In this document: positions 1-64,000 of the stretch, in pieces
Numbering within the stretch: position 1 is the first letter of the stretch
Layout: each line of letters begins with the position of its first letter
Origin: Vicinamibacterales bacterium
GTDB taxonomy: Bacteria; Acidobacteriota; Vicinamibacteria; Vicinamibacterales; UBA8438
Assembly: GCA_965207675.1 (NCBI GenBank)
Contig: CBDBMY010000008.1
Span: 344,291-408,290, forward strand
Direction: 5' to 3'
Length of the DNA: 64,000 bases
The notes under the pieces: generated by a model
What the model was told of the DNA's origin: nothing
Databases searched by the model: none
What the model saw: the letters and a program-made list of their open reading frames with translations, nothing else
Made by a program: the position numbers and the translations under genes

Positions 1-413
1 CGGCGAACTCCGTCGAGTGGCTCCACCCGCGCGCGCCCTGGTAGAACACCACCGGCACGATGGGTCGCAATTCCGGCCTCCCCGGTTCGTCTCGGCGCTC
101 GGCTTCCCAGATGCGGCAGCAATAGCGCAGCAGCCGAAGCCGAAGCCACCGGTCCGGCGACGACTGGTGCTCAAGTAGAAGGTACATCGAAACCGCCTGT
201 CCGGTCGCGGTGTGCCGCACCCGATAGAGCAGGTCGGACTCGCTCCCGTGCAGCTCCTCGTCCACGAAGGTCCCTTCGACCGGAGTCAGCGTCGTCCACT
301 CGAAGCTCTCCCGGATGGTGTCGGGCAGCGCGGTCCGAAGCAGGCTCGCCGCTTCGTCGGCGTCGGAGAACACGGCCCGGAAGAGCCGGTCGTGGGGCTG
401 GTGGAGGTCGGTC
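1..413 (-). CDS. Rpn/YhgA-like PD-(D/E)XK recombination-promoting nuclease (Transposase_31 type), 5' part; continues past the left edge
   Basis: Own minus-strand translation from ATG 413-411: MTDLHQPHDRLFRAVFSDADEAASLLRTALPDTIRESFEWTTLTPVEGTFVDEELHGSESDLLYRVRHTATGQAVSMYLLLEHQSSPDRWLRLRLLRYCCRIW..IVPVVFYQGARGW. HDxxF, D-LL-Y, LLEHQS and VVFYxG are hallmarks of this family. It is absent from the ORF track because it has no stop inside the window. Confidence 0.6.
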
Positions 414-419
414 ATGAGC

Positions 420-716
420 GCGGGCGCCTTGTGGCGCTAGGACGAGCGCCTCCCGGGCGTCCATGACCGCCTCGGCGTCGATCGTCCGCGAGCGGTCCCG
501 GCCGGCCTTGTTCCTGAAGCAGGCCTTGTAGGCCAGCGCCTTGACCAGCCACGGCTGGCCCCAGGACCCCGGGACTGGTCCCGCACCACGGCGAGCGCGC
601 CCTCGGTGGACGCCTGTCCGGTCTCTTCGGTGTGCTGGCCGGAGCAGGGCGCGCATGTCGGCCTCGTCGAAGTCGCCCAGCCGTAGCGACTCCGCCTTGA
701 TGTTGTAGCGCATTCG
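420..716 (-). pseudogene. Frameshifted, truncated fragment resembling the C-terminal region of a large P-loop ATPase family
   Basis: Minus strand reads ..YNIKAESLRLGDFDEADMRALL.., then changes frame to ..QHTEETGQASTEGALAVVRDQSRG.., then to ..GQPWLVKALAYKACFRNKAGRDRSRTIDAEAVMDAREALVL. I recognise this only from memory as a conserved ATPase tail. No P-loop part is present, and the fragment runs into the Rpn start. Confidence 0.3.
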
Positions 717-907
717 GCCGAGAAGGCGGCGGGGCGCGCGGATCAGCGGCTACGCGGCGAGGACGACACGGCAAGACCAGCCCCACAGAGCGGGGGCGAA
801 GGACGCCCGCGGGCCAGCGACCCGCGGGACGACGCCGTCGGCGGGCGGCGCGACGAGGAACAGAATCCCGACCGTCGCGACGGCGGTACTGCTGGGCCGC
901 ACGCCGC

Positions 908-1702
908 TCAGGCGCGAACCGCGCCGCCGGCGGCGACCGCACGACCAGCGTGCGTCAACTGCTGCGCCGTCGTCCGCCCGGGTACGCGCTCGCCCCGGAC
1001 GATAGACGCCGCGAGGCGGCGAACCGCCGTCAGCGACCGCGGTCGATACCGCGTCTGCTCGACCACCACGTTGATGTGTCGAGTCCCGGACGGGGCCCAC
1101 CTGTGCAGATGCCCGTGCACGTTCACGCAACCTTCCGGAACATCGCGAAGAGGCACATGGGTCAACAGCAACTCCGGGCTGCCCGGCACGTAGACCGTGC
1201 TGTAGATCTCGTCGAAACCCTCGACATGTCCGGCGACCGTGCCGTCGAACTCGTGATTGCCGAGGACCAGCACCTTCCTGCCCGGCGCCGCCCGGAAGCG
1301 CTTCAGCCGACGGCCCGAGAGGCCGCCGATCGTGACATCGCCCAAGAACACGACCGTGTCGCCGGGGTCCACCACCCGCCGCCATGCGCCGAACAGGGCG
1401 TCGTCCATCTCCTCCGGCGTCCAGAAGGGCCTCCCGAAAACGCTGATCGTCATGGCGTGTCCGAGGTGGAGATCGCTCCACAACCAGACGCCGGGATGGT
1501 CCTGCTCGCGCAGTTCGCCCGGCGGCGTGCGCCTTGACGCGGAGAGCAGACACCACAGGCCCTGGCGCTCCTCTGACGCGACACCGAGGTTGCCGACTTC
1601 GTATCGAAGCTCCGTCTCGTACAGGGCTTTCAGACTCTCAGACGTCACGACGTCCACCTCTCCCGGAGAACATACACTCCCTTGGCGGTCGCGCATCCGC
1701 AC
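908..1702 (-). CDS. Calcineurin-like metallophosphoesterase, COG4186-like (MPE1)
   Basis: SDLHLGH, GDTVVFLGDV, VLVLGNHE, LLLTHVP and VNVHGHLH are the phosphoesterase motifs in canonical order. It is a paralog of 3054-3801 and 20533-20960. Alignment with the paralog suggests the true start lies near VTSESLKALYE (~1650). Confidence 0.85.
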   Translation of the reverse strand: MRMRDRQGSVCSPGEVDVVTSESLKALYETELRYEVGNLGVASEERQGLWCLLSASRRTPPGELREQDHPGVWLWSDLHLGHAMTISVFGRPFWTPEEMDDALFGAWRRVVDPGDTVVFLGDVTIGGLSGRRLKRFRAAPGRKVLVLGNHEFDGTVAGHVEGFDEIYSTVYVPGSPELLLTHVPLRDVPEGCVNVHGHLHRWAPSGTRHINVVVEQTRYRPRSLTAVRRLAASIVRGERVPGRTTAQQLTHAGRAVAAGGAVRA

Positions 1703-2121
1703 GATTCGCGGCGACCACTACCTTATCGACCGGGACACGGACGAGGTCGTGCGGCTGGACAAGCGCCCCACGGCGCGGGATCTCGGGCGACGGCAGGCCG
1801 AGGCGGCCGATGCGAAACGCCCGACGGCCCAACACCGCGGCGACCGAGGGGCCCCCGACCGTCCACTGAGGCGGAACCTCCGGGCCGAACGGGACACGCT
1901 CGACCGGATCCCTGTCCGAGCCGTTTCGACAGCTCCGCGCCGCGCCGCGGCCTCGCGGGCCATCAGGGAGAGGTGGCGCAGGTTCTCCTTCCGACCCCGG
2001 CCTTCACCATGCGGTCGAGCTGATGGCGTACGCGCCGTCGAGCTGAACCGGGGCCATCGACGATGCCGCTCCCGAGCCATGTTCGGCGTGGAGGCGCCCG
2101 CCGTTCCGCAGGCTCCCGCAC

Positions 2122-3057
2122 TCACGGCGCCGCCGCAGGCCCGGCGGCGTTCCCGGCCGTGCGGGCCTCGTCCGGCGGGTCGACGTCGATGCCGTCGGCC
2201 GCGATCGCGTCGCGGGCGAGCCCGCAGAAGTCCCGGGCCGTCCCGGCCCACCCGGCCGCGTCGTCGATCGTCGGCTCGGCGGCCCTGTCCGGGTTCCAGT
2301 CGACCTCCGCCTTCCAGGCCTCCCAGAGGGTTCGGATGCGATCTCGCCAACCGGGGTCCAGCACCCCGGGCTCGATCAGGTGCCGCTCGACGCTCGCCGG
2401 GAGGTCCCTGCGGCGCACCACGCTCACGCCCCTCGCGAGGCACCACGCCATGGCCGAGAAGAAGACCGCGTCGAAGGCGGGGCGGGCCGCGATGCTGGCC
2501 GCGATGCCGGGGGCGTCGAACGGCCCGTCCTTCAGCCACTCGATGTGGCGTTCAAGTACCTCGAGGTCGCCCCGGGCCTTCTTCAGCCAGACCGGCACGG
2601 CGTGCCGGATGCCCTTCCGGGTAACCGGCGGGCGCTCGCCCTGCGGTCTGCGCGCCGGCCGGCGGACCGGGTGAATCTGGACGCCCTCGGCCTCGACGTT
2701 CCTCGGGAACGGCAGCTCCCTGTCGATGTCCCGGCGCCAGTCGGCCCCGGTCCGGACCACGACGTTGTGGTCGACGCCGTCGGGGTCGTCGTCGCCGTAG
2801 ATCAGGTCCCGCGCGCGCCGGACGGCGTCCGGGGCTTCTCCGACGAGCACAAGGACATCGACGTCGCTCGCCGGCCCGGCGTCGCCCCGCGCCTTCGACC
2901 CGTAGACCACGAGCCGCTCGAGGAGCCCGCCGGGCGCCTGCTTCAGCCGTTCGAGGTAGCTTTCGAGCCACAGCCTCTCGTCCGTTTCGAGCGCCGGCAA
3001 GCCGCGGGGCTCCGCCGCCGCGCGTCCGCGCCCGGCGACGCCGGGTCGGCCGGTCAA
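2122..3057 (-). CDS. Minimal nucleotidyltransferase (Pol-beta type) fused to a HEPN/KNTase_C-like helical domain
   Basis: LERLVVYGSKARGDAGPASDVDVLVLV matches the GS-x(9-12)-D-x-D NTase motif. The C-terminal ~170 aa are all-helical (WLKKARGDLEVLERHIEW..AFDAVFFSAMAWCLARG..). There is no ATG; a TTG at 3057 overlaps the TGA of the upstream MPE gene (TTGA), so the start is tentative. This is the lower part of track ORF 2122..3933. Confidence 0.65.
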   Translation of the reverse strand: MTGRPGVAGRGRAAAEPRGLPALETDERLWLESYLERLKQAPGGLLERLVVYGSKARGDAGPASDVDVLVLVGEAPDAVRRARDLIYGDDDPDGVDHNVVVRTGADWRRDIDRELPFPRNVEAEGVQIHPVRRPARRPQGERPPVTRKGIRHAVPVWLKKARGDLEVLERHIEWLKDGPFDAPGIAASIAARPAFDAVFFSAMAWCLARGVSVVRRRDLPASVERHLIEPGVLDPGWRDRIRTLWEAWKAEVDWNPDRAAEPTIDDAAGWAGTARDFCGLARDAIAADGIDVDPPDEARTAGNAAGPAAAP

Positions 3058-3801
3058 GGCGCGTCCCCCTGTCCGGCGGCGGTTCCGGCGTCCGGCCAGC
3101 CCTTCGCCCAGGCGATGAAGAGGTCGGTCGTGGCGTTCCCGCCCAGGGGCGCCCGGTCCAGGCGGCGGGCCAGCCTGCGCACGTCCGCCACGGGGATCGG
3201 CCGGTAGCCGATCTGCTCGACGCACACGTTGATCCGGGTGTCGTCTACCGACGTCTTCCGGTGGACGTGCCCGTGGACGTTCACGTAGCCGGCGGGCAGG
3301 TCGTCCAGGGGCACATGGGTGAAGAGCAGGTGGGGCCTCGCCCGCCAGGTGGGCGCAGGCCACCACCGCGAACGCCCGCCGGAGGCGGCGGATGTGGGGG
3401 TGGTCGTGGTTCCCGGCCACGAGGATCTTGCGGCCGGGCCTGCGCCGGAGGCGGTCGATCAGGCCGTCGGTCGGGCGGCCCATCGCGACGTCGCCCAGAC
3501 AGATCACCGTCTCGCGGTCCAGCACGTCGCGCGTCCAGTGCTCCAGCAGGTAGCCGTCGCCGTGGTGGCAGCCCCGGAACGGGCGGCCGAAGACGGCGAC
3601 GCTCGCCCCGTGTTCGAAGTGCGGATCGGAGAACACCCACGTCCGGTGTTCGTCCCGCGGGCGCAACGTCACGCCCAGCAGCCGTCTGGATGCGGCCAGC
3701 ACGGCCGCGGCGGCGTGCCGGTCGTGGGCGGGGATGCGCCCGTCCGCGACCTGGGCGGTCAGTTGCGCCTCGTAGATCCGTTGAAGCTCGAACTCGTTCA
3801 T
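3054..3801 (-). pseudogene. Metallophosphoesterase paralog (MPE2) with one frameshift
   Basis: MNEFELQRIYEAQL..WVFSDPHFEHG..VICLGDV..ILVAGNHD is followed by a frame change near 3325-3335 to ..HLLFTHVPLDDLPAGYVNVHGHVHR..INVCVEQIGYRPIPVADVRRLARRL. The gene is collinear with MPE1. It is split between track ORFs 2122..3933 and 3054..3314. An assembly error cannot be excluded. Confidence 0.7.
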
Positions 3802-3888
3802 GCCCGTTTCATGACGGAACCGTCCGGCCGGCGATCCCAGCGCCTTCGCCGCGGACGGGCGCTGCCCGGACCGCCGCCGCTCGGCCCG

Positions 3889-3933
3889 GGTCCGCACCCA
3901 CGACAGCGCCGCGTGCGCCGACTCCCTCATCAC
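3889..3933 (-). pseudogene. lon: Short Lon protease fragment (segment preceding the Ser box)
   Basis: It encodes VMRESAHAALSWVRT. Nucleotides 3897-3935 are almost identical to 16498-16536 of the intact lon, which encodes VMKESAHAALSWVRA. Confidence 0.6.
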
Positions 3934-3935
3934 GC

Positions 3936-4133
3936 GGCATCAAGGAGAAGGTGCTGGCCGCCCGCCGCGCCGGACTGGCGCGGGTCGTCCTGCCGAAGCA
4001 GAACGAGAGCCGGGGCGAGGACGATCTCGGCGACGACCTGCGGCGCGAGATCGGCGTGCGGTACGTGTCGACGATCGACGAGGCGCTCGATCTGGCGCTG
4101 TCGCCGCCGGCGGCGGGGCAGGCCGAGGGGTAG
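3936..4133 (+). pseudogene. lon: Lon protease C-terminal fragment (Lys box to stop), inverted relative to the adjacent fragment
   Basis: GIKEKVLAARRAGLARVVLPKQNESRGEDDLGDDLRREIGVRYVSTIDEALDLAL aligns position for position with the last ~65 aa of the intact Lon (GVKEKVLAARRCGLAGVILPTANASEVDEKLGEDLLRGIDVRFVSTIDEMLARAL). The Ser box PKDGPSAG is missing. Confidence 0.7.
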
Positions 4134-4216
4134 ACGGGCTACGCGCCGGCCCGGCGCCGCCGCTCGCCGTCGACGACGGGCCATCCGCCACGCATGGGGT
4201 GGGTCCGGCGTCCCCG

Positions 4217-4600
4217 TCAACGCTTCCGTCCGCCGTCGGTGCGTTCCCGTTCGGCGGCGCCCCGTTCCACCGGCTTCCGTGCCCGTTCGAGGGGCGGCCG
4301 ATGCGTCTCCGGCGGGGGCGGGTCCGTCCGGTTCCTCGGCGGGTCGATGTCGGGGTATTGCGTCCTGCGGTCGTCCAATCGTCCGATGAACTCCGCGGGA
4401 TCGAACCCGATGGCCTTCGCCACCTCCATGAACTCGACGACGTCGAGCCGTCTCTCGCCTCCCTCGTACTTGGCGACGAACGACTGGGGCCGGTTCAGGT
4501 GGCCCGCGAGTCGGGCCTGGGTCAAGCCCGCGGCAATGCGCATCTTCTTCAACTGACGTCTGAAGTGAGCGGTTCTGGGCCCGAAGCTTGACCTCGGCAC
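4217..4600 (-). CDS. XRE-family helix-turn-helix transcriptional regulator
   Basis: LKKMRIAAGLTQARLAGHLNRPQSFVAKYEGGERRLDVVEFMEVAKAIG is a classic Cro/C1-type HTH followed by the ..E.G.R.. pattern. The C-terminal tail is Pro/Arg-rich. Confidence 0.85.
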   Translation of the reverse strand: MPRSSFGPRTAHFRRQLKKMRIAAGLTQARLAGHLNRPQSFVAKYEGGERRLDVVEFMEVAKAIGFDPAEFIGRLDDRRTQYPDIDPPRNRTDPPPPETHRPPLERARKPVERGAAERERTDGGRKR

Positions 4601-4870
4601 CCGTTCCGTTTACGCTGGTTCGCCCGATATCCCATATTGGGATGTCCGGGTCTGCAAGGCCTCGGGTCCGGGACCATGGGTTGAACGAGCGGCGCCCGTT
4701 CCATGTGGATTTCGTGTTCAAATATCCCATAGTAGGATATTTCGGCGATCCGTGGGGGGCCCCGCCGTCCGGTGTGTGCGTCAACGCATTACCGGAGGAG
4801 CAACGAGAGTGACAAGCCGCCCGCAGCTTCGGGATCGCGCCGTCCGGTGAGAGCCGGCTTTCGGTGCTGA

Positions 4871-5398
4871 ATGGCCGTGCAGCCGGCATTCGGAACCTCG
4901 GATCACGAAGGAGGACGAACCGTGTACGACATCCTGATCCGTTCACGTCGACACCAACAGCCGCAGCCGCTCCCGAAGGCACGTGTTCGGACTCGCCGCA
5001 ACGCTGTGACCTCGGTTCTCCTCGCCGCGTTCATGGTTCTGCCCGTCGTCGCCAGCGGCCAGAGCGGTCCGGCGGATCGAGCCCGCGAGGCCCCTCCGTC
5101 CGCCGCCGCCCCGACTTCCGCAGCTCTCGACATCGATCGCCTGGTCGCCGCGGCCGCGGATCGCGGCGTCCTGCTCCAACGCTCCCGGCCCGGCCAGGGC
5201 GGCAATTCGAACGCGAACACCATGAGGTGGGTCGGGATCGCCATGCTCGGTGCCGGGGGCCTGTTGGCCGTCAACGGGGCGCTCGCCACCTGCGGCACGA
5301 TCGACAGTGGCGTTTACCGCGAAACCGGCATGTGCGGGGGCCGCGTCATCGTCGGAGGCGGCGTCGCCGCTCTAGGGGCGTGGTTGATGACCCGATGA
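4871..5398 (+). CDS. Hypothetical membrane/secreted protein
   Basis: This is a track ORF. It has a hydrophobic N-terminal segment (VTSVLLAAFMVLPVVASGQ) and C-terminal Gly/Ala-rich hydrophobic helices (MRWVGIAMLGAGGLLAVNGALA, VIVGGGVAALGAWLM). The true start is probably internal. I recognise no family. Confidence 0.4.
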   Translation: MAVQPAFGTSDHEGGRTVYDILIRSRRHQQPQPLPKARVRTRRNAVTSVLLAAFMVLPVVASGQSGPADRAREAPPSAAAPTSAALDIDRLVAAAADRGVLLQRSRPGQGGNSNANTMRWVGIAMLGAGGLLAVNGALATCGTIDSGVYRETGMCGGRVIVGGGVAALGAWLMTR

Positions 5399-5551
5399 AC
5401 TGCGCTCCCTTCGCCGGGCGCTCGATCCCCGCATCGAGGTCGGCGGACCGCCGAATCGATGCGGCAGGACGGCTGGATGCGGTTGCCGCGGCGGCGTGAG
5501 CCGTCCGGAACGAGGGAATGCCGACCTCGCAGTTCCGATGGAGGTGCAGAT

Positions 5552-6460
5552 ATGAGGGCGATCTGGGGTGTACTCGCGGCGAGTGTTCTTGCGTCGGCGG
5601 TGCCCGACGCGGCCTGGGCGCAGGACAGGTTCATCCTCCTCGCGACGAATCGGACGGGCACGATGGAGGACGAACTCAACGCGGCCGGCGCCGACGGGTA
5701 CCGTTTCGTCGGTACCCAGGGCGGCGAGACGGCCTTCGGCGGCAGCGAGGTGGTCGTCATCATGGAGCGCGACCCGGAGGGTCGACGCTACCGCTACATG
5801 CTGTTGGCGACGAGCCGCACGGCGACGATGGAGCAGGAGCTCAACAGCGTCCCCCCGGAGTTCGAAGTCGTCGGCATGACGATCTTCGACTCCACGTTCG
5901 GGGGCGACGAGTCGGCGGTGATTCTGCAGGCCGAGGCGTCCGCGTTCACCACGTCATCGAACTCGTCCTCCGCCACCGCGTCCGGGGGGCGGCCCGACGC
6001 CCCGACGGCTCGGGAGTCGAACATCTACCTCGTTGCGGAGGACGGCTCCCGCCGACTGGTTGCGCCGAGCGCCGTCCGGCGCATCGAGGAGGAAGCCGGA
6101 GGGTTGTTCAGCCGGTCGAAGCTGTTCGCGATCCTCGCCGGGCTCGACGCCCCGACCAGAACCTCAGACCACTATCAGACCTTCGATTTCGAGACGGCGG
6201 ATCGGGGCGCCATCGACGAACTGGTGCTCGTCCGGTTCTACGAAGAGGCCGACTACGGCGAGCGCACGTTCGACGTCCTGCCCGGCGGCGTCAACCTGGA
6301 AGCGGTGATTCCACTCAGCACCGAGCTGCTCGACGACGGGATGTACCGCCTCCGGCCGGCCGAGCCCCTCGGTCTCGGCGAGTTCGGCTTCATCCGCCTC
6401 GAGACGGGTGAGGACATCACCCGGGGCTTGACGGTTCACGATTTCGGGGTTGAGCCCTGA
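5552..6460 (+). CDS. Secreted protein with internal duplication
   Basis: ATG 5552 follows GGAGGTG. The signal peptide is MRAIWGVLAASVLASAVPDAAWAQ. There is a duplicated module: RFILLATNRTGTMEDELNAAGADGYRFVG and YRYMLLATSRTATMEQELNSVPPEFEVVG. Confidence 0.7.
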   Translation: MRAIWGVLAASVLASAVPDAAWAQDRFILLATNRTGTMEDELNAAGADGYRFVGTQGGETAFGGSEVVVIMERDPEGRRYRYMLLATSRTATMEQELNSVPPEFEVVGMTIFDSTFGGDESAVILQAEASAFTTSSNSSSATASGGRPDAPTARESNIYLVAEDGSRRLVAPSAVRRIEEEAGGLFSRSKLFAILAGLDAPTRTSDHYQTFDFETADRGAIDELVLVRFYEEADYGERTFDVLPGGVNLEAVIPLSTELLDDGMYRLRPAEPLGLGEFGFIRLETGEDITRGLTVHDFGVEP

Positions 6461-6489
6461 AGCCCGCGCACTGATCTCCCAGCAGCGCC

Positions 6490-7275
6490 ATGGTGCGGGC
6501 CGACCAAAGGTCAAGGGAGATGACGAAAGAGCAAGGACAATCGGAAGCTCATTCGACCGGACTGAGGACACCGGCCACGACACCGGCCATGCCTTCCGGC
6601 GGCGCCGACACCGAGGCCGATGCGCCCGGCAGGGTCGTCGCGGCGGTGAACGCTAGCACTGACCGCATCCTCCGAGCCTTCGACGAGAAAATCAGGTACG
6701 ACACGACCAAACAGCAGGCAATCGACCGTCAGCACGCCGAACTCGTGGACCACCGCCGCGATCTGGTTGCTCAAGCCGCCGCCCCGTTCGTCTTCGGCAT
6801 GATTCACCACCACGCAGAGATCGAAAAGCTTATCGTGGCGGTGCGCGAGGAATCCGCACCGCCCTCGCCGCCCGGCCGGCCGCGCCCGCTGGCGCGGATT
6901 CTGCCGTGTCTGACCCGCGCGTGGAATCGGTGGACCATGCCCCGGCCCCGTGGCACGAACCCAAGCGGCGGCGATGTTCCGCCCGTCCGAGCCGAAATGC
7001 CCGCGGCCAAGGTCTGCGAGTTGTTGTCGAGTCTGCAGGAGGACATCGAGCACGTGCTGGGCGAGAACGGCGTCGCCGCGTACCGCCCCGAAGTCAGCCA
7101 ACCGTTCGATCCGGAACGTCACCGGGTCGTAGGCAAGACGCGGCCAACCGACGACGAAGCCCGTTCCGGCACCATCGCTGCCTGCCGGGGGCCCGGGTTC
7201 GAGCGTGGAGGACGGATTCTCGTAAAGGCACCCGTGTCGGCCTATCGGTACGAACGGACGTCGCCGGATTCCTAA
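6490..7275 (+). CDS. GrpE-like nucleotide exchange factor (divergent)
   Basis: The C-terminus (..VLGENGVAAYRPEVSQPFDPERHRVVGKTRPTDDEARSGTIAACRGPGFERGGRILVKAPVSAYRY) fits the GrpE beta-domain pattern (G-V..I..G..FDP..H.A....G.I....GY...R.LR.A.V.V). The N-terminal part is helical (FDEKIRYDTTKQQAIDRQHAELV). There is an unusual Pro-rich insert. The gene sits immediately upstream of an Hsp70 gene. An alternative start is at 6520. Confidence 0.65.
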   Translation: MVRADQRSREMTKEQGQSEAHSTGLRTPATTPAMPSGGADTEADAPGRVVAAVNASTDRILRAFDEKIRYDTTKQQAIDRQHAELVDHRRDLVAQAAAPFVFGMIHHHAEIEKLIVAVREESAPPSPPGRPRPLARILPCLTRAWNRWTMPRPRGTNPSGGDVPPVRAEMPAAKVCELLSSLQEDIEHVLGENGVAAYRPEVSQPFDPERHRVVGKTRPTDDEARSGTIAACRGPGFERGGRILVKAPVSAYRYERTSPDS

Positions 7276-7343
7276 AGGCTCCGATCCGACACCTGCGGCC
7301 AACACGGTCCACCGACCGGCAGTCATCGAAAGGACGTCACGAC

Positions 7344-9032
7344 ATGGCCACGGCCGACAAGAGCAACCCCGTCTTCGGCATCGACCTCGGGACCACGTAC
7401 TCGTGCATAGCGTACGTCAACGACGCTGGCAAGACCGAGGTCATCCCCAACTCAGACGGCGACCTCACCACGCCTTCCGTCGTCTACTTCGAGGATGCCC
7501 GGAACGTCGTCGTGGGCCAAACCGCCAAGGACGCGCTGCCGACGAATCCCGAGCGAGTGATCTCCCTGGTCAAGAGACGGATGGGAGACAAGGACGCGAA
7601 GTTCGAGGGCGTGACCGACGCGCCGCTGACGCCGCACGAGATATCGGCGCACGTTCTCCGGAGGCTCGTCCAAGACGCGCAGGACTACACACGTCGGGAG
7701 GACCCGATCACAGACGTTGTCATCACCTGCCCCGCCTACTTCGGATTCGCAGAGAAGGAGGCAACCCGCCAGGCTGGGGAAATCGCCGGCCTGAACGTGC
7801 GCCACGTCATCCCGGAACCGACCGCCGCGGCCATCTCCTACGGCATGATCGACGCGTCCCGCGACGAGACGGTGCTCGTGTATGACCTCGGAGGGGGCAC
7901 CTTCGACGTGACCGTTATCGACGTAAAGAAGGGCGACATCGAGGTCGTTTGTGTGGACGGAGACCACGATCTCGGCGGTGCCAACTGGGATGAGGACGTC
8001 GCAACGTGGTTTGCCGAGAAGTTCTCCAAGGAGCACCATACACCGACCACCAAGCTGATGAGCGACGCCGAAGCTTGGCAGGAATTGCTCGCATTGGCAG
8101 AAAAGGCCAAGAAATCCCTGACGGCCAGGAACAAATATACCGCGAGAATAACCCACGGCACCAAGCGATCGCAGGTCGAGCTCACCCGGGAAGAATTCGA
8201 CCACATCACCGGCGGCCAGCTTGAAACCACCATCATGGCGACGAAGAACGTCCTCAAGCATGCGCGGGAGAAGGGCCGCAGCAAGTTGGACAAAATACTA
8301 TTGGTCGGCGGGTCGACGTATATGCCTCAGGTCATGGAGCGCCTGAAGCGGGAGTTTCCCGAGGTTCCCGACATCGGCCTGCTCGACCCGAACCAAGCGG
8401 TGGCCAAGGGTGCCGCGGTGTTCGGCTACAAGTGCTATCTCGACGACGCGGTCGCGCGCAAGGTCTCGGAGCAGACGGGCGTTGAGGCTCCGGCGGTCGA
8501 GGATCTGTCCGATGCGGTGCGCGAACGCGCGGAGGCGAGCGTCGCGGCCGAAGAAGGGCTGCAACTTGCCCGAATGCAGAGCTTGACACGCAAGGAGATC
8601 CAAAACGTGACATCCAAGAGTTTCGGCACCAAGGTCTTCGACAGCGATACGGGCACAAGCTACGTCCACAACCTGATCGTGGCGGACGACAAGGTGCCGA
8701 CGGAGGTGACCGAGGGCTTCTTTACCGTGGAGGAAAACCAGACCGGGGTCGACGTGGTGTGTCTGGAGAACATTCTGCGTCAATCGGGGCGGGTCGATGT
8801 CGATGCATGTACCGAGATCGGGAAAGCGGAGCTGAAGTTCGCCAGACCTCTCCCCGCGCAGTCCCCGGTGCAGATTCGCTATGCGCTGTCCGCCGATGGG
8901 CTTCTCTCCGTGCACGGGAAGGACCCGACCACCGGAGGTGAAGTTCAGATGGAGATCGCAACCGCAGCGATCCTGAGCGCCGGCGAGGTTGAGGAAAAGA
9001 GACGCCGGAGCGGGGCGATGAAGGTGAGCTGA
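7344..9032 (+). CDS. Hsp70-family ATPase lacking the helical lid (non-canonical DnaK paralog)
   Basis: GIDLGTTYSCIAY, DLGGGTFDV, LLVGGSTYMPQV and DPNQAVAKGAA are the Hsp70 ATPase motifs. A beta-sandwich substrate-binding domain is present (..NLIVADDKVPTEVTEGFFTVEENQTGVDVVCLEN..PAQSPVQIRYALSADGLLSVHGKDPTTGGE). The protein ends ~25 aa after it, with no lid and no EEVD. GAAAGGA lies upstream of the ATG. Confidence 0.95.
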   Translation: MATADKSNPVFGIDLGTTYSCIAYVNDAGKTEVIPNSDGDLTTPSVVYFEDARNVVVGQTAKDALPTNPERVISLVKRRMGDKDAKFEGVTDAPLTPHEISAHVLRRLVQDAQDYTRREDPITDVVITCPAYFGFAEKEATRQAGEIAGLNVRHVIPEPTAAAISYGMIDASRDETVLVYDLGGGTFDVTVIDVKKGDIEVVCVDGDHDLGGANWDEDVATWFAEKFSKEHHTPTTKLMSDAEAWQELLALAEKAKKSLTARNKYTARITHGTKRSQVELTREEFDHITGGQLETTIMATKNVLKHAREKGRSKLDKILLVGGSTYMPQVMERLKREFPEVPDIGLLDPNQAVAKGAAVFGYKCYLDDAVARKVSEQTGVEAPAVEDLSDAVRERAEASVAAEEGLQLARMQSLTRKEIQNVTSKSFGTKVFDSDTGTSYVHNLIVADDKVPTEVTEGFFTVEENQTGVDVVCLENILRQSGRVDVDACTEIGKAELKFARPLPAQSPVQIRYALSADGLLSVHGKDPTTGGEVQMEIATAAILSAGEVEEKRRRSGAMKVS

Positions 9033-9093
9033 TGTTCGAAGGGGCGGCGCCAGTTGCGCCGGCCGTGGAGAACCGGCGCTGAAGGTGCAATTG

Positions 9094-10065
9094 ATGGTGG
9101 CGCAGAAGCTGCGGATGCTGCTTGAGACGCTGGAGTGCCCGGACGTCTACCTATTCCTCGGCGTAGATCGGAGCGCCCCGCTGGAAGAGCTGCAGGCGGC
9201 CGCTGAGAAGAAGTACGTCAGTACACATAACCAGAGCTCGCGAAACGCGGTGACCCGGGCCGCTGGCGAATTGGCGGGGCTGTGCAAGTCGGACATCTTC
9301 AGGAACGCGCGGACCAAGGCGGCGTACGACCGGGAGCTGGACCGGCAGGACCCGCAGCGGCAGGCCGCCGCGGCGCAGCAGCGGCAGCAAGCTTGGGCGC
9401 GAGTCACCGGTGCCGTCGCCGCCGCTGCGGACCGGGTGGTCAGGTACTCCGGGCGCGTCTCCGCCGGGGGAGCCGCGCTGATAGTCGCGGGGACGGTTCT
9501 GGGCACAGGTTTCGATGCGCCTTCGGGCGTATCGATACACAGGCTGGGAGTGCTGGCCTTTCCGTGCGGTTTCACGGCATTCCTCTACCGGGGACCCCGG
9601 CACCACACCGCCGTTGTCGCGGCCGGGGGATTCCTTGCGGTCGTGCTCGGAATCGTTGCGCGAGCCATTCATTCTTCCTTGACCGCGCAAGATGTGGCCG
9701 GCGGCGATGGGTCTCTGATGGAACTGCTCGGTCTGCTGAGACTGGTGGGCGGATTGGCTCTTCTGAGCGCGTTGGCGTCGTTCGTGTTCAGGGAGTCCTG
9801 GCACATCAGGGTCGGCGCCGCGGCGAAACCCTTTATGGAGTGGTGGCTTGCGACGATAGCCATTACCGGGAATCCGCTGATCATGGCCGGCGTCACGGGA
9901 ATGGCGTTTGCGCTGACCTTCGGTCTGACGGCCGGAGTCGTCATGACCTTTCTCTTCGGGGGCGGCGCGGACGAAAGGGTCCGAGCGGCGACCAGCGCGA
10001 CCGCATACGTTTCCGGCTTCCTCATCGTTGCAGGCGTTCTCCGGCGGCTCTTTTCGCGTCGCTGA
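9094..10065 (+). CDS. Polytopic membrane protein with N-terminal HPD-less J-like domain (paralog 1)
   Basis: DVYLFLGVDRSAPLEELQAAAEKKYVSTHNQSSRN..AGLCKSDIFRNARTKAAYDRELD follows the J-domain helix II / loop / helix III layout, with HNQ where HPD is expected. About six hydrophobic helices follow. Confidence 0.8.
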   Translation: MVAQKLRMLLETLECPDVYLFLGVDRSAPLEELQAAAEKKYVSTHNQSSRNAVTRAAGELAGLCKSDIFRNARTKAAYDRELDRQDPQRQAAAAQQRQQAWARVTGAVAAAADRVVRYSGRVSAGGAALIVAGTVLGTGFDAPSGVSIHRLGVLAFPCGFTAFLYRGPRHHTAVVAAGGFLAVVLGIVARAIHSSLTAQDVAGGDGSLMELLGLLRLVGGLALLSALASFVFRESWHIRVGAAAKPFMEWWLATIAITGNPLIMAGVTGMAFALTFGLTAGVVMTFLFGGGADERVRAATSATAYVSGFLIVAGVLRRLFSRR

Positions 10066-10216
10066 GGGGTCGGCTGGCGCATGAGGTCGCGGCGGACCCG
10101 AGGCCGGGACCGAGAGCGGTCCCGCTCGGCGTGAAGACCGAGATGACAACGAGGCAACCACCGGCGGGCGGAGCGTGGTCACGGGCGGAGTGCTGTCGGG
10201 ACGAGGAGTATGAGTG

Positions 10217-11383
10217 ATGGTGCCGCCAAAGGTATGGACACTGCTCGAGGCCGTGGGATGCGAAGACATCTACGGGTTCCTGGGCATGGAACGCGACGCT
10301 CCCTTGGAAGAGCTGCGGGCCGCAGCCGAGAGAAAATACGAAGCGATACACAACCAGAGTGCGAGAAGCGAAGGTGCGAGAGTCGGTGCGGCCCTGGCCG
10401 GATTGTGCAAGTCGACTATATTCAGGGATGCGGAGACGAGGAGCGGGTACGACGACGAGGCGGCGCTGCGGGGCGAAAGGCGTGCGGACCCTGCAGGTCA
10501 GCAGCTTGTCACGGCGGAGGAACGACAAAGGGCGGCAGCGGCGGCCGCGAGCGCGGCGGCTGCGGGCGTGGCGAGTGCGGTGGCCGAGGGGGCGAGAAGC
10601 GCGACCGCGAGCGCCGTGCGGTACGTCGAGGAGTACTGCAGAGGCATTTCGGCTACGGGGGCGGTTTTGGTCGCCGTGGGAGCGGCTCTGGCGGCGGGAG
10701 TCAGCGCACCGGCGGGCGCGATCGTCCTCGGCCTGGGAACGGCGATCTTTCCGTGCGGGTTCGCGGCGGTTATGTATAGGCGGTCCCGGGACTGGATAGT
10801 GCGCGTCGGCGGGGCCGGGCTTGTACTGGTCACGCTGGGCATCATGGGCGAGGGCTATTCAGCCGCAGCGATTGCGGAAGGTAGGGCGAATCCGGTGGTC
10901 TTGGCCCTGGTGGGCGGCTCGAGGCTGTTGGGCGGACTGGTCCTCGTCGCGGGCTTGGCGTCGTTCGGGCTGAAGGAAGCTTGGCACGTGAAGGCCGCCG
11001 ACACGACGGGCCCCGCCGTGGAGTGGTGGCAAGCGAGGATCGGCGCGGGGAACCCGGCGATCGTGCTGGGCGCCGCGGGGTTGGCGTTTGCGGCCGCGAT
11101 GGCGATCGCCGTCCGCCCCGTCGTGAGTATCGTTTTCGGCTCCGGGGGCGCGGGATTGGTGGAGTCCGTGGTGTCGGCGGCGGCCTCTTACTCTGCTTTA
11201 CTCCTTGGTGGAGGCGTCGCGTGGCGGTTGGCCAAGCGCTACGGGGGGGTAACGGAGCGTGGTGGGGACACTCTCCAATGCGGGAGGTGCGGAACGCGGT
11301 CGGCTCGCAGCAAGTGTCGGGATGGCGACGGCTTCAGAGTTACGTATCGCTGTGCCGTCTGTGGGGCCCGCATGGAGGGGTAG
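10217..11383 (+). CDS. Polytopic membrane protein with HPD-less J-like domain and C-terminal zinc ribbon (paralog 2)
   Basis: The J-like domain is DIYGFLGMERDAPLEELRAAAERKYEAIHNQSARS..AGLCKSTIFRDAETRSGYDDE. The membrane region is paralogous to that of the previous gene. The C-terminus reads CGRCG..CAVCG. A GGAG RBS is present. Confidence 0.8.
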   Translation: MVPPKVWTLLEAVGCEDIYGFLGMERDAPLEELRAAAERKYEAIHNQSARSEGARVGAALAGLCKSTIFRDAETRSGYDDEAALRGERRADPAGQQLVTAEERQRAAAAAASAAAAGVASAVAEGARSATASAVRYVEEYCRGISATGAVLVAVGAALAAGVSAPAGAIVLGLGTAIFPCGFAAVMYRRSRDWIVRVGGAGLVLVTLGIMGEGYSAAAIAEGRANPVVLALVGGSRLLGGLVLVAGLASFGLKEAWHVKAADTTGPAVEWWQARIGAGNPAIVLGAAGLAFAAAMAIAVRPVVSIVFGSGGAGLVESVVSAAASYSALLLGGGVAWRLAKRYGGVTERGGDTLQCGRCGTRSARSKCRDGDGFRVTYRCAVCGARMEG

Positions 11384-11609
11384 ACGACACGTGGGTGCCG
11401 TTAGATTCGGTCTGGGTGGGGCCCATTCGGGTAGAGAACTCAGTTATGGTGCTTCTGGCCGCGGTGGCTTATCGACCGGGGGCAATGACGACGCGGGGCC
11501 CGCTACTCGGCAGCGGTTTGGCGCGTCGGCCGGATGACGGGATGCAGGGGATCTGTGGAGATCACGGAGAAGGGACTCGGTCGGAGAAAGGCGCAAGAGG
11601 GTACTAACT

Positions 11610-13367
11610 ATGGTGCCGTCAAAGGTTTGCCAGCTGCTCGAAAAGGTTGGATGCGACGACGTATACGAGTTCTTGGCATGCGAGCGGAGCGCGCCGCTGG
11701 AAGAGCTGCGTGAGGCCGCGGACGCCAAGTATAGGCAGATACACAACCAGAGCTCGTCAACGGACGCGCAGAAGGCCGCGAGAGACCTGGCGGGGCTGTG
11801 CAAGGCCGCGATATTCATGGACGCGGCGAGCAAGAGGGCATATGACGAGGAAACCGACACGCGGCGGAAGCCCGAGGGAGGCGTGGTCTCCGCGGTCGTG
11901 GCAGCGGTGGTCGTGGTCGCGGTTGTGGTCGGCGCCGCGTGGATGGTTTGGCAGGGCGCCGTTTGGGTTGTCGACCGCGTAGAGGGCTGGGTGTCTCGGC
12001 CGGTGGAAGAGGGACCCGTGGAACCTCCAGCGCCTCTGCCCCATGATCCTCCCGACCCGGAACCGGAAGCGGAACCGGAAGATGGACCGCAGGCCGAGGA
12101 GCGACGGCTCGGTCTCGATAGGGCTGCCCGAACACGAGTGCAGGTCGCGTTGTCGGAGGGGGATTACGATCCCGGTGAGGCCGACGGGTTGTTGGGCGAG
12201 CGCAGCAGGAATGCCCTCCGGGCTTGGCAGCGGGACCGCGATCTTGAGGTAACGGGGTATCTGACCCGCGAGACCGCGGAGCGGTTGGGCGCCTTCGATC
12301 TGGACCCGGATATTGGGACGGCGGAAATTGATGCGGGTACGTTGACTATCCGAGGGGATCCGTTGAGTTCGATTTCAGTCGATGGGGCGTTCGTCGGCAG
12401 CGTGCCGGAGGAGTCAGGGGTCGTGGTCGTTCGGGAAGTCGAGCCAGGGAGTCATTTCGTCGTTGCGCGGCGTGAAGGGTACAGGACGGTGGAGAGGGTC
12501 GTGGATGTCGTCCACGGTCGGGCAGAGGTCGTGGACGCAACCCGCGGGGGGATGTCGGGGCTGCTGGCAGTGTCGGCGGACGTGGCCGGGGCGTTGCTTC
12601 GCATCAACGACGGTGAAGAGCGGGCCCTTCCAGTGACGGATCTCGAGATCGCGCCCGGCTCGCACGATCTGGCGGTAAGCCGCGAAGGGTACAGGCCGGT
12701 CAAGGACCGCATCGACGTTCGTCCGGGTCAGCTCGTCAGCCGGAACGTCATCCTCGAGGCGATCCCGCATGAGGAGCGCGTCATGGATGCTCTTGACCCC
12801 GCGCTGGCGCACTTCCGGGCGGGGGACTATCGGGCGGTCGTCGACGCGGTGCGGTCTGTCCTCGATGTCGTCGGGAATTCCGTGCTTGCGTACTGGTTGC
12901 TCGGGGTTGGTCTTTACGAGCTCGGGGAGTTCGTAGAGAGCGTGCAGCCGTTGACCATGGCCATCGGTCTCGGTGCCGAAGTGGTACTGCCCGCCAAGCA
13001 TCGCCACGGAGGGGGAGGCTTCCGGGAGGGATTCTGTACCGGCACACTCACGTTGAGCCTCGACGAGATTGCGTTCGTCTCGGTCGACGATCCGGGTCAC
13101 GGTTTTGCCGTGGCTCCGGACAAGATGACGGAGCCCACCGTCGCGCAGTCCGTCGGCGGCTTCCCGTACCGTTTGAACACCGGCGTGCGAGACCTTGAGC
13201 GCGGCATAGAGCGGAACAATTTCGACTTCGTCCACTGGAAAGCTGAGCCTCAGGCCGCGGACCCCGATTCTCTGCGGCTGGTCGTTCTCGGGTGTCCGGA
13301 CTGTGACGCGTCGATGTTCGTTCAGCATGCCCTCATGACCACCGTGATCCGCGGTGCGAGCCAGTGA
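11610..13367 (+). CDS. Single-pass protein: HPD-less J-like domain, TM, PG-binding, 2x PEGA, TPR-like, C-terminal beta domain (paralog 3)
   Basis: The J-like domain is DVYEFLACERSAPLEELREAADAKYRQIHNQSSST..AGLCKAAIFMDAASKRAYDEE and the TM segment is VVSAVVAAVVVVAVVVGAAWMVW. DGLLGERSRNALRAWQRDRDLEVTGYLTRET resembles PG_binding_1. GSHFVVARREGYRTVERVVDV and GSHDLAVSREGYRPVKDRIDV resemble PEGA domains. Confidence 0.85.
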   Translation: MVPSKVCQLLEKVGCDDVYEFLACERSAPLEELREAADAKYRQIHNQSSSTDAQKAARDLAGLCKAAIFMDAASKRAYDEETDTRRKPEGGVVSAVVAAVVVVAVVVGAAWMVWQGAVWVVDRVEGWVSRPVEEGPVEPPAPLPHDPPDPEPEAEPEDGPQAEERRLGLDRAARTRVQVALSEGDYDPGEADGLLGERSRNALRAWQRDRDLEVTGYLTRETAERLGAFDLDPDIGTAEIDAGTLTIRGDPLSSISVDGAFVGSVPEESGVVVVREVEPGSHFVVARREGYRTVERVVDVVHGRAEVVDATRGGMSGLLAVSADVAGALLRINDGEERALPVTDLEIAPGSHDLAVSREGYRPVKDRIDVRPGQLVSRNVILEAIPHEERVMDALDPALAHFRAGDYRAVVDAVRSVLDVVGNSVLAYWLLGVGLYELGEFVESVQPLTMAIGLGAEVVLPAKHRHGGGGFREGFCTGTLTLSLDEIAFVSVDDPGHGFAVAPDKMTEPTVAQSVGGFPYRLNTGVRDLERGIERNNFDFVHWKAEPQAADPDSLRLVVLGCPDCDASMFVQHALMTTVIRGASQ

Positions 13368-13430
13368 GTGCGCGTTCCGCGTTTCACCGAGGACGGTGGG
13401 GTTTGAAATGCAGAGGGCGAAAACGAAGGA

Positions 13431-14075
13431 ATGGGATTGCCAGGGTCGTTAGCGGCATTTGGGCACGAAACAGGGCATGGACCAATGCAGGAGGACGCCG
13501 TGGGTGATCTGGCTGCGTACAAGGCCAAGCTGAGGCAAATCGATTGGCTTCGTACACTCGTGTTTATCTGGTTTCGCGGTGGCCTATCGATGTTAATCTG
13601 GGTGAGTCCGCTCATGATTTTGGTTTTTCGCAGCTCGCCTCAGGAGGGTCAAGGTTCCGCGGAGGTAGCGGGGCTTGTAGGACTAACCCTGTTTTTTGTT
13701 GTTGTGGGCCCACCCTTGGCTCTATTTTTGGGTATTGGAAATCAGGTCGACGCGGCAGCGACTCGCCTGTACCGTCGCGCTATGGCGTTCTTGGGTCAGT
13801 TTTTCATACTGTTTACTTGGCCGGTGATTTTGATGGCGTTTGCGTTCTGGGGTATCTTGCTTGTCGGCGGGTTCTTGTTTCGGATTTTCTGCGTTCTGCT
13901 GGTCTGCGTAGGTGATCCTCTTCTGATCCTGGCGCGTCGGTTGTTGCCGGGAGCACTGCCGTTTGACGTTCGGCCGGTACTGTTTCAACGTTATGTCCTT
14001 GTTTGGTCGAGGAGTGAGGCCGACACGACTTGGCAATTCGTCAGACTGGCGGACTGGTGGCGGGGGGACGGGTAG
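13431..14075 (+). CDS. Multi-pass membrane protein, no family recognised
   Basis: This track ORF lies in a clearly less GC-rich stretch. It has long hydrophobic helices (LVFIWFRGGLSMLIWVSPLMILVF, GLVGLTLFFVVVGPPLALFLGI, FFILFTWPVILMAFAFWGILLVGGFLFRIFCVLLVCV). It begins 63 bp after the third J-like gene on the same strand. Confidence 0.5.
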   Translation: MGLPGSLAAFGHETGHGPMQEDAVGDLAAYKAKLRQIDWLRTLVFIWFRGGLSMLIWVSPLMILVFRSSPQEGQGSAEVAGLVGLTLFFVVVGPPLALFLGIGNQVDAAATRLYRRAMAFLGQFFILFTWPVILMAFAFWGILLVGGFLFRIFCVLLVCVGDPLLILARRLLPGALPFDVRPVLFQRYVLVWSRSEADTTWQFVRLADWWRGDG

Positions 14076-14364
14076 GCAAGGGGACCCTCGGCGACAGGTC
14101 TTCCCGCAGGTGCAGGTCGTGCGGACGGGCGGTACGTTGGGGCGGATGTTGGAGGGAATCGTGAATGCGCAACACGGGGATCGTCGTTTCTTGCTGTGAA
14201 ACGCTTCCGGAGTCCGGGCGCACGGATAGCGTGACCGCGGCTGACGGTCCTGCGGCGTGCCGGCGGGAGGTCCAGGATTAGGGGGTGACGGTGTGGGCAG
14301 CCCCGACTGTGGCCCGGCACGGCGTCGCGGATCCGGAGACACCGGGGTGAGGAACGTCCGGGGG

Positions 14365-14900
14365 TTTGCGCCTCCTCAAGGAAGCCGTACTGGCTGAGCA
14401 TGCGGAGCCACCGCGGCGCATTGCGCCCGACAACCAAGCGTTGGTAGTCGATGCCGGGGTCGGTGTAGGGCCGGTCGTCGCGGAGGACGGCGGGAAGCAC
14501 CCGCAACAGCTTGTGGGCGGTTGCGAGAATGGCGCGCTTGTAGCCGCGGCGGCCGGCGAGGGCCCGAAGGCTCCGGCCGCTACGTCGCCAACGGCGTGAC
14601 CGCGTCGGGCGTCGAGATGCGCCGGTTCGCGCCGTTCGGCGGCGCTATCGCAGACCGCGTGCAGATCGGTTCGGCGCCGGGGTCGCGAGCGTCGCCGGGC
14701 TGCGGATCGGGTGGATGCGGAAACGGGCAGGGTGGTCGACTCGGCCTCCGCCCGGACGGTCCTGGCCCTGCGGGGAATCGACAAGCTGGGCATCGATGGC
14801 CTCGTGCCGCTCGGCCGGTTGGAGTTCGCCGTCGCGGCGATACCGGTCTGGGGGCTGAAGGTGAAGGCGAAGGGCGGCTGAACTTCCGGGACCATGACGA
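14365..14900 (-). pseudogene. IS110-family transposase remnant
   Basis: ..RRGYKRAILATAHKLLRVLPAVLRDDRPYTDPGIDYQRLVVGRNAPRWLRMLSQYGF parallels the IS110-type C-terminus at 31447-31839. The upstream part is frameshifted and degraded. Confidence 0.45.
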
Positions 14901-15125
14901 ATTCGGCGACGTCATCGGTCCCGCGTGCTCGGCAGACTTGGACGACTACGTGTCGGCCCTCACGGGGCGGGCATCCTGATGTCGGCGGACGATGTCTCGT
15001 CGTTGGAGCGACCATCTGGCGTCATCCGTCCCACGCGCTCGGCCGTCCCTGGACGACTTCACGTCGGCCTTCGGCGCGACCCGCATCGTGATGACCGCCA
15101 GCGACACCCTGCCGCTGGAGCGACC

Positions 15126-15936
15126 ATGACCGACTCCCCGACATCCGCCGTCCCGCCCGTTTGGCGGATCGGCTTGTGCGTGGCCGCCGCGATGCTCGTC
15201 GGCGCCGTCGCCCACGGGTAGCCGGCCACTCCGGCGTTGGAGGTCCTGTCGCCGGACGGCGCCCGGTACCTGTCGGGCCGCGAACGGCTGGCGGTCCGGC
15301 TGACCCCCGCCGGCGCGACGGCGCGCGTCGAGTTCTTCATCGACGGCCAACGCGTCTGTCTGCGCGAACGGCTCCCGTGCGAGTGCGACTGGGACGCCGG
15401 CGCCGACGGCCAGGCGCGCGTCGTACGCATCCTGGCCACCCTCGCCGACGGGCGCCGGCTGGTCCGTCGCGTCCACACCCCGGCGCGCGCCGGCATGACG
15501 TTCAGGAGCGCCGTGAACGTCGTGCTGGTGCCGGCCGTCGTGACCGACCGGCGCGGGGCGGTACGTGACCGAGTTGCGCGAGGACGGCGAGCCGCGACGA
15601 GTCAGCTACTTCTCGCCGCCCTCGGCCAGGGGGCTGGACCTGGTCATCGCGCTGGACGTCAGGACGCTGGGTCGCCGCTCGGAAGTGCGCGAGGTGCGCG
15701 ACGTCGTGACGCGGCTGGCCGGCGTCAGCGGCGGCCAGGGGTTCCCGGTCGACCGGCTCGACCGGCAGGAGCGGGCGCTGGGGAGCTTCGCCGACGACCT
15801 GCGCCACCAGTACCTGCTCGGCTTCACGCCGCCGCTGGCCGAAGGCGCCGTCGGCGCCTTTCGATGGCTCGCGGTCGATGTGCGCGGCGGCAGTTTCCGG
15901 GTGCGCGCACGCGAGGGCTACCGGTCGTCCCCGTAA
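15126..15936 (+). pseudogene. Remnant of a VWFA-related Acidobacterial-domain (TIGR03436-like) protein
   Basis: MTDSPTSAVPPVWRIGLCVAAAMLVGAVAHG is followed by an in-frame TAG at 15219-15221, then ..LEVLSPDGARYLSG..FRSAVNVVLVPAVVTDRRG. After a frame change it reads ..LREDGEPRRVSYFS.., and the tail is ..DLRHQYLLGFTPP..VDVRGGSFRVRAREGYR. The central VWA part is largely missing. Confidence 0.5.
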
Positions 15937-16009
15937 CGCCGTCGGCCCCTGACTCCCGCCAACCGGGTTCGGGCATTGCGCGCGGCGCCGTCGGCGGGCG
16001 ACCGTGACG

Positions 16010-16040
16010 GTCGGCGCCCGGGCATCGCCCGGGCGCCGAC
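16010..16040. terminator. Perfect 14-bp-stem GC hairpin between convergent genes (putative bidirectional terminator)
   Basis: GTCGGCGCCCGGGC-ATC-GCCCGGGCGCCGAC lies 48 nt downstream of the lon stop (minus strand) and 74 nt downstream of the VWFA remnant (plus strand). There is no clear U-tract. Confidence 0.45.
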
Positions 16041-16088
16041 CCTTGCGCTCGTCGGTCGGCCATGACATTCCGTGGCCGTTGCCGCCGG

Positions 16089-19000
16089 TCAGGCCGGTTG
16101 CGCCGTCGGCGGCGCCAGCGCCCGCGCCAGCATTTCGTCGATCGTGGACACGAAGCGCACGTCGATCCCCCGCAGCAGGTCTTCGCCGAGCTTCTCGTCG
16201 ACCTCACTCGCGTTCGCGGTCGGCAGGATCACCCCGGCGAGTCCGCAGCGGCGGGCGGCCAGCACCTTCTCCTTGACGCCGCCGACCCCGAGCACGTCCC
16301 CCGAGAGGGTGATCTCGCCGGTCATGGCGAGGTCGCGGCGCACGGCACGCCCGGTGAGGGTGGAGACCAGCGCGGCGACCATCGCCACGCCCGCCGACGG
16401 TCCGTCCTTCGGGATGCTGCCGGCCGGCACGTGCAGGTGCACCTCGGCGGCCTCGTAGAACCCGGGGGCGACGCCGTAGCGGGTGGCGTTGGCGCGCACC
16501 CACGACAGCGCCGCGTGCGCCGACTCCTTCATCACGTCACCCAACTGTCCGGTGAGGGTCAGCGCACCGCCGCCGGGCATCCGGCTGGCTTCGACGAACA
16601 GCACGTCGCCGCCGGCGGGGGTCCACGACAGCCCCATCGCCACGCCGGGGCGCTTCATGCGCCCCGACGGCGCTTCGTCGGCGTGCGGTGGCCGGCCCAG
16701 CATGTCGGCGACCGCCGGCTCCGTGATCTCGACCGGCGACTCGTCTCCCCCGGCCCGCCGCAGCGCCACCTTGCGGCAGACCGCGCCGATGCGGCGGCCG
16801 AGTTCGCGCACGCCCGCCTCGCGCGTGTAGCCGCGAATCAGGGCGTGCAGCGCCCCGTCGGTGAAGCGGACCCCCTCGGCCGCGAGGCCGTTCTCGTCGA
16901 GCTGCCGGCCGACCAGATGCGCCCGGGCGATCTCGAGCTTCTCGTCCTCCGAGTAGCCCGGCAGCTCGATCTTCTCCAGGCGGTCGCGGAGCGGAGCCGC
17001 TATCCGGCTCCACTCGTTCGCGGTGGCGACGAAGAACGTCTCCGACAGGTCGAACGGCACCTCCACGTAGTTGTCGACGAACTTCTTGTTCTGTTCCGGG
17101 TCGAGCACCTCGAGCAGCGCCGACTCGGGGTCGCCCCCGCTGTTCGAGACCCGCGAGATCTTGTCGACCTCGTCCAGCAGCAGCACCGGGTTCTTCGAGC
17201 CGATTCTGACGAGCTCGCGCACGAGCCGGCCCGGCTGCGCGGCGCGCCACGTGCGGTTGTGTCCGCGCAGCTCCGTCCCGTCGCTCATTCCGGCGAAGGA
17301 CATCTTGGCGAACTTCCTGCCCATGGCGTCCGCGATGCCCTGCGCAAGCGACGTCTTGCCGACCCCGGGGGGGCCGACGAGGCAGAGAACCGTCCTCGGG
17401 CTGCCGCCGAGTTTCCGCACCGCCAGATCCTCCAGCAGCCGCGCCTTCGCCTTGGCGAGCCCCCAGTGCCCCTCGTCCAGCAGCTCGCGGGCGCGCCGCT
17501 GGTCGATGGGTTCCTCGCGGCGGGCGTTCCACGGCAGGCCGGTGAGGCACTGGAGATAGGTGAACCGGTCGCCGTAGTCGGCGTCGCCCGGCGACCTCGA
17601 CAGCATCAACTGCAGCTCGCGCTTGGCGTGCCGTCGCGCCGCGTCCGGCAGGCCGCCGCGGTCGATCGCCGCCCGGATCCCCTCGACGCCGGGCAGGACT
17701 TCGCCGCCGCCCTTCCCCGCGCCGAGCACCTCCCGGACCGTGTCCGCCGTCACCGCGGTCGTCTCCGCGGCGCCGCCGCTCGACGCCTCCAGTCGGAGCG
17801 CCGTCCGCCGGCAGATCGCCGAGACGCCGCGGTCGAGGTCCCGCACGCCCATTTCGTTCGCGTGGTCGCGGATCATCCCCCGCAGCGCCTCGTCTTCGAA
17901 CGCGATCAGCCCGCCCGTCAGTCCGTGGTCGCGGATGCGCGCCGGCACGAGGATCCGCTTGGCGATCTCGAACTTCTCCTCCACCGTGTAGCCGGCGATC
18001 TCGATCGCCTCCACGCGGTCCCGCAGCACCGCGGGAATATCGCCGAGCACGTTCGCGGTGGCGATGAAGAAGACCTCCGACAGGTCGAACGGCAGGTCCA
18101 CGTAGAGATCGTGGAATGCGGCGTTCCGGGTCGGATCGAGCGCGTCGAGCAGCGCCATGCCCGGCGCCCAGCCCACCTTGTCGATCTCGTCGAGGAGGAA
18201 CACGGGATTCCTCGCGCCGATTCTCTGCAACTGCCGGATGATCGCCCCGGGGTGCGACGCGGCATAGTCGCGTCGGGCGCCCCGGACGTCGGCGACCTCC
18301 GTCAAGCCGTTGCACGACATCTCGGCGAATCTGCGGCCGAGGGCCCGGGCGACGCCCGCCGCCAGCGAGGTCTTGCCCACGCCCGGCGGCCCGACGAAGC
18401 AGAGAATCTGTCCCCGCGCGTCACCCTTACGACGGCGCACGGCCAGGTGTTCGAGGATGCGATTTTTCGCGTCCCGGAGTCCGACATGCCGTTCGTTCAG
18501 GACGCTCCGGGCGCGCTCGACATCGATCGTCTCCGGCCCGCCGCCGCGCCACGGCAGGTCGGCCAGCACGAGGAAGTACTCCCTGACTTTCTCGGCTGTG
18601 TCCGCCGACAGCTTGTCGAGCTCGGGCCTCAACCGGTTCAGCACCTCCCGGGGCATGCCGCACGCCTCGATCCTGCCGCGGAGTCTCTTGGTCGGGTCCT
18701 CCAACTGCGCCTGGACGTCGTCAAGCCTGGTCTTCAGAAGCCGGCCGCCGAGGGAGTCGTCCCGTCGGCGTTCCGATGCCTGCCGCCAGTGCTCCTCCCT
18801 CGCCTTCAGGCCGCGTTCGTAGGTCTTCTCCGGGCCCGCCCCCTCGAGCGCGTCGACCATGAACGCGTTCAGCGCGCGCACGCGTTCGCCCGGATTGAGG
18901 ATGTCGAGCCACCGCTGCTGGAGCGGGACCGGAACGTCGAGGTCGGCGATGCGCCTGATCAGGCTGACCGCGATGAAGTCCGCGGCCACGTCGATGGGGA

Positions 19001-19595
19001 GGGCGGGCGCCTGCCACGACTTCGCGGACGCGCTGTCGCGCGACGGTGAAGCCGAGCCGTCGCGGTCGCGCCCCCGCCCGAGCTCGATCGCCTCGAGGAC
19101 ATCCAGCAGATCGGCCGCCGCAACGGCGTCGGTGCCCGGAGACCGTTCGAGCAGCTTCACGAAGTTGTCCCGGACCCCCTGGTAGTCGGCGCAGCGGCCG
19201 AAGACCGGGTACGCGGGGTTGGGGCCCGGCGAGGCGCCGCCCTGATCGCCGACCGCGCGCGCGAGGAGCCGCAGCGTCACGAGGGACGGCTCCGGGAAGC
19301 CGGCTGCTGTGCCGAGCGTGCAGACCCTGCCGGGGACGCCGGAGTCCCCGTGCGGCGGCGGGTCGAACCGGCAACGGAACTTGAAGACCCTCGACCCGGG
19401 CAGGTCAGGACTCGACCGGCCGCCTGCCTGCTCGACGAGCCGCGCGAGCGGGTCCGTCGGGGTCACGGCCAGCGTGACCGACTCGCCCGGGAACAGGACC
19501 ATGCCGGGAAGATCGAGCGTCGGGAGCCTCGACACGTCGGGCAGCCCGCGGAACGGTCGAGGGTCGAACGAAGAACGGCTAATCGTGATTGGCAT
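16089..19595 (-). CDS. lon: Lon protease with tandemly duplicated AAA+ module (N domain, AAA+ 1, AAA+ 2, S-K protease)
   Basis: The N domain begins LPTLDLPGMVLFPGESVTLAV. Walker A GPPGVGKTSLA occurs twice (encoded at ~18369-18395 and ~17354-17385). Walker B is LLDEIDK in one copy and LLDEVDK in the other. The Ser box PKDGPSAG and Lys box GGVKEKVLAA are present. I set the start at ATG 19595 (GGAGAG 8 nt upstream); the track ORF extends to 19742. Confidence 0.9.
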   Translation of the reverse strand: MPITISRSSFDPRPFRGLPDVSRLPTLDLPGMVLFPGESVTLAVTPTDPLARLVEQAGGRSSPDLPGSRVFKFRCRFDPPPHGDSGVPGRVCTLGTAAGFPEPSLVTLRLLARAVGDQGGASPGPNPAYPVFGRCADYQGVRDNFVKLLERSPGTDAVAAADLLDVLEAIELGRGRDRDGSASPSRDSASAKSWQAPALPIDVAADFIAVSLIRRIADLDVPVPLQQRWLDILNPGERVRALNAFMVDALEGAGPEKTYERGLKAREEHWRQASERRRDDSLGGRLLKTRLDDVQAQLEDPTKRLRGRIEACGMPREVLNRLRPELDKLSADTAEKVREYFLVLADLPWRGGGPETIDVERARSVLNERHVGLRDAKNRILEHLAVRRRKGDARGQILCFVGPPGVGKTSLAAGVARALGRRFAEMSCNGLTEVADVRGARRDYAASHPGAIIRQLQRIGARNPVFLLDEIDKVGWAPGMALLDALDPTRNAAFHDLYVDLPFDLSEVFFIATANVLGDIPAVLRDRVEAIEIAGYTVEEKFEIAKRILVPARIRDHGLTGGLIAFEDEALRGMIRDHANEMGVRDLDRGVSAICRRTALRLEASSGGAAETTAVTADTVREVLGAGKGGGEVLPGVEGIRAAIDRGGLPDAARRHAKRELQLMLSRSPGDADYGDRFTYLQCLTGLPWNARREEPIDQRRARELLDEGHWGLAKAKARLLEDLAVRKLGGSPRTVLCLVGPPGVGKTSLAQGIADAMGRKFAKMSFAGMSDGTELRGHNRTWRAAQPGRLVRELVRIGSKNPVLLLDEVDKISRVSNSGGDPESALLEVLDPEQNKKFVDNYVEVPFDLSETFFVATANEWSRIAAPLRDRLEKIELPGYSEDEKLEIARAHLVGRQLDENGLAAEGVRFTDGALHALIRGYTREAGVRELGRRIGAVCRKVALRRAGGDESPVEITEPAVADMLGRPPHADEAPSGRMKRPGVAMGLSWTPAGGDVLFVEASRMPGGGALTLTGQLGDVMKESAHAALSWVRANATRYGVAPGFYEAAEVHLHVPAGSIPKDGPSAGVAMVAALVSTLTGRAVRRDLAMTGEITLSGDVLGVGGVKEKVLAARRCGLAGVILPTANASEVDEKLGEDLLRGIDVRFVSTIDEMLARALAPPTAQPA

Positions 19596-19805
19596 TTCGA
19601 TAACTCTCCAGCGGTTCTCGAACCGCTCGGACATTCGATGAAAGGGCCAGCCGGCGCGCTCCGAGCCTCGCGGATGGACGCAGAGCGCACGGAACAACCG
19701 GGCTGCGCGCGAGCCGCCCTCCGCCACGTTGGGCGTTGGCAAAGATCGCCAGCAAGGGCAACCGAACGACTTCCCCGGATTCAGGAATTCGGACGTGTTC
19801 GTCCG

Positions 19806-20265
19806 TCAGGTGCGGCGCTCGCTTCTAGCGGCCCGCCGGGATGCGTGGCATCCCCAAGTCGCCGGTCGCCCTCTGGCGGGGCCGGCTTCGGACCTTGGGT
19901 CCGATCAGGTGCGGGCTCGCTCTTCTAGCGGCCCGCCGGGATGCGTGGCATCCCAAGTCGCCGGTCGCCCTCTGGCGGGGCCGGCTCGGACCTTGGGTCC
20001 GATCAGGTGCGGGGCTCGCTCTTCTAGCGGCCCGCCGGGATGCGTGGCATCCCAAGTCGCCGGTCGCCCTCTGGCGGGGCCGGCTCGGACCTTGGGTCCG
20101 ATCAGGTGCGGGGCTCGCTCTTCTAGCTAGCGGCCCGCCGGGATGCGTGGCATCCCAAGTCGCCGGTCGCCCTCTGGCGGGGCCGGCTTCGGACCTTCGG
20201 TCCGATCAGGTGCGGGGCTCGCTTCTAGCGGCCCGCCGGGATACGTGATATCCCCAAGTCGCCGG
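19806..20265. repeat. Tandem array, ~4.6 copies of a 99-104-bp hairpin-rich unit
   Basis: Unit starts are at 19806, 19905, 20004, 20103 and 20207. The unit is TCAGGTGCGGGGCTCGCTCTTCTAGCGGCCCGCCGGGATGCGTGGCATCCCAAGTCGCCGGTCGCCCTCTGGCGGGGCCGGCTCGGACCTTGGGTCCGA, with three hairpins (GGGATGC-GTG-GCATCCC; GCCGG..CCGGC; CGGACC-TTG-GGTCCG). Confidence 0.9.
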
Positions 20266-20532
20266 GTGCTTCCGAAGCGCTCGGGCGCGTCTTGAGCGTG
20301 GCACACGACGATGCTGCGACGCTACCATGCACATCCGCCCCCTGTCAAAAACGAATCGACCTCGACGAAGCCGGAGCCCGGATCCGTACGGCGAGGGTCG
20401 CCCGCTCAAGCGCCGGCAGCATCCGGTCAAGCCCTACGCGGGGAATCAAGTGGAAACCTGATGGCCCCATCCCCTTCGCAGTGCCACGGACAAACGGCCC
20501 GCGCAACGACGCGGCGCTGCCGAAAGTCGGCG

Positions 20533-20960
20533 TCAATCCGTAGAAGCCGCCCAAGCGATCCGGTCGATCGTCGTCGCACCAGCGCGCGTCCGCCCGCCGA
20601 CGAGCGCTCTGGCGAGCGGCAGGACCTGGGTGCGGATGTCGAGCGGCCGGTAGCCGGTCTGCTCGACGCTCATGTTGATCCACGGGCTGGCCCCGAACGG
20701 CCAGAGTCGTGGTGGTGGCCGTGCACGTTGACGCACCCGTCGGGCACGGAGACGAGCGGCACACTTGCGTGACGATGAGTGGAGGATCGGTGTGGAGGAC
20801 CAACGTCATCACCGAGGCGTCGGCGCCCATCCGACGCGCCTGCCAACGGTACCGAGTGAAGTTGTGGTTGCCGAGGATGACGATCTTCCTACCGGGGAGG
20901 TTCGCGGAGGGAGGCGTCCAGCGACCGAAGAATGCCGCAGCGGCCGCCGAGATCATGGAA
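20533..20960 (-). pseudogene. Decayed third metallophosphoesterase paralog (MPE3)
   Basis: GRKIVILGNHNF, PPLIVT / HASVPLVSVPDGCVNVHGHHH and WINMSVEQTGYRPLDIRTQVLPLARALV are found in three different minus-strand frames. The N-terminal motifs are not recoverable. Confidence 0.5.
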
Positions 20961-21064
20961 CGGGGTCCTTCCCGCCCCACCGTCGGGAAAGCCGAGGACG
21001 ATCGGCGCAGCGCCGCGGACCCGAGGACCCGAGCGCCCATTGGGCGCCGCTGGCAACATGGTGG

Positions 21065-21460
21065 CCGAGCCATCCGCCTCTATTACGACACGCGAAGCCT
21101 GCTCGCCACGATTCGGAGCACGTTCGACCGTGAGACCCGGGGCTCCCGGACGGGGCCCTCCGCCCGGTGCTCGACGCGGATCTGCTGGTGCTCGACGACC
21201 TCGGTGCGGAGCGCGCGACTGAGTGGGTGGACGAGACGATGAACTCCATTGTCAACACCCGCTACAACGACCGCCGCGCCACCATCTTCACGTCGAACTA
21301 CGAGGACGGGCCCGACCCCGACGCGCTTGACTCGCTCCTCGCGCGCGTCGGCTTCCGCATGCACTCGCGGCTCCGCCGATTGGTTTCAAGTACGCGAACG
21401 GTCCGGTCGGTCTCGAGCACATACCAACCGTCGCGGGGTTTTTCTTTGCAGCGTGCGTGA
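21065..21460 (+). pseudogene. DnaC/IstB-like AAA+ ATPase, C-terminal fragment with frameshift
   Basis: ..IRLYYDTRSLLATIRSTFDRET.. in one frame is followed by ..DADLLVLDDLGAERATEWVDETMNSIVNTRYNDRRATIFTSNYEDG..LLARVGFRMHSRL in another. These are the Walker B and sensor regions. No Walker A part is present. Confidence 0.5.
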
Positions 21461-22533
21461 GTATTGCTGTGTTTTGCGATGGTTGCTTTGTGCTGACGCC
21501 GTCGCACGGTGAGTCACGCAGTGGGCGTCCGAAAGTATGGGGCTGGCTTGGTGCTGCTATTGCCTTGGCGGTTGCCGGGGCGGGTGTGGCAACCGCCGAA
21601 TCAGCGTGGGACGACCAATGGCTTCATAGAGAGGCCATATCCGGTATGAGCGTCCTGGGCGCTGTATATTGCGTCGGGGCGTTGGCGGCGTTCGCGGGTC
21701 GGGGATGGTGGTATTGCGACCATACGGGGTTTCGCGCGGGATACTCGCTGGACTTGGCTCGCGGTATGGGACTTGTGGCGCTCGTTCCTGTGGTAGCACA
21801 CGCGGCGGTGTGGCTATTGGCGTTCTGGGGTGCTTTTGGAGTGTCGACGCTTGAGTTGACTTGGACCTACTGGGGAGCGCTAGCCAGTATAGCGGGGTTT
21901 GTGACAGTTGGTGTTATAGGGTGCGGCGCATGCATGCGTGGCGGTATGGTCGACAATGCAATGAAGGCCCTTGCGGCGAAGCACCCGGCGGGGGCCGTTA
22001 GCGTGAGTTGTTTGGGACGTATGGTTACGTTCTCGGTGGCGGGTTTCTTGTGGTGGAACATCGTTGTCGCGCCGGGAATGTACGGAAACGAGCAAGCGCG
22101 GCAGTACTTGGTGGAGAGGATGGTGGATTTCGGCGAAGGGGAAGGAATAGAATTGCGAACGACATTTGTAGCACCGGCGACCAAGGTATATCCGACACCG
22201 GCGGAAGAACGGTATTTTGTGTTTTGCGGCGGGGTTGCTGGGGGTGGGTGCGAGAGACAGGGCGCGATGCAGGAGGTGTGGCATTTTCCGTTGTTGCGGA
22301 ATTTGCCGCGTTTGGTTCCGTTCTTGTATGAACGTGCACAGGCCAGTGATGCGTTGAGAGAAGAGGGCCTTTTTGTTGCGAGGATAGTGCCATCGGTCGC
22401 CGTTGGATGGCCGAGGTTGTGGGAATTCTCCCGCCACAATGTTGAGCGTCTCCGACATTGGGGCAGGATGGATAGTCTGCGGCGGGTAGGTCGGGTGGAC
22501 GGATGGGGCGGCCGGAGTTTGGCGTTATGGTAG
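21457..22533 (+). CDS. Multi-pass membrane protein with soluble C-terminal domain, no family recognised
   Basis: This track ORF lies in a less GC-rich islet. It has several hydrophobic helices (WLGAAIALAVAGAGVATA, MSVLGAVYCVGALAAFAG, GLVALVPVVAHAAVWLLAFWGAF, ALASIAGFVTVGVIGCGAC), followed by a Cys/Trp-containing soluble part. Confidence 0.5.
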   Translation: MSIAVFCDGCFVLTPSHGESRSGRPKVWGWLGAAIALAVAGAGVATAESAWDDQWLHREAISGMSVLGAVYCVGALAAFAGRGWWYCDHTGFRAGYSLDLARGMGLVALVPVVAHAAVWLLAFWGAFGVSTLELTWTYWGALASIAGFVTVGVIGCGACMRGGMVDNAMKALAAKHPAGAVSVSCLGRMVTFSVAGFLWWNIVVAPGMYGNEQARQYLVERMVDFGEGEGIELRTTFVAPATKVYPTPAEERYFVFCGGVAGGGCERQGAMQEVWHFPLLRNLPRLVPFLYERAQASDALREEGLFVARIVPSVAVGWPRLWEFSRHNVERLRHWGRMDSLRRVGRVDGWGGRSLALW

Positions 22534-23074
22534 CGGGGTAGGAGGTGCGGCCTGTGAGGTTGGGAACGGAGTGGGAGCATTGGAATGATGTGCTCGTCCT
22601 TGTCGAAGGACTCGTCGGCGAGATGGAGAAGGGACCACGCGGGAAGGCGGCGGCAATAGGGACTTGAACCGAGGCCGACCGACGGACCAGAGGAGCTACG
22701 GGCACAATGGGCAATAGGGCCGTCGGCTGAAGCTCGGTGGCGGGGCTGGGCCATTGAACTGGCCACAAAACAACACGGCGCCATGGATAGCGGCATGGTG
22801 GACAGGCGGCCGTTTCGAAGGGGGGTTGGTCCGGGAGGGAACCCCGGGAACGCCGGTGGATGCGGGCAGTACCTGGCGGGCGGCGGCGGTGCTCTTCACG
22901 ACGAGTCCGGGATGGCCGGCGACACCCACTCGCGGGCAAAGTGGTCGACGACGAGCGTGTTGCCGTCGTCGCACCGGGGACAGGGCGGCAACGAACGGCC
23001 GGTCAGCGCCTCGTAGCGGTCCCGATAGTCGGTGATGGCCGGGCGGGCGCGCTCTGCCGATGGCAGCGGGGAGG

Positions 23075-23388
23075 CGTGCGATCAAATTGTGGCGCTCGGC
23101 GATCCACGCGCAGGTGCCCAGGGTCAGGATCTGCTGGCGGTTGAGCCGGCGGGGGTGGGTGAAATCGACGGCCTCGAGCGTCGCCGGATAGCGCAGCTTG
23201 GCGGCGTGGAGGCGCCGTTCGAGCTTGCGCTGCTCGCGGGTGGTCCACTCGGTGTCGACGAGCAGGCCGAGCCGCTCCTCGAAGCCGAGGGCGGCGGCCT
23301 CGTCAGTCTGGAGCTGCCGCTGGAGGGCGTCGGCCATACCGCCGAGCTTCATGGCGTTGAGCTTGTCGAGGGTCTGTTCGATCAGCAC
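23075..23388 (-). pseudogene. istB: IS21-family IstB helper ATPase, N-terminal remnant
   Basis: From GTG 23388: MLIEQTLDKLNAMKLGGMADALQRQLQTDEAAALGFEERLGLLVDTEWTTREQRKLERRLHAAKLRYPATLEAVDFTHPRRLNRQQILTLGTCAWIAERHNLI. Family similarity ends before the Walker A box. Confidence 0.6.
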
Positions 23389-23606
23389 GGGTCCTCCTGG
23401 GTGGTGGTGGCGGCGTAGTAGTCGGCGCCGCGGATGCTATGCCGATATCGGCATAGCATCCGTAATGCCGACATCCCGGTTATGCCGCGTGGGCCGCCGA
23501 CCGCCGTGACCCCGCGGCCTTCCTGCAAAGCGATGTCGGCATAATCGGGTTGCCCTTGGCTTGACCGTCATTCCATTCTTCCACCTTGAGAGGAGGGCAA
23601 CGGCCC

Positions 23607-24848
23607 ATGGAACTGCACGCCCACGATGTCGCCGCTCCCACGAACGCTCGTGACCCGCTCCAGCAATGCCGTGATGGATTTCTGGAAAGCCTTGCCGTAC
23701 AAGGCTACTCACCCGCAACAATCGACGTTTATGGCCGCCTCGTGCTGGCCCAGTGTTCCGAGCTGGCAGCCCGAGGTCTTGAGATTGGGAGCCAGGAAGC
23801 CGCCGCTGCCGCCACCTTGGGTGAATTGGCGCCAAAGGCTTCAGCTGCAAGGACGCGCGCACTGTGGGGCAGTGTCGCGAGACGATTCGTCAGATACCTC
23901 TGCGAGCTCGGGATTCTCGACCGGTCCGTACGTAAGGCTGTACCAGAATCGGACGACCTGAGACGTCTCCGTGTAGCGTACGAGAATTGGCTTCGCCATC
24001 AGCGCGGCCTGAGCAACGAAACGGTCAAGAATAACTTGCAGACATTCAACGCCTTCATGCGTTTCCGATTCACGGACGAGGCGATTCAACCCGACCGCAT
24101 AACGCCGGCGGACCTGGTTGCATTTCTTGTGCCCGAGCGCACCCATCGCCAGATCTTTCCCGACCGCACCAAGGCATCGAGGCTGCGCAATCTCCTGCGC
24201 TTTCTGCACTCAAGCGGCAGGGTTCCCAACGCTCTTGTCGAGACCGTATCGCGCACTGCGCGCCACCGCCTGACAACTCCACGCGTGCATCTGGAGCCCG
24301 CCCAGGTTCGGCGCGTGCTCGATGCTGTTCGAGGCGATTCGACTCTCGCTCGCCGCAACTACGCGATCCTGCTGCTGACCGCCCGACTCGGGCTTCGTGC
24401 GCAGGAGGTGGTCGCCATCCGCCTTGAAGATATTCGTTGGCGCGCCGGCGAGCTTCTGATTCGGGGCAAGGGCAATCGTCACGACCCGATGCCCCTCCCG
24501 GTTGACGTCGGTGAAGCGCTGGTCGACTACATCCGTTACGGTAGAAAGGGAACCTGTCGCCACTTGTTCGTCACGGCCCGCGCCCCGTGGCGCCCGTTCG
24601 AGTCTGGCGCTATTGTCGCTCGCGTGCTCGGCGATGCATTGACGGCGGCCGGGCTCAGAGGTCCGCGGCATCGTCGTGGCGTCCATCTGCTCCGTCATTC
24701 CTTGGCAACGACGATGCTACGCCAGGGAGCGTCCTTCGACGAGATCGGCGATGTACTGCGCCATCGGCGTCGTGCGACGACGCTCGTCTACGCCCGCTAT
24801 GACTTGGATGCACTGCGCTCGATTGCACCAGCGTGGCCCGTACCGTAA
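23607..24848 (+). CDS. Tyrosine recombinase, RIT subunit A-like
   Basis: ARLGLRAQEVVAIRLEDIRW..LIRGKGNRHDPMPLP, VHLLRHSLATTML and RATTLVYARY provide the R..HxxR..Y catalytic set. GAGGAGGG lies upstream of ATG 23607. Confidence 0.85.
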   Translation: MELHAHDVAAPTNARDPLQQCRDGFLESLAVQGYSPATIDVYGRLVLAQCSELAARGLEIGSQEAAAAATLGELAPKASAARTRALWGSVARRFVRYLCELGILDRSVRKAVPESDDLRRLRVAYENWLRHQRGLSNETVKNNLQTFNAFMRFRFTDEAIQPDRITPADLVAFLVPERTHRQIFPDRTKASRLRNLLRFLHSSGRVPNALVETVSRTARHRLTTPRVHLEPAQVRRVLDAVRGDSTLARRNYAILLLTARLGLRAQEVVAIRLEDIRWRAGELLIRGKGNRHDPMPLPVDVGEALVDYIRYGRKGTCRHLFVTARAPWRPFESGAIVARVLGDALTAAGLRGPRHRRGVHLLRHSLATTMLRQGASFDEIGDVLRHRRRATTLVYARYDLDALRSIAPAWPVP

Positions 24849-24859
24849 GGAGACCTGCC

Positions 24860-25810
24860 ATGACCACCTTGAGCGATCGACTCGTAGAGTACCTCGACCA
24901 CCGTCGCTGCTTCGGATACCGCGGCATGGGAACCACGGCGGCAATATTGCGCCGCTTTGTAGCCTTTGCTGGCGGCGTCGGTGCGGAGTCAATCAGCACA
25001 GAGTTGTTCCTGGAATGGCGGAAACAGTTCGAGGCGCCGAGCGATGTCACCTGGGGCTGCAACCTGAGTCACGTGCGTGGCTTCGCAAAATGGCTTCATT
25101 GCTTGGACCCACGTACCGAAATCCCATCGGCTGACCTGATCCGACGCGGCAATCGACGCCCGCGCCCCTACATCTACACGAAAGAAGAGCTCACTCGCAT
25201 CGTGGAGTATGCGGCGCAACTGCCCTCAGCACGCGGGTTGAACGCGTGGACCTTCTCGACCCTCTTCGGACTGATTGCCGTGACGGGGCTCCGGCTTGGG
25301 GAGGCACTGGGGCTCGATGAGACCGATGTGGACCTGGACGAGGGAATACTGACAATCACACGAACGAAGAATGGCGAGTTCCGGTTGCTCCCGATCGCGC
25401 TCTCCACCACAGAGCGCCTGGCCGCGTACCGCGCGGTGCGCGACCGGATACTTGGCAGCAGGGCCCAACCATTCTTCCGCACCGAGCAGGATGGGCGACC
25501 GAGCTCCAACTATGTCGAAGCGGTCTTCGCTCGGGTCGGAATGGCAGTCGGCGTTCGCGACGGATGTCCGTCCGGCAAACGGGGTCGTGGTCCGCGCATT
25601 CATGACCTCCGTCATACGATGGCGGTCCGCACCATCATTGGTTGGTACCGTGCCGGACTCGACCCCAACCGAGAAATGATCAAGCTCACGACGTATCTGG
25701 GCCACAAGCACCCATCTCACACCTACTGGTACATGGAAGCCGTGCCGGAACTAATGCGCCTTGCGTGCACACGCGCGGAACGAGTGGCGCACACGGGGGG
25801 TGCGTCATGA
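24860..25810 (+). CDS. Tyrosine recombinase, RIT subunit B-like
   Basis: Motifs are VTGLRLGEALGLDETDVDLDEGILTITRTKNGEFRLLPI, IHDLRHTMAVRTII and LGHKHPSHTYWYM. The gene starts 12 nt after the previous stop. Confidence 0.85.
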   Translation: MTTLSDRLVEYLDHRRCFGYRGMGTTAAILRRFVAFAGGVGAESISTELFLEWRKQFEAPSDVTWGCNLSHVRGFAKWLHCLDPRTEIPSADLIRRGNRRPRPYIYTKEELTRIVEYAAQLPSARGLNAWTFSTLFGLIAVTGLRLGEALGLDETDVDLDEGILTITRTKNGEFRLLPIALSTTERLAAYRAVRDRILGSRAQPFFRTEQDGRPSSNYVEAVFARVGMAVGVRDGCPSGKRGRGPRIHDLRHTMAVRTIIGWYRAGLDPNREMIKLTTYLGHKHPSHTYWYMEAVPELMRLACTRAERVAHTGGAS

Positions 25811-26802
25811 ACCGCAATTTGTTTGCCATCTGCCTTCAGCGGTTCTTCACGGACCACCTCACGACGTGCCTTCGGGCGAGCGCCCATACCATCGCGAGCT
25901 ACCGGGATACCTTCCGCCTGCTGCTGAACTACGCGTCCGATCGACTTGGTCGCACGCCGACGGATCTGTCGTTCGAGGACCTTGACGCAGACCTCGTCGG
26001 TCGTTTCCTGGGCTTCGTCGAGACTGTGCGCGGCAACAGTGTGCGCAGCCGCAACACACGGCTATCGGCCATCCGGTCGTTCTTTAAGTACGCCGCTACA
26101 CATGAGCCGCAGCTTGTTCATCACTGCCATCGGGTTCTTTCCATCCCTGCGAAGAAGTATGAGAGAACGACGGTCACTTACGTCAACCGGGCCGAGATGA
26201 CGGCACTGGTGGCGGCGCCCGATTCGAGCACGTGGTTCGGTCGGCGTGACAGGACCTTGCTGGTTGTCGCGCTGCAAACCGGTCTCAGAGTTTCCGAGTT
26301 GATTGGCCTGTGTCGCGGTGACATCGTGCTCGGCCCCGGAGCGCATGTCCGATGCATGGGCAAAGGACGAAAGGAGCGAGCGACCCCGCTGCGGAAGGAC
26401 AGCGTCGATGCACTACGCTCCTGGCTGACAGAGTGCCCCGGCAATGACGATGATCCGCTGTTCATTAGCGTTCGTGGCGGGCGTCTCAGCCGGGATGCGG
26501 TGGAACGAATCGTGCGGAAATACAGCGCGCTCGCGAGCGACGTGTGTCCGTCACTCAAGGACAAGCGCGTCACGCCGCATGTTCTCAGACATGCTGCCGC
26601 TATGACGTTGCTCCAATCGGGCGTCGATTGTGCGGTGATCGCACTGTGGCTCGGCCACGAGTCGCTCGAAACCACCCGGATCTACCTGCATGCGGATCTC
26701 CAACTGAAGGAGAAAGCAATGGACCAGACGAGACCAGTCGATGTGCCCTCCGGCCGATACCATCCACCTGACGAGGTAATGACGTTCCTCGAGGCGCTGT
26801 GA
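25807..26802 (+). CDS. Tyrosine recombinase, RIT subunit C-like
   Basis: An ATGA overlap links it to the previous gene. Motifs are QTGLRVSELIGLCRGDIVLGPGAHVRCMGKGRKERATPL, PHVLRHAAAMTLLQSG and LGHESLETTRIYLHAD. Confidence 0.9.
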   Translation: MNRNLFAICLQRFFTDHLTTCLRASAHTIASYRDTFRLLLNYASDRLGRTPTDLSFEDLDADLVGRFLGFVETVRGNSVRSRNTRLSAIRSFFKYAATHEPQLVHHCHRVLSIPAKKYERTTVTYVNRAEMTALVAAPDSSTWFGRRDRTLLVVALQTGLRVSELIGLCRGDIVLGPGAHVRCMGKGRKERATPLRKDSVDALRSWLTECPGNDDDPLFISVRGGRLSRDAVERIVRKYSALASDVCPSLKDKRVTPHVLRHAAAMTLLQSGVDCAVIALWLGHESLETTRIYLHADLQLKEKAMDQTRPVDVPSGRYHPPDEVMTFLEAL

Positions 26803-26891
26803 TTATGCCGATATCGGCTTGCGGGAGGACCGCTGTAGACAGGGCCGTCGGCGTTCCGCGCGGCATAACCGGGATGTCGGCATTACGGATG

Positions 26892-28396
26892 TTGGCGTGC
26901 GTCGGCGTCGGGGTCGTCTCGGCCGGCGGCTCCAGGGGCAGACGGTCCTGGCCGGCGGTGAGGATGTTCCTGACGGTGAGGAAGCGGCAGGCGCCGAGAG
27001 CCAGCGCGCGGGCGCAGGCCGCCTCGAGTCGGGTGTTGCCGTAACGCCGTCCCAACTGCATGATGCCGAGACAGGGCCGATATCCCTGCTCGGGGTGCGG
27101 GCGGCTCTCGAGGATGCGGGCGACGAGCTGACCGGTCGCCGGCCCGACCTTCTCGGCCCAGCGGATGAGGCGGGAGGGCGTCCACTCGGCGTGCGCGCGG
27201 TGGGCGCTGGGCATGTGCTCGGCCACCGTGGACCGCTGTCGGTCGTAGCGCCGGCGGTGCGACGCCACGCGCTTGTCGCGGTGCAAGACCTCGAGGGTGC
27301 TCGTCGTGTAGCGGACCTCGACCTGCTCGCGGACCAGTTGGTACGGCACGCTGTAGAGGTGGTGCTAGACCTCGACGTGGTAGTCGATGTTGACGCGGCA
27401 CAGCTTCCACCGCGCCAGGACGTATCGAGTGGTCGGCGGGGGCCGCAGCGCCGGGCGGTCGAGCTGCTCGTAGAGGACGCGGCGGCTGACGCCGAGCTTC
27501 TTCATCGGCCGGTCGTTGAGCTCGTCGAGGAGGACACGGATCGCCCGGTTCATCGGGCCGAGCTCGAAGAAGGTCTCGTTGCGGAGGCGGGCCAGAATCC
27601 ACCGCTGGGCCACGAGCACGCTGTTCTCGACCGCAGCCTTGTCCCGGGGCTTTCTCGGCCGCGCCGGGACGACGACGGCGCCGTAGTGAGCGGCGAGGTC
27701 CTCGTAGGTGCGGTTGACGTCGGGCTCGTAGCGGCAGGGGCGGGTGACGGCGCTTCGGAGCTGGTCGGGGATCCACAGCGCGGTGGCGCCGCCGAAGTAG
27801 TCCACCATGTGGACGTGCGCGTCGACCCAGTCCGGCAGTTGCTGGGTCTCGGTCGCCTCGGCGTAGGTCAACTTGCTGGCGCCGAGGACGGCGACGAACA
27901 GCTCGACGCGCCGCAGCTCGCCCGTGCGTCGGTCGACCAGGGGGGGCCGCTTCCCGGAGAAGTCGATGAAGGTCTTCTCGCCGGCGCGGTGCACTTGGCG
28001 CATCGACGGCCGGAGCCGCCGCGCCCACTGCCGGTAGATCTCACAGAACTGAGTGTAGCGGTAGCCGGTCGGATGGACCTGGAGGTACTCCTCCCAGAGG
28101 AGCTGCAGGGTGACGCCGTCGCGCCTGAGCTCGCGGTGGATGTGCGCGCAGTCGGGCCGGGCCCGGTCGTGCACCGGCGCGTCGCGGGGAAACAGTCGAG
28201 CCGCCAGCGCCGTGTCGTCGAGCTCCGGCGGCAACGGCCAGCCGAGGCCGCGGCGCTCCGCCCGCTCCAGGTAGCGGGAAACCGTGCCCGGACCGATGAC
28301 GCAGGCCTGAGCGATCTCCCGGTGGGACAGGCCCTGCTCGTACCTGAGTCGTAGGATCTTCCGAATCTTCCGCATCAGCAGCCTCCGAGCCGGCAT
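26892..28396 (-). pseudogene. istA: IS21-family IstA transposase, with an internal TAG and interrupted near its 3' end by the RIT insertion
   Basis: The HTH is IRKILRLRYEQGLSHREIAQACVIGPGTVSRYL. DDE core elements are ..FIDFSGKR..VAVLGASKLTYAEAT..PRKPRDKAAVENSV. There is an in-frame TAG at 27365-27367 (NIDYHVEV*HHLYSVPYQL). The frame reads ..PTPTHANIR up to the RIT element; the last 15 codons (GADYYAATTTQEDPC*) continue on the far side of RIT1, overlapping the istB start at 23388. Confidence 0.85.
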
Positions 28397-28475
28397 CGCC
28401 TCGCCCTCCTCGTCGCAAAGGGCGAAGCATGCCGCGGTCAGGCTACCGACGAGCTCTCACGATCCTCGGACCGGG

Positions 28476-28604
28476 GGTGATCCCCTTCCTCCGGAAGTGA
28501 TCCACTTCGGCCGAAAGCGATCCACTTCGGCCGAAATCGGTGATCCACTTCGACCGGAATCAGCGATCCACTTCCGCCGAAATGAGCGATCCACTTGGGC
28601 CGAA
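28476..28604. repeat. Six tandem 20-23-bp repeats (GATCCACTTCGGCCGAAA core), probably the multi-repeat left end of the IS21 element
   Basis: Copies are at 28476, 28496, 28516, 28536, 28559 and 28582. The array lies 80 bp upstream of the istA start and ends where the IS91 reading frame breaks. IS21-family ends are known to carry multiple direct repeats. Confidence 0.6.
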
Positions 28605-29208
28605 ATACGCAGAATGGGGTGGAAGCCGGGTGGCGGCACGTGGAGGAGCATGCGCCGGATGAACTCGGTCGCGGTCAGCGTCAGCGTCTTCCGGCGGCAC
28701 GCGCCGGCCCGGCGGTAGTCGGTGTAGCGGAGGCGCACGGAGCCGTCGTCGAGGCTGCACAGGCGCTGGTTGCCGATGGCGATGCGGTGGGTGTAGCGCG
28801 CGAGGTAGTCGAGGACCTGTGCGGGGGGCCGGCGAAGGGCCGCGTCGCGTAGACCACGTACTCGGCCTTTCGGGCCGGGCGGAGAAGCTCGGGGAATCGC
28901 CGGGGGTCGTTGGGGGGCTGCTGCCGGCCGGCGAAGCGCAGGCGCTCGGACTCGAGGGCGTCCTCCAGCGCCTGGACGAGCACCCGAGGGAATGTAGCGT
29001 GACAGGACCCGGACCGGGCCGGAAGAAGCCGGGACGGCAGGCAACCCACGCGCTGCCGTCGGCTGCGAGCCCCCCCACCCGGGATGACGCAGTGCAGATG
29101 CGGGTGATGGGACGAGCGCCTGGCCCTAGGTGTGGAGGACGGCGAAGAAGCCGATCTCAGCGCGGAGGTGGCGAGGGTCGGCGGCGATCGTGCGGAGCGT
29201 CTCGGCGA

Positions 29209-30702
29209 CGAGGTATAACCGAAAGTTGTGGATCGCGGCGTGAGGCAGGTGGCGTACCCTTCCGTGTGAACAACGCAAGACACCCTGGCAGGCAAGGCCG
29301 GGGGGAAGGAGACACCACCCATGCTGACGGTACCCGACAACAGGAACGAAGACAACCCCGCGGTCGTCGCCGACGCGCCCACGACGGCGTCGGCTGGTGA
29401 GGGGGTCGGCAGCGGCGGGGCTGACGGGCCGCGGAACGTGCCGCCGACGCTGGACACGTTGGCTCGCGAAGGGGCACGGCGGATGCTGATGACGGCCCTG
29501 GAGGCCGAGGTGACGGAGTACATCGAGCGGTTCGCGGAGGTGCGCGATGCGGACGGGCACCCGCTGGTGGTGCGGAACGGCCAGGCGCAGGAGCGCACGG
29601 TGACCTGCGGGGCGGGCACATGGCCGGTGCGGGCGCCGCGGGTGAACGACAAGCGGGTCGATGCCGATGGCTCGCGTGAACGGTTCACCAGCCGCATTCT
29701 GCCTCCCTATATGCGTCGCTCTCCGCAGGTTTCCGAGGTGCTGCCGCTGCTGTATCTGCGGGGTCTGTCGACGGGCGATTTCCGGGAGGCGCTGCCGGCG
29801 TTGCTGGGGGAGGACGCGGCGGGCCTGAGCCCGACGACGATCTCGCGGCTGACGACGGTCTGGGACGAGGAGTACCAGGCGTTCCGGCGCCACGACTTGT
29901 CGGGGAGCGACTACGTCTACGTCTGGGTTGACGGGATTCACTTCAACATCCGGCTTGAGGAGGACCGTCTGTGCACGCTGGTGGTGATCGGGGTGAAAGC
30001 GGACGGCACGAAGGAGCTGGTGGCGCTGGAGGACGGCTACCGGGAGAGCCAGGAGAACTGGGCGAGCGTGCTGCGGGACCTGCGGGGCCGCGGTCTGCGG
30101 GCGCCGGCGGTGGCGATTGGGGACGGGGCGCTGGGCTTCTGGTCGGCGTTGCGGGACGTGTGGCCGGAGACGACGGTGCAGCGGGACTGGTGCCACAAGC
30201 TGGCCAACGTGCTCGACAAGCTGCCGAAGCGTCTTCGGCCGCGTGCGAAGCGGGCGCTGCGGGACACCATGTATGCGTCGACGAAGGCCGACGCGGAGCG
30301 TGGCATCGACACCTTCGTCGCCGAGTTCGAGGCGAAGTACCCGAAGGCAGCGGCGTGCCTGGCGGAGGACCGGGAGGCGCTGCTGGCGTTCTTCGACTTC
30401 CCGGCGGAGCACTGGCTCCACCTGCGGACTTCGAATGTGATCGAATCGGTGTTCGCGACGGTGCGTCTTCGGCAGCGCGTGACCAAGGGCGCGGGTTCGC
30501 GGACCAAGGGGCTGCTGATGGCCTACAAGCTGGTGGCGATGGCGCAGCGGCGATGGCGCCGGCTGAACGGCGCACACCTGCTGCCCTTGGTCCGGGCTGG
30601 CGTCGTCTTCGTCGATGGCGTCATCCAGACGGAGAGAGAGGATCGGAAGGAAGCCGCCTGATCACGTCACGGGCCGATCCACAACATTTGACAATTCCTC
30701 CG
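29209..30702 (+). mobile_element. IS256-family insertion sequence
   Basis: Imperfect ~26-bp inverted repeats are GAGGTATAACCGAAAGTTGTGGATCG at the left end and CGATCCACAACATTTGACAATTCCTC at the right end. A 9-bp direct repeat CTCGGCGAC occurs at 29200-29208 and 30703-30711, with 2 nt ambiguous at the right junction. Confidence 0.8.
29321..30661 (+). CDS. IS256-family (Mutator-type) transposase
   Basis: This is a 446-aa track ORF with ..LLYLRGLSTGDF.., YVYVWVDGIHFNIRLEEDRLCTLVVIGVKADGTKELVAL and ..QRDWCHKLANVL..TSNVIESVFATVR, the typical IS256 layout. Confidence 0.9.
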   Translation: MLTVPDNRNEDNPAVVADAPTTASAGEGVGSGGADGPRNVPPTLDTLAREGARRMLMTALEAEVTEYIERFAEVRDADGHPLVVRNGQAQERTVTCGAGTWPVRAPRVNDKRVDADGSRERFTSRILPPYMRRSPQVSEVLPLLYLRGLSTGDFREALPALLGEDAAGLSPTTISRLTTVWDEEYQAFRRHDLSGSDYVYVWVDGIHFNIRLEEDRLCTLVVIGVKADGTKELVALEDGYRESQENWASVLRDLRGRGLRAPAVAIGDGALGFWSALRDVWPETTVQRDWCHKLANVLDKLPKRLRPRAKRALRDTMYASTKADAERGIDTFVAEFEAKYPKAAACLAEDREALLAFFDFPAEHWLHLRTSNVIESVFATVRLRQRVTKGAGSRTKGLLMAYKLVAMAQRRWRRLNGAHLLPLVRAGVVFVDGVIQTEREDRKEAA

Positions 30703-31446
30703 CTCGGCGACCGCCCGGAAGAGGAGACCGTAGACCACGGTCTTGTTCTGGATGGCGACCTCGGCGACCGCCGGCGGGACGGTGAAGACGAAGTGGAATA
30801 CTCGGTGGGCAGCAGGTCCGCCCGGCGCCGTTCGAGCCAAGCGGCGCGGGCCAGCGACTGACAGGTCGGGCAGTGGCGGTTGCGACAGGAGTTGTACCAG
30901 ACGTGGCGGTGGCCGCAACGGTCGCACTGCTCGACATGGCCGCCGAGGGCGGCGGTGCGGCACTGCTCGATGGCCGTCATCACCCGGCGTTGCGCCGTGG
31001 AGAGGACGGCCCCGGCCTGGGCCCGGAAGGTGTCGCCGTAGCGGCGGAAGACCTCCGCCTTGGTGAGCGCGCCGCGTGGCACGCCCGTCGCTCAGTTGAC
31101 GTCCGGGCCGCGTTGCGGTTCGGGCCTTGGCAGGAGGTCCAGCGGACTCGCGGTCGAGCAGACGGTGGAAGTCGGGGCCCGCAGGTAGTTGGCCGTGGTC
31201 TGCAGTGGTGGGACGATCTGGCTGGCCGCCCTCAGGGTCGGCTGGTCGATTCAGCGTCTACCGCGGAGCGGTTTGCTGCGAAATACTGGTGGCCGCCCAG
31301 GCAGACGGATCCCGCCTCGACCGGAAGTCGAAGAAGAAGACGGGCGGATGACGCGCTGCCCCTCTGCACCGTCTCGAACCATGGGCTGCCCCGAGTACCC
31401 GCTTGTCGAGCCTACGGCCCGAGGGTGCGCACGGCGATGGAGGACC

Positions 31447-32200
31447 TCAGCCTACCGGCACACCCTTCTCGGGCCGCCGCACCGAGACGGTGCCGTCGTC
31501 GTTGTCCACGAGGATGTCGAACCTGCGCAGCGTGCGCAGCCAGCGGGGCGCGTTGCGCTTGACGAGGAGTGCTTCGTAGTCCGCAGCCGGGTCGCGGTAG
31601 GGCCTTCCGTCACGCAGGACCGCGAAGACGCAGCGAGCGAGCTTGTGCGCGTTGGCGACGACAGCGCGCTTGTAGCCGCGGCGCACGGTGAGCGCCTTCT
31701 GGTACGACTGGAACTGGCAGCCCTTGGTGCGCGCGGCGGCATGGGCGCACTCGACGAGCACGGCGCGTAGCGTGCGGCTGCCGGGGGGCGGCTGCGCCCT
31801 GTGCAACGCTTGCCGGCACTCTCGTTGTTGCCGGGGCACAGCCCGGCCCAGGAGGCGAGGCGGCCTTGCGACCGCGCAGCTGCTTCACGTGCTGCGCGTG
31901 CAGCAACTGCGCCTCGATGCCGGCCGCGACGAGGGCTCGCCATGGCGCCTGCCAGTAGACGCCGGTCCCCTCCAGGGCCGCCGCCTCGACACCGTGCCCG
32001 GTCAGCCGCTGCGCTTGCAGGGCTCCGCGCTGGCCGCGGCGGAGCCGGACCTCTCGTCCAGCGGCCCGGCTGTGTTGCAGGCGTTGCGGGGCCGCAAGAG
32101 CGAGAAGAGGGAAAGCCCGCGCACCAGGGCGACGACGCCGCTCCGGCCCGACCGGTTGGCGATGCGGTGCGTGCACGGGCTAGCGATCTCCTCGGGGAGC
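31447..32200 (-). pseudogene. IS110-family transposase remnant (frameshifts and deletions)
   Basis: The DEDD N-terminal part is ..EGTGVYWQAPWRALVAAGIEAQLLHAQHVKQLRGRK. ..RLASWAGLCPGNNESAGKR.. appears in another frame. The C-terminus is RRGYKRAVVANAHKLARCVFAVLRDGRPY. Confidence 0.65.
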
Positions 32201-32346
32201 CGCACCGGGCAGGTCGAACGGTTACGAAGCCACCAGATGCAGCGCCGCGGATCGTGTCTGGACTGCCAGCCGGACTGCCAGCCGTTTGTGACGGAATGAG
32301 ATGGTTTCTGACGGATTCTGACGTGTTCAGTCCGCAGAAATTCTCA

Positions 32347-33207
32347 ATGAATCCGGCATCCATTGAGGTTTCTGCGGATCTCGATACAGACTCCCAGGGC
32401 CGGGGTGCGCCGTCTTCCGAGAGCGCGCAGGCGAAGGGTGCGCCGCCCGCCGGGAATGCGCAGGCCGAGCAGGGCTCTGGCGACTCGGGGCGGCCGGACC
32501 GGTGGGGGCGGATCTTGTCGGAGCAGGCGACGTCGGCGTCGGACGACTCGGGCGAGCTGATCGAGCCGCTGCGCGACTTGGAGTCCGGCGAGGGCGGACT
32601 CGGCCGGGACCGCGCGCTGCTGGCGGCGGAAGCGGTGGGCGCGCTCTTCTCGGCGCCGGGCGGGATGTCGGTCCGGGAGAACGCGGCGCTGGTCATCCGC
32701 GAGCTCGCCCGCGCCGGCGTCGACGTCGGCAAGATGCTCGCGGCGATCGCGGAGGTCTCGGCGCGGGACCGGGCGGAGGTGGCCGCGGGCGAGTTGCGCG
32801 ACGGACTGAAGGACGTGCTCGCCCTGGTGCACCGGATGGCGGCGGCGACCACGTCGCGGGTCGGCGGGCATCTGAGCGGCTTCGACGAGCGCGCCCAGGG
32901 CGTGATCACGTCGGCGCTGATGGCGCAGGCGGTACTCGACCGGGTGGAGGCCGGCAGCCGGAGGTTGATCGCGCGGGTCGACGAGGTCCAGCGGATGGCG
33001 GAGCAGATGGCGTCCGGGGTCGCGGCAACCAAAGACGAACCCGAGAATATAGCGCCTCACGTCCGCCAGGACAGATTCAGACCGGGAAGGGGTGCTGCGG
33101 GGAGGCTGGCAACAAGTTGGCATACTTATCTGCGGAGACGAATCGGAGGAAGTGGATGTTCCAGGATGACAAGTTCTATTGCACGGACGACCCCGCGCTG
33201 CTGGTGA
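32347..33207 (+). CDS. Hypothetical acidic, Ala-rich helical protein
   Basis: I trimmed track ORF 31801..33207 to the first ATG beyond the IS110 remnant (MNPASIEVSADLD..). It contains ..ALVIRELARAGVDVGKMLAAIAEVSARDRAEVAAGELRDGLKDVLALVHRM... I recognise no family. Confidence 0.45.
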   Translation: MNPASIEVSADLDTDSQGRGAPSSESAQAKGAPPAGNAQAEQGSGDSGRPDRWGRILSEQATSASDDSGELIEPLRDLESGEGGLGRDRALLAAEAVGALFSAPGGMSVRENAALVIRELARAGVDVGKMLAAIAEVSARDRAEVAAGELRDGLKDVLALVHRMAAATTSRVGGHLSGFDERAQGVITSALMAQAVLDRVEAGSRRLIARVDEVQRMAEQMASGVAATKDEPENIAPHVRQDRFRPGRGAAGRLATSWHTYLRRRIGGSGCSRMTSSIARTTPRCW

Positions 33208-33377
33208 TCGGCAGCCGCCAGACTCTGGCCCACTGGAGATGCCAAGGCCGCGGCCCAGCTTACAGTAAGGCCGGCCGACGCGTACTCTACGCCGGCTCCG
33301 AGCTGAATCTGTGGATAGCAGCTCAGACCGTCAGGCCGGTGAAGCGCCCCCCACCGGCGAACGAGCCGTCAACATAG
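33156..33377 (+). CDS. AlpA/excisionase-like small HTH protein
   Basis: ATG 33156 follows GGAGGA. MFQDDKFYCTDDPALLVIGSRQTLAHWRCQGRGPAYSKAGRRVLYAGSELNLWI fits the ..T...W...G.GP...K.G..V.Y....L..W. pattern. Confidence 0.6.
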   Translation: MFQDDKFYCTDDPALLVIGSRQTLAHWRCQGRGPAYSKAGRRVLYAGSELNLWIAAQTVRPVKRPPPANEPST

Positions 33378-33404
33378 TTGGCATGCACCTGGCCATACGT
33401 CGAA

Positions 33405-33750
33405 GGCGGCCGCCGCGGCCGTCGCCGGGGCGTCGAGCGCTCGCGGGCATGGTCGGCAGCCAGCGCCGGCGGCCCCGTCGCGGGCGGCGCTCGTCGAGGG
33501 TGGCCGCCGCGGCCGTCGCCGGGGCGTCGAGCGCTCGCGGGCATGGTCGGCAGCCATCGCCGGCGGCCCCGTCGCGGGCGGGGCCCATCGAGGGTGGCCG
33601 CCGCGGCCGTCGCCGGGGCGTCGAGCGCTCGCGGGCGTGGTCGGCAGCCAGCGCCGGCGGCGGGCGTCGAGGGTGGTCGTCGCGGCCGTCGCCGGGGCGT
33701 CGAGCGCTCGCGGACGTGGGTCGGCAGCCAGCGCTGGCGGCGGACGTGTG
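33405..33750. repeat. Tandem repeat, ~4 copies of a 79-96-bp GC-rich unit
   Basis: Units start at about 33405, 33501, 33595 and 33674. The core is GGCCGCCGCGGCCGTCGCCGGGGCGTCGAGCGCTCGCGGGCATGGTCGGCAGCCAGCGCCGGCGG, which contains the small palindromes GGCCGC/GCGGCC and CGAGCGCTCG. Confidence 0.85.
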
Positions 33751-34374
33751 GCTAGAAGGGTCGACCATCAGGCCGGGGCAGACGCCTGGAGCTCGCTGGC
33801 GTCGAGCACACGGTGTCAATGGCAACTGAAAAACTGCACACCTCTGACAACTGAAAACTGCACACTTCAGGGGGACGTCTGACGCCCTGGCGACAGCGAA
33901 AACTGACCCCCGAAGAAACGGCGTATACGGATCGACTTCCGGCGGTCCACCGCGTCCCGTGAGCGTCGTGGACGGCCGGGACGCCCCGTCCAGGCCGGGC
34001 CGCAAGGCCCATAACTGCCATCCGAGCCGCGGGGCGGACGGGGTGTCACCCGCAGGGCCGTAGCGGAGTATCCATGTGTTCAGCGTCAACTATTTCTGCC
34101 GCTCGTGTTGCCTCATTTGAGGATGTTACCCGCTACCCTCAGAATGATCGTACCCGCGGTTTCGGGCGAATCGCGAGCCGGCGGCGCCCCTGGCCGGGAA
34201 CTGGCTGCCCGGTGGTTCACCCTGGACCGAAGGAGCCACGGGGTGGGCGGCGTGTCAGCGGTGGATGCAGCGGTGGATGCGCTGCTCCCGCCGGTCGGTC
34301 ACCTCGAGCTGCACCCGTTCACCCGCACGCCACCTGCCGTCCTCGGCAGACCGTTCGGGGTGTTCCTGGGTCCG

Positions 34375-36159
34375 TTACGTAACGGTGTTGCAATTGCCTG
34401 GTGGTATTCTTCGGTCGAGCGGCACGACCGCCCCCCGGTCCCCTGGGTGGGCGGCCATCGCCTTCCCGAACTCTCCCGCGCACGCGACACCAGCCCACCG
34501 TCTCGTCGCCGACGTTGACGCCGACTCCCACCGGCTCCCGTCCGGCGCGTCATCGGGAATACCGGCGGTCTGCCGCGTCCCGTGGCGAGTCAGGACCGAT
34601 GGCGCCGAGTCGGAAGCCAAGTCGTTGGAATCGGCGTCTGGACTCGGTGACGCAGCAGCGCCTCGGGGCGCTCCGATCGGATCGGCAAACACGAGACGGC
34701 GGGCGGCGAGACGCCGCCAGTCCTTGACGCGGCGCTGCAGAGTCCGGAGCTGGCCCGGGAGGAACATCCCCGGGTGCTCTTGCCGCAGACGGCCGAAGAG
34801 CTCCTTCGCCGTCCGATGCGGTTCCGCCTCGAGCCACTCGATCACACGGCGCCACGTCGTCTCGAACGGATCCTTCCGAGTACGCCAGTGTCGCGGCGGT
34901 CTCTTGCGAGGCCGGTGCGTCGGCCGCACCTCACCAGCCCGCCATGCCAGCGCCAAGCTCCGCAGAAAGCCGTCGAGGTCGGCATTGCGTTGCGGCATCG
35001 GATGAACCGTCGAGCCCGCAGCCAGTCCGGCCAGATGATGTTGAACCGCACGGATCTCGTCCAGCAACCCGAGCGGATCCAGGGTCCCGGCCAGCGCCCG
35101 CAGACGGTCCTTCATCACGGCGGGAACCGTGTCCGAGGCGAGCAACCGCGCGCACGGCGTCGCCGGCGCGTGGTAGCGCTTGTGGACGCGGGCGCCGACC
35201 CGGGTCTTCTCGGCGAGCTTGAACGACGGCTGGAACACGTTCACGAACAGGCGCGCCGCCGAGTACAGGCGGGCCAGCGCTTCGGCGCCGGCCATGCCTT
35301 CCAGACGGCCATACCCCACCAGTCGGCGCACGACCGCGCCGTTCTTCTGCTCGACCCAGGCCTGGTCGTTCTTCCGATACGGCCTGGACCGCGTCAGCTC
35401 GATGCCGTGCTCCTTGCAGAAGCCGATCAACACCTCGTTGAGGAACTCGCTGCCGTTGTCGGTGTCGATCCCGCGCAGCGGAAACGGGAGGGCGCCGCGG
35501 AGCCGATCCACCGCGTCGACCACGACGCCTGCTTCACGCACGAGCAGCGGAACGCACTCGGTCCAGCCGCTGGCGATATCGGTCAGCACCAGCGTCCAGA
35601 CGAAGCTGCCGGCCATCGACGATCCACAGTGCGCGACGAGGTCGGCCTCGACGAAGCCCGGCGCCGGATCCTGCCAATCGCCGAACGTGCGCACCGGAAC
35701 CCTGCCCCGTACGCGCTCGCCCCCGGAACGACGGCGCCGGCGCTGACCGGCCGTCACCGTCCTGGCAGGCGCCAAGCGGCGGTCGATCGTGGCCGCGCTC
35801 ACCGCCATCAGCTGCTCGCGCACCCGCGGGTCCAGGGTCAGGTGCCCGTGCCGCTCGAGTGCCGGCACGAGGGTCGGCAGCAACGCCTTCAGGCGCTTCC
35901 CGCACACGCGGTCCGATGCCTCCCACAGCACCACCAAGCCCTCGGTCACGGCCTCGTCGTACAAAGACCGGCGTCCTCGCGGTCTCGCCGCCGTTGCCGA
36001 GTTTCCGTTCAGGACTCGGATGGCGTGCTTGCGGTGGTACCCGGTGAGCGCGACGAACTCGTCCAGGATCCGCCCCCTCTCGGCTGGCGTGCTCCGCTGA
36101 TATCGCTCGATCACGGTCGCCACCAGCTCGCGCCTCCCCTCCGGACTCATCGTCGGCAT
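34375..36159 (-). CDS. DDE transposase with rve (integrase core) domain, ISNCY/IS481-like
   Basis: MPTMSPEGRRELVATVIERYQRS..GYHRKHAIRVL forms the HTH part. GFVEADLVAHCG..LTDIASGWTE..GIDTDNGSEFLN..NDQAWVEQKNGAVVRR forms the DDE core. The C-terminal region is long. Confidence 0.85.
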   Translation of the reverse strand: MPTMSPEGRRELVATVIERYQRSTPAERGRILDEFVALTGYHRKHAIRVLNGNSATAARPRGRRSLYDEAVTEGLVVLWEASDRVCGKRLKALLPTLVPALERHGHLTLDPRVREQLMAVSAATIDRRLAPARTVTAGQRRRRRSGGERVRGRVPVRTFGDWQDPAPGFVEADLVAHCGSSMAGSFVWTLVLTDIASGWTECVPLLVREAGVVVDAVDRLRGALPFPLRGIDTDNGSEFLNEVLIGFCKEHGIELTRSRPYRKNDQAWVEQKNGAVVRRLVGYGRLEGMAGAEALARLYSAARLFVNVFQPSFKLAEKTRVGARVHKRYHAPATPCARLLASDTVPAVMKDRLRALAGTLDPLGLLDEIRAVQHHLAGLAAGSTVHPMPQRNADLDGFLRSLALAWRAGEVRPTHRPRKRPPRHWRTRKDPFETTWRRVIEWLEAEPHRTAKELFGRLRQEHPGMFLPGQLRTLQRRVKDWRRLAARRLVFADPIGAPRGAAASPSPDADSNDLASDSAPSVLTRHGTRQTAGIPDDAPDGSRWESASTSATRRWAGVACAGEFGKAMAAHPGDRGAVVPLDRRIPPGNCNTVT

Positions 36160-36565
36160 CGTGCCTCCCTTCGGTAGCAGGAATTCTGAGGCAATGATGC
36201 TCGCCCGGTAGCAGATCAGGCGAGGCAATGCATGGGAAATCTACAGTTGTCGCCAACACCGACACCCCGGCGCCGTACGAACGCTCCGGCGAGTCGTCGC
36301 CCGGGCCGCGAGCCGGGCGGCTCGCCTGATCAGCAACCAGTCCAACTGGACGACCGGACGGGCTTGGGGCAGCCCCGACGATAGGGACCTGATCTGCACC
36401 AGCGACATCATCGAGGAGCTCGAGGCCGCAGCCGCCACCCCCGCCGGGAGACGTGCGGCCCCGCGGTTCGAGCAGGGGTGCTTCTGCCTCGAAGCGGTCC
36501 TCGCGTACGCCCACGCCGTCGAGGCTCAGAAGGTACGCGGGGCCGCGGGGGCCGCCGACGCCGAG

Positions 36566-36958
36566 ATGCAGGCGGCCACGCTCCGCCTGCCCCCGCCGCT
36601 CTACACCCACGGGGACGACCGCGCCGACGTCTTCGACTGGAACAGCGAGACAACGCCGGCAGCCGTCCTCGCGTGGCGGGACGTCTGGAACACGCCCGAG
36701 GTCCTGCGCGTGAGGGCCCTCCACCCCGAGACCCTGATGACGAAACACACCGACAGCATGTCGGGAGCCATCGTGAACTGGAACGACGAGCGCAAGTACG
36801 ACGCCGACACCGGCACGACCCGGCGCGCCCGCGACCACGCCGAGATCACCGGTATGGCAACCGCCCTGGAAACCGCCGCCGCGCGGCTCGAACGCGAACT
36901 CCCGCCCCTCGGATCGGTCCAGAACCAAGGCACGACGCCCGCGGCGCCGACGATCTAG
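36566..36958 (+). CDS. Hypothetical protein, possibly 5'-truncated by the adjacent transposase element
   Basis: This is a track ORF. I checked that the same frame stays open back to ~36214 with no ATG, GTG or TTG (..DLICTSDIIEELEAAAATPAGRRAAPRFEQGCFCLEAVLAYAHAVEAQK..). I recognise no family. Confidence 0.4.
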   Translation: MQAATLRLPPPLYTHGDDRADVFDWNSETTPAAVLAWRDVWNTPEVLRVRALHPETLMTKHTDSMSGAIVNWNDERKYDADTGTTRRARDHAEITGMATALETAAARLERELPPLGSVQNQGTTPAAPTI

Positions 36959-37074
36959 CCAATCACGAAAGACGGCGGACGTCAGGTTGACCAGGTCCTG
37001 GCACCGCTCGACCAGGGCAGGAAAACACCCGGAACTGAACGGCCGGGCACCCAGGCCCATGACAACCGAGAGCC

Positions 37075-37305
37075 ATGGAACAGACGATACGGCCGTTCCC
37101 GGCCCACCCCTGTGACGAAGACCCGGCCTGCGGCCGGCCCGGGGGCCACACCCCACCCTGCTCGACGATCACCCGGTGCCAGGCGTGCGGAGAGCAGCCC
37201 GTGATGAGCTGCCCCGCATGCAGAGGCACAGGCCACGTCTACCACGCGATCGACGGCCACCCGGCCCGACACCGCGCCGGCATTACCGATCGCTCTACAC
37301 GGTAG
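37075..37305 (+). CDS. Small Cys-rich zinc-ribbon-like protein
   Basis: CDEDPAC..C..CQACGEQPVMSCPACRGTGHV includes a CxxCxGxG motif, as in the DnaJ zinc-finger repeat. The ORF is short, so coding status is uncertain. Confidence 0.4.
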   Translation: MEQTIRPFPAHPCDEDPACGRPGGHTPPCSTITRCQACGEQPVMSCPACRGTGHVYHAIDGHPARHRAGITDRSTR

Positions 37306-38112
37306 GCGAGACACCCCGCGTCCCCACCTGGCGGATCCGGTCGGCGACGCGGTAGACCATCCCCTCAACCGAGGTCCCGGCCGCGGGTCTCCCGAGGCGG
37401 CCACGGGAGTGCTCGTTGGCCACCATCCCCACGACCCGGTCGGACCAGCTTGGGGGCGCGCGGACTCCGTAACGCGGATTCAGAACGCTCCGCGTCGGGA
37501 CTGTCAGAGAAACAGGATCGCAATCGCGATGAGCGCACCGGCACCGACCAGTAGCGCGGCCCCGAGTCCGTAGCCGCCCTGAAGGGTTTCGTGAGCGGCG
37601 CGGTACCCGACGACGACCAACGCCAACAGCTTGCAGAGAGGCGGGATCATGATCGGCATGTTCCGCATTCTACCCCGCGTTCGTTCTGGGTATTGGCGCT
37701 CATTCCCCGGCCGCGGGCGCCGACGGGCGGGCCCGCACCACCGCCAAGCCCGAGGCGGTGTACGGCCTTCTGGTACGGCTCCGGCGACCAGTCGCAGCCC
37801 GAACCTGAGCAGCTCCTCGAGCCTTGCGGCGTGCTCCGGCGCGTTCAAGACGAAGCATCTTCGTCAGGAAATCGAAAAAACAGCGCCATCAAGTCGGCGA
37901 AAACAGGCACACAGGCCGAGGACTCGCGGCACCACACCCGCAGGCTACAACCTGAGCATGTCAGAAACCGGTTTACTGAGTCCCTTGCACTTAGGATCCT
38001 GGCCGCTCCGGCGCCTCGACGGACTCGAACGCACCCGCAGAGAGCGCGAAACGCCCAAAAATCAATGGAAACAGAGGTCTACAGAACCGCGCACGACCAA
38101 CCCCACGCACTT

Positions 38113-38193
38113 CGGTAGCCCCGGGCCGTTCTCGGCACCTCGAAGGGGTCCGCGGACCCCTTCGAGGTGCGTAAGTTCTACCCGGGGCTGCCG
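38113..38193. repeat. Long palindrome copy A (36-bp perfect palindrome nested in a 13-bp outer stem)
   Basis: GCACCTCGAAGGGGTCCG|CGGACCCCTTCGAGGTGC lies at 38135-38170. It is flanked by CGGTAGCCCCGGG (38113-38125) and CCCGGGGCTGCCG (38181-38193). Confidence 0.9.
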
Positions 38194-38383
38194 TTAGTCC
38201 CGCTTTCACGGGTCCGCGCCGTTATCCACGAACACATCCAGCGTCGTGCTCTCCAGACTCAGAGGACCCCCCGGTCAATACGGGGCTGCCGTTCCACGGG
38301 ACCCGCCACTGCGGAATGAAAAACGGGTCCACCGCACAGACGTCCTCGCCCAAGCCCCTGTTTCGACCAGATCCCAATGAAAT

Positions 38384-38447
38384 CGGTAGCCCCGGGCCGT
38401 TCTCAGCACCTCGAAGGGGTCCGCGGACCCCTTCGAGGTGCTGAGAA
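38384..38447. repeat. Long palindrome copy B (48-bp perfect palindrome), direct repeat of copy A
   Basis: CGGTAGCCCCGGGCCG is followed by TTCTCAGCACCTCGAAGGGGTCCG|CGGACCCCTTCGAGGTGCTGAGAA at 38400-38447. It shares ~55 nt with copy A, 271 bp away. Confidence 0.9.
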
Positions 38448-38661
38448 TGTCTCGGGGCGACCAGCCAACAGCGTTTACACCAATGACCTCCGCTAGCGGC
38501 GCAGAGGCACAAGTTCACGCAGAACCGGCCCGATCGGCCGACAAAGCCACCCTGACCACGGGATCCGCCACTCAGCGGACCGAGGCAAGGCGTAAACTTC
38601 GAGAGGGGCCGCCGGCGGCACCGCCGCCCGTGGCGACGGGCCAACACCAGCCCTGCAGGGG

Positions 38662-39444
38662 TCAGTCCCGCCCGTCAGGACGGTCGAAAAGGGAGGATTC
38701 AACGCCACCGCCGACGCGGATACCGTCGGGGGCGGCCCGAAGCTCAAGGAACATCACGCGGTCGACGACGAGCGTGCGAACACCGGGCCAGAGGACGCCG
38801 CCGACGCGCCGCCAATCGGAGAACGAGACCGCCGCCGCGACGTCTCCAACCCCCTCGACCACCTCACGGTACCGAACCTCGGAGACCAGGCCGCTGGCGC
38901 GGCCGACGAGAACCGTGAACGGCGACGCGCCGACGTCGACACGAACCGCGATATGCGGAACCCCGTCGACCAGATAGGCCCGGTCGACCACCCGCATCGC
39001 GGGAGACTCCACGCCGCTCCCAGGGAAGAGCGGATGCACGAAGGTCAGGAACCGGGCGACGGCGCCGCCCGGCTCACCGGGACCGAAATCGGAGACCATG
39101 GGCCCGGTCCCGAGGTCAACGGCCGCCCAGGCGGCGGAGCCCGTCCACGCGGTGTCGACGGCGGAGCCGTCGGCGCCACGGAACAGCTGCCGGGCCCGGC
39201 GGCCCGGCTCGATCACCAGCTCGAAGACGCCCTCGACCGGTCCGAGCCCGTAATCGAGCTCGGCAGAGCCAGACACGCGGAGGTCGGCCACGCTGGCCAG
39301 CGCAGCCCGCCCGCCGACCGCCTCGAGCGCCAGGTCAACGACGTCGCCGACGGACTGCCCGCCGGCATCCACCACCGCGGGGGACCCGAGCGCCGCGGCG
39401 GCGGCCACAACCACGAAGACACGGTTCACCCAAACCAGCACCAC
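38662..39444 (-). CDS. Secreted hypothetical protein
   Basis: The N-terminal signal-like segment is MVLVWVNRVFVVVAAAAALGSPAVVDA. Coding character is good throughout, and the protein is beta-rich (..LRVSGSAELDYGLGPVEGVFELVIEPG..). Confidence 0.65.
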   Translation of the reverse strand: MVLVWVNRVFVVVAAAAALGSPAVVDAGGQSVGDVVDLALEAVGGRAALASVADLRVSGSAELDYGLGPVEGVFELVIEPGRRARQLFRGADGSAVDTAWTGSAAWAAVDLGTGPMVSDFGPGEPGGAVARFLTFVHPLFPGSGVESPAMRVVDRAYLVDGVPHIAVRVDVGASPFTVLVGRASGLVSEVRYREVVEGVGDVAAAVSFSDWRRVGGVLWPGVRTLVVDRVMFLELRAAPDGIRVGGGVESSLFDRPDGRD

Positions 39445-39481
39445 CAGGACACCCCCCTGTCTGACGGAACGACGCGCTGGA

Positions 39482-40507
39482 TCAGCAGGACACGCCCGTC
39501 GACCCGATCTCGACCCTGCAACGGGTCATCTCACCGGTCCAGCGATCGACGCGGTAGAACACGCTGCGCCCGGGAGCGATCGCGACCTCGCGGAACTCGT
39601 ACCGCCCAGCGACCACCGCGGACCCCAGCTGCAGGAAGCCAAGCACCACCGCGGCCGACAGGAACAAGGCCAGCGCGACGCGCACGAACCTCGACTTCAA
39701 GGCCGCGCCCGAACCAGGCATCCGGGCCGACAGGCCGGCCGCCTGGGCCGCCGGCATACGCACCGGCCCCATGCCCGGGATCAACACCGTCACCCAGCCG
39801 TCGCCGGCGAACGCGTCGGCCGCGACCACCATGGCCGACGACGTCGCCTCGCCGGGCGACGACGGAGACCCGCCGTCCGACGACGGCACGCCCGCCTCGT
39901 CACGCTCCTCCGACGACTCCGACGGAGAGGATCCGCGGTCATGCTCCGACCCTGCACCCGGAGCACCCGGGGCTTCCTCGACCGGGAACACCACGTGGCG
40001 ACCGACACCCGGCGGGAGGTCGTCGGGGTACGCAGGAGCCGGCGAGTCGCCGGCGTAGGCCGACATGTCGACAGACCCGCGCACGCTCCGCGGGAGCCGC
40101 CCGCCGCGCCGCGTGTCGGCATCGTCGACGACGACGCCGTCGGCGTCCTCAACCACCGGCGTCAACGGCGGCGCCGGCCGACCGTCCACATCGTGCACGC
40201 CACCGTTGCCGCCGTGCGGACCCTCGAAGCCGTCCGGCGCCATGCCGCCGACCATCGTGATCGGCAGGGTCGACCCGGGCGACTCCCCGCGCGGAGACGA
40301 CACACCAGGCCCGGCTGGCACCGGACCGCTAGTCAAGCCACGGTGCAGGAGCTCGCGCACGACCTCCGCCTTGGACACACCGCGGAGAGACGCCTGCTCG
40401 TCGATCCACGCCTTCTGCCTGGTCGACATCGACACGCCAAACCGCGGCAAGGCCGCCGACACCGACGTCGACCTGCCAACCCTCTTCATCCTTCGACCCC
40501 TTGACAT
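39482..40507 (-). CDS. Ribbon-helix-helix N-terminal domain protein with disordered acidic linker and C-terminal TM anchor
   Basis: From ATG 40507: MSRGRRMKRVGRSTSVSAALPRFGVSMSTRQKAWIDEQASLRGVSKAEVVRELLHRGL, which is CopG/Arc-like. A TM segment (FVRVALALFLSAAVVLGFLQLGSAVVAG) lies near the C-terminus. This is the lower part of track ORF 39482..41218. Confidence 0.6.
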   Translation of the reverse strand: MSRGRRMKRVGRSTSVSAALPRFGVSMSTRQKAWIDEQASLRGVSKAEVVRELLHRGLTSGPVPAGPGVSSPRGESPGSTLPITMVGGMAPDGFEGPHGGNGGVHDVDGRPAPPLTPVVEDADGVVVDDADTRRGGRLPRSVRGSVDMSAYAGDSPAPAYPDDLPPGVGRHVVFPVEEAPGAPGAGSEHDRGSSPSESSEERDEAGVPSSDGGSPSSPGEATSSAMVVAADAFAGDGWVTVLIPGMGPVRMPAAQAAGLSARMPGSGAALKSRFVRVALALFLSAAVVLGFLQLGSAVVAGRYEFREVAIAPGRSVFYRVDRWTGEMTRCRVEIGSTGVSC

Positions 40508-40541
40508 CCGATACCTCCCTTCCACGCAGTACCCGCGGACC

Positions 40542-41240
40542 TCAACGACGAAACTCGACAACCTGCACAGGCCTCGAGCCAGGCACCTCTTCGTCAGCAA
40601 CGAGATCACGCTCGGCGTCGAACCACCCGACGCAACGCGCCGACCCAAACGAATCGCCAACCGCGGCGGCGGGCGCGACGTCCGGCGCCGGCCGGCGCGA
40701 ACCACCGGGCTTGCCCGCGGGCGCCCCGCCCAACCCCAGGTCAGACGACACCGGGCCGGACAACCCGACCGAGGCGAACGCGCGGAGCGACGGAACCGAC
40801 CCGCCGGCGACAAGCTCCGACACCAGCGGGAACGCCGACGGGAGAAGCCACGCGAAGACGACCGTCGCGCCGGCGAGGCCGCGGAGCCCGATGACCTCGT
40901 GTAAGAAGCGGACGCGGTCCAGTCCCTCGGCAGCCTGCCGCGAGCGCCCGACCAGCTCAGCCGACGCCTCGACGCCGACGCCGCGACAGCCCGAGCACCG
41001 CGCAACGTCGAGCACCAGAGAGCCATCACCCGATCCGAGGTCGACGAACACGTCGCCACGACCGACCGACAGCTCGTCGACGAGAAGCGCGGACAACACC
41101 GCCGGCGCGCGGCGCCACGGCGCGAGAGACACGGCCGACACCGACGGGCGCTCCACGCCGGACGACCACGACGGCACCACCGCGCCGGCGAACGCAGCCT
41201 CATCCGAGTACCCATCAACGCGCACCACAGCGACCTCCGT
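40542..41240 (-). CDS. Class I SAM-dependent methyltransferase (small)
   Basis: DVFVDLGSGDGSLVLDVA is motif I, GVGVEASAELV is motif II and ATVVFAWLLP is motif IV-like. The start is uncertain; the track ORF begins at 41324, and a GTG near VTEVAVVRVDGY is more likely. Confidence 0.6.
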   Translation of the reverse strand, partial: TEVAVVRVDGYSDEAAFAGAVVPSWSSGVERPSVSAVSLAPWRRAPAVLSALLVDELSVGRGDVFVDLGSGDGSLVLDVARCSGCRGVGVEASAELVGRSRQAAEGLDRVRFLHEVIGLRGLAGATVVFAWLLPSAFPLVSELVAGGSVPSLRAFASVGLSGPVSSDLGLGGAPAGKPGGSRRPAPDVAPAAAVGDSFGSARCVGWFDAERDLVADEEVPGSRPVQVVEFRR

Positions 41241-41254
41241 CACAACGCCGCACC

Positions 41255-41611
41255 CTAGTCGCGGTCGACCTCGGGTTCGGGCAACGGGGGCTCCTCCGGC
41301 GAACCGCCGGGAAGCTTCGTCCACCGCGCGGACACGACACCCTCGCCCGAAGGGGAGCGGGGCAAACCCTCACCCAAGCGCCGCGCGATGGCCGCAGGCG
41401 AGACGAAGCCGCGGCCGCGAAGAATCTCGATGTCGTTCACGAGCGCCGGGAGCCCACGTCGCACGGCCTCGCGCAAGAGAACCGAGACCGCGACACGATG
41501 CCGAGCGGCGGCGCGCTCCACGGCCAACGCGAACGAGGCCGTCGCCTTGAACGACATCGACCTGTCGAGGGCCTCCCACGTAGGGTCAACGGATCCAGGC
41601 ACGCGCCTCAC
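41255..41611 (-). CDS. Ribbon-helix-helix (CopG-like) protein
   Basis: MSFKATASFALAVERAAARHRVAVSVLLREAVRRGL shows the beta-alpha-alpha RHH pattern. The likely start is the internal ATG at 41557. Confidence 0.6.
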   Translation of the reverse strand: MRRVPGSVDPTWEALDRSMSFKATASFALAVERAAARHRVAVSVLLREAVRRGLPALVNDIEILRGRGFVSPAAIARRLGEGLPRSPSGEGVVSARWTKLPGGSPEEPPLPEPEVDRD

Positions 41612-41667
41612 CCCCGAGCGACGCCGCTCGCCGATAACCTATGTCTCGACATAACCGGCCACCGCCA

Positions 41668-42345
41668 TCAGTCGATATCGACGTCATCCCCGTCAACCGG
41701 AACCTCAACCGGCTCCTCCCCAGAGTCGACCACCGTCGACGCACCACCTGTGGCGACCGCATCATCGAGAAGGGACGCTGACCCGCGACGCGCCGGCGCT
41801 GTAGTCGCGCGCGACCCGGTCCGACCAGAGCCAGCTCTCTGCCCGCGGGCGGGCCGAGCCGATGAAGCTCGAGCCGCACGCGAAGCGGTGGAGCCGCCCG
41901 GGGGCGAACCGCCGAACCTCGAAGTGGCAAGCTGGTCGACGACCGGGCGCAGCACCTCGAGGTCCAATCCGAGAACGCGCCCTTGGGCCGTCACCATGGA
42001 CTCGAACACCGGCCGCTCGATCTCCGGCTGCATGTGGACGAGCGCCTCGGCAAACTTCCCGAGATCGAGAACAGGCGACGCACCGGCCGACGGCGCCTTC
42101 GACGGCAGCGACGGGCGGGGGGTCCTGGGAGCCGCGACGACAGCCGGCGCCGTCGCCGCGACGGGAGAAAGCGCCGCCTCGCACCACTCGGACGTGGACT
42201 TGAAGCCGCGCTCGAGGGTTTTTCTGTAGAGCTCGCTCTTCGTGATCCCGAACGTCTCGGACAGCGCGGAGTATTGTTCAACGAGCCTGGGGGACAGAAA
42301 GCAGACCACCTTCACCTTCTTGCGAAGCACCATCAACCACCTCAA
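41668..42345 (-). CDS. Ribbon-helix-helix protein with long low-complexity C-terminal tail
   Basis: KVKVVCFLSPRLVEQYSALSETFGITKSELYRKTLERGF shows the RHH pattern. The acidic C-terminus is ..EEPVEVPVDGDDVDID. Confidence 0.6.
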   Translation of the reverse strand: MRWLMVLRKKVKVVCFLSPRLVEQYSALSETFGITKSELYRKTLERGFKSTSEWCEAALSPVAATAPAVVAAPRTPRPSLPSKAPSAGASPVLDLGKFAEALVHMQPEIERPVFESMVTAQGRVLGLDLEVLRPVVDQLATSRFGGSPPGGSTASRAARASSARPARGQRAGSGRTGSRATTAPARRGSASLLDDAVATGGASTVVDSGEEPVEVPVDGDDVDID

Positions 42346-42388
42346 CGAGGAAAGCCGGCCAGCTCAACGAGGACAGGCGACTCCAGCA

Positions 42389-42500
42389 AACTGAACCGCG
42401 TGAACACTGAACCGCGAACCGCAGCACGGGTACAATCGACTGAGCCCAACTCCCGGTGCAGACCCGGTTGGGCTCAACTGAACCGACCTTCTTGCGAAGC
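42389..42500. promoter_or_regulatory. Iteron-like ACTGAACCG repeats, a hairpin and a CCTTCTTGCGAAGC box in an intergenic region
   Basis: ACTGAACCG occurs at about 42390, 42406 and 42477, and again near 43287 and 43358. The hairpin GAGCCCAAC..GTTGGGCTC lies at 42442-42475. CCTTCTTGCGAAGC occurs at 42487-42500 and also at 42315-42328. Confidence 0.5.
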
Positions 42501-42561
42501 GCCCCGCGACAAGGCCGCGAACTCAACCTCTGCGCGGCGCCACACGCCGTTCGGGGATCCA

Positions 42562-43281
42562 TCAAGGGCACTCGGCCAGAGCCAGCCGTGCGGGCTCAGC
42601 AAGATGGGGTTGAGCAACGAAGACGAGCTCAAGCTCTGTGCGATCGCCGGACACGCGGATGCGCGTCCCAGCTCGGGAGACCACCACGCCGAGAAGCGCG
42701 CGGCCAAGCCGCGTCAGATCGATGGTCAAGTCAGGTCTGGCGATCGAGTAGTCGATGCGCTTGCGCACGAGCTCGCTATCAACGCTGGCCACCCCGGCAA
42801 CCTCGACGCGGACAGGCGTCCGCTGGAACTCGTTCCGCGTAAAACCGAGCCACCAAAACCAGAGGTCCAGGAAGTTGTAGACGTCGGGCGCGTCGGGGTG
42901 CATCGGCAAGACGAGCGTGGCGTGGACCGGCGTCGACCCCGCCAGTCCCTCCGCTCTGCCGTCGGCGCGGCAGCCAAGGACGATGCCGAGCGCGCCATCA
43001 CCGAGACTTTCCGTTCGCCCGAACGGTCCGCGGCCATCCGGATACTCGAGGGTCCACGCCGCGGGATACCACCTGAACGTAATCCCGTACTCGTCGTTCG
43101 ACGTGCTCACGTCGGGGAGCTGATGCAACCCTTCGAACGGGGAGTGCTCCGAGTAGGGAACCCTGCCGGGTTGAACCTGGCCCGCGCTGCCTTGAGCGGG
43201 CACGAAGCACGCGACCACCAGCAGCGTGCCGACAACTCCACGAGTCCACGAATCCCTCGGCATCAGCATCGCCCACTGCAT
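42562..43281 (-). CDS. Secreted hypothetical protein
   Basis: I trimmed the track ORF to MQWAMLMPRDSWTRGVVGTLLVVACFVPAQG (signal or lipoprotein-like). The mature part shows good coding character (..YGITFRWYPAAWTLEYPDGRGPFGR..). Confidence 0.55.
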   Translation of the reverse strand: MQWAMLMPRDSWTRGVVGTLLVVACFVPAQGSAGQVQPGRVPYSEHSPFEGLHQLPDVSTSNDEYGITFRWYPAAWTLEYPDGRGPFGRTESLGDGALGIVLGCRADGRAEGLAGSTPVHATLVLPMHPDAPDVYNFLDLWFWWLGFTRNEFQRTPVRVEVAGVASVDSELVRKRIDYSIARPDLTIDLTRLGRALLGVVVSRAGTRIRVSGDRTELELVFVAQPHLAEPARLALAECP

Positions 43282-43373
43282 CGCGCAACTGAACCGACCG
43301 ACGTCGGAGGCCCCCACGTCAGCCCGTCCGATCGCTTGACCGAGCCACATGGCTCGACTGAACCGAACGCGAC

Positions 43374-43403
43374 GGAACATAGCCCTGATCAGGGCTATGT
43401 TCC
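43374..43403. promoter_or_regulatory. 30-bp perfect palindrome (operator candidate) upstream of 42562-43281
   Basis: I checked base by base that GGAACATAGCCCTGA|TCAGGGCTATGTTCC is a perfect palindrome. It lies ~95 bp upstream of the probable start codon. Confidence 0.6.
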
Positions 43404-43729
43404 CTACAGCGAATCCGGGACACTGCCCCATCCCCTCCAAAACCACGTCCAGAACGGCGAAGTGTACCCTCTTGCTGCCCTCTGGAGCCTGGACATGGTA
43501 CCGGGGCGGAAGCTATTCCGGACGGCACATTACCCCGGGGCAGCAGAACCGTACCCTGTTCACATGACCCCCATGGTGCCCTATCCCCGCCTGTTTTTGG
43601 CCCAGTTTCATTGGCCATTTTCACACCCACCCCTAAACAGGACCATGTCCTTACACCACGACCCCCAGCCCCAGCACCCTTGCTAACACGAGCGACCCCC
43701 CGAGGGGTCGCTCGATCGCCAGAACTTGC

Positions 43730-44623
43730 CTATCGGCAGTAGCTCCGCTTTAGGTCCCCGTACGGGCATATTGCCCTCATGAGGGCAAGTGTACCGACTA
43801 CGGGTCGCCCCAGGCTGATTTCGACACCGAATCGAGGGCCTTTCCGGCCGTCCCAAGTCCCGAGCAGGCGCGCCCGCGCACTCAAGTCCCGGTCGCCAGC
43901 CCGCGCCGCGGGCCCCAGCTCGCACGCAGTGGGCACCGTCGACGGCGCCCCAACGTCCAGAACGCCGTCGCGTTCCGCGGACAATGCGAGACCCGACCGA
44001 GCCCACGCGCATGCCGGGATGCTCCGAACCGCGACAGCGACCAGCGCCGGCCGACCGCGCCAAGCGCACAGAGCACGATCCACCGGCCGCGCTCGACGCG
44101 CAGTCCGAGGGCCGTCCACCCTGATCGGCACGCGCCCGTGCTCGAGCCGCGCCGCGCCGGCCAGCGCCGAAACGAATGCGCCGACGCCGAGCGCCGGCGA
44201 TCCACAGCCGATCGACCCGAGCTCGTCCGCGCACTTGCGAAACGGTACGGCGACGCCCGAGCGTCGCAGCAGCGTCACGAGAGCGCGCGACACCCGCGCA
44301 CCACCGACCTTCAGACGACCAACAGCAAGCACCCGCCACCGAGGCAGCCGATCGGAGCGACGCGCGGACAGCGGGCGTGTCACCTCGAGGACAACGCCGA
44401 CAGACTCCGCCGCGGCCAACCTCCCGCGGCCAGCGCGAAGGCCACGGGCGACAACGACACCCTGCCCACGGGCAGGGCCGCACGGCAACGACCAACGGCG
44501 CGACCTTCGGCCGCGATCGAGCGGACCTCGCCGCGACAAGGACGCGAGGTAGCATGGAACCGCGACCGGCCGCTGGTACGCACACTTACGGAACCGCAAG
44601 ACCCGAGAGACAGAAGAGTTCAA
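43730..44623 (-). CDS. Possible CDS, function unknown (weak)
   Basis: This is the least Arg-biased of three overlapping track ORFs (..VVLEVTRPLSARR..VAVPFRKCADELGSIGCGSPALGVGAFVSAL..). It is divergent from ssb. The hairpin GAGCGACCCC-CCGA-GGGGTCGCTC (43690-43713) lies just downstream. Confidence 0.25.
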   Translation of the reverse strand: MNSSVSRVLRFRKCAYQRPVAVPCYLASLSRRGPLDRGRRSRRWSLPCGPARGQGVVVARGLRAGRGRLAAAESVGVVLEVTRPLSARRSDRLPRWRVLAVGRLKVGGARVSRALVTLLRRSGVAVPFRKCADELGSIGCGSPALGVGAFVSALAGAARLEHGRVPIRVDGPRTARRARPVDRALCAWRGRPALVAVAVRSIPACAWARSGLALSAERDGVLDVGAPSTVPTACELGPAARAGDRDLSARARLLGTWDGRKGPRFGVEISLGRPVVGTLALMRAICPYGDLKRSYCR

Positions 44624-45067
44624 TGGGCTCGTTGAATCAAGTGAACCTCATCGGCCACCTCGGCAACGACTGCGAGGTACGCGCGGGCCAGGACGGCCGA
44701 GAGCGAGCCACGTTCCGGATGGCGACCAACCGTTGCTGGGTCGACGGCTCGGGAAGCGTCCACGAAGCAACCGAGTGGCACAACATCGTGTACTAGGGCC
44801 GCCAAGACGGCGGAAAGGTCGGCGGCGTCACGAACCTCCTCCGGCGCGGCACGCAAGTCGCCATCGTGGGCGAGCTCCGCACCCGCGACTGGGAGAAGGA
44901 CGGGCAGCGCCACTTCCGGACCGAAGTGCACGTCGCGCATCATCGTGCTCGGCAACCGCGGCGACGCGGAGCGCAACGCGACTGGCGACGCGCACACCGG
45001 CGGCCGCCGGCCGACCAGCCCGCCGCCGCCCGTCGGAGAGATCGACGAAGACCAGATCCCGTTCTAG
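44623..45067 (+). pseudogene. ssb: Single-stranded DNA-binding protein with in-frame TAG and +1 frameshift
   Basis: MGSLNQVNLIGHLGNDCEVRAGQDGRERATFRMATNRCW..ATEWHNIVY is followed by TAG (44794-44796), then GRQ..LLRRGTQVAIVGELRTRDWEKDGQRHFRTEVHV. After a frame shift it reads RIIVLGNRGD..GEIDEDQIPF*, the canonical acidic SSB tail. Confidence 0.75.
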
Positions 45068-45094
45068 GGCATACCACGAGACTCCGACGGGACG

Positions 45095-45958
45095 ATGACC
45101 ACAACCACACCGGCACCGGCGCAGCCACGCGACCTCCACGGAACGTGCCGAGGGCGGCGGGTGCGCGACCCGCGAACTGTCGAACGTGAAGGGCACCCGA
45201 CAATGACGAGCGCCCGGATCGCCGTCAACCTCGCGGTGCCCGGCACCGCGCGCGAGGACCGCGACAAGCTGACCGAGTGGGTGAACGTCGCCGCATTCAC
45301 CAAACGCTCCCGCGACCGCCTGGAGCAAGCGTCCAAGGGCGACACGATCGCGGTGCTGGGGACAGTGTCCAAGCACTTCTACCAGCACCGCGACGGCGAA
45401 CGGCGGATCGAGCGGGCCATCTTCGCCGACGACGTGATGATCGCGGACACCGCGATCGCGTCAAAGGGTCCGGGCCAGTCCGGACCAGCCCCCGCCAACG
45501 CGTACCCCCGAGGACTCCACGGCACCTACCGGGGCCGCCTCGTGCGCGACCCCCGAACCATCGAGCGCGACGGAAAGCCGTCGATGACGACGGCGCGGAT
45601 CGCGGTCAACCTCTGCGCGCCGACAACACCCCGCGAGGAACGAGAGGATCTGACCGAGTGGGTCGACGTCATCGCGTTCTCCGAACGCGGACGCCACCTG
45701 CTTGAGCAGACCCGGAAGGGCGACCTCGTGGAAGTGACCGGCGGCGTGTCGAAGCAGTTCTACGCCGGCCGCGACGGCCGCCGCGGCGAAGACCGCACGA
45801 TGATCGCCGAAGACGTCGTGTCGGTGCGCGGCAGCCTGCAGGCCGGCGGGACGCACCCCGCCGACATCGACACGAACATCAAGGACGCCATCGGCACGAT
45901 GGTTCCCGACGACGAAACGAAGCCGACGCGCGTCGAGCCCGACACCGACCTCGACTGA
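45095..45958 (+). CDS. Tandem double-OB-fold SSB-like protein
   Basis: There are two collinear repeats. Repeat 1 is LHGTCRGRRVRDPRTVEREGHPTMTSARIAVNLAVPGTAREDRDKLTEWVNVAAFTKRSRDRLEQASKGDTIAVLGTVSKHFYQHRDGERR. Repeat 2 is LHGTYRGRLVRDPRTIERDGKPSMTTARIAVNLCAPTTPREEREDLTEWVDVIAFSERGRHLLEQTRKGDLVEVTGGVSKQFYAGRDGRR. The C-terminal tail is acidic. Confidence 0.75.
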   Translation: MTTTTPAPAQPRDLHGTCRGRRVRDPRTVEREGHPTMTSARIAVNLAVPGTAREDRDKLTEWVNVAAFTKRSRDRLEQASKGDTIAVLGTVSKHFYQHRDGERRIERAIFADDVMIADTAIASKGPGQSGPAPANAYPRGLHGTYRGRLVRDPRTIERDGKPSMTTARIAVNLCAPTTPREEREDLTEWVDVIAFSERGRHLLEQTRKGDLVEVTGGVSKQFYAGRDGRRGEDRTMIAEDVVSVRGSLQAGGTHPADIDTNIKDAIGTMVPDDETKPTRVEPDTDLD

Positions 45959-46086
45959 GCTCCGAATCTCGAAACGCGCGCAGGCGTCCCGACGATACCC
46001 GAGCGCACGCACCGAGACCAACGCGACGAGCAAGTGAGCGTCGAAGCCGCGCTCCCCGCGCGGTCTGCATCGAAGACGACGACCTG

Positions 46087-46488
46087 ATGACAACCACTGA
46101 CGAATCGACGAGGGCGGAGCACGCCACGCTGCTGTCCGCGGTCCACGAATCGGTCCGACACCACGGCCGCCTCGAACGCATCCAAGACCGGACCCACCAC
46201 TGCAGCGCCGTCATCTGCGCCATCGGCGGATCGGCGACCATCATGCTCATCGTGGCGGAGCTTCCGAACGACTGGGCGTGGCTTCCCTTCGCGACCGCGC
46301 TCCTCGCCGCCGCCGCGAGCTCGACGGCGCTCATCCTCGACCCGACACGCAAGGCCCGGACCCATGCGACACTCGCACGTCGCTACCTCGCACTCGAGTA
46401 CGACATCGCACGAACCGGATCGGACATCACCGCCCAAGAACTCGCCGTGTTCCGATCACGGCGAGTCCACATCCAGAATGACAACTGA
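46087..46488 (+). CDS. Small two-TM protein (SLATT-like layout, unverified)
   Basis: An N-terminal helix (LLSAVHESVRHHGRLERIQDRTHH) is followed by two adjacent TM helices (CSAVICAIGGSATIMLIVAEL, WAWLPFATALLAAAASSTALIL) and then a C-terminal helix (ATLARRYLALEYDIARTG). Confidence 0.5.
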   Translation: MTTTDESTRAEHATLLSAVHESVRHHGRLERIQDRTHHCSAVICAIGGSATIMLIVAELPNDWAWLPFATALLAAAASSTALILDPTRKARTHATLARRYLALEYDIARTGSDITAQELAVFRSRRVHIQNDN

Positions 46489-47069
46489 ACCGGGCCGCAG
46501 TTCCCAGCAACGAAACAAGACCTCCCCCCCATCCTGCCGGACGGTCACCCAGGACCGACGTCTCCCACTCACAGCCTGAAACGACTAGAACATGGCGACC
46601 GAGCACGGGTCCGAACACGACCCTGCAAGCCCGCGGCCACGACCGCTGCCCCGCGGCCGCGGACAGGGCGACCACACGAGCTGAAAGCCGCGCCGCCAGG
46701 TACAACCCAACGGGCCCAAGCGCCAGCCGACGATCCCGTCGACAGCGAACCAGAACGACGTGACCAGCGGCCCGCCGCTGATCACACCGATGGAGCCCTC
46801 TCCGCCAGACCCCTACGGGGTAAGTACGGACCGGGACGCTCACGCACCCCACCCCGCCCGAAGCCCGCGTCGCCGGGCCAGGAGCACGAGGACGCAAGCC
46901 AGAGCCGCTAGAGGTGTTCAGGGAAGAACCGCGAGGACGAAACCGCGAAGACAGCCGAGCAGGAACGACCGAGTACCAGCGAGCAGACACGACCAGCAAT
47001 CAATCCGGGCCGAGCTGGGAGGACACGGCGGTGACTGAGCCCAAGCCCCGAGGCCGACGACGCCAGCGA

Positions 47070-47473
47070 TCAGTCCGTGTCGACGTCGGACGTCGGTACG
47101 ACGGGATCGAGTGGGACCTCTATGGTGCGAATGACCAGGTCGCTGCCTTCGTAACGCGCGGGGAGGACGACGGGCTCCCCGGTCGCCCGCAGATCCTCGA
47201 TTAGCTGGACCGCTCTCTCGCGGTCGAAGGTCAGGGCCCGAGATCCGAACTCTGCGGGAAGAAGGTGATACGCCGCGCCCTGCCGACGGCCTTGGCCACG
47301 TCCTCGAGGCCGGCCGCGGTGTAATCCGCGGGCAGGAGCGGGTCGGGAACCTCCTCGAGGAGGTCGCTGTTGCGAGCCAGTATCCGGTCGCCCTCGGTCT
47401 GTCCGCGGGCAGCCACTGACGCCCGGCGCCCACGGACGGGTCCGGACGGACCGCCGCTCGCCGCAGTCACCAT
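47070..47473 (-). pseudogene. Hypothetical gene split by a frameshift
   Basis: ..ILARNSDLLEEVPDPLLPADYTAAGLEDVAKAVGRAR (ORF 47231..47473) continues in another frame as AYHLLPAEFGSRALTFDRERAVQLIEDLRATGEPVVLPARYEGSDLVIRTIEVPLDPVV (ORF 47070..47513). Confidence 0.35.
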
Positions 47474-47526
47474 GAGAACTCCCCAAGGGCGGGGCGGCCG
47501 AACCCCGCGTCAAGACGCGGCCTACT

Positions 47527-48756
47527 CTATCGACCGTCCAGAGAACGCTCGGAGGGATCGACGTACCGCCGCTGGCGCCAGTGTTTCTCGAGCAACTCGA
47601 GGCCCCGCACGACCGCCTCCCGGGCCAGCACGCCCCTCGACGCTCCCGTGGCGAGCTCGAGTTGGTCGAGCTCAGCCGACTGTTCCTCGCTGACGTTGAG
47701 CGAGATGCGGACGGGGAAGTTCCCCGCCCGCGACATCGCCCTAACAGGTCTGCTCAGTGCCATGATGTTTGTCTCCCGCCCCCCCCCGGCGACCGCAACA
47801 CCGCGAGCCCCGCTCACTAGCGGCTGGGGGCCGCAGGGGCCGGCGCGTCCCTCGACTGTCTCTTTCCTAAGTATACGCTGGTGACTCGGACGCTGGACGC
47901 CGGCCGGCCTCTCGTCCGAAGACGCGCCCCCGCCCGGCTTCGCGAAACCGGAAACGCGCGCGGCCGCCCGAGACCCCGCGCTTGAGCCCGGGCCCGCTGC
48001 CCGGCGCTGGTAGCCCTTCTTCAGCTCGGCCGCGGTCTCCTCGATGCTCGCCCTTCGGGCAGGATTCGCAAGCTCCTTCTTGTAGCGGTCGAGAACCTTC
48101 TGCAAGCCCGCGCGCTGCACGCCGCCGCGCCCAGACTTGTTCGCTGCCACGATGTCGACCGCCGCGAGCGAAGCCGCGATCTCCCCGTCGCGCTTGCGCT
48201 CGGCGGGCGTCGGGTTCCACGCCGCCGGCTTGCCGGCACGCGCCGAAGCCTTGCCCGCAGCCGCAGCCCCCTCACCGGCCGCCGGTTGAGCCGCCGACCG
48301 CGGCCCCGGCGGCTCAGCCGCCTTCGCAGCCCGCCCAAGCGCCTCGACGCCATCCTCGGGACCCGACTTCACCGGGACCGCCGGGTCCGCCGCCTTCACC
48401 CCCGGCACAGCCTCGGTCGGCTTCGCGTGCAACACCGGCGGACTGTAGGAGATCGGCTTGTACCAAGGGTTCCGAACCCGGGCGGCAGTGAGCCGTCCAT
48501 CCTCTACGAGCTTCGAGTTGTCGACGCCCGAACCGCGCCGATCGTACGCCTTCCTGACATCGGCGGCCCGCGACGAGAACTCCTCGAACCCGAGCGCCCG
48601 CGACGCCAGGTCATCTCGCAGCGAGAGGTGTCGCCGGTCCTTCTGCGACGGCGGACGCGAGCCGCTGCCCCGCTCGGCCTCCGCCTTCTGCACCGAGGCG
48701 CCGAGCTTCCGGAGATCCCGTGCCTCGCGCGGCTCGGGACCGCCCCCGACGCGCAC
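47527..48756 (-). CDS. Long ORF: Lys/Ala-rich hypothetical protein ending in a ribbon-helix-helix module (may be two genes)
   Basis: The C-terminal 78 aa from internal ATG 47763 (MALSRPVRAMSRAGNFPVRISLNVSEEQSAELDQLELATGASRGVLAREAVVRGLELL) form an RHH module. The upstream part looks coding (..NPWYKPISYSPPVLHAKP..LQKVLDRYKKELANPARRASIEETAAELKKGYQ). No stop separates the two parts. Confidence 0.45.
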   Translation of the reverse strand: MRVGGGPEPREARDLRKLGASVQKAEAERGSGSRPPSQKDRRHLSLRDDLASRALGFEEFSSRAADVRKAYDRRGSGVDNSKLVEDGRLTAARVRNPWYKPISYSPPVLHAKPTEAVPGVKAADPAVPVKSGPEDGVEALGRAAKAAEPPGPRSAAQPAAGEGAAAAGKASARAGKPAAWNPTPAERKRDGEIAASLAAVDIVAANKSGRGGVQRAGLQKVLDRYKKELANPARRASIEETAAELKKGYQRRAAGPGSSAGSRAAARVSGFAKPGGGASSDERPAGVQRPSHQRILRKETVEGRAGPCGPQPLVSGARGVAVAGGGRETNIMALSRPVRAMSRAGNFPVRISLNVSEEQSAELDQLELATGASRGVLAREAVVRGLELLEKHWRQRRYVDPSERSLDGR

Positions 48757-49578
48757 CGGCTCGTCGAACGCGCCCTTGCCGGGATGAGTGACAGAAGCCT
48801 CTCGACCGACCGGCCCCCGAGGACCGACGCCACCGTCAACGAGTCGACGCCGGCACTGACGGTGACCGCACGGCCCTTCGCCGTCGACGCCTGGCGGGCG
48901 AGCATGTCGCGGGCCACGTGCGGGCCCGAATGCATCGCCCGCTTGAAGTCCCGCGCGAAGCGTCGGACCTCCAACTTGCGGCGCTGAGGCGGATCGCCGT
49001 ACGCAACCACCTTGGCGCGACGGCCCGCGGCCGTATAGACACGCTGCCCACGGGCATGCGCCGAGCGCTGCGCCAAGTCGACCCCCTCATCCGGCAAGCC
49101 CTTCTCGTGGAGCCTCACAACCAGCCCCGGCTCCCCTGCCCGAAGTAGTCCTGCCGATGCATCCCCAGCCCCCGCGCTCACCCGCGCGAAGCTGTAGAGC
49201 ATGACCGAGAGTAGGCGCCCGGTGCCCGGCCAGCGCGCCCGTGTCGATCGACCCGAGGAGCTTCCTCGCCTCAGCTGGCGAGAGGACCGGCGGCGCGCCC
49301 TTGGTGACGACGTGCTTCGGCCCGCGCACCGCGGCGGCAGGGTTCGACGGGAGGATCTGGCTGACGACGAGCCAGCCGCCGAGCATGCGGATCGCGGCCA
49401 AGTGCTGCTTCACCGTCGGGGCCGACCTGGGATGGGTTCGGATATAGGTGGCCACGTGGAGCGGGGAGACGTCGCCCAGCCCGAGACCTCGCGCCTTACA
49501 CCACCCCGCCCCAACCGCCTGGGGCTCCGCGTCGACGATCACCTGCGGCAGGACGATCGGCAGCCTCATCGACACCAA
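48700..49578 (-). pseudogene. Tyrosine integrase, frameshifted
   Basis: The SAM-like N-terminal domain is ..SPLHVATYIRTHPRSAPTVKQHLAAIRMLGGWLVVSQILPSNPAAAVRGPKHVVTKGAPPVLSPAEARKLL. After a frame change it reads ..MLYSFARVSAGAG..LVVRLHEKG... The catalytic HxxR..Y part is not recoverable in one frame. Confidence 0.6.
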
Positions 49579-49589
49579 ACCGCAACATC

Positions 49590-50069
49590 GCCATCCACGC
49601 CGAGCTGACCATCGCCACCACCATCGACGACCACAGCGTCGCCCTCCACGCGGAGACCGGCGAGGTGTTGTGGGATCCCGAGATTCTCGACTACCGGGTG
49701 AACCTCGCCAACCAGACCTCGGGGCCGATCACGGCCGGCGGCAAGGCGTCTCGGGGCGGAGCTGCGACCCGGGGCGGGCCGCACAGCTGCGCCATCACCG
49801 CCCACGACGCCGCCACCGGCGAGGAGCTGTGGCGGCGCCGGCTCATCCCCGAGCCCGGCGAGCCCGGGAAACGAGACGTGGGGCGCGGTGCCGTTCGAAC
49901 GCGCCGAGCCCGCTAGGGTCTAGGGTGCGGTGTTTATGCGAACGCCGGTGGCACGTCGGTCACCTCACCCGCGCCGAAGTTCATGCTGGGGGGCGCCGAC
50001 CTCGCGCACCTCGACCACAACTCGACCCTCGCCCTCGACGCCGACACCGGCGAGATCGCCTGGTAGTAG
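49590..50069 (+). pseudogene. PQQ-dependent dehydrogenase fragment (frameshift and stops)
   Basis: ..LHAETGEVLWDPEILDY..NQTSGPITAGGK..CAITAHDAATGEELWRRRLIPEPGEPG is followed by a 1-nt shift to ETWGAVPFERR, and later by ..LDHNSTLALDADTGEIAW and then TAG TAG. These are beta-propeller W-motif repeats typical of quinoproteins. Confidence 0.5.
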
Positions 50070-50511
50070 CTGAAGATCGAGAATACCGCAACAGAAACGG
50101 GCCTTCTTGGGGCTTCGTGATCACCGATAAACCACCTTTAGGACCACGCGCTGATTCCCGTCCACAGCGGTCCATGACAGTTCTCTCGGGGGCTCTCGGG
50201 CTCTCGGGCTGGCGGGTGTGTCGGGGTTGGGCTGTCGGGGTGGGGGGCTGTCGGCTTCTCGGGGGTCTGTCGGGGTCCGGTGTCGGGGCGTCGGGTGTTG
50301 GGGGGTCGGGGGGCAACCCGTTCGGTCGGGCCGGTATGCCGCAACGCCGCAGCCCGGCCATCCTGGTCGGACAGCGACAGGAAGCAGTTCCTCTCGTCGA
50401 CCGCCTGCTGATCGAAACCTTCGTGGAGGCCGCACCGCCTCGGCCGTGCGATGCAGCCGGAGCTGCTGGACGAGACTTCGGGCCTTACCACCGCGCGACC
50501 CGAGCGGTTCT

Positions 50512-50536
50512 GTCGAAGGCGTTGCGGGGCCGCAAG
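50512..50536. repeat. Left arm of the inverted repeat flanking the HEPN islet
   Basis: GTCGAAGGCGTTGCGGGGCCGCAAG is found here, and its exact reverse complement is at 51840-51864. A third partial copy (AGGCGTTGCGGGGCCGCAAGAGCGAGAAG) lies at 32079-32107 inside the IS110 remnant. Confidence 0.85.
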
Positions 50537-50659
50537 GGCGAGATGCGGGCGACGCCGCGCACCACCGTGGACCGTGCTCGCCGACCCCAGCCATGGGTCT
50601 CAACTCCGTGTTGACTGTCAGCATCGTTGTCGTCCGCCTTTCGGCCGCGCCTCTCGTAA

Positions 50660-51499
50660 TCACAGCAAGTCCTTTTTCATCCAACCAGGCATTGGTTCCG
50701 AACATCCGATCCGTAGCGATCCGTCTTTCGCCCGCTCCGAACAGAAATGCCCGATACCAGTAATAATCTCACTAGTGACAGCAAGGCAATGGTCGATGAA
50801 TACCGAAGACATGTAATATATCCACGGTTCATTATTAGACGTTGAGTTTGAAAACCACTCAACCGGCCAGCCTGAAGCACACAGCCTCTTCTCGAAATCC
50901 CTACGCTCCTCAACCGGCCACTCAAATCCGAAATGGAACATTTTGTTCCGATATGCAACCAGCGCCGACAACGTGGGCTCAAATTCCGGTGGCAGGTTCC
51001 GCACTAGACCAGTTGCATCTGCAAGTTGCACCACACCACCAACGACATTTTTGCGCCACTTGTTTTTCTCGCCCGCCACCCAGCGGCAGTTCCACTTTTT
51101 CTCATCTGCGTTCGACACCCCTAGCCTGTGATGCTCAGACAGTGGCGGACAGTTCTCTGTCAAACGTCCAATTTCCCGAAAAGTGTGGTCAAATATGGAC
51201 TCGACGAGTGGTGCAATCATCCCTATGGCAGCCATGCTATGGGCTGCCGCCTGATAGCTGCTCTGATACAAGTGCTCGATCCACAAATCCGTCGCGTGTT
51301 CACTGCGCGCACGCCTCGCGAATCCCTCGGCCCTCTTGATCTTGGCGTCTATCTCTTCTTCCGCCCGTCGGTGACTGCTAAGAAGCTCGACGATCGCTAT
51401 CAACTGCGACTCATAGTCCAGGTGCGGCATCACGAAGACCGCAGCATCCCTCTGCTCATCGTCTATATTGAGCCAGCTTAACGATTCCATCTCTGTCAT
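50660..51499 (-). CDS. HEPN-like (RNxxxH) Abi-type orphan protein
   Basis: This 279-aa ORF lies in a markedly AT-richer islet. ..LSALVAYRNKMFHFGFEWP.. carries the R-N-x3-H HEPN signature in a helical context. The N-terminal half is helical. I recognise no other family. Confidence 0.65.
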   Translation of the reverse strand: MTEMESLSWLNIDDEQRDAAVFVMPHLDYESQLIAIVELLSSHRRAEEEIDAKIKRAEGFARRARSEHATDLWIEHLYQSSYQAAAHSMAAIGMIAPLVESIFDHTFREIGRLTENCPPLSEHHRLGVSNADEKKWNCRWVAGEKNKWRKNVVGGVVQLADATGLVRNLPPEFEPTLSALVAYRNKMFHFGFEWPVEERRDFEKRLCASGWPVEWFSNSTSNNEPWIYYMSSVFIDHCLAVTSEIITGIGHFCSERAKDGSLRIGCSEPMPGWMKKDLL

Positions 51500-51839
51500 C
51501 GCAACTGTCGTCCTCTCTGTCGCATTGACCTCTATCCATACGGTCTTATTCGCAAATATTCACAGCAACGAGCGTCCCCCGCCCCTCCCCTATAACGATG
51601 AGGAACTATATCCGATAGTGGCCAAGGAGTAGGGGGCGGGCCTGCCGACCCGCTCGGGTGGGCGTCACCCCAACCGCCGCGTAGGGCTTCCCGCAACTCG
51701 AACATCCGCGCGCAGCGGCCGGCGGATGGCGCTCCTCGATGCGTTCCTCGAGTCCGGGTCGCGGCGTGCGCCCCTGGCCGGGAGCGCCGCAACGCTGGCC
51801 GCGAGGGCGGCCGGTGCCCGCCCTCTCCCGCTTCTCGCT

Positions 51840-51864
51840 CTTGCGGCCCCGCAACGCCTTCGAC
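51840..51864. repeat. Right arm of the inverted repeat flanking the HEPN islet
   Basis: CTTGCGGCCCCGCAACGCCTTCGAC is the reverse complement of 50512-50536. Weaker similarity extends ~15 bp on both sides. Confidence 0.85.
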
Positions 51865-52010
51865 AGCTCCCGCAGCGGTCGAGCGGTCTGAGCTGACGAG
51901 CTGTCGGAGCTGTCAAAGCTGTCAGGCCGTCTCAAGCTGTCAAGCTGTCGATTCCTCCAACGGCCGGGTGTCAAGTCCGTCGAGCCGCCGCCCGCCAGAG
52001 CGCTTGGGAG

Positions 52011-52307
52011 CTACTTCTTGGCGGCCTGCTTCCTCCGTGCGGCCCAGTAGGCGGTCATCCGTTCCGACACCGCCTTCTTCTCCGCCGCCGTCATGGGCCG
52101 GCGCTTCCTCTCGGGCTTGACCTCGGGCTTGCTCTTCGTGGCGGCGGTCGCCTTGCTGGCCGAGGAAGAGCGGCGCGACCTGGACGGAGACGATGGCGCG
52201 ACGGACCCTCCAAGGATGCGCTCGACGTCGGTCAGCGCCTTGATCTCCGTCTGGAGGCGGTCGATCTCGCTTTGGCGGTCGGCAATGGCCTGTGCTATGA
52301 CACTCAT
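52011..52307 (-). CDS. Small coiled-coil protein with basic C-terminal tail
   Basis: MSVIAQAIADRQSEIDRLQTEIKALTDVERIL is coiled coil. It is followed by a Ser/Lys-rich linker and ..RRPMTAAEKKAVSERMTAYWAARRK. The gene starts 51 bp downstream of the helicase gene on the same strand. Confidence 0.6.
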   Translation of the reverse strand: MSVIAQAIADRQSEIDRLQTEIKALTDVERILGGSVAPSSPSRSRRSSSASKATAATKSKPEVKPERKRRPMTAAEKKAVSERMTAYWAARRKQAAKK

Positions 52308-52358
52308 GGCGATGGAGGGTAGTGGTCCTGCGGTAAGAATGTCAACGTCGGCGCGGGT

Positions 52359-55300
52359 TCAGGTCGCGGTTGCGGCGGACTTCCGGGGCGGTCTCTTCTG
52401 GATCTCGTCGAGGAGTTTCTCGAGCCGGTCGCGCTCGCCGTTCCGGAGTCGGCGGTTCTGCCTGGGAGGTCTCTCCGCGACCAGGGCCTTCAGCTTGAGC
52501 AGCCATTCGAGGTCGGCCCGGATCTCTCCTTCCGCGAGTTCGACCGCCCGCTCCCACGCGCCGGCGTTCCGGAGCACCCGCAGCACGTCCCTGGGCCTGT
52601 TGGCCCGTTCGTAGGCCTCGGCCGCCTCCCACGGGCGTTCCTGGGCCTCGCGGAGACGGCCGAGCCGTACGGGGTCGGGCCGGATCTTGTCCAGCAGGGA
52701 CTCGGCGTCTCTCAGTCGAGACCGCCGCTCGGCGGCGGGTTCGTCGTGGCCGCCGCTCGAGAGAACGGTGTCGAACGCCTTGGCGGTCAGGGCCTTGGCC
52801 CGCGCCTGAACGTCTCCGGCGTAGCCGGTGATCCGGAGCCACGTCTCGACGAGGCCGGGATCGGGTTTGGCGAACAGCAGCGCGGTGTCGGGGTCGGCGG
52901 TGCCAGCCGTCAGCCCGTCCCTGAGGGTCTGAGCGGCTGAGAGCAGCGCCGGCCGCAGCCAGCTCTCGCCGTCGGTCTGGAGCGTCCTCAGTCGCCGGAC
53001 CGCTTCGAGCAGTGCGAACGGCGGGATTTCGTCCCGGTTCGCGGTCCAGTAATCGAGTTCGTCGAGTGCCCGGGCGTGCTGCTTCTGGAACATGTGGGTG
53101 AGCGCCCGCGGCTGCGGCTGTTCCTCTCCAGGCGGTTCAGGTTCTTCTCCGGGCTCCAGTCCGCTCAGCGTCGGTTGGTTCGGGCGTTCGTGCTGGTTCT
53201 CGGCGGTTCGGCTTGGGGTGAGCGGCCCCGGTTCGAGCCCCGTAATGGCCTGGTAGCCCATCTGCGTGATCTGGTTCCGTGGGACGCCTTCCGGTACTCC
53301 GTCCACCATGAGGCGTGCCGCCGTCTCGAGCAGCGTGCGACGGGCGTCGTCTCGAACCGCCTGATCCGCCACCCCGTTCGGCAGTTCCCTGTCGCCGAGC
53401 AGGCGTACCGCCTGGCAGGCTCTCTGCCATGCCCGGTGCGGCGCGGCGTCAATCAGTCCCCGCGCATCGCTCGTCCGGGCGAGCACGCGCTCTTCGGGGG
53501 ACGCGTCGGCGTGCGACAGGTGGTCGAGCAGGTCGTCGGGGCTGTACGGCGCCGGGTCTCCGAGCAGAGCGCCGCTCAGGCGCAGGTCGGCCTCGCTTCC
53601 CATGACGTCGATGAATACCAGCGTCTCCGTCGCGCGGCTCAGCGTGACCCGCAGGTGGTCGATGGCCGTACGGGTGGCGGGCTGATCGAGCTCGGCGTCG
53701 CTCCCGTACGCCCGGTTCCCGGGCGAGAGACTCGAGAGCACCGGGCCCGGGTCGAGCACGCACACCGACTGGTACTCCAGGCCCTTGGCCTCCGCCGGCG
53801 TGAGCACCATCGGCCGGAGTTCCATGGGCACCCACGGGGGAGCGTCGTCCCTCGGGGAGAGGACCGCGACGTCGCCGGTGTCGTCGAGCCCCTCGAGGAG
53901 CCGTACCGCCTCGGCCGCTTCGGGCACATGGACGTGGATCAGCTGCGCGTCGACATGCTCGGCGCTCCTCTGTCGGTGCTGCCTGGTCGGGCGGGCCTCC
54001 TTGTCGACGACGGTGTAGTGTTCGGACGCCCGGTCCACCACCTCGGCGATGCGGCTCGGGCAACGGAGGTGTTCCTCAAGGCGGAACTCGGCCGGCCGCC
54101 GCACGCGCCTGCTCAGCAGGTCGTTCAACGGCGCCCATTCGAAGCTCGTGGGTCTCACCGTCTGTCCGGCATCGCCCGCCATCAACAGCCACGGAGAGTA
54201 ACCGCGGGCTCGTCCGATTGCCCGGCACAGTTCCACGACGACTGCGGTCTCGAGAAGTGTGAGGTCCTGGACCTCGTCGACCACGATGCGGTCGAAGCTC
54301 TCGAATCCCTCCGGGATCTGGTCCTGGCGCAGCTGATCGACGGCCTCGGTGGCGGCGGCGAGCTCCGGGAAGATGTCCGTCAGCCGGTCCCGGTCCCGCA
54401 AGAGTGGTTGGGTCACTCTCAGGAGGGCCTTGGCGGCCTTCTCGCCCACGCCCTCGTAATCGCCCCGCAGCTCGGCGTACGCGTCGTCGTGGAGGCGGGC
54501 GATGGCGCCGTTGCCTGCGTCTCGTGTGTTGCCGGGCGCGGCCCGGCCGAAGAAGAAGCCGCGCAACTCGGCGTGGAGCGCGTGCGGTCGTCTCGCCCAC
54601 GGGCCGGCGTCCCGGCCGAGTCTCGTCAGCGCGTCCCGGAACTTCTTCCGGCTCTCGCCGAGCGTCTGCCTCGGCACGTCAGCCCGGCGGAGCTCGCCTA
54701 GAAAAGTGGCGAAGTCCCGGGCAACGATGTCGACCCCGACGGGAGCGAAGGACCTGAACCGTTCCTCGGCGTGACGCGTGAGAGCGCTCGACCACGTGAG
54801 GTACAGCACCCGCTGGTCGATCCGGGCCTCGACCGCCTTCCAGAGGACCGTGGTTTTCCCGGACCCCGGGCGTCCGATGATCACGCGGACCGGAGTCTGG
54901 TCGTCGACGAAGTCGATCTGCTCCCTCGTCCAGGGGGAACCGGCGATGTCCTCGATCAATTCGTCCGATGTCGCCAGGTGCAGATAGTCGCCGAGGGGGC
55001 CGGTCGCGAGCGGGGAGTGGTCGTCGTGATGTCTCACGTCCCGGACGACAATGGCGTTCTCCGGCAGCTGGAGGCCCTGAGCGCGCGGGCTCGAGGCCGG
55101 CGTCCACCACAGGTAGTACTGCATGCCGTTGTTGCCGCCCAGCGGGGACCGGCGCCACCCCTTGTTCTCGTTCGCGCAGCCCTTGACGACGGTCGACCGG
55201 CCATGGGCGGCCAGGTGCTGGAGCACGATGCCCAGCCGCCTGTAGAGGTGGGTCCAGCCCATCAGTCGTTCCGAGATGTCCGGGTGCACGTGGAGCGGGT

Positions 55301-55694
55301 GGCGCATCTCGGGGTACTTCAGGTCGGCTCGGTTGGCGGGGGAGTCCTTCCGGAAGACCATCCGCCCGTCGTGGTTGGGCGGTTTGGCTCGGGGTTTCCG
55401 GTCGGACGCCGGCCGCGCCGGTCCGTCGGGCGTCATGCCGACGGCCTCTGTCGCCGCCCGCAATATCGTGCCGGTCAACTGCTCGCACTGCTCGATGGAG
55501 AGCATGAGCTTCCGGTCCCGCGCCCTCTTGCGGTCGATCTTCAGTACGCCTTCGGCCAGCTTGGAGACTTCGCCTATGTCGAGGTTCAGGATGCGCGCCA
55601 GCTGCTGGAGCGTCTTCGGCGTGCGGATGTCGATCCTTGGAATCCTGTCGTTCCTCATGTCGGGTCGAGTTCTCTCCGTGATGCCGGCTTCCAC
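52359..55694 (-). CDS. Large SF1 (UvrD/Rep-like) helicase with extra N-terminal domains and a ~400-aa helical C-terminal extension
   Basis: Walker A is IIGRPGSGKTT and Walker B/motif II is IVVDEVQDLT. Further motifs are LLMAGDAGQTV, EEHLRCPSRI, KGLEYQSVCVLD and VTLSRATETLVFID. The N-terminus has an HTH-like segment (TLQQLARILNLDIGEVSKLAEG) and GWRRSPLGGNNGMQYYLWW..AIVVRDVRHHDD. Confidence 0.85.
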   Translation of the reverse strand: MEAGITERTRPDMRNDRIPRIDIRTPKTLQQLARILNLDIGEVSKLAEGVLKIDRKRARDRKLMLSIEQCEQLTGTILRAATEAVGMTPDGPARPASDRKPRAKPPNHDGRMVFRKDSPANRADLKYPEMRHPLHVHPDISERLMGWTHLYRRLGIVLQHLAAHGRSTVVKGCANENKGWRRSPLGGNNGMQYYLWWTPASSPRAQGLQLPENAIVVRDVRHHDDHSPLATGPLGDYLHLATSDELIEDIAGSPWTREQIDFVDDQTPVRVIIGRPGSGKTTVLWKAVEARIDQRVLYLTWSSALTRHAEERFRSFAPVGVDIVARDFATFLGELRRADVPRQTLGESRKKFRDALTRLGRDAGPWARRPHALHAELRGFFFGRAAPGNTRDAGNGAIARLHDDAYAELRGDYEGVGEKAAKALLRVTQPLLRDRDRLTDIFPELAAATEAVDQLRQDQIPEGFESFDRIVVDEVQDLTLLETAVVVELCRAIGRARGYSPWLLMAGDAGQTVRPTSFEWAPLNDLLSRRVRRPAEFRLEEHLRCPSRIAEVVDRASEHYTVVDKEARPTRQHRQRSAEHVDAQLIHVHVPEAAEAVRLLEGLDDTGDVAVLSPRDDAPPWVPMELRPMVLTPAEAKGLEYQSVCVLDPGPVLSSLSPGNRAYGSDAELDQPATRTAIDHLRVTLSRATETLVFIDVMGSEADLRLSGALLGDPAPYSPDDLLDHLSHADASPEERVLARTSDARGLIDAAPHRAWQRACQAVRLLGDRELPNGVADQAVRDDARRTLLETAARLMVDGVPEGVPRNQITQMGYQAITGLEPGPLTPSRTAENQHERPNQPTLSGLEPGEEPEPPGEEQPQPRALTHMFQKQHARALDELDYWTANRDEIPPFALLEAVRRLRTLQTDGESWLRPALLSAAQTLRDGLTAGTADPDTALLFAKPDPGLVETWLRITGYAGDVQARAKALTAKAFDTVLSSGGHDEPAAERRSRLRDAESLLDKIRPDPVRLGRLREAQERPWEAAEAYERANRPRDVLRVLRNAGAWERAVELAEGEIRADLEWLLKLKALVAERPPRQNRRLRNGERDRLEKLLDEIQKRPPRKSAATAT

Positions 55695-55877
55695 GTTCCC
55701 CGAGGTGTGGACGTGGCTTATGCCCGTCGGGTACCTGTTCAGGCTGGGGCGACGAGCCGTCAGAGTACCACGCCTAAGTCAAAGAACGCCTCCCCGATGC
55801 AGGTGCCCTCGGCTCGAGCGATCTGTTCGCCTTGTCGCAGCTAGTGAACGGCGCCGCCGACGCTTCGCTGATGCCGG

Positions 55878-56297
55878 TCACGTCCCAGCCGGCAGCTCCC
55901 CGGCGTACCCCTCCGCCTGCAACTTCGTCAGGGCCTCCACTGCCTTGGCGGCCTGCCGTTCGGTCGGAGCGCTGCCGGCAGGATTGGCCGCGACCCCCAG
56001 TACTCCGACCTCCCTGGGAGTGAGCAGCTCCCGTTCCCTGCCCCACGCCAGCGCCTCCGCCCAGAAGGCAGGCCCAGCCCTGACGACCACGATTTGCGCC
56101 TCCACGCTCTTCAGCTCCCGCTGCTCGCGGCGGGCGTTTCGAGCTTCATCGCGACGGTCGGCGGTCGAGATCAGGCCGTCGAGGAACGGCTGAGGCCATG
56201 CGACCTCACGTTCGCTGACACGGTTCCAGCACGCCTGCTTCTTCGCCCACTCCGTGACGTTGCTGATCTGCGCATTCCGGTGAAACCGATCACCCAT
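55878..56297 (-). pseudogene. 3' part of an unknown gene whose 5' end is replaced by a 23-bp repeat array
   Basis: ..ISNVTEWAKKQACWNRVSEREVAWPQPFLDGLIS..WAEALAWGRERELLTPREVGVLGVAANPAGSAPTERQAAKAVEALTKLQAEGY. The first codons (MGDRFHRN) are encoded by the repeat itself. The tail is vaguely reminiscent of AIPR-type abortive-infection protein C-termini, but this is unverified. Confidence 0.4.
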
Positions 56298-56395
56298 TCC
56301 GGCCGAAACCGATCACCCGTTCCGGCCGAAACCGATCACCCGTTCCGGCCGAAACCGATCACCCGTTCCGGCCGAAACCGATCACCCGTTCGGAG
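56285..56395. repeat. Tandem 23-bp repeat, ~4.8 copies (ACCGATCACCCGTTCCGGCCGAA)
   Basis: Copies are at 56285, 56308, 56331, 56354 and 56377 (the last is partial). The core GATCACCCGTTCCGGCCGAAA resembles the GATCCACTTCGGCCGAAA repeats at 28476-28604. Confidence 0.9.
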
Positions 56396-56546
56396 CGAGG
56401 CGACGCGGGACCTGAATCATCAGTCGCGGTTCTCTCGGTTCGTCTCGCCGCCGGTCAGTGGGGTTATCGCATGGGCGACGATGTTGGCGCGATACCCGCC
56501 TGGGGCGCCCCCAGTTTTCTTGGACACGGATTAGGGGGAGAATCCG

Positions 56547-56984
56547 ATGTCACCAGGAGGTGGGGGTATGGTTCGGTCAAGGCGGGTGAAGGGAGCTGGG
56601 TCGGTGCCGACGGAGGGAGCCCGGAGGGCGACCGGAGTCGGCACCGACGCGGCGGCGATCGGGTCGGGGGGCTTGGCTCCCGGCCAGCGGTGGAGCGCGA
56701 GCCGGAAACGGGACGTGGTGTTGCGGCTGCTTTGTGGCGAGCCGCTCGACGCGGTTTCGCGTGAAGTCGGGGTCGAGGTCTATCGGCTGGAGCGGTGGAA
56801 GGCGCGGGCGCTGGCCGGTCTCGAGCTGGGTCTGAAGGAGCAGGCCGGTGAGCCGCTGGCCGCCGAGCTGGATGCGGCCAAGCGACACATCGGGGAGCTG
56901 TCGATGGAGAACGAGCTGTTGCGGTCGCGTGCCCGCGCAGCGGAGCGCCGCGTCCCTTTGGCGACGCGGAGGTCGCGACGATGA
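56547..56984 (+). CDS. IS3-family transposase OrfA (HTH and leucine zipper)
   Basis: Key segments are ..RKRDVVLRLLCGEPLDAVSREVGVEVYRLERWK.. and ..AAELDAAKRHIGELSMENELLR... An ATGA overlap links it to orfB. Confidence 0.8.
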   Translation: MSPGGGGMVRSRRVKGAGSVPTEGARRATGVGTDAAAIGSGGLAPGQRWSASRKRDVVLRLLCGEPLDAVSREVGVEVYRLERWKARALAGLELGLKEQAGEPLAAELDAAKRHIGELSMENELLRSRARAAERRVPLATRRSRR

Positions 56985-57880
56985 GCCAAACGACCTCCGC
57001 GACGACGGGACGGCGCTACGGGCTCGAGCGAGTGTGCCGAACGTGGGAGCGGTCACGCTCGGCGTTCTACGCGCGGCGGGCTCGCGTGCAGTGTTCAGCG
57101 TCGGCTGACAGTCCGCGCCGCCGCGGGCCGACGCCCGCGCTGTCGGATGCGCAGCTGCTGGCGGCCATTCACAGCGACTTGGCCCGCTCTCCGTTCCAGG
57201 GCGAGGGCCATCGCAAGGTCCACGCGCGGCTGCGGATCCTCGACGGGATCCGGGTCTCGCGGACACGGGTGTTGCGCGTGATGCGCGCGCAGGGCCTGCT
57301 CTCGCCGCATCGCGGGCGGCAGGGTGAGCCGCAGCGGCACGACGGCACGATTGTCACCTCGGCGCCCGACGTCATGTGGGGTACCGACGGCGTGCGGGTG
57401 TTGACCGTCGACGACGGCTGGGTCTGGACCTTCGCGGCCGTCGACCACTGGAACGCCGAGTGCGTGGGCTGGCACGTGTGCAAGGTGGGCAGCCGTTTCG
57501 CGGCCCTCGAGCCGGTCGCGCAAGGGCTCCGGCGACGCTGCGGCTCGGTCGAGGCCGACGTGGCCCGCGGGCTGGCGCTGCGGATGGACCACGGCAGCCA
57601 GTATCTGTCGGACCACTTCCTCAACCAGGTCCGCTACTGGGGCATCCGCCCCAGCTTCGGCTTCGTCGAAGAGCCGGAGACCAACGGGGTCGTCGAGCGC
57701 TGGAACCGCACGCTCAAGGAGCAAGCCGTCTACGGCCGGGTCTTTCGAAATCTCGCCGACGTGCACGCCGCCGTCGCCGAGTTCGTCGAGCGCTACAACC
57801 GGTGCTGGCGCCTCGAGAAGCTGGCTTATCGCACGCCCCTCGAGGCACGAGAGGAGTACGAGCTACGCCAAGCCGCATAG
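56981..57880 (+). CDS. IS3-family transposase OrfB (DDE integrase core)
   Basis: Key segments are ..PDVMWGTDGVRV..WVWTFAAVDHWNAECVGWHV.., RMDHGSQYLSDHF and PETNGVVERWNRTLKEQ. Confidence 0.9.
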   Translation: MSQTTSATTGRRYGLERVCRTWERSRSAFYARRARVQCSASADSPRRRGPTPALSDAQLLAAIHSDLARSPFQGEGHRKVHARLRILDGIRVSRTRVLRVMRAQGLLSPHRGRQGEPQRHDGTIVTSAPDVMWGTDGVRVLTVDDGWVWTFAAVDHWNAECVGWHVCKVGSRFAALEPVAQGLRRRCGSVEADVARGLALRMDHGSQYLSDHFLNQVRYWGIRPSFGFVEEPETNGVVERWNRTLKEQAVYGRVFRNLADVHAAVAEFVERYNRCWRLEKLAYRTPLEAREEYELRQAA

Positions 57881-58130
57881 CCCAAACTTGTGTCCAAGAA
57901 ACCGGGTGCGGTACACTCGTTCGAGAACCGCACAGTTTTCCCGGTCTGCACCTTGTGTACTTTATTCGATATCGGAATAAAGTACATTATCCCGATGTCC
58001 GGATTATGCCGATATCGGTTCTGACGCCCTCGTTGGAGTCAGATTCTGCGCTTGGATGATCGGCATAATCCTCGCGACTTGACGGGCGGAGAGCCTTCTC
58101 TTCAGTACCCCTGGAGGAGAGGAGGCCTTC

Positions 58131-59342
58131 ATGACCGATCCGTCACGCGTTCACGTTTCCGGCGCTCTCCAGCCGTTCGCCATCGGCTTCGCGTCCGAGC
58201 TCGCACGTCAGGGCTACCGGTCGGGCTCTCAGGCTCAGCAGTTGCGTCTGATGGCGCATGTGAGCCGCTGGCTTGGCTCGAACGACCTGGATGTCGCCGA
58301 TTTCCCCCGCCATGCGGAGCGGTTCCTCCAGGTCCGACGGGCTGCTGGCTACAGGTGCCTATGGACAAGCCGCGCGTTGCGTCCGTTGCTGATGCACCTG
58401 CAACGTCGCGGCGCGACGCCTCCAGGGCCGCCGCGGATCCCTTCCGGACCTGTGGACGAGGGCCTGGCACGGTACTCGCGGTACCTCATCGTCGAACGCG
58501 GCCTGAGCGGGCGCACCGTCGATGGTTACGTCCATGCGGTCCGTCCCTTTCTGCACCGCTGCATCTCCGCCGACGGCTTGGCGCTCGACATCGACCAGCT
58601 CACCGAAGCTGACGTGACCGCGTTCATGGTTGCCCGCTGCCGGGAGCAATCTCGCGGCGCCGCGCAACTGACCGCGACCGCCTTGCGCTCGCTGCTGCGG
58701 TTTCTCCATGTCACCGGGGCGACTACGGATTCACTGGCCGGGGCTGTCCCGTCGGTGGACAGCCGACGACTGGCAGGGTTGCCGTCACGTCTCGAGCCCG
58801 AGCACGTCCGACGACTGTTGGCCGCGTGCGATCGCCGCACGCTCGGCGGCAGCCGTGACTTCGCGGTCATCACCACGCTGGCCCGTCTCGGCCTGCGCGC
58901 AGCCGAAGTGGCGACCCTGCGCCTCGACGACGTGCACTGGCGAGTCGGTGAGCTCGTCGTGCACGGCAAGGGACGCCGGGCTGAGCGCGTGCCCCTTCCA
59001 TCCGACGTGGGCGCCGCGCTCGTTGCCTACCTCCATCGGCGCCCGGCCACTGCACAGGGCCGCACGCTCTTCGTACGTCTCGCCGCACCACATGTGCCGT
59101 TCAGTCCCACCGCGGTAGCGCATATCGTCGCCGGCACCGCCCAGCGGGCGGGACTCGATCACGTCAGCGCCCACCAATTGCGCCATTTCGCAGCGACGCA
59201 GTTGCTTCGCGCGGGCGCCCCGCTGTCCGAGATCCAAGACTTTCTGCGCCACGCCCGCATGCAGACCACCGCGATCTACGCGAAGGTCGACCGCGACGCC
59301 CTGCGCGCCATCGCCCGTCCGTGGCCGGGAGGTGTCGCATGA
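58131..59342 (+). CDS. Tyrosine recombinase, RIT subunit A-like
   Basis: Motifs are ARLGLRAAEVATLRLDDVHWRVGELVVHGKGRRAERVPLP, AHQLRHFAATQLL and MQTTAIYAKV. GGAGAGGAGG RBS is present. Confidence 0.9.
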   Translation: MTDPSRVHVSGALQPFAIGFASELARQGYRSGSQAQQLRLMAHVSRWLGSNDLDVADFPRHAERFLQVRRAAGYRCLWTSRALRPLLMHLQRRGATPPGPPRIPSGPVDEGLARYSRYLIVERGLSGRTVDGYVHAVRPFLHRCISADGLALDIDQLTEADVTAFMVARCREQSRGAAQLTATALRSLLRFLHVTGATTDSLAGAVPSVDSRRLAGLPSRLEPEHVRRLLAACDRRTLGGSRDFAVITTLARLGLRAAEVATLRLDDVHWRVGELVVHGKGRRAERVPLPSDVGAALVAYLHRRPATAQGRTLFVRLAAPHVPFSPTAVAHIVAGTAQRAGLDHVSAHQLRHFAATQLLRAGAPLSEIQDFLRHARMQTTAIYAKVDRDALRAIARPWPGGVA

Positions 59343-60265
59343 CCGCCCTGCGCCGCGCCCTGACCGACTACCTGGCAATGCGCCGGGCGATGGGCTCTCG
59401 CCTGGTGCGGGCGGAGAAGCTCCTCGCGCAGTTCCTGACCCATCTCGAAGAGCGGGGGCAGACCCGCCTGCGCATCGCGAACGCCGTCGCCTGGGCGACG
59501 GAACCGACCGGCGCGGACCCGAGCTGGTGGGGGCACCGCCTGGGCGTAGTCCGCGGCTTCGCGACCTATCTGCACACGATCGACCCGGCGACACAGATCC
59601 CGCCTCCGGATCTGCTGCCGACGCGATCCTTGCGCGCCACGCCCTACCCCTACACGGACGACGAGGTGGCGGCCGTGCTCGCCGCTGCCGCAGGCTTGCG
59701 CACGGCGCATCGGGTGGCGACGTATCGGACCCTGATCGGGCTGCTCGTCGTGACCGGGATGCGGGTCGGCGAAGCCATCGCGTTGGACCAGCAGGACTTC
59801 GACGCCGGGCAAGGCCTAGTCACCGTCCGCCGTGGCAAGTTCGGCAAATCCCGCGAGCTCCCCTTGCACCCGAACGCCACCGCCGCGGTCAGGCGATACC
59901 TCCAGCGCGGCGATCGGCCGACGACCCAGCAGCACACTGCCGCGCTGTTCGTATCCACCGCGGGCACCCGGCTGCTGTACTGCAATGTCCAGCGCACCTT
60001 CCGCTCGCTGGTGCGGCGGGCCGGCCTCGCGCCGCGCTCCGCGTCCTGTCGACCACGGCTGCACGACATCCGACATCGCTTCGCAGTATGCACCTTGCTC
60101 GACGCCTATCGGCAGGGCCACGATGCGGAAGCGCGGCTCGCGCTGCTCGCGACCTATCTCGGCCATGTCGACCCCAAGCACACCTACTGGTATCTGTCCG
60201 CGGCGCCGGAGCTGATGCAACTGGCCGCTGACCGCCTCGAACGTCATCAGGGAGGCAAGCGATGA
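59339..60265 (+). CDS. Tyrosine recombinase, RIT subunit B-like
   Basis: An ATGA overlap links it to the previous gene. Motifs are VTGMRVGEAIALDQQDFDAGQGLVTVRRGKFGKSRELPL, LHDIRHRFAVCTLL and LGHVDPKHTYWYL. Confidence 0.9.
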   Translation: MTALRRALTDYLAMRRAMGSRLVRAEKLLAQFLTHLEERGQTRLRIANAVAWATEPTGADPSWWGHRLGVVRGFATYLHTIDPATQIPPPDLLPTRSLRATPYPYTDDEVAAVLAAAAGLRTAHRVATYRTLIGLLVVTGMRVGEAIALDQQDFDAGQGLVTVRRGKFGKSRELPLHPNATAAVRRYLQRGDRPTTQQHTAALFVSTAGTRLLYCNVQRTFRSLVRRAGLAPRSASCRPRLHDIRHRFAVCTLLDAYRQGHDAEARLALLATYLGHVDPKHTYWYLSAAPELMQLAADRLERHQGGKR

Positions 60266-61251
60266 GCGCCCTCGCTCCCATCCTCGAGGCGTTCTTCACG
60301 GACCGACTGGTCCAGCAACGCCACGCCAGTCCCCACACCATCGCCGCCTACCGCGACGCGTGGCGGCTGCTGCTCCGCTTCGCCGCGGCCAACCTCACCA
60401 CAGCCCCCTCGAAGCTGAAGCTCTGCGATCTCGATGCGCCCCTCATCGGGCGGTTCCTGGAACACCTCGAGGGCGGCCGCGCAAACACCGTGCGTACTCG
60501 CAACGCGCGGCTATCGGCCATTCATGCCCTGTTCCGCTACGCCGCGTTGGAGCATCCCGATCACGCCGCCGTCATTGCTCGCGTCCTCGCGATTCCGCCG
60601 AAGCGCGGCCCGCGGGGGCTGGTGACTTTCCTGTCCGACGTGGAAATCGACGCCCTGCTCGCCGCCCCCGACCGCACCACGTGGACCGGCCGCCGCGACC
60701 ACACCCTCCTCGCGCTCGCGATCCAGACCGGGCTCCGCGCTTCCGAGCTCACCGGTCTGCGGCGTGCGGACCTTGACCTCGCGGGCGGTGCGCACGTCAA
60801 CTGCCTGGGGAAAGGCCGCAAGCAGCGAATCACGCCGCTCACCAGGGCGATGGTCGTCGCCCTGCGGACGTGGCTGGTCGAGCGTGCCGGCACACCGGAC
60901 GCACCGGTCTTTCCAACGCGGACCGGCCGCCCGCTCAGTCGAGACGCGCTGGCACAACGGCTCGCGACACACGTCGCCACCGCCACGGCCGCCTGTCCCT
61001 CCCTCCGAGAGAAGAACATCACCCCGCACACGCTACGCCACACCGCCGCCATGCGACTGCTGCACGCCGGGGTCGACACCACCGTCATCGCGCTCTGGCT
61101 CGGACACGAACACGTCGACACGACCAACATCTACATCCATGCCGACCTCGCCTTGAAGGAACGCGCACTGGCGAGGACCTCCCCCGCCGGCGTCCGGGCC
61201 GGCCGCTATCGCCCCCCGGACAGGCTCCTGGCCTTCCTGGAGGGTCTGTGA
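60262..61251 (+). CDS. Tyrosine recombinase, RIT subunit C-like
   Basis: An ATGA overlap links it to the previous gene. Motifs are QTGLRASELTGLRRADLDLAGGAHVNCLGKGRKQRITPL, PHTLRHTAAMRLLHAG and LGHEHVDTTNIYIHAD. Confidence 0.9.
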   Translation: MSALAPILEAFFTDRLVQQRHASPHTIAAYRDAWRLLLRFAAANLTTAPSKLKLCDLDAPLIGRFLEHLEGGRANTVRTRNARLSAIHALFRYAALEHPDHAAVIARVLAIPPKRGPRGLVTFLSDVEIDALLAAPDRTTWTGRRDHTLLALAIQTGLRASELTGLRRADLDLAGGAHVNCLGKGRKQRITPLTRAMVVALRTWLVERAGTPDAPVFPTRTGRPLSRDALAQRLATHVATATAACPSLREKNITPHTLRHTAAMRLLHAGVDTTVIALWLGHEHVDTTNIYIHADLALKERALARTSPAGVRAGRYRPPDRLLAFLEGL

Positions 61252-61334
61252 TTATGCCGATAGTCTCGGCGCGGGCGTCCGGTCTCGCAGGGACGCCCGC
61301 GCCGACATCGGCATAATCCGGACATCGGGATAAT

Positions 61335-62613
61335 GCTTTCGGCAAAGCCACTGGCGCAGCCGCCGCGTGGCGTGCTCGTCAATCGACGCGTAGGCCGGGC
61401 TGACCTGCCCCAGGGTGAAGTTAGTTCGCCCAGCCCGTCATCACACGGTTCAGGCGCGCCACCACAACCCCAGGCGGTAGCAGCAGGTCACGCGCCGTCG
61501 TCAGCTCGCTCAAACGACGGCAGATACTCCGGACGCTGTCCCGGCTCGGACGCGTGCCGATGTAGGCGGCACCCGTAGCCGGCCGGTAGTTGCGCCCAAT
61601 CCGGTAGCCGAGGAACGTCATCGGCTCCTCCGGCACCCGGCAGCATCGGGTCTTCTCGGCGTTCATCGGCAGCTTCAGACGCCGCATCAGGCTCTCGACC
61701 GGCGTCAGCATCTCTGCCGCCGGCGCTCGGCCGAGTACTGCGAAGTCGTCCGCGTAGTTGACGAACTCCGCCTCGAAGCGCCGGGCGTAGCCCAGCACCT
61801 TCCAGCCCAGGATGAAGCGACGCATGTAGATGTTGCTGAACAGCGGCGAAATCGGCGCCCCTGCGGGGTCCCCTTCCGCTCGCGACGCGCCCGGTTCGTA
61901 CGGCGGCGGCCGCCACGCCCGTCGTCCTCCTCCACCGCCATCTCCAGCCACGCCTTGACCCAGCCCAGCAGCCGCCCGTCGCTCACGCGGCGGGCGATGG
62001 ACCGGAGCAGGTCGGCGTGCGGGATTTGACCGAAGTAGTCCGACAAGTCGCCGTCTACCACCTCCCGGTGGCCCGTCGTCAGCAGCCGGTGCACGCGCCT
62101 GACCGCGTCATGCGCGTCCCGGCCCGGCCGGTAGGCGTATTGCTCCGGTTGCAGGTCGGCCTCGAAGATCGGCGACAACACCAGCATCGCCGCCGTCTGC
62201 GCCACCCGATCCCGGAGACACGGAATGCCCAACGGCCGGAACTTCCCGCGCTGCTTCTTCGGGATGAGGACCTGCCGAACCGCGCTCGGCCGGTAGGTCC
62301 CCGCCTTCAGGTCCCGCGCCAGCGCCCCCAGCCACCGGTCTACCCCGACCGACTCGATGTCCGCGACGGTCTCGCCATCCACCCCGGCCGCGCCGCCGTT
62401 GCGGCGGACGGCCTGCCAGGCGACCGCGAGCACGTCGTCGCGCCACACCTTGTCGCTCAACGAGTAGAACCGGAAGCCCGGAGCTCCCTTCGCTTTCGCA
62501 TGTGGCGCCGTCTGGAGTCGCTGAACCCGTTCTGAGGCGGTTAGGCTCTCGCCAGTCCCCACGTCCCTTCCTCCGTCATGCGCTGCTCTCGAACTGAGGC
62601 CCCTTCCCTCCAC
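61335..62613 (-). pseudogene. Group II intron reverse transcriptase/maturase with a 1-nt frameshift and a C-terminus interrupted by RIT2
   Basis: ..FRFYSLSDKVWRDDVLAVAWQAVRRNGGAAGVDGETV..RQVLIPKKQRGKFRPLGIPCLRDRVAQ..GDLSDYFGQIPH..KGTPQG is followed by a shift in a G-run near 61868 to APISPLFSNIYM..VNYADDFAVLG..LNRVMTGWANYF.. Confidence 0.85.
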
Positions 62614-63197
62614 CGGCGTTACCCGGCTTCCCCGGTACTACGGGCCTCTCCGCCACCCTGCTCGGCCCGACCTGACCCTCGCGGGCTGTCGGTTGGCGCG
62701 TGCCACGCCACCGCCAGGGCTTCCCGTGTTGCGTCCGTCCCCCTTTTCCGCACGTGCCGCCGCCATTACCCCGGCGGAACCGGTCGGTGCTCGCGTCGCT
62801 CGCTTCCCGACCGCTGGCAGCCTTCCCCGTCATATGGTCGGGTCGGCTTCCGCATCACTCGTTTCGAGGCCTGCTCAGCGTTCACTCGCGTTGCAGCCCG
62901 TGTGGTCGCTGAACCGCCCAAGGCGGCCCTTTGTCGTCGGAGTGCTTCAGCCGAGTCGTTGCCTCCATCGTCCGCTCCGACTGCTACCGGCTGGAGCGAC
63001 AGTTGCCGGGCGGGATTCGCACCCGCTGAGGAATGGCGCCTTTCACGGCGCACCATACGCCGCGTTATCCGACCCACCGCCACCCGCTGACGCCGCCTCA
63101 TCGATTGACTGCGGCCGGACACTCGTGTCCCGGGGGGGACGGTCGCGTAGAATTGGCCGATGCTGACCCCTGCGACCGAGGATGAACGGGAGCGCAC
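61335..63197 (-). mobile_element. Group II intron, 5' portion (ribozyme domains I-III and most of the IEP ORF)
   Basis: The minus strand starts GTGCGCTCCCGTTCATCC.. at 63197, the GUGCG 5' consensus. About 585 nt of structured, non-coding sequence lie upstream of a reverse transcriptase ORF. I did not identify the 3' end. Confidence 0.75.
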
Positions 63198-63237
63198 GGG
63201 GACGTTTTGTGATGTTGGCGTGTGGCAGTCGGACACG

Positions 63238-64000
63238 ATGATCGAGATGGAAGCGGGAATGCGAGATGTAGTCGTTGCGGTGGCCGTCGGCGTCGTCTTT
63301 CCGGGAGTGGCGCTCGCTCAGCTGGCGCCAGCGAGTCAAGCGGAGTTCGAGCAACGGTTTACGGGCTGGACGCTGCTGTCGGACGCGCCGGACTGCAACG
63401 AAGGCAATGGGATCGACCCCGTCACCTTCATCGGCCCGGGCCGGTTCGAGACGAACGGACTCGAGGGCGACTACCAGTACCGGGGAACCGGCGCGGACAC
63501 GGGGACCCTCACGTTGACGGTCGACATCATTCCGATTCCCCAGGTGTCCGATCTGACGTTCGACTCGCGGACGACGGGCACGTTCGCAGCGGGGGCGGGC
63601 GGCGTGGTGCTCTGTGAAGGCGGCTTCGAGCTCGTCGACTCGACGATCCCCGACACGACGCCGCCTTCGCTGGTCGGCGCCGAGGTGGTGGTCTCCGGCG
63701 ACGAGATGGCTCTCGCCTTCGACGAGGAACTCGCCGGGGTCGACTCCCTTCTCGGCCTGCTCGCATCGGCGCTCTCCGTCACCGCGGACGGGGAACCCGT
63801 CCTCGTCGACGGGTACGCCTACGGGGGCTTCGGGCGCATCGGCCGTCGCCTGCAGCTCTTCTTGTCCGGCGTCATCACCCGGGGTCAGACGGTCGTAGTC
63901 TCCTACGCCGATCCCACCCCCGGCGACGACGACGTCGCACTCCAAGACCTGGCCGGTAACGACCTGGCTTCCTTCACCGCGACGGCGACCAACAACTCCG
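63238..64000 (+). CDS. Secreted protein with Ig-like (adhesin-type) repeat, 5' part; continues past the right edge
   Basis: Own translation of a frame open to the window end: MIEMEAGMRDVVVAVAVGVVFPGVALAQ (signal) ..DTTPPSLVGAEVVVSGDEMALAFDEELAG..LSVTADGEPVLVDGYAYGG..GQTVVVSYADPTPGDDDVALQDLAGNDLASFTATATNNS. This is the typical P..LV.A.V.G..L.L.F.E.L....F.V..DG....V....V..G..V.VSY......A..D.AGN repeat. It is not in the ORF track because it has no stop. Confidence 0.7.
   Translation, partial: MIEMEAGMRDVVVAVAVGVVFPGVALAQLAPASQAEFEQRFTGWTLLSDAPDCNEGNGIDPVTFIGPGRFETNGLEGDYQYRGTGADTGTLTLTVDIIPIPQVSDLTFDSRTTGTFAAGAGGVVLCEGGFELVDSTIPDTTPPSLVGAEVVVSGDEMALAFDEELAGVDSLLGLLASALSVTADGEPVLVDGYAYGGFGRIGRRLQLFLSGVITRGQTVVVSYADPTPGDDDVALQDLAGNDLASFTATATNNS

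Follow-up and report, generated by a model that had tools for sequence, protein, structure and literature searches.

We describe here a naturally occurring Lon protease that, as read from its sequence, contains 2 fully equipped AAA+ modules, here called D1 and D2, and has sister proteins with 3 AAA+ modules; no such Lon is described in the papers that could be searched. In textbooks Lon is a protease with a single AAA+ ring, and in reviews and classifications it is defined by one ATPase module in each chain. The explanation that we favor, and that we consider probable as a whole though far from secure, is that the tandem layout arose by an ancient internal duplication of a segment comprising the pre-AAA helical bundle, the AAA+ α/β subdomain and the lid, and that the product would be a functional ATP-dependent LonA-type serine protease, in which a hexamer forms 2 coaxial rings over the protease chamber.

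The gene is located in a stretch of 64,000 nucleotides from a Vicinamibacterales bacterium, which we refer to as the window, and is contained in a single unbroken open reading frame on the minus strand that covers window positions 16089 to 19742 when counted from the first TTG codon. The ATG codon at position 19595 is the likely start as judged from the aligned sequences, since the N-termini of the group A homologs coincide there and the L001 ortholog opens with the same MPITISRSSFDPRPF. The upstream TTG codon at 19742 is an unlikely start, as the N-termini of the homologs coincide at the ATG codon instead. It was also noted that the composition of the window is patchy, and gene calling based on GC3 was too strict there and was not relied on. 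The host is a soil bacterium. An exact-sequence look-up of the protein gave no match, and the gene neighborhoods were therefore taken from homologs of the window protein. The gene and the segments of the protein that it encodes are as follows:

16089 to 19595, minus strand: tandem-AAA+ LonA-type protease, complete CDS of 1168 amino acids plus stop codon (Pfam and NCBIfam).
19191 to 19538, minus strand: β-rich N domain, amino acids 20-135, homologous to the LonA substrate-binding N domain but divergent (HHalign).
18696 to 19190, minus strand: helical region, amino acids 136-300, aligning to the LonA helical or HI(CC) region (HHalign, AF2).
18558 to 18695, minus strand: first pre-AAA helical bundle, amino acids 301-346 (HHalign to LonA positions ~253-305; AF2 helices).
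17991 to 18557, minus strand: D1 α/β subdomain, amino acids 347-535 (Pfam and motifs).
17718 to 17990, minus strand: D1 lid (helical subdomain), amino acids 536-626 (Lon_lid; sensor-2 Arg R585 in EMGVRDL).
17688 to 17717, minus strand: Gly-rich linker GKGGGEVLPG, amino acids 627-636, from the D1 lid to the second bundle (sequence).
17538 to 17687, minus strand: second pre-AAA helical bundle, amino acids 637-686, a duplicate of the first (profile alignments; helices at 637-686).
16956 to 17537, minus strand: D2 α/β subdomain, amino acids 687-880 (Pfam and motifs).
16692 to 16955, minus strand: D2 lid, amino acids 881-968 (best Lon_lid stretch 901-951; sensor-2 Arg R930 in EAGVREL).
16092 to 16673, minus strand: S16 Lon protease domain of the A-type, amino acids 975-1168 (Lon_C E = 1.1e-74, amino acids 957-1160).

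The order of the domains is thus a divergent LonA N-region, D1, the Gly-rich linker, a second helical bundle, D2, and the S16 Ser-Lys protease. The N domain opens with an LPxLxLPxxVLFP motif and has diverged too far for the Pfam model PF02190 to be detected in the window protein. A comparison of the N-region profile of the family with that of canonical LonA aligned the whole region with an HHalign probability of 98.9% (E = 2e-17, 268 columns), and strands were predicted by AF2 at amino acids 26-116, at low confidence. An exhaustive profile search with the N-region recovered only 51 representatives, with no strong canonical LonA match among them. The helical region that follows contains a variable, acidic, low-complexity insert, and its conserved motifs include DVAADFIAVSLIRR and LQQxWL, whereas the first pre-AAA bundle is the counterpart of the LonA segment that directly precedes the AAA+ module. 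The AF2 monomer model (pLDDT 70, pTM 0.39) was used for domain order and secondary structure only. It gives no reliable placement of D1 relative to D2, with linker residues 627-635 at a pLDDT below 50, and an alignment of 19-50 sequences that are 60-70% identical is insufficient to define how the modules are oriented in the prediction.

A first-pass annotation had proposed, from the letters alone, that a segment of ~340 amino acids with the helical bundle and the AAA+ module occurs twice, and this was borne out by Pfam, TIGR00763 and an alignment of the 2 copies. The Pfam matches consisted of 2 AAA (PF00004), 2 AAA_5, 2 Lon_lid and a single Lon_C domain, so that the domain count by profile models, suggested as a check, gave 2 bona fide AAA+ modules with lids. 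TIGR00763 and the E. coli-type Lon model both align from amino acid 638, at model position ~252-256.

Every motif string quoted for the 2 copies was found in the translation. LPW is located at amino acids 347 and 687, and the Walker A motif GPPGVGKT at 402 in D1 and 741 in D2, a spacing of 339 amino acids. The Walker B motif is FLLDEIDK at 466 in D1 and LLLDEVDK at 805 in D2. Sensor-1 corresponds to N515 and N860, in FIATAN at 510 and FVATAN at 855, and the Arg finger to R527 and R872, in LRDRVE at 524 and LRDRLE at 869. As claimed, these residues are kept in both copies: the Walker A Lys, the Walker B Asp-Glu pair, N515/N860, R527/R872 and the sensor-2 residues R585/R930 were invariant in 50 homologs. 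So were S1067 and K1110, the catalytic pair, of which the former follows P1066 in KDGPSAG and the latter is located in GGVKEK, 43 positions from S1067. Pore-loop-1 is DVRGARRDYAASHPG in D1, with the aromatic residue Y444, and ELRGHNRTWRAAQPG in D2, with W783. An aromatic residue was present in both modules in 50 of 50 sequences, as Tyr, Trp or Phe in D1 and as W783 in D2. Pore-loop-2 of D1 is ~7 amino acids shorter than in LonA and D2 and lacks the GDP[ES] stretch that is also kept in canonical LonA, whereas that of D2 has its full length and contains GDPES.

The fraction of sequences with the majority residue was 0.84 for D1 versus 0.88 for D2, and the dN/dS values were 0.27-0.57 versus 0.39-0.42. 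Since GC3 is 92%, which depresses dS, absolute dN/dS values cannot be interpreted and only comparisons between regions were used; for a housekeeping protease, the unreliable absolute values would be high. By these comparisons D1 and D2 are under similar constraint. D1 and D2 should each bind and hydrolyze ATP and grip the substrate via the aromatic pore loop, a prediction for which there are no biochemical data, and the shorter pore-loop-2 of D1 may provide a different or weaker grip.

The repeat units of D1 and D2 (~340 amino acids) are 48% identical at the protein level over 292 amino acids (E = 2e-87) and 67% identical at the DNA level, with a longest exact shared match of 20 bp. This similarity goes well beyond chance, and the copies are much too diverged for a recent or assembly-derived duplication, in agreement with the earlier claim that their divergence argues against a recent assembly duplication. 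In a neighbor-joining (NJ) tree each of the 2 module classes was monophyletic, which indicates that the duplication is old. A non-biological origin, by duplication in the assembly or by a frameshift or stop-loss fusion of adjacent lon genes, has some circumstantial appeal, in that long-read MAGs make up many of the source genomes and some family members are truncated or lack Lon_C (e.g. P0056, P0058 and P0061), which suggests sequencing frameshifts in such assemblies. Independent assemblies were used in place of read mapping to judge this. The sequences from the long-read MAG chromosome L001 and the JGI metagenome contig L016 were collinear with the window gene along its full 3507 bp, with 97.4-97.8% identity and zero gaps, which excludes an assembly artefact. 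The search for orthologs with the same layout further yielded ~55 clusters (at 90% identity) from other samples, at 56-69% identity and in some cases on contigs of 5-9 Mb. A simple fusion of 2 whole lon genes is ruled out because copy 1 is not followed by a protease domain and copy 2 is not preceded by an N domain. The divergence of the copies, the collinear assemblies, the ~55 clusters and the monophyly of the module classes together refute the artefact or fusion reading, to which we give hardly any credence.

The tandem-AAA+ Lon family is rare and confined to one lineage, having been found in MAGs of Vicinamibacterales (Acidobacteriota). The two-module proteins form 2 paralog groups, and the window gene aligns with the group A homologs. 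L001/L009 and L002/L004/L015 carry both paralogs, and in these relatives the group B gene is convergent with the main gene. In the window only a remnant of it was identified:

3934 to 4115, plus strand: 3' remnant (last ~60 codons) of a group B tandem-AAA+ Lon paralog (tblastn).

The remnant is 60% identical to amino acids 1113-1165 in the tblastn comparison, and the rest of the paralog is deleted; relative to L009, window positions 3869-3934 stand in place of ~4.5 kb (L009 positions 6819-11368) that hold the paralog. All of the multi-module Lon genes are located in variable neighborhoods that are rich in mobile elements or defence genes. No tRNA marking an island boundary was found when looked for in the window. 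The island-like contexts make an accessory or conflict-related role of the tandem Lon possible. A search of the window protein with PADLOC gave only partial, generic matches, to DolB (52 bits, AAA segment) and BrxL (43 bits, protease domain), and a role in defence therefore remains a contextual speculation.

The same genomes also encode Lon proteins of ~1375-1470 amino acids with 3 AAA+ modules, here called T1, T2 and T3 (P0059-P0068 and P0190-P0261), which are 42-50% identical to the window protein over ~71% of its length. They resemble it in having a shared protease domain and Lon-type modules, each after an LPW-containing helical segment, and they occur in the same lineage, on the same chromosomes and in similar mobile-element contexts. 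They differ in the number of modules and in lacking the LonA-like N-region. Only the middle module, T2, is fully canonical. In T1 the Walker B, sensor-1 and sensor-2 motifs are degenerate, and in T3 neither the pore-loop aromatic nor the sensor-2 Arg is kept; in the outer modules Walker B is changed to LE[AGS]ID, the sensor-2 Arg is lost and the pore-loop aromatic is deleted. As there is a single canonical module in these relatives, additional Lon modules can evidently become non-catalytic, and the degeneration of the outer modules means that conserved motifs are no proof of activity. In the NJ tree analysis of the orthology of T1-T3 with D1 and D2, overall identity paired T2 with D2, and a shared deletion of 7 residues in pore-loop-2 paired it with D1. 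We know of no precedent for a three-ring homomeric AAA+ protease. A lineage-specific radiation of two- and three-ring Lon towers in Vicinamibacterales, consisting of conflict-related accessory proteases with fast-evolving N-terminal sensors, is a tentative and rather unlikely reading. Under it, these proteins, several per genome, would be anti-phage, anti-mobile-element or element-borne proteases and not part of housekeeping proteostasis.

Among the protein family models, TIGR00763 (lon, endopeptidase La) was matched above its cut-off of 608, with 971 bits summed over 2 stretches, and the E. coli-type Lon model NF008053 scored 760, below its cut-off of 891. A-type Lon proteases are defined by a Pro before the catalytic Ser and by a separation of 42 residues between Ser and Lys (PMC9569914). 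The window protein meets the criterion for the LonA protease domain, with the dyad S1067/K1110 and P1066 before the Ser, and that for the extended N-region (β N domain and helical HI(CC)), though in divergent form; the criterion for the A-type AAA+ module is met twice, by D1 and D2. Published classifications of Lon give one AAA+ module per chain (PMC6722904, PMC9569914), a criterion that the window protein, with its 2 AAA and Lon_lid modules, does not meet. A Foldseek search against the PDB gave single-module LonA chains only, including 7fd4 and 7p6u, and D2 together with the protease domain was 41-46% identical to the solved LonA structures. We found neither a searchable paper on a tandem-AAA+ Lon nor a PDB entry with such a chain, and the statement of the first-pass annotation that a double-ring Lon had not been described thus holds within this scope. 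Compared with single-module LonA, the identity was 51% for D2 versus 46% for D1.

LonA (E. coli Lon, Meiothermus taiwanensis LonA, Yersinia pestis Lon and human LONP1; MEROPS S16 subfamily A) has the same motifs as the window protein, and the pore-loop-1 context RGH(R/N)RT(Y/W) is common to both. The window protein differs by a complete extra module (bundle, AAA+ and lid) between the N-region and the ATPase-protease core, and the tandem Lons form multiple paralogs that are located in variable islands, unlike the single housekeeping lon. Two AAA+ modules per chain are also found in ClpA, ClpC, ClpB/Hsp104, p97/Cdc48, NSF and Pex1/6. The stacked hexameric rings and shared axial channel of Clp/Hsp100 proteins would be expected, by inference, for the window protein, as would the output into a protease chamber seen in ClpA/ClpC. 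However, D1 and D2 of Clp/Hsp100 proteins come from different AAA+ clades, whereas those of the window protein are 2 closely related paralogs of Lon type (51% identity) that both cluster with Lon modules in the tree, and its protease is fused in cis, whereas Clp uses a separate ClpP. By TIGR02639 for ClpA (29 bits, cut-off 993) and the ClpK model (27 bits, cut-off 1900), the protein does not belong to a Clp family. The term ClpA/ClpB-like, used for the protein at the outset, is thus apt as an analogy and wrong as a statement of kinship. As in the window protein, the C-terminal domain of BrxL of BREX systems and of LonC is of Lon type and is connected to a P-loop or AAA+ region, and the defence-island setting of BrxL resembles the contexts of the tandem Lons. 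A full-length match to this defence protein was not obtained (TIGR02653, 41 bits, cut-off 628). LonC is reported to lack ATPase activity (PMC13069640), whereas in the window protein all ATPase motifs are kept in both modules.

In the two-ring machine that we favor, a homohexamer would arrange 6 D1 and 6 D2 modules into 2 coaxial rings, stacked head to tail atop a six-fold protease chamber. The fast-evolving N-region would recognize the substrate, which would then be threaded through D1, D2 and on to the Ser-Lys active sites. Full-length LonA structures such as 7fd4 and 7p6u have established that the C-terminus of the lid leads to the protease ring at the exit face, whereas the entry face carries the pre-AAA bundle. 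Because the connection between the D1 lid and the D2 bundle is a Gly-rich stretch of only ~10 residues, the exit face of D1 would be placed against the entry face of D2. The hexamer, the coaxial stacking, the sequential threading, the ATP-dependent processive proteolysis and the cellular role are all inferred, with a monomer model at a pTM of 0.39 and no expression or biochemical data. It is conceivable, if in our judgment unlikely, that D1 is instead a structural or regulatory ring that uses nucleotide mainly for assembly or gating, and that D2 alone translocates. Nucleotide binding by D1 of NSF and p97 serves largely for assembly or gating, and the absence from D1 of the ~7 pore-loop-2 residues with GDP[ES], the closer similarity of D2 to single-module LonA and the clear degeneration of the outer modules in the three-module paralogs would all fit this. 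However, every catalytic residue of D1 is invariant, its pore-loop-1 aromatic is missing from none of the 50 sequences, and D1 is constrained as strongly as D2.

A still less probable arrangement, for which we see only slender support, is a single planar ring without a second tier, made up of 3 protomers with 2 concatenated modules each, or of 2 protomers in the three-module paralogs. Such a ring has a model in the concatenated AAA+ rings of dynein, the conserved Arg fingers fit D1-D2 interfaces equally well, and the monomer model leaves the geometry of D1 and D2 unfixed; that 2 x 3 and 3 x 2 both make 6 is a numerical coincidence that also lends itself to it. However, the protease chamber and active sites of LonA are built by 6 protease domains, as its hexameric structures show, and a trimer supplies only 3. 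The ~10-residue linker from the exit face of the lid to the entry face of the bundle is hard to fit to a side-by-side placement, and each module has its own pre-AAA bundle, as in every protomer of a LonA ring.

The layouts with 2 and, in the sister proteins, 3 modules suggest that a design with a fused protease can be expanded into a multi-tier machine, although the tiers are inferred. To our knowledge, a multi-tier design has so far been seen only where the unfoldase is separate from the protease, as in ClpA/ClpC with ClpP and p97 with the 20S proteasome. The effect of a second ring on unfolding force, grip, processivity or gating can here be approached in a homologous background. Motif loss is graded in the three-module paralogs, which offer a natural series of rings from active to degenerate. 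According to a published conjecture, the HI(CC) helical domain of LonA is what remains of a first AAA+ module that was lost (PMC6722904). In the window protein the first AAA+ module lies downstream of the HI(CC) region, which makes a structural comparison with this conjecture possible. Finally, the island-like contexts of these genes raise a possible role in genetic conflict.

The gene for the tandem-AAA+ Lon protease was contained in a single long open reading frame (ORF) on the minus strand, at positions 16089-19742 of the window, with GC3 and GC2 values of 0.92 and 0.50, which is the coding signature of a genome of ~70% GC. Since the N-termini of the closest homologs and of the ortholog at locus L001, on a long-read MAG chromosome, coincide with the ATG at 19595, this codon is the likely start, with a predicted product of 1168 amino acids, and the ORF extends upstream to 19742. 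Two Walker A loops (GPPGVGKT) were located at amino acids 402 and 741, separated by 339 residues. Pfam identified AAA, AAA_5, and Lon_lid in 2 stretches each and Lon_C in one (E = 1.1e-74), and the NCBIfam model TIGR00763, endopeptidase La, matched in 2 stretches with 971 bits (cut-off 608). In a direct comparison the 2 copies were 48% identical over 292 amino acids (E = 2e-87) and 67% identical at the DNA level, with a longest shared exact DNA match of 20 bp. The first-pass annotation had described a Lon with 2 complete, clearly diverged AAA+ modules, which these results confirmed, and the motif strings that it quoted for both copies were all present in the translation. The duplicated unit corresponds approximately to model positions 252-585 of the E. 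coli-type Lon. The domain order was taken from alignments together with an AF2 monomer model (pLDDT 70, pTM 0.39), which was used for this purpose only:

aa ~20-135, beta-rich N domain
aa 136-300, helical region
aa 301-346, helical bundle 1
aa 347-535, alpha/beta subdomain of the first AAA+ module (D1)
aa 536-626, D1 lid
between the D1 lid and helical bundle 2, Gly-rich linker of 10 residues, GKGGGEVLPG
aa 637-686, helical bundle 2
aa 687-880, alpha/beta subdomain of the second AAA+ module (D2)
aa 881-968, D2 lid
aa 975-1168, protease domain

The LON_substr_bdg domain was not detected by Pfam. Despite this, residues 1-346 of the family matched canonical LonA N-regions in a profile-profile comparison (98.9% probability, E = 2e-17, 268 columns), in an alignment that extended from the LPxLPL..V.FP start to the pre-AAA+ bundle. 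As judged from this match, the protein is a LonA with a divergent N-region.

That the tandem layout is an artefact can be given virtually no weight, in agreement with the earlier argument against an assembly duplication. The 2 copies share no exact DNA match of more than 20 bp, and all 3507 bp of the gene were collinear, with zero gaps, with L001 (CBDBMZ010000003.1; 97.4% identity) and with a JGI metagenome contig, L016 (97.8% identity). Furthermore, ~55 additional 90%-identity clusters of 1160 to 1241 amino acids, several of them on contigs of 5 to 9 Mb, covered 97% to 100% of the protein at 53% to 69% identity, and the precomputed Pfam order of the homologs was the same (AAA, Lon_lid, AAA, Lon_lid, Lon_C). 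A fusion of 2 lon genes was ruled out, as there is no protease domain behind copy 1 and no N domain ahead of copy 2.

Conservation was judged over 19 and then 50 full-length homologs. Invariant in all 50 were the Walker A Lys (K408 in D1, K747 in D2), the Walker B Asp-Glu (D469-E470, D808-E809), the sensor-1 Asn (N515, N860), the Arg finger (R527, R872), and the sensor-2 Arg (R585, R930), as well as S1067 and K1110 of the protease. In the latter, a Pro precedes the Ser, which is specific to LonA, and the Ser-Lys spacing is 43 positions (criterion from PMC9569914). At the aromatic position of pore-loop-1, D2 has W783 and D1 has Y, W, or F. Pore-loop-2 of D1 is ~7 residues shorter and without the GDP[ES] stretch. 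The majority fraction was similar between the modules (0.84 for D1, 0.88 for D2), as were region-wise dN/dS values of 0.27 to 0.57 for D1 and 0.39 to 0.42 for D2; the N-region evolved fastest, with values of 0.78 to 1.05 in 3 more distant comparisons. Absolute dN/dS values are unreliable because the 92% GC3 depresses dS. Both modules hold complete sets of ATPase and pore-loop-1 elements.

Proteins of ~1375 to 1470 amino acids, first met as distant matches, contained 3 Lon-type AAA+ modules (T1 to T3) followed by the protease, without a LonA-like N-region. They formed at least 70 clusters (P0059-P0068, P0072, P0190-P0261; locus L019, 10001-14215), and their sole source name was "AAA family ATPase [Acidobacteria bacterium]". 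Some shared contigs or chromosomes with two-module genes; for example, P0258 was on the 7,027,668-bp contig of L001 and L009, and the 9,287,820-bp contig of the homolog P0027 contained both P0204 and P0206. At L019, the gene was located between relaxase/RepB primase and integrase/transposase genes. Only T2 is fully canonical, with all catalytic and pore-loop elements; the Walker B motif of T1 is LE[AGS]ID and its sensor-1 and sensor-2 are lost, whereas T3 retains Walker A and B with the sensor-2 Arg replaced by Trp, and a 4-residue deletion removes the pore-loop-1 aromatic in both T1 and T3. In contrast with these degenerate modules, it is the more meaningful that D1 of the two-module family retains all of its motifs.

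The most likely assembly, inferred and not shown, is a homohexamer in which 2 coaxial ATPase rings feed a fused protease chamber. Six D1 and six D2 modules would form the rings above the chamber, and the substrate would thread through D1 and then D2 in sequence. In LonA, the pre-AAA bundle occupies the entry face, and on the exit face the C-terminus of the lid continues towards the protease ring; since merely ~10 flexible residues separate the D1 lid from the D2 bundle, the D1 exit face would abut the D2 entry face. A planar concatenated ring built from 3 protomers seems improbable; it is established from hexameric LonA structures that the Lon chamber needs 6 P domains. It is also conceivable, although we consider it rather unlikely, that D1 is a structural or regulatory ring. 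Given the complete ATPase and pore-loop-1 elements in both modules, the simplest interpretation is successive threading by D1 and then D2.

When isolated modules were placed in a tree, separate clades were obtained for D1, for D2, and for single-module LonA, with mean identities of 51% (D1-D2), 51% (D2-LonA), and 46% (D1-LonA), from which the duplication is inferred to predate the diversification of the two-module family. The family-specific N-region was rare: when 1.84 billion representatives were searched exhaustively with its profile, 51 matches had E <= 1e-3 and 16 had E <= 1e-30, the majority being fragments. The genome matches of the family were MAGs. Eleven of 14 loci were labelled Vicinamibacterales (Acidobacteriota), and we consider the family restricted to one lineage, yet the other 3 were labelled Bryobacterales, Gammaproteobacteria, and Pseudomonadales. 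Several family members (P0056, P0058, P0061, P0229, P0235, P0254, P0255, P0265, P0274) lacked Lon_C or had odd lengths (900 to 1640 amino acids), and P0255 also matched Pfam N6_Mtase, Eco57I, and an MmeI-type methyltransferase; such members may reflect either frameshifts in the gene calls of long-read MAGs or genuine fusions and truncations.

The family comprised 2 paralog groups, group A (1160 to 1195 amino acids), to which the window protein belongs, and group B (1217 to 1241 amino acids), which bears an N-terminal extension. The paralogs were convergent and ~7 kb apart on one chromosome at L015, and L001/L009 and L002/L004 likewise paired on single contigs, 13 to 26 kb apart in contig coordinates. 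In the window, the group B copy was lost except for its last ~60 codons (3934-4115, plus strand). Compared with L009 (6819-11368), the locus of the closest relative, ~4.5 kb with the rest of the gene were replaced by 65 bp (3869-3934), with flanks conserved at 89.5% (2061-3869) and 95.6% (4965-6460) identity. It was also noted that a 603-amino-acid protein with calcineurin-like phosphoesterase (Metallophos) and nucleotidyltransferase domains (2122-3933, minus strand), weakly matching the PADLOC candidate defence family PDC-S09 (E = 5e-10), was kept beside the paralog position in L009 (89.5% DNA identity).

No conserved partner gene was found beside the Lon gene at the loci compared, and neighbourhoods differed even among 97%-identical orthologs, with only 14553-20609 aligning to L001. 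The L015 context included an SNF2 helicase, RT, Uma2, DNA methyltransferase, PD-(D/E)XK ATPase, and S24 peptidase, that of L017 a type I-E CRISPR-Cas operon and transposase, and that of L018 a UvrD-like helicase of 1128 amino acids. An ORF of similar size in the window (1111 amino acids; 52359-55694, minus strand; GC3 0.87, a strong coding signal) had only a weak match to AAA_19, the UvrD-like helicase P-loop. No tRNA gene was found across the 64 kb, which contained a group II intron and mobile-element genes, the latter densely placed in the first four entries:

23586-25810, plus strand, two adjacent tyrosine recombinases
27365-28396, minus strand, rve integrase with sigma-70 region-4 HTH
29321-30661, plus strand, Mutator-family transposase
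34375-36228, minus strand, second rve integrase
61705-62613, minus strand, ORF adjoining the intron, with an RVT_1 match (reverse-transcriptase domain, E = 1e-16)
62886-63028, minus strand, match to Rfam RF02003 (group II intron, domain D1-D4; 84.6 bits, E = 4e-17)

The stretch 61615-61971 was 91% identical to one overlapping the RVT_1 gene of L015. A lower-GC block (6906-13367, plus strand; 0.54 to 0.67), without a match in the flanking sequence retrieved for L001 and L009, carries the genes for a 708-amino-acid Hsp70-like ATPase with an N-terminal extension, 2 proteins without Pfam or PADLOC matches (ORFs 9085-10065, 10214-11383), and a PEGA/peptidoglycan-binding protein (11610-13367). The block may represent an inserted cassette, the function of which is unknown. 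We also noted a 99-bp tandem repeat (19801-20265; 4.7 copies, 93% matches) that precedes the start codon of the Lon gene by ~200 bp, with a core, GGGATGCGTGGCATCCC, that is a perfect hairpin; on the Lon strand the unit had a folding z of -3.3, equalled by 1 of 200 shuffles. It recurred upstream of the L001 (3 core copies) and L016 (at least 2) orthologs in varying copy number, but at none of the other 17 loci. Its function is unknown, and either a 5' regulatory repeat or a mobile one is possible. Since the PADLOC matches of the Lon itself were generic and partial only, a conflict-related role is to be regarded as a hypothesis and not as a result.

Sequence and fold comparisons with the PDB matched only LonA chains with one AAA+ module, none longer than ~970 residues, and no description of a tandem-AAA+ Lon was found in full-text literature searches, in line with the initial remark that no double-ring Lon was known. 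Published classifications assign a single AAA+ module to Lon proteases (PMC6722904, PMC9569914). In every Lon subfamily, the protease domain is described as lying behind an ATPase domain that contains an AAA+ module (PMC9569914), and the HI(CC) domain of LonA has been conjectured to be what remains of a first AAA+ module that was lost (PMC6722904). The likeness to ClpA/ClpB proposed in the first-pass annotation holds only by analogy, for the inferred double ring, and not for sequence membership in Clp/Hsp100 (29 bits to the ClpA model, cut-off 993). The protein probably works like a ClpA/ClpC-ClpP machine, fused in one chain. On sequence it meets the tests of LonA membership with the exception of a single AAA+ module, and it represents a new and rare architecture within a known family of proteases, with three-module sisters.

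Follow-up and report, generated by a model that had tools for sequence, protein, structure and literature searches.

What is the array of hairpin-forming repeats that lies directly in front of a gene for Lon with a duplicated AAA+ module, and does it act as DNA, as RNA or not at all? Lon is a protease with a central part in quality control and regulation. The array was noticed within a 64,000-nt stretch of DNA from a Vicinamibacterales bacterium, which is referred to here as the window and to which all coordinates relate. The first-pass annotation offered four options, namely a structured 5' leader, a repeated protein-binding platform controlling lon, a REP/BIME-like element or a small-RNA array, and chose none of them.

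The presence of a tandem array was confirmed by TRF, which places it at 19801-20265 with a period of 99, 4.7 copies, 93% matches and a score of 781, a signal far above chance. Four amplified units, delimited by TRF and a covariance model (CM), occupy 19814-20213 on the minus strand, in the sense of lon: u1 at 20110-20213 (104 nt), u2 at 20011-20109 (99 nt), u3 at 19913-20010 (98 nt) and u4 at 19814-19912 (99 nt). These units are 91-99% identical to one another and score 84-91 bits with the CM on the minus strand only; one internal pair is 99% identical, and a 99-nt stretch repeats at 100% identity inside the array. Each amplified unit consists of the linker GCACCUGA, hairpins Ha and Hb, the linker GACUU, and hairpins Hc and Hd, in this order. 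Ha is UCGGACC-CAA-GGUCCGA, Hb is GCCGGCCCCGCC-AGAG-GGCGACCGGC, Hc is GGGAUGC-CAC-GCAUCCC, and Hd is GGCGGGCCGCU-AGAAG-AGCGAGCCCCGC. Three hairpins per unit had been proposed initially; both MFE and centroid folds give four. The first, promoter-proximal unit (20214-20311, minus strand) has diverged and lacks Ha. It is 68-73% identical to the other units, and its CM match spans 20231-20297 with 19.4 bits. On the minus strand it carries a variant Hb (20261-20288), a variant Hc (20238-20254) and a short Hd (20217-20237). Its Hc variant, GGGAUAU-CAC-GUAUCCC, can still form each of the 7 pairs when read in lon-sense, with one G:C to A:U double change and one U:G pair. The units had been described as differing just by single-base changes, which does not hold for this first unit, nor for one amplified unit with a 4-nt CTAG duplication. 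All units are direct repeats in a single orientation and abut without unique sequence between them.

The unit lengths of 98, 99, 99 and 104 nt disrupt any reading frame, and the array is therefore non-coding. A leader peptide starting at the AUG in GGGAUG was considered and rejected, since this AUG has no Shine-Dalgarno sequence and the unit indels disrupt the frames. An integron attC or integrase-site reading was likewise rejected; a unit is a series of separate hairpins, and the loci do not share the integrase.

A sigma-70-type promoter-like site is situated just upstream of the array at 20319-20348 (minus strand), with a -35 element TTGACA at 20343-20348, an 18-nt spacer and a -10 element TAGCGT at 20319-20324; the predicted transcription start falls near 20311. 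Two sites in the window fit the pattern TTGACA-N17/18-TAnnnT, where 0.04 would be expected, and L002, L004, L005, L006 and L009 have a single match each, with position and orientation unchanged. The leader of L007 has TTGACA with a different spacing. The -10 element agrees with TATAAT at 3 of 6 positions, and a generic promoter scan did not call the site at 20319-20348. A terminator-like hairpin with a T-run (20357-20373, minus strand) lies directly upstream of the -35 element. It is the only terminator-like site that the terminator scan found within 19300-21300, and it may insulate the leader from transcription upstream.

On the other side of the array, a terminal copy of the linker GCACCUGA and a conserved terminal hairpin, Hf, occupy 19790-19813 (minus strand), with Hf itself, CGGACG-AACA-CGUCCG, at 19790-19805. 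Relative to the lon start, Hf is found between -195 and -227 in 6 of 6 lineages (L004 counted from its corrected start) and is invariant in the alignment except for its closing pair, which is GC in five and CG in one. This palindrome after the array, about 195 nt from lon, has no U-run and was not called by the terminator scan, which predicted no terminator between array and lon. Hf is followed by a conserved structured leader spacer (19610-19789, minus strand), homologous among the window, L004, L005, L006, L007 and L009, with a long-range helix and a Shine-Dalgarno-adjacent hairpin, AGCGGUUCGAGAACCGCU (19610-19627, minus strand). The Shine-Dalgarno sequence GGAGAG (19604-19609, minus strand), read from the sequence, stands 8 nt before the ATG, and its GGAG is kept in orthologues. 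The measured distance from the array to the ATG at 19595 is 206-211 bp, in agreement with the 211 bp given earlier.

The lon gene (16089-19595, minus strand) encodes a 1168-aa LonA-type protease. Its earlier description as a double-AAA+ Lon is borne out by the domain composition (Pfam AAA twice, Lon_lid twice and Lon_C) and by a TIGR00763 match of 971 bits (cutoff 608) in two stretches. About 60 clusters of Lon orthologues were found at 60-68% identity; an exact look-up of the protein returned no record, and PADLOC gave no specific match for it. Upstream of the promoter, the minus strand holds fragments of a decayed metallophosphoesterase gene (20554-20905), which were recognized by tblastn with a 265-aa ORF from L008 whose family has Metallophos matches. 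The gene had been recognized correctly as a decayed member of this family, and it is context rather than part of the element. An intact metallophosphoesterase paralogue is located at 956-1651 on the minus strand. Next to the array is a region that varies between strains and contains IS21 fragments and an integrase, and the lon-plus-leader loci sit in variable, island-like contexts, with cas, zeta-toxin, PIN/RHH, ParB-DUF6551, S24 peptidase, IS and integrase neighbours. The mobile neighbour genes are not kept between loci, and no candidate binding protein is consistently encoded beside the lon loci compared.

The first-pass annotation had made a lon-specific role depend on the unit not being scattered over the genome, and it does not appear to be. 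A 20-mer common to all five units matched one locus of a 7.03-Mb contig from a conspecific Vicinamibacterales genome, that of lon. Scanned over 208 kb (window plus loci), the CM, R1, gave significant matches to units in lon leaders alone and always in lon-sense, and a filters-off CM scan of the 64-kb window found no further unit. Several isolated matches were attributed to chance: a marginal CM match at 63779-63853 has none of the motifs, an Elusimicrobia match (L001) to the 20-mer does not extend beyond it, and three viral-contig matches to a 17-mer hairpin were not matched by the CM. The whole leader found no match by BLAST in plasmid and phage collections. A metagenome scan with an alignment of the Lon N terminus gave 600 pattern matches, of which 0 were confirmed, and the terminal-hairpin 21-mer had no match there; the collection evidently does not include this lineage. 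Judged from these searches, the unit appears to be lon-specific and not dispersed, although diverged copies may exist elsewhere in the genome. Rfam 15 returned nothing relevant for the array and leader of the window or for the six orthologous loci, at gathering and at permissive thresholds, and ARAGORN found no tRNA or tmRNA. The leader matches no described RNA family.

The array resembles REP/BIME elements in that palindromic, GC-rich units form a cluster between genes. REPs, however, are dispersed in hundreds of copies whose orientation often alternates and which mostly lie 3' of genes, whereas the lon array occupies one locus 5' of one gene family and contains direct repeats only. The REP/BIME option is thus set aside on account of the single locus and the one orientation. 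Mycobacterial MIRU VNTRs are closer in being intergenic tandem repeats of ~50-100 bp that are transcription-oriented and differ in copy number between strains; the lon array, too, is intergenic, tandem, within the 46-101 bp given for the repeats of such VNTRs, and polymorphic in copy number between conspecific genomes. In contrast to the single-locus, non-coding lon array, MIRUs occur at tens of dispersed loci, and many contain small ORFs that overlap the flanking genes.

The key fact is not visible in the window sequence: homologous arrays, yet ones that were amplified independently, lie upstream of lon in other lineages. Lon orthologues at 65-84% identity (L004, L005, L006, L007 and L009) have upstream repeats of the same modules, and together with the window they form the six Lon lineages of the leader comparison. 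Their common layout comprises the promoter-like site, the diverged first unit, an amplified block, the CGGACG..CGUCCG hairpin ~200 nt before the ATG, the structured spacer and the Shine-Dalgarno hairpin. The unit of the amplified block measures 48 (L009), 95, 99, 101, ~105 (diverged) or 137 nt, and there are 2.4-5.6 copies in the orthologues and at least 2 in 6 of 6 lineages. As the amplified block differs between lineages, amplification has recurred, with no fewer than four distinct unit compositions multiplied independently of one another. The copies of L007 are too diverged for TRF to report an array, and they have been retained with their hairpins intact. Over a shorter time scale, a conspecific genome that is 97% identical over lon and leader has 3.1 copies vs 4.7 in the window, which supports the recent expansion or homogenisation that was suspected from the window. 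The copies among conspecific genomes are 4.7, 3.1 and at least 2, and assembled copy numbers are soft because the array is cut off by the end of the contig in L003 and interrupted by an N-gap in the scaffold of L009. In the conspecific L002 the first unit is missing through a deletion with GTG microhomology, and one further copy is missing as well.

The structure of the repeats was examined on an alignment of units. MAFFT with RNAalifold produced registers inconsistent with the structure and just 5 pairs, and was replaced by a hand-specified structure with CM realignment. In the resulting alignment 95.3% of cells are paired, compared with 29-51% when the partners are slid, and double-sided changes occur in 7 of 20 pairs. 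The covariation score, computed on an alignment fitted to the model, is 0.127 vs 0.039 for shuffles, and 0 of 500 shuffles reach it. Covariation support, which had been named as a check, was thus found; it comes from 7 pairs because most stem positions are invariant. A compensated insertion of 1 bp is seen in L009, which alternates GGAC/GUCC and GGAAC/GUUCC, and single-sequence folds independently recover the hairpins. The stem cores CGGAC/GUCCG, GCCGG/CCGGC and GGGAU/AUCCC are invariant, and the loops vary in length and sequence (3-6 nt in Ha, 3-13 nt in Hc).

A unit z-score of -4.27 in sense vs -2.12 in antisense mildly favours the sense strand, and the units of L006 and L007 do not significantly exceed shuffles in stability. 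As palindromes, the repeat hairpins consist almost entirely of Watson-Crick pairs, with G:U vs A:C pairs in the core stems numbering 3 vs 3, and the folds of single units are slightly better in antisense than in sense. The G:U counts and the antisense folding therefore give no strand signal for the repeats, which could act as DNA, and thermodynamics does not decide on which strand the repeats are structured. The spacer behaves differently in its RNAalifold consensus, with double-sided changes in 10 of 42 pairs, several pairs that are U:G in lon-sense, and a sense fold more stable than the antisense fold in 6 of 6 lineages. The structure of the spacer is sense-strand RNA.

We propose that the array is the amplified part of a structured lon 5' leader and serves as a multivalent RNA platform that sets lon expression, a proposal that we consider to have an even chance of being correct. 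The leader would be ~715 nt long with the array as its tandemly amplified middle section. Transcription would start at the conserved sigma-70-type promoter just upstream and is predicted, from the promoter motif, to run through the array. The transcript would then present the diverged first unit, the four near-identical four-hairpin units, the terminal hairpin, the ~180-nt folded spacer and the ribosome-binding site. That stem sequences are kept and loops are free to vary, as for hairpins read by a sequence-specific protein, suggests a multivalent platform. We infer that the repeats act as RNA and that a trans-acting factor binds the units; this factor could be Lon itself. Binding would set the stability, processing or translation of lon mRNA and hence Lon levels, and the copy number would set the gain. 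Two of the four initial options, the structured leader and the protein-binding platform, fit the conserved promoter-like site and the orthologous leaders and are brought together in this proposal.

Position, orientation and conserved structure are those of a cis-acting 5' leader in the six Lon lineages. Structured leaders such as tandem riboswitches and TRAP or CsrA targets share the long leader, the single gene, the repeated modules, the covarying stems and the Shine-Dalgarno hairpin. The lon units, though, keep their stems and vary their loops, in contrast to riboswitch aptamers, where junction and loop nucleotides are conserved and the stems covary freely, and no per-unit terminator or Shine-Dalgarno-sequestering helix of the kind found in riboswitch expression platforms was detected (terminator scan). 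The copies in known structured leaders are ancient and diverged, whereas those of lon are near-identical and amplified per lineage, and belong to no Rfam family. The sponge RNAs CsrB and RsmZ likewise carry many short hairpin-motif repeats per transcript for multivalent protein binding; they are, in contrast, stand-alone sRNAs with GGA in the loops, whereas the lon repeats lie in a predicted mRNA leader and have GGA in the stems.

The evidence on amplification also bears on a simpler account, in which a single-copy module is functional in the leader and its amplification is a neutral VNTR arising by replication slippage or unequal recombination. The copy-number differences among conspecific genomes, the microhomology deletion of the first unit in L002, the 93-99% identity of internal units, which points to recent turnover, and the softness of the assembled copy numbers all agree with this account, and the conspecific strain without the first unit and one further copy suggests that copy number may be neutral. 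Yet every lineage with the leader has at least 2 copies, at least four unit compositions were amplified independently, and the diverged copies of L007 have kept their hairpins where neutral duplicates would be expected to be lost. We consider neutral amplification unlikely. Action at the DNA level, either through operator or roadblock sites downstream of the promoter or through cruciform or single-stranded hairpins for a recombinase or transposase, draws on the near-perfect Watson-Crick palindromes without strand bias, on both stem arms being kept in sequence across lineages, on the adjoining region with IS21 fragments and integrase, and on the fact that Lon proteins bind DNA. It is opposed by the variable loop lengths, which give a half-site spacing of 3-13 nt and do not fit the fixed spacing of dimer operators, and by the double-sided stem changes and the compensated insertion, which keep pairing and not sequence. 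An element that has one locus, never departs from lon-sense and keeps its distance to the start codon is unlike mobile-element ends, and neighbouring mobile genes differ between loci. A DNA-level role is accordingly judged highly improbable.

Another way of reading the same order of features is as an array of the type III toxin-antitoxin kind, cut into structured RNAs of ~100 nt that act in trans on Lon as ToxI does on ToxN. The published criteria for such loci are a promoter, tandem repeats of 31-62 nt in 1.9-5.6 copies, a short palindrome that serves as terminator between repeats and gene, and a 45-288-aa toxin (PMC3401426). The lon loci follow this order on one strand, with a promoter-like sequence motif (TTGACA-N18-TAGCGT in the window) directly upstream of the repeats, a short palindrome and a protein gene, and their copy numbers of 2.4-5.6 lie inside the published range. 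As in ToxI/ToxN, CptIN and TenpIN, with their 2-6 direct repeats, the repeat number and sequence vary among relatives and the loci occupy variable, island-like regions; conserved stems with variable loops also suggest recognition by a protein. The units, however, have 95-137 nt and 3-6 hairpins as opposed to the 31-62-nt pseudoknots of the ToxI type, with only the 48-nt unit of L009 within that length range, and the protein is a 1168-aa LonA equivalog without a specific PADLOC match instead of a small endoribonuclease like ToxN, CptN or TenpN. The palindrome stands ~200 nt from the gene without a U-tract or terminator call, whereas the 180-nt structured spacer with its Shine-Dalgarno hairpin, part of some 200 nt with no recognisable terminator, resembles an ordinary 5' UTR. 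On balance this reading is improbable.

A further comparison is raised by a sister clade, in which L008, L016 and L017/18 have a cas8e-cse2-cas7-cas5-cas6e operon and a genuine type I-E CRISPR array directly upstream of lon. Like the lon array, CRISPR arrays are direct repeats with a hairpin; they are transcribed from one end, as is predicted for the lon array, and the I-E array occupies the same slot, which could suggest that the window contains a degenerate or derived CRISPR array. The lon array, unlike CRISPR, has no spacers, and tblastn of Cas5, Cas6e, Cas7, Cse2 and Cas8 of L016 and L017 against the 64-kb window found nothing. Local alignment of the unit with the I-E repeat or repeat-spacer is no better than with shuffled sequences (fraction reaching the score 0.31-0.82), and the CM found no unit in the CRISPR-linked lon loci. 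Those lon genes that are linked to CRISPR fall into a single tight clade inside the array clade, so that the CRISPR is a single derived insertion. The derivation from CRISPR is effectively refuted, and the first-pass annotation was right to exclude it. A target search with the conserved spacers of the sister clade yielded one partial 17-nt match in an L007 gene and was considered unconvincing. A bolder extension, which we regard as distinctly improbable, is that the repeat RNA and the double-AAA+ Lon form a self-contained module that moves between islands, that the multi-copy RNA, either freed from the leader or still part of it, binds directly to the protease and gates its activity or synthesis, and that the replacement of the repeat block by cas operon and CRISPR array exchanged, with functional meaning and not by accidental insertion, one RNA input made of hairpin repeats for a second one. 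An RNA-controlled AAA+ protease, if real, would follow type III toxin-antitoxin or abortive-infection logic with an effector of quite another kind.

Acidobacteriota abound in soils and, to our knowledge, almost none of their gene regulation has been characterised. The leader described here is a new RNA element for which boundaries, orthologues and a covariance model are clearly defined, and it appears to be tied exclusively to Lon with a duplicated AAA+ module. Its sequence-conserved hairpins, its recurrent and independent amplification and its strain-variable copy number are a combination that is not typical of known leaders, and together they suggest a dosage-type, multivalent RNA control of the protease. 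If copy number tunes Lon output, the array would be a simple natural rheostat that arose as repeats expanded; should the RNA instead act on the Lon protein, type III toxin-antitoxin logic would reach to AAA+ proteases.

The tandem array of ~99-bp units that the first-pass annotation placed upstream of lon (16089-19595, minus strand) is present and is by far the strongest tandem repeat of the window: Tandem Repeats Finder reports it at 19801-20265 with a period of 99, 4.7 copies, 93% matches and a score of 781. Its distance from the ATG at 19595, 206-211 bp, also agrees with that annotation. Split at a conserved octamer, the array yields units of 99, 98, 99 and 104 nt and a partial diverged unit; the internal units are 91-99% identical to one another, and the promoter-proximal unit shares 68-73% identity with them. 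Two earlier details need revision. The units do not differ by single-base changes only, as one unit has clearly diverged and a duplication of 4 nt is also seen, and the folds give four hairpins per unit instead of three. In lon-sense (minus strand), each unit opens with the linker GCACCUGA, followed by Ha (UCGGACC-CAA-GGUCCGA), Hb (GCCGGCCCCGCC-AGAG-GGCGACCGGC, 5 + 4 bp with an internal loop), a second linker GACUU and Hc (GGGAUGC-CAC-GCAUCCC), and is closed by Hd (GGCGGGCCGCU-AGAAG-AGCGAGCCCCGC). The last unit leads through a linker to a related hairpin, Hf (CGGACG-AACA-CGUCCG, 19790-19805, minus strand). GGGAUAU..GUAUCCC replaces GGGAUGC..GCAUCCC in the first unit of the window. No Rfam family, tRNA or tmRNA matched the array region.

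The lon ORF encodes a LonA protein in which AAA+ module and lid domain each occur twice, beside a Lon_C domain, and TIGR00763 matches it in two stretches with 971 bits (cutoff 608), which confirms the double-AAA+ assignment; the start codon at 19595 lies 8 nt past GGAGAG. The duplication of the coiled-coil/AAA+ module in this 1168-aa LonA equivalog is unusual for Lon, and no specific defence family of PADLOC was matched by it. A full-text literature search of incomplete coverage found no report of double-AAA+ Lon in Acidobacteria, nor of any RNA motif or repeat array in front of lon. The neighbourhoods of the related lon clusters (~60) are unlike in every genome, with cas, zeta toxin, PIN/RHH, ParB-DUF6551, S24 peptidase and IS elements. 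A metallophosphoesterase family with a weak PdeM-like match recurs near lon. The decayed gene suspected beside the array is borne out by fragments at 20554-20905, upstream of the leader promoter, which match the same family as an intact paralogue at 956-1651 and a fragment at 3195-3660 (all minus strand); an intact member lies between a CRISPR array and lon in one relative (L008:2774-3571) and a fragment downstream of lon in another (L004:4883-5110).

The array is a single-locus repeat with variable copy number at the border of a strain-variable region. A 20-mer common to all five units was searched against one genome per species (185,579 species), and its sole true match falls at this same lon locus, on a 7.03-Mb contig from a conspecific Vicinamibacterales MAG, L002; an Elusimicrobia match was rejected, having nothing beyond the 20-mer in common with the window. 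The Hb and Hc sequences do not occur again anywhere in the window, and the leader matched nothing in plasmid and phage collections. L002 is 97% identical to the window over lon and leader, and its array holds 3.1 units against 4.7 in the window, the diverged first unit being absent. The homology stops ~700 bp right of the array, where an integrase and IS21 IstB fragments are found in the window. On a third conspecific contig, L003 (Lon 96% identical), the sequence breaks off inside the array. Another strain-level indel beside the lon module is found 3' of lon, where L002 has ~349 bp (L002:478-827) missing from the window at 15662/15663.

The window is rich in mobile elements, among them a tyrosine integrase (23586-24848, plus strand), a Mutator-family transposase (29270-30661, plus strand) and a group II intron D1-D4 RNA (62886-63028, minus strand, 84.6 bits). 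The segment 21500-22700, in which GC drops to 0.57-0.62 with a strong G-over-C skew (+0.28 to +0.36), is flanked by IS21 IstB fragments at 21167-21460 (plus strand) and 22696-23388 (minus strand), and its 358-aa membrane-like ORF has no Pfam match. Two tandem arrays of 23-bp units, at 28477-28606 (4.8 copies) and 56275-56391 (5.1 copies), have the palindromic core TTCGGCCGAA in common; the former directly adjoins the gene of an HTH/rve-family transposase (27365-28456, minus strand), which suggests transposase-binding sub-repeats or iteron-like sites as possible identities. Overlapping, very GC-rich tandem repeats (94 bp x 2.8 and 79 bp x 2.0, 92-95% matches) occupy 33398-33747.

The decisive result is that homologous, independently amplified arrays stand upstream of orthologous lon genes. 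Full-length double-AAA+ relatives of this Lon comprise ~60 clusters at 60-68% identity, in addition to closer ones, and DNA was examined for eleven. Repeats precede lon in L004 (Lon 84% identical to that of the window; 95 nt x 2.4), L005 (69%; 137 nt x 5.1), L006 (69%; 101 nt x 5.6) and L009 (66%; 48 nt x at least 3.2, the scaffold containing an N-gap), and L007 (65%) has ~2.5 diverged copies of ~105 nt that Tandem Repeats Finder missed. Read in lon-sense, these five loci and the window have a common plan: a TTGACA-N17/18-TAnnnT site comes first, then a diverged first unit lacking Ha, the amplified block and a terminal unit whose last hairpin is CGGAC..GUCCG; a ~180-nt spacer and a hairpin abutting the Shine-Dalgarno lead on to lon. 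The terminal hairpin lies 195-227 nt from the start codon in every lineage, L004 being counted from a corrected start because the called start is too far downstream. Which segment was amplified depends on the lineage: L009 repeats linker-Ha-Hb alone, the window and L004 extend from the linker to Hd and L005 to Hf, and L006 has a variant with remodelled Hc. A single ancestral multi-hairpin element of ~140 nt must therefore have been amplified in part at least four times independently.

In L009 (2865-3020), units of 48 and 50 nt alternate, set apart by a compensated 1-bp insertion in their first hairpin (GGAC/GUCC vs GGAAC/GUUCC); owing to the internal N-gap, the assembly gives only a lower bound for copy number. 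We also note the motif CCC(G)TTCAGGCTCA-N7/8-TTGGA, present once or twice just 5' of the leader promoter -35 in L005 (4915-4975), L006 (5005-5040) and L009 (2480-2545), and missing in the window and L004, whose upstream DNA has been replaced. It could be a regulator site, and GTTCAGG resembles some LexA boxes.

A covariance model of the unit was seeded with in-register units of three lineages, its structure set by hand (Ha 6 bp, Hb 5 + 3 bp, Hc 6 bp), and searched against both strands of the window and 16 loci (208 kb). All matches with E < 1e-3 lie within lon leaders in lon-sense, and none at this threshold falls in the flanks, the CRISPR-linked loci or the outgroup lon loci L010 and L011. 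In these searches the unit is not scattered, an outcome on which the first-pass annotation had made its lon-specific interpretation hinge, together with support from transcription or covariation. With all filters off, the model scores the four units (19814-20213) at 84-91 bits, the first unit (20214-20311) at 19 bits and a terminal pseudo-unit at 17.5 bits; a marginal match at 63779-63853 was rejected, every unit motif being missing. Covariation was found as well. In a model-guided alignment of 24 units (20 distinct), standard pairs fill 95.3% of cells, against 29-51% after a shift of the 3' partners by 1-3 columns, double-sided changes occur in 7 of 20 base pairs, and the covariation score is 0.127 against 0.039 in shuffles (0 of 500 equal it), values to be read with an alignment fitted to the model, a majority of invariant stem positions and six lineages only. 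Covariation extends to each of the three pairs of the inner Hb helix (e.g. C:G to U:A), and Ha is closed by C:G, G:C or G:U. Independently of the model, the structure is backed by the compensated insertion in L009, by the GGGAUAU..GUAUCCC stem of the first unit in the window, and by alignment-free folds of single sequences, which recover the hairpins.

The 64-kb window contains two strict matches to the promoter pattern (0.04 expected), one immediately upstream of the array at 20319-20348 and one, TTGACA-N17-TAnnnT, at 52316-52345, both on the minus strand. The sole strict match per locus in L002, L004, L005, L006 and L009 corresponds to the one next to the array in position and orientation. 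Directly 5' of the -35 lies a hairpin with a T-run that resembles a terminator, and no terminator is predicted between array and lon. The ~200 nt from Hf to the start codon have a consensus fold with double-sided changes in 10 of 42 pairs, and several of its U:G pairs in lon-sense become A:C on the opposite strand; the sense fold is better in 6 of 6 lineages, with more G:U pairs in sense. This region is therefore read as sense RNA, and the nearest conserved promoter to it sits past the array. The sequence of the repeats themselves does not reveal their strand. G:U and C:A stand at 3 vs 3 in the repeat stems, single units fold slightly better in antisense, and only the composition-corrected z-scores lean to sense (sense vs antisense, -4.27 vs -2.12 in the window and -4.26 vs -2.63 in L005; L006 and L007 neutral).

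In L008, L016, L017 and L018, lon is directly downstream of type I-E cas8e(cse1)-cse2-cas7-cas5-cas6e and a genuine type I-E CRISPR array (L008:1889-2500, L016:3338-3913, L017:3559-3891, L018:1413-1745) with repeats of 27-29 nt and spacers of 33-35 nt. The array ends 50-110 nt from the lon ATG in L016 and L017, and in these loci cas6e is followed by the array with neither cas1 nor cas2 in between. Unusually for CRISPR, related spacers (families A, B, C) recur both inside one array and between three species, and no convincing target was found for them. The three CRISPR-linked Lon proteins group tightly together (86-88% identical) inside the array-bearing clade; the hairpin-repeat leader is therefore ancestral, and the cas-CRISPR block entered it once, as a derived insertion. 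The replacement of one hairpin-repeat transcript by another at lon is notable. That the window array is itself a CRISPR derivative is rejected as hardly credible, in line with the first-pass annotation: the CRISPR-linked Lon clade is nested as described, the window has no Cas homologue, the similarity of the unit to I-E repeat or repeat-spacer sequence is no better than that of shuffles, and the model finds no unit in the CRISPR-linked loci.

The element is established as a conserved lon-specific leader, in which a multi-hairpin module is repeatedly amplified between conserved promoter-like and ribosome-binding flanks. For its function, we give an even chance to a joint reading in which the array is transcribed within a ~715-nt 5' UTR of lon and acts as RNA; the hairpins, conserved in sequence, would offer a trans-acting factor several binding sites through which it tunes lon mRNA fate, and unit copy number would set the gain of this control. 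The stems are conserved in sequence and the loops vary in length (Ha 3-6 nt, Hc 3-13 nt), which argues against fixed-spacing dsDNA operators and favours hairpins recognised sequence-specifically; we hold a DNA-level role for the array to be improbable. It is unlikely, if less so, that a single module is functional and its amplification neutral VNTR behaviour. An arrangement like type III-TA, in which unit RNAs act on Lon protein, is doubtful: the order of parts in the locus agrees with published criteria (PMC3401426), but unit size and above all the protein do not, and a terminator between array and gene is questionable. The lon leader element is of the same broad kind as structured gene-specific leader RNAs and repeat-RNA arrays; its unusual property is that amplification has recurred, lineage by lineage.

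Follow-up and report, generated by a model that had tools for sequence, protein, structure and literature searches.

A candidate stand-alone HEPN-type RNase of the Yma-like family lies beside unrelated IS66 debris in a Vicinamibacterales genome

The window, a 64,000-nucleotide stretch of a Vicinamibacterales contig, carries a low-GC gene that was acquired horizontally and encodes an uncharacterised helical protein; on either side of this gene lies one half of a perfect 25-bp inverted repeat. We show here that the repeat is the overlap of a truncated MITE left end and an internal fragment of a transposase gene. Gene and repeat are two unrelated things that happen to coincide, and we lean slightly towards reading the locus as a predicted stand-alone HEPN-type defence RNase accompanied by IS66/MITE debris. 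An earlier note on this DNA had put forward an IS-bracketed, captured HEPN gene; that headline was half wrong, as the bracket is ordinary IS66/MITE debris while the HEPN label is reasonable but unconfirmed.

A horizontally acquired low-GC gene

The gene is an intact ORF of 279 aa with an ATG start at positions 50660–51499 on the minus strand, as the earlier note had it, and encodes an unannotated member of what we call the Yma-like family, predicted to be an HEPN-like RNase. The marked contrast in base composition claimed for it was evident in a GC profile: GC content is 0.523 in the ORF and 0.529 in the surrounding islet (50600–51640), against 0.683 for the whole window, with the sliding profile falling to 0.48–0.57 between about 50600 and about 51650. 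The low-GC cassette (around 0.53; 50564–51667, minus strand) comprises the ORF and its flanks, about 95 bp on the 3′ side and about 170 bp on the 5′ side. A scan for promoters and terminators found neither, and in particular no sigma-70-like promoter.

Two other loci helped to define the edges of this cassette. At an independent homologue locus (L061), where the homologue is 77% identical, nucleotide similarity spans from 21 bp upstream of the start codon to window position 50564 and stops exactly where the MITE fragment described below ends. Because L061 shares this edge at around 50564 and contains no IS66 sequence, the cassette has a 3′ boundary of its own. The 5′ edge has been shortened in the window by a 290-bp deletion at 51666/7 relative to L001, a metagenome scaffold that is 98.6% identical to window positions 48714–51867 and retains more sequence beside the right arm of the repeat. 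The two gene copies differ by eight nonsynonymous and three synonymous codons, which hints at relaxed selection on the gene in this lineage. At conserved positions the window copy deviates only by D137N, and the L001 copy has E198G and P225L.

The inverted repeat is an overlap of IS66-family fragments

The perfect 25-mer GTCGAAGGCGTTGCGGGGCCGCAAG occurs at 50512–50536 on the plus strand and at 51840–51864 on the minus strand, with no matches expected by chance in a test of 100 shuffles. The earlier note was right about its presence and its perfection but drew it too short: at 89% identity the inverted repeat covers 54 nt (50510–50563 and 51813–51866), beyond which both arms run on as recognisable IS66/MITE sequence. 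By our own estimate, about 0.36 perfect 25-nt runs are expected at around 89% identity across some 76 nt, so the perfection of the 25 bp needs no special explanation. The 25-mer codes for S-K-A-L-R-G-R-K in the frame of an IS66 transposase.

A scan for the 19-mer core of the repeat, covering one genome per species, returned 45 loci. Around two thirds of these were chance codings of ‘ALRGRK’ in unrelated genes, and the remaining loci (about 15 of the 45) were a single repeated element present in several copies per chromosome in metagenome-assembled genomes (MAGs) of Vicinamibacterales (Acidobacteriota). Full copies are 388–390 bp long, have terminal repeats GTAACCGTTCGG.../...CCGAACGGTTAC and are flanked by 8-bp target duplications (8/8; ACCCGTGG in L032 and CCGGCACG in L039/L042); once aligned, the copies start with GTAACCGTTCGGTCGTGCCGG and end with CCGGCACGACCGAACGGTTAC. 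IS66 insertions produce 8-bp repeats (PMC11946415). In L032 the element lies 8 bp from an intact IS66 element whose 743-aa ORF contains DDE_Tnp_IS66 (PF03050; E 3.5e-53). The 388–390-bp element is an IS66-type MITE. It shares with the IS66 family a parent element encoding a DDE_Tnp_IS66 transposase, as in the L032 ORF, together with terminal repeats that begin GTAA(C/G)CG and the 8-bp target duplications of the full copies; like MITE derivatives of that family it is an internally deleted form, of 389 bp, dispersed in many copies, whereas the window retains only fragments. We found nothing in the literature on IS66 MITEs that bears on function.

The left arm of the inverted repeat (50314–50565, plus strand) corresponds to MITE positions 5–246, with 84% identity to the consensus over 50318–50564. 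It represents the first 250 bp of the 389-bp MITE, has a degenerate left terminal repeat at 50314–50328 and is truncated at the start of the cassette. The right arm (51666–51888, minus strand) is a fragment of an IS66-family transposase gene with no IS terminus: positions 51666–51866 encode codons 280–346 of the intact L032 transposase at 88% amino acid identity (E 3e-35), and a further 22 bp of IS66/MITE-like sequence continue beyond 51866, to 51888. The outer part of this arm (51813–51888) aligns to positions 171–245 of the MITE consensus. Each arm contains one copy of the 25-mer, faces inward and is truncated at its inner end. The 25-bp repeat is the stretch over which the MITE left end and the transposase-gene fragment overlap, and the flanks are IS-derived, as had been proposed, both being IS66-family sequence.

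The additional arm sequence retained in L001 resembled, in frame, the N-terminal part of an IS66-family transposase, and its frameshift-corrected translation matched the NCBIfam model transpos_IS66 (NF033517) with an E value of 7e-7. Pfam returned nothing for the raw-frame translations of the arms or for the frameshift-corrected L001 concatenate, and a ‘distant’-mode plasmid search with the L001 arm also came back empty.

A third copy of the repeat had been placed inside an IS110 remnant. Such a copy exists, at 32074–32098, but it has two mismatches and lies beside the IS110 remnant rather than within it. It belongs to the right-hand part of another MITE copy (32042–32225, plus strand), in which MITE positions 187–318 align to 32067–32198 at 90% identity, an inverted 31-bp MITE piece (32042–32072) precedes and the right terminal repeat occupies 32211–32225. 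The abutting IS110-family transposase remnant (31447–32010, minus strand) is frameshifted, and its outer limit at about 32010 is approximate. The alignment of this third copy to the MITE and its IS66-type terminus overturn the attribution of the repeat to IS110. A bridge-RNA region of IS110 was another origin that we considered for the repeat, and it was dropped once the MITE ends and the Vicinamibacterales copies had come to light. What survives of the MITE/IS66 lineage in the window is therefore MITE positions 5–246, MITE positions 187–389 and transposase codons 280–346, with no complete element.

Tandem arrays of roughly 8-bp units lie directly outside both arms, one of the GTCGGGGG type beyond the MITE left end (50183–50313) and the other consisting of nine AGCTGTCG units beyond the right arm (51874–51951). 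The wider window is a mobile-element graveyard; it also holds an IS3-type integrase, three consecutive tyrosine recombinases, a group II intron, an SSB gene and an integrase fragment.

The repeat arms and the gene do not form a composite transposon in their present state

The earlier note had suggested that the gene was captured or mobilised between the two inverted IS fragments. Both flanks are indeed of the IS66 family and inverted, with their 5′ parts outward, the insert is compositionally foreign and the same arrangement recurs in a second metagenome (L001/L002), all of which would suit a gene that is, or once was, mobilised as a composite-transposon-like unit. We nevertheless regard this as very unlikely. 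L001 is the orthologous locus, collinear with the window to 48714 and, at 98.6% identity, not a second or new insertion site. The right arm is an internal gene fragment without a terminal repeat; the window has IS66-like termini at 50314 and 32211 only, with none to the right of 51888, and neither arm is intact on its inner side. The arm–gene–arm unit is not surrounded by a target duplication, none of 15 other homologue loci has a MITE or IS66 sequence, and the 3′ boundary of the cassette is common to L061, where IS66 is absent. The unit thus lacks the outer terminus on the right, the target duplication and the second site of a composite transposon.

Composite transposons of the Tn5/Tn10 type likewise carry a passenger gene between inverted IS-derived sequences. 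Here, however, the arms are not equivalent, one being a MITE end and the other an internal piece of a gene, and the unit differs further from Tn5/Tn10 in the features listed above. The match between L001 and the window breaks off abruptly at 51867, where the repeat core has its outer edge, and this break, together with the 290-bp gap at 51666/7, points to recent recombination and deletion among dispersed IS66/MITE copies. The arms are two independently truncated, inward-facing IS66-family elements, debris of a repeat family that is both abundant and recombinogenic in this lineage (probably Vicinamibacterales), and in their present state they neither define nor mobilise the gene. The capture idea fails because the repeat is part of a MITE/IS66 lineage that is dispersed in many copies and has no connection with the gene, the kind of finding that the earlier note had itself named as telling against it. 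More generally, perfect inverted repeats on both sides of a foreign gene may arise merely where dispersed IS/MITE fragments overlap in sequence.

A widespread family with an invariant R-N-x3-H motif

Homologues of the protein numbered 258 at E ≤ 1e-3 in a word-indexed search and formed 593 clusters at 50% identity in an exhaustive search; nearly all are unnamed single-domain proteins of 240–300 aa. They are spread across Acidobacteriota, Pseudomonadota (including Ti plasmids), Longimicrobium (Gemmatimonadota) and others. The Agrobacterium octopine Ti plasmid encodes one of them, ‘Yma’ (O52290_AGRTU, WP_010892461.1), which is 36% identical across 90% of the query (E 3e-38). Yma also lies among defence-type genes but is plasmid-borne and from Alphaproteobacteria; it is likewise uncharacterised, and our literature search on ‘Yma’ turned up nothing on function. 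We found no relatives in phages, either by tblastn against a phage collection or in a scan of IMG/VR, and rejected a phage origin on these grounds.

The motif that drew attention to the gene, YRNKMFH, spans residues 183–189 (50933–50953, minus strand), with R184-N185-x3-H189 at 50933–50950. In an alignment of 239 sequences R184 is invariant (239/239) and H189 nearly so (237/239), and residue 185 is N in 235 sequences, H in three and D in one. W194 is also present in all 239 sequences, and E100, within the second long helix, in 238 of them.

An AlphaFold (AF2) model built with a 31-sequence alignment (pLDDT 90, pTM 0.86) has helices at residues 29–64, 67–113, 173–190, 196–208 and 232–259, an irregular insert at 114–172 and a β-hairpin at 216–230. 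In this model R184...H189 sits at the C-terminal end of helix 173–190, the third core helix, followed by a GFEWP loop. Mean-field direct-coupling analysis of the 239 sequences supported a bundle of helices 1, 2, 3 and 5: couplings I36–L98, I54–S80 and Y29–T106 support the hairpin of helices 1 and 2, M89–F188 packs helix 2 against the motif, and T176–H237 and A90–L239 pack helix 5 against helices 3 and 2, respectively. The M89–F188 coupling sets the H87-S88-M89 patch, rather than E100, opposite the motif.

Membership in the HEPN superfamily

HEPN domains are four-helix bundles of two α-hairpins with an Rx4–6H motif, in which N, D or H follows the arginine; they have a conserved acidic residue in helix 2 and a tight association with R-M systems, and their families are often detectable only through the motif (PMC3710099). 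The Yma-like family shows every HEPN feature that sequence and secondary structure can reveal: an Rx4–6H motif with a polar N, D or H after the arginine, located where the third core helix ends, and an insert in the matching place, as given by the AF2 secondary structure and the couplings.

Profile and fold searches gave no such agreement. Pfam, NCBIfam and PADLOC returned nothing for the ORF, and Pfam returned nothing for 31 members of the family apart from weak HEPN_Cthe2314 matches (E 0.044) in two of them. We took these as noise because the matched residues follow the motif, covering residues 197–241 in P0037. Pfam found nothing HEPN-related in consensus sequences of the family and its sub-domains, PDB profile searches with the full and C-terminal alignments found nothing, and neither did Foldseek against the PDB, with the full model or the core of residues 67–262, or against BFVD. 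With hhalign, probabilities stayed below 1% for a PF05168 neighbour protein as well as for HepT/DUF86, a genuine R-N-x3-H family represented by 30 aligned sequences. The conservation of R and H among homologues upholds one half of the test that the earlier note had set for its HEPN call; no HEPN family model or solved HEPN structure was matched.

Divergence among HEPN families is notoriously high, and Foldseek performs poorly with helical bundles. For these two reasons we rate true membership of the family in the HEPN superfamily at about an even chance, perhaps slightly better, and an HEPN RNase is our best guess for the ORF. The failure of every profile, profile–profile and fold comparison with HEPN families speaks for a different protein altogether, an unrelated helical enzyme, sensor or regulator, conceivably still defence-related, in which R-N-x3-H is convergent or structural. 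We consider this rather unlikely, as the motif is invariant, the residue after the arginine is limited to N, H and D, the motif and insert fit the published HEPN anatomy and the motif is often the only detectable sign of an HEPN family (PMC3710099).

Compared with known HEPN RNases that stand alone or are linked to R-M (HepT/DUF86, Abi_2 AbiD/AbiF and PrrC/RloC), the Yma-like family is similarly all-helical with an invariant R-N-x3-H ending the third core helix and an insert between helices 2 and 3, and it shares with them low GC, horizontal mobility and a place in defence islands, often appended to R-M-type operons. It differs in having no detectable sequence-profile or Foldseek similarity to the families tested, in its greater length (around 270 aa, with an N-terminal helical hairpin of 45 residues per arm) and in the β-hairpin and helix between the motif helix and the last bundle helix. 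It has no MNT or antitoxin partner and, in contrast to PrrC/RloC, no ATPase domain.

A predicted partner-less defence effector

Homologues are located in defence islands, where they closely follow a range of systems on the same strand and in many cases close an R-M, McrBC or helicase–nuclease operon. Homologues in L003 and L056 lie behind Eco57I-like methylase/helicase operons beside DISARM-like DEAD/MZB and SIR2 genes; that in L057 begins 12 bp after McrC; that in L051 overlaps HsdS and is followed by a PhdYeFM-type gene and pAgo; and that in L062 overlaps a NOV_C nuclease gene behind an SNF2 helicase. Others lie between RES and Dcm/PRTase-CE genes (L059), between an NYN/helicase gene and a NERD-UvrD gene (L049), and among PIN, TIR and ABC-3C genes on a Ti plasmid (L060). 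Homologue GC content is 0.49–0.62 (0.49–0.56 at eight of nine loci) and is below that of the flanks at all nine, by 0.02–0.16. In the window, a 1111-aa UvrD/AAA_19-type helicase with weak similarity to GajB (52359–55694) lies upstream of the ORF as a neighbour on the same minus strand.

No neighbour or antitoxin partner is conserved across the examined loci, and the neighbours have no cross-similarity, which bears out the earlier remark that an antitoxin-like partner is absent. Many HEPN proteins are toxins of toxin–antitoxin (TA) pairs (PMC3710099), and the protein could belong to such a pair if its antitoxin had been missed, as a small ORF or an antisense or repeat RNA, or lost through IS-mediated deletions. 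The 8-bp tandem array upstream of the gene (51874–51951) and the PhdYeFM-type gene that follows the L051 homologue lend this some colour, but besides the lack of a conserved neighbour, Rfam in gathering and E-value modes found nothing relevant (at E ≤ 1, a single chance-level match), and the array lies outside the cassette, beyond the IS66 arm. A TA toxin with an overlooked partner is accordingly most improbable.

These contexts are explained most economically by a defence effector that has no partner and spreads as a small cassette; in the window it is stranded among IS debris. Here the ORF would be a stand-alone, all-helical enzyme, putatively an HEPN-type, metal-independent endoribonuclease, with R184, N185 and H189 facing the conserved H87-S88-M89/G93 patch of helix 2 as its predicted active site, which would probably form across a dimer. 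Such an enzyme may be a single-gene effector of abortive infection or back-up defence that cleaves RNA once a phage has evaded or disabled a first-line system. The family spreads by horizontal transfer in the form of a small low-GC cassette, which inserts into defence islands and is typically found downstream of R-M-like operons. PrrC/RloC-type proteins are anticodon nucleases linked to type I R-M. A broader proposal, which we advance tentatively and hold to be somewhat less probable than its opposite, is that the Yma-like proteins form an undescribed and highly divergent branch of HEPN RNases, partner-less single-gene suicide or back-up effectors that have docked time and again at the end of unrelated first-line systems (type I R-M, McrBC, Eco57I-like, helicase–nuclease and pAgo neighbourhoods). 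On this proposal they would be analogous to PrrC with EcoprrI, minus the ATPase module. The function of the family is entirely inferred.

The remaining interest of the locus is this protein family, which is widespread and for which Pfam, NCBIfam and PADLOC v2 have no model. If its members are HEPN RNases, they would add a widespread, so far unmodelled, single-gene defence candidate, and their recurrent place behind diverse restriction-type operons would lend support to the view of suicide RNases as interchangeable back-ups for immunity that targets DNA.

Sequence surroundings of the HEPN-like gene

Upstream of the open reading frame for the predicted HEPN-like RNase, G+C-rich inverted segments, CCCGCCCCCT ... 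AGGGGAGGGGCGGG, stand on either side of an AT-rich stretch in the 5′ untranslated region (window 51560–51640, minus strand). The arrangement is conserved in L001, the metagenome scaffold that carries the orthologous locus, and may act as an operator or fold into a hairpin. In L061, a low-GC ORF of 266 amino acids, cut by the contig end (positions 1–801), lies upstream of a homologue 77% identical to the HEPN-like gene; judged by eye, its product looks like a PD-(D/E)xK restriction-endonuclease-like protein.

A UvrD/AAA_19 helicase-like protein of 1,111 amino acids is encoded at 52359–55694 (minus strand) and has weak similarity to GajB (E of approximately 5e-4). A NERD-UvrD helicase also follows the homologue of the HEPN-like gene in L049, with no detectable similarity between this helicase and the 1,111-amino-acid protein of the window.

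Around 3.5 kb of the window (45250–48713) is absent from L001, such that the two otherwise near-identical elements differ by indels. This segment includes the 3′ portion of an SSB gene, encoding the C-terminal part of the protein, together with a 133-amino-acid ORF and a 409-amino-acid ORF with a weak, sub-threshold RHH_1 match (E of 0.036). Elsewhere in the window, at 58131–61251, genes for three tyrosine recombinases (403, 314 and 329 amino acids, all Phage_integrase) follow one another in an arrangement of the 'recombinase in trio' type. A group II intron occupies 61705–63028, with its reverse-transcriptase ORF at 61705–62613 and an Rfam RF02003 match (84.6 bits) at 62886–63028, both on the minus strand.

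Arrays and junctions at IS66-type elements

Tandem arrays with units of about 8 bp often abut the ends of IS66 copies and of the IS66-type MITE. Such arrays adjoin MITE/IS66 ends in the window at 50183–50313 and 51874–51951, and are found next to MITE ends at other loci (L009/L029/L046, L039/L042, L033 and L014). Examples include three copies of GTCCACGG, arrays of CCGGCACG on both sides and four copies of GGTAGCCC; the window itself contains an array of nine copies of AGCTGTCG. Period-8 self-match of the arrays was 0.5–0.72, whereas the background averaged 0.28 and had its 99th percentile at 0.50. The arrays look like amplified target-site duplications, and their association with element ends could reflect either repeated insertion and excision at a single site or a preference for such arrays.

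Ahead of the third copy of the repeat (32067–32198) lies a 31-bp fragment of the same MITE in inverted orientation (MITE positions 132–162; window 32042–32072). This fragment gives a second inverted junction near the palindromic core TTGCGGGGCCGCAA, a hint that the core is a rearrangement hotspot.

IS66 and MITE copies were also arranged end to end with a spacing of about 8 bp (8–9 bp in the loci seen), both in L032 (1958–2360), a locus with an intact IS66 transposase, and in L004, L010 and L031. In L032, the 8-mer ACCCGTGG is found both ahead of the MITE and again between the MITE and the next IS66. Together, the end-to-end copies and the recurring 8-mer suggest that insertion is targeted to sites adjacent to pre-existing IS66/MITE copies.
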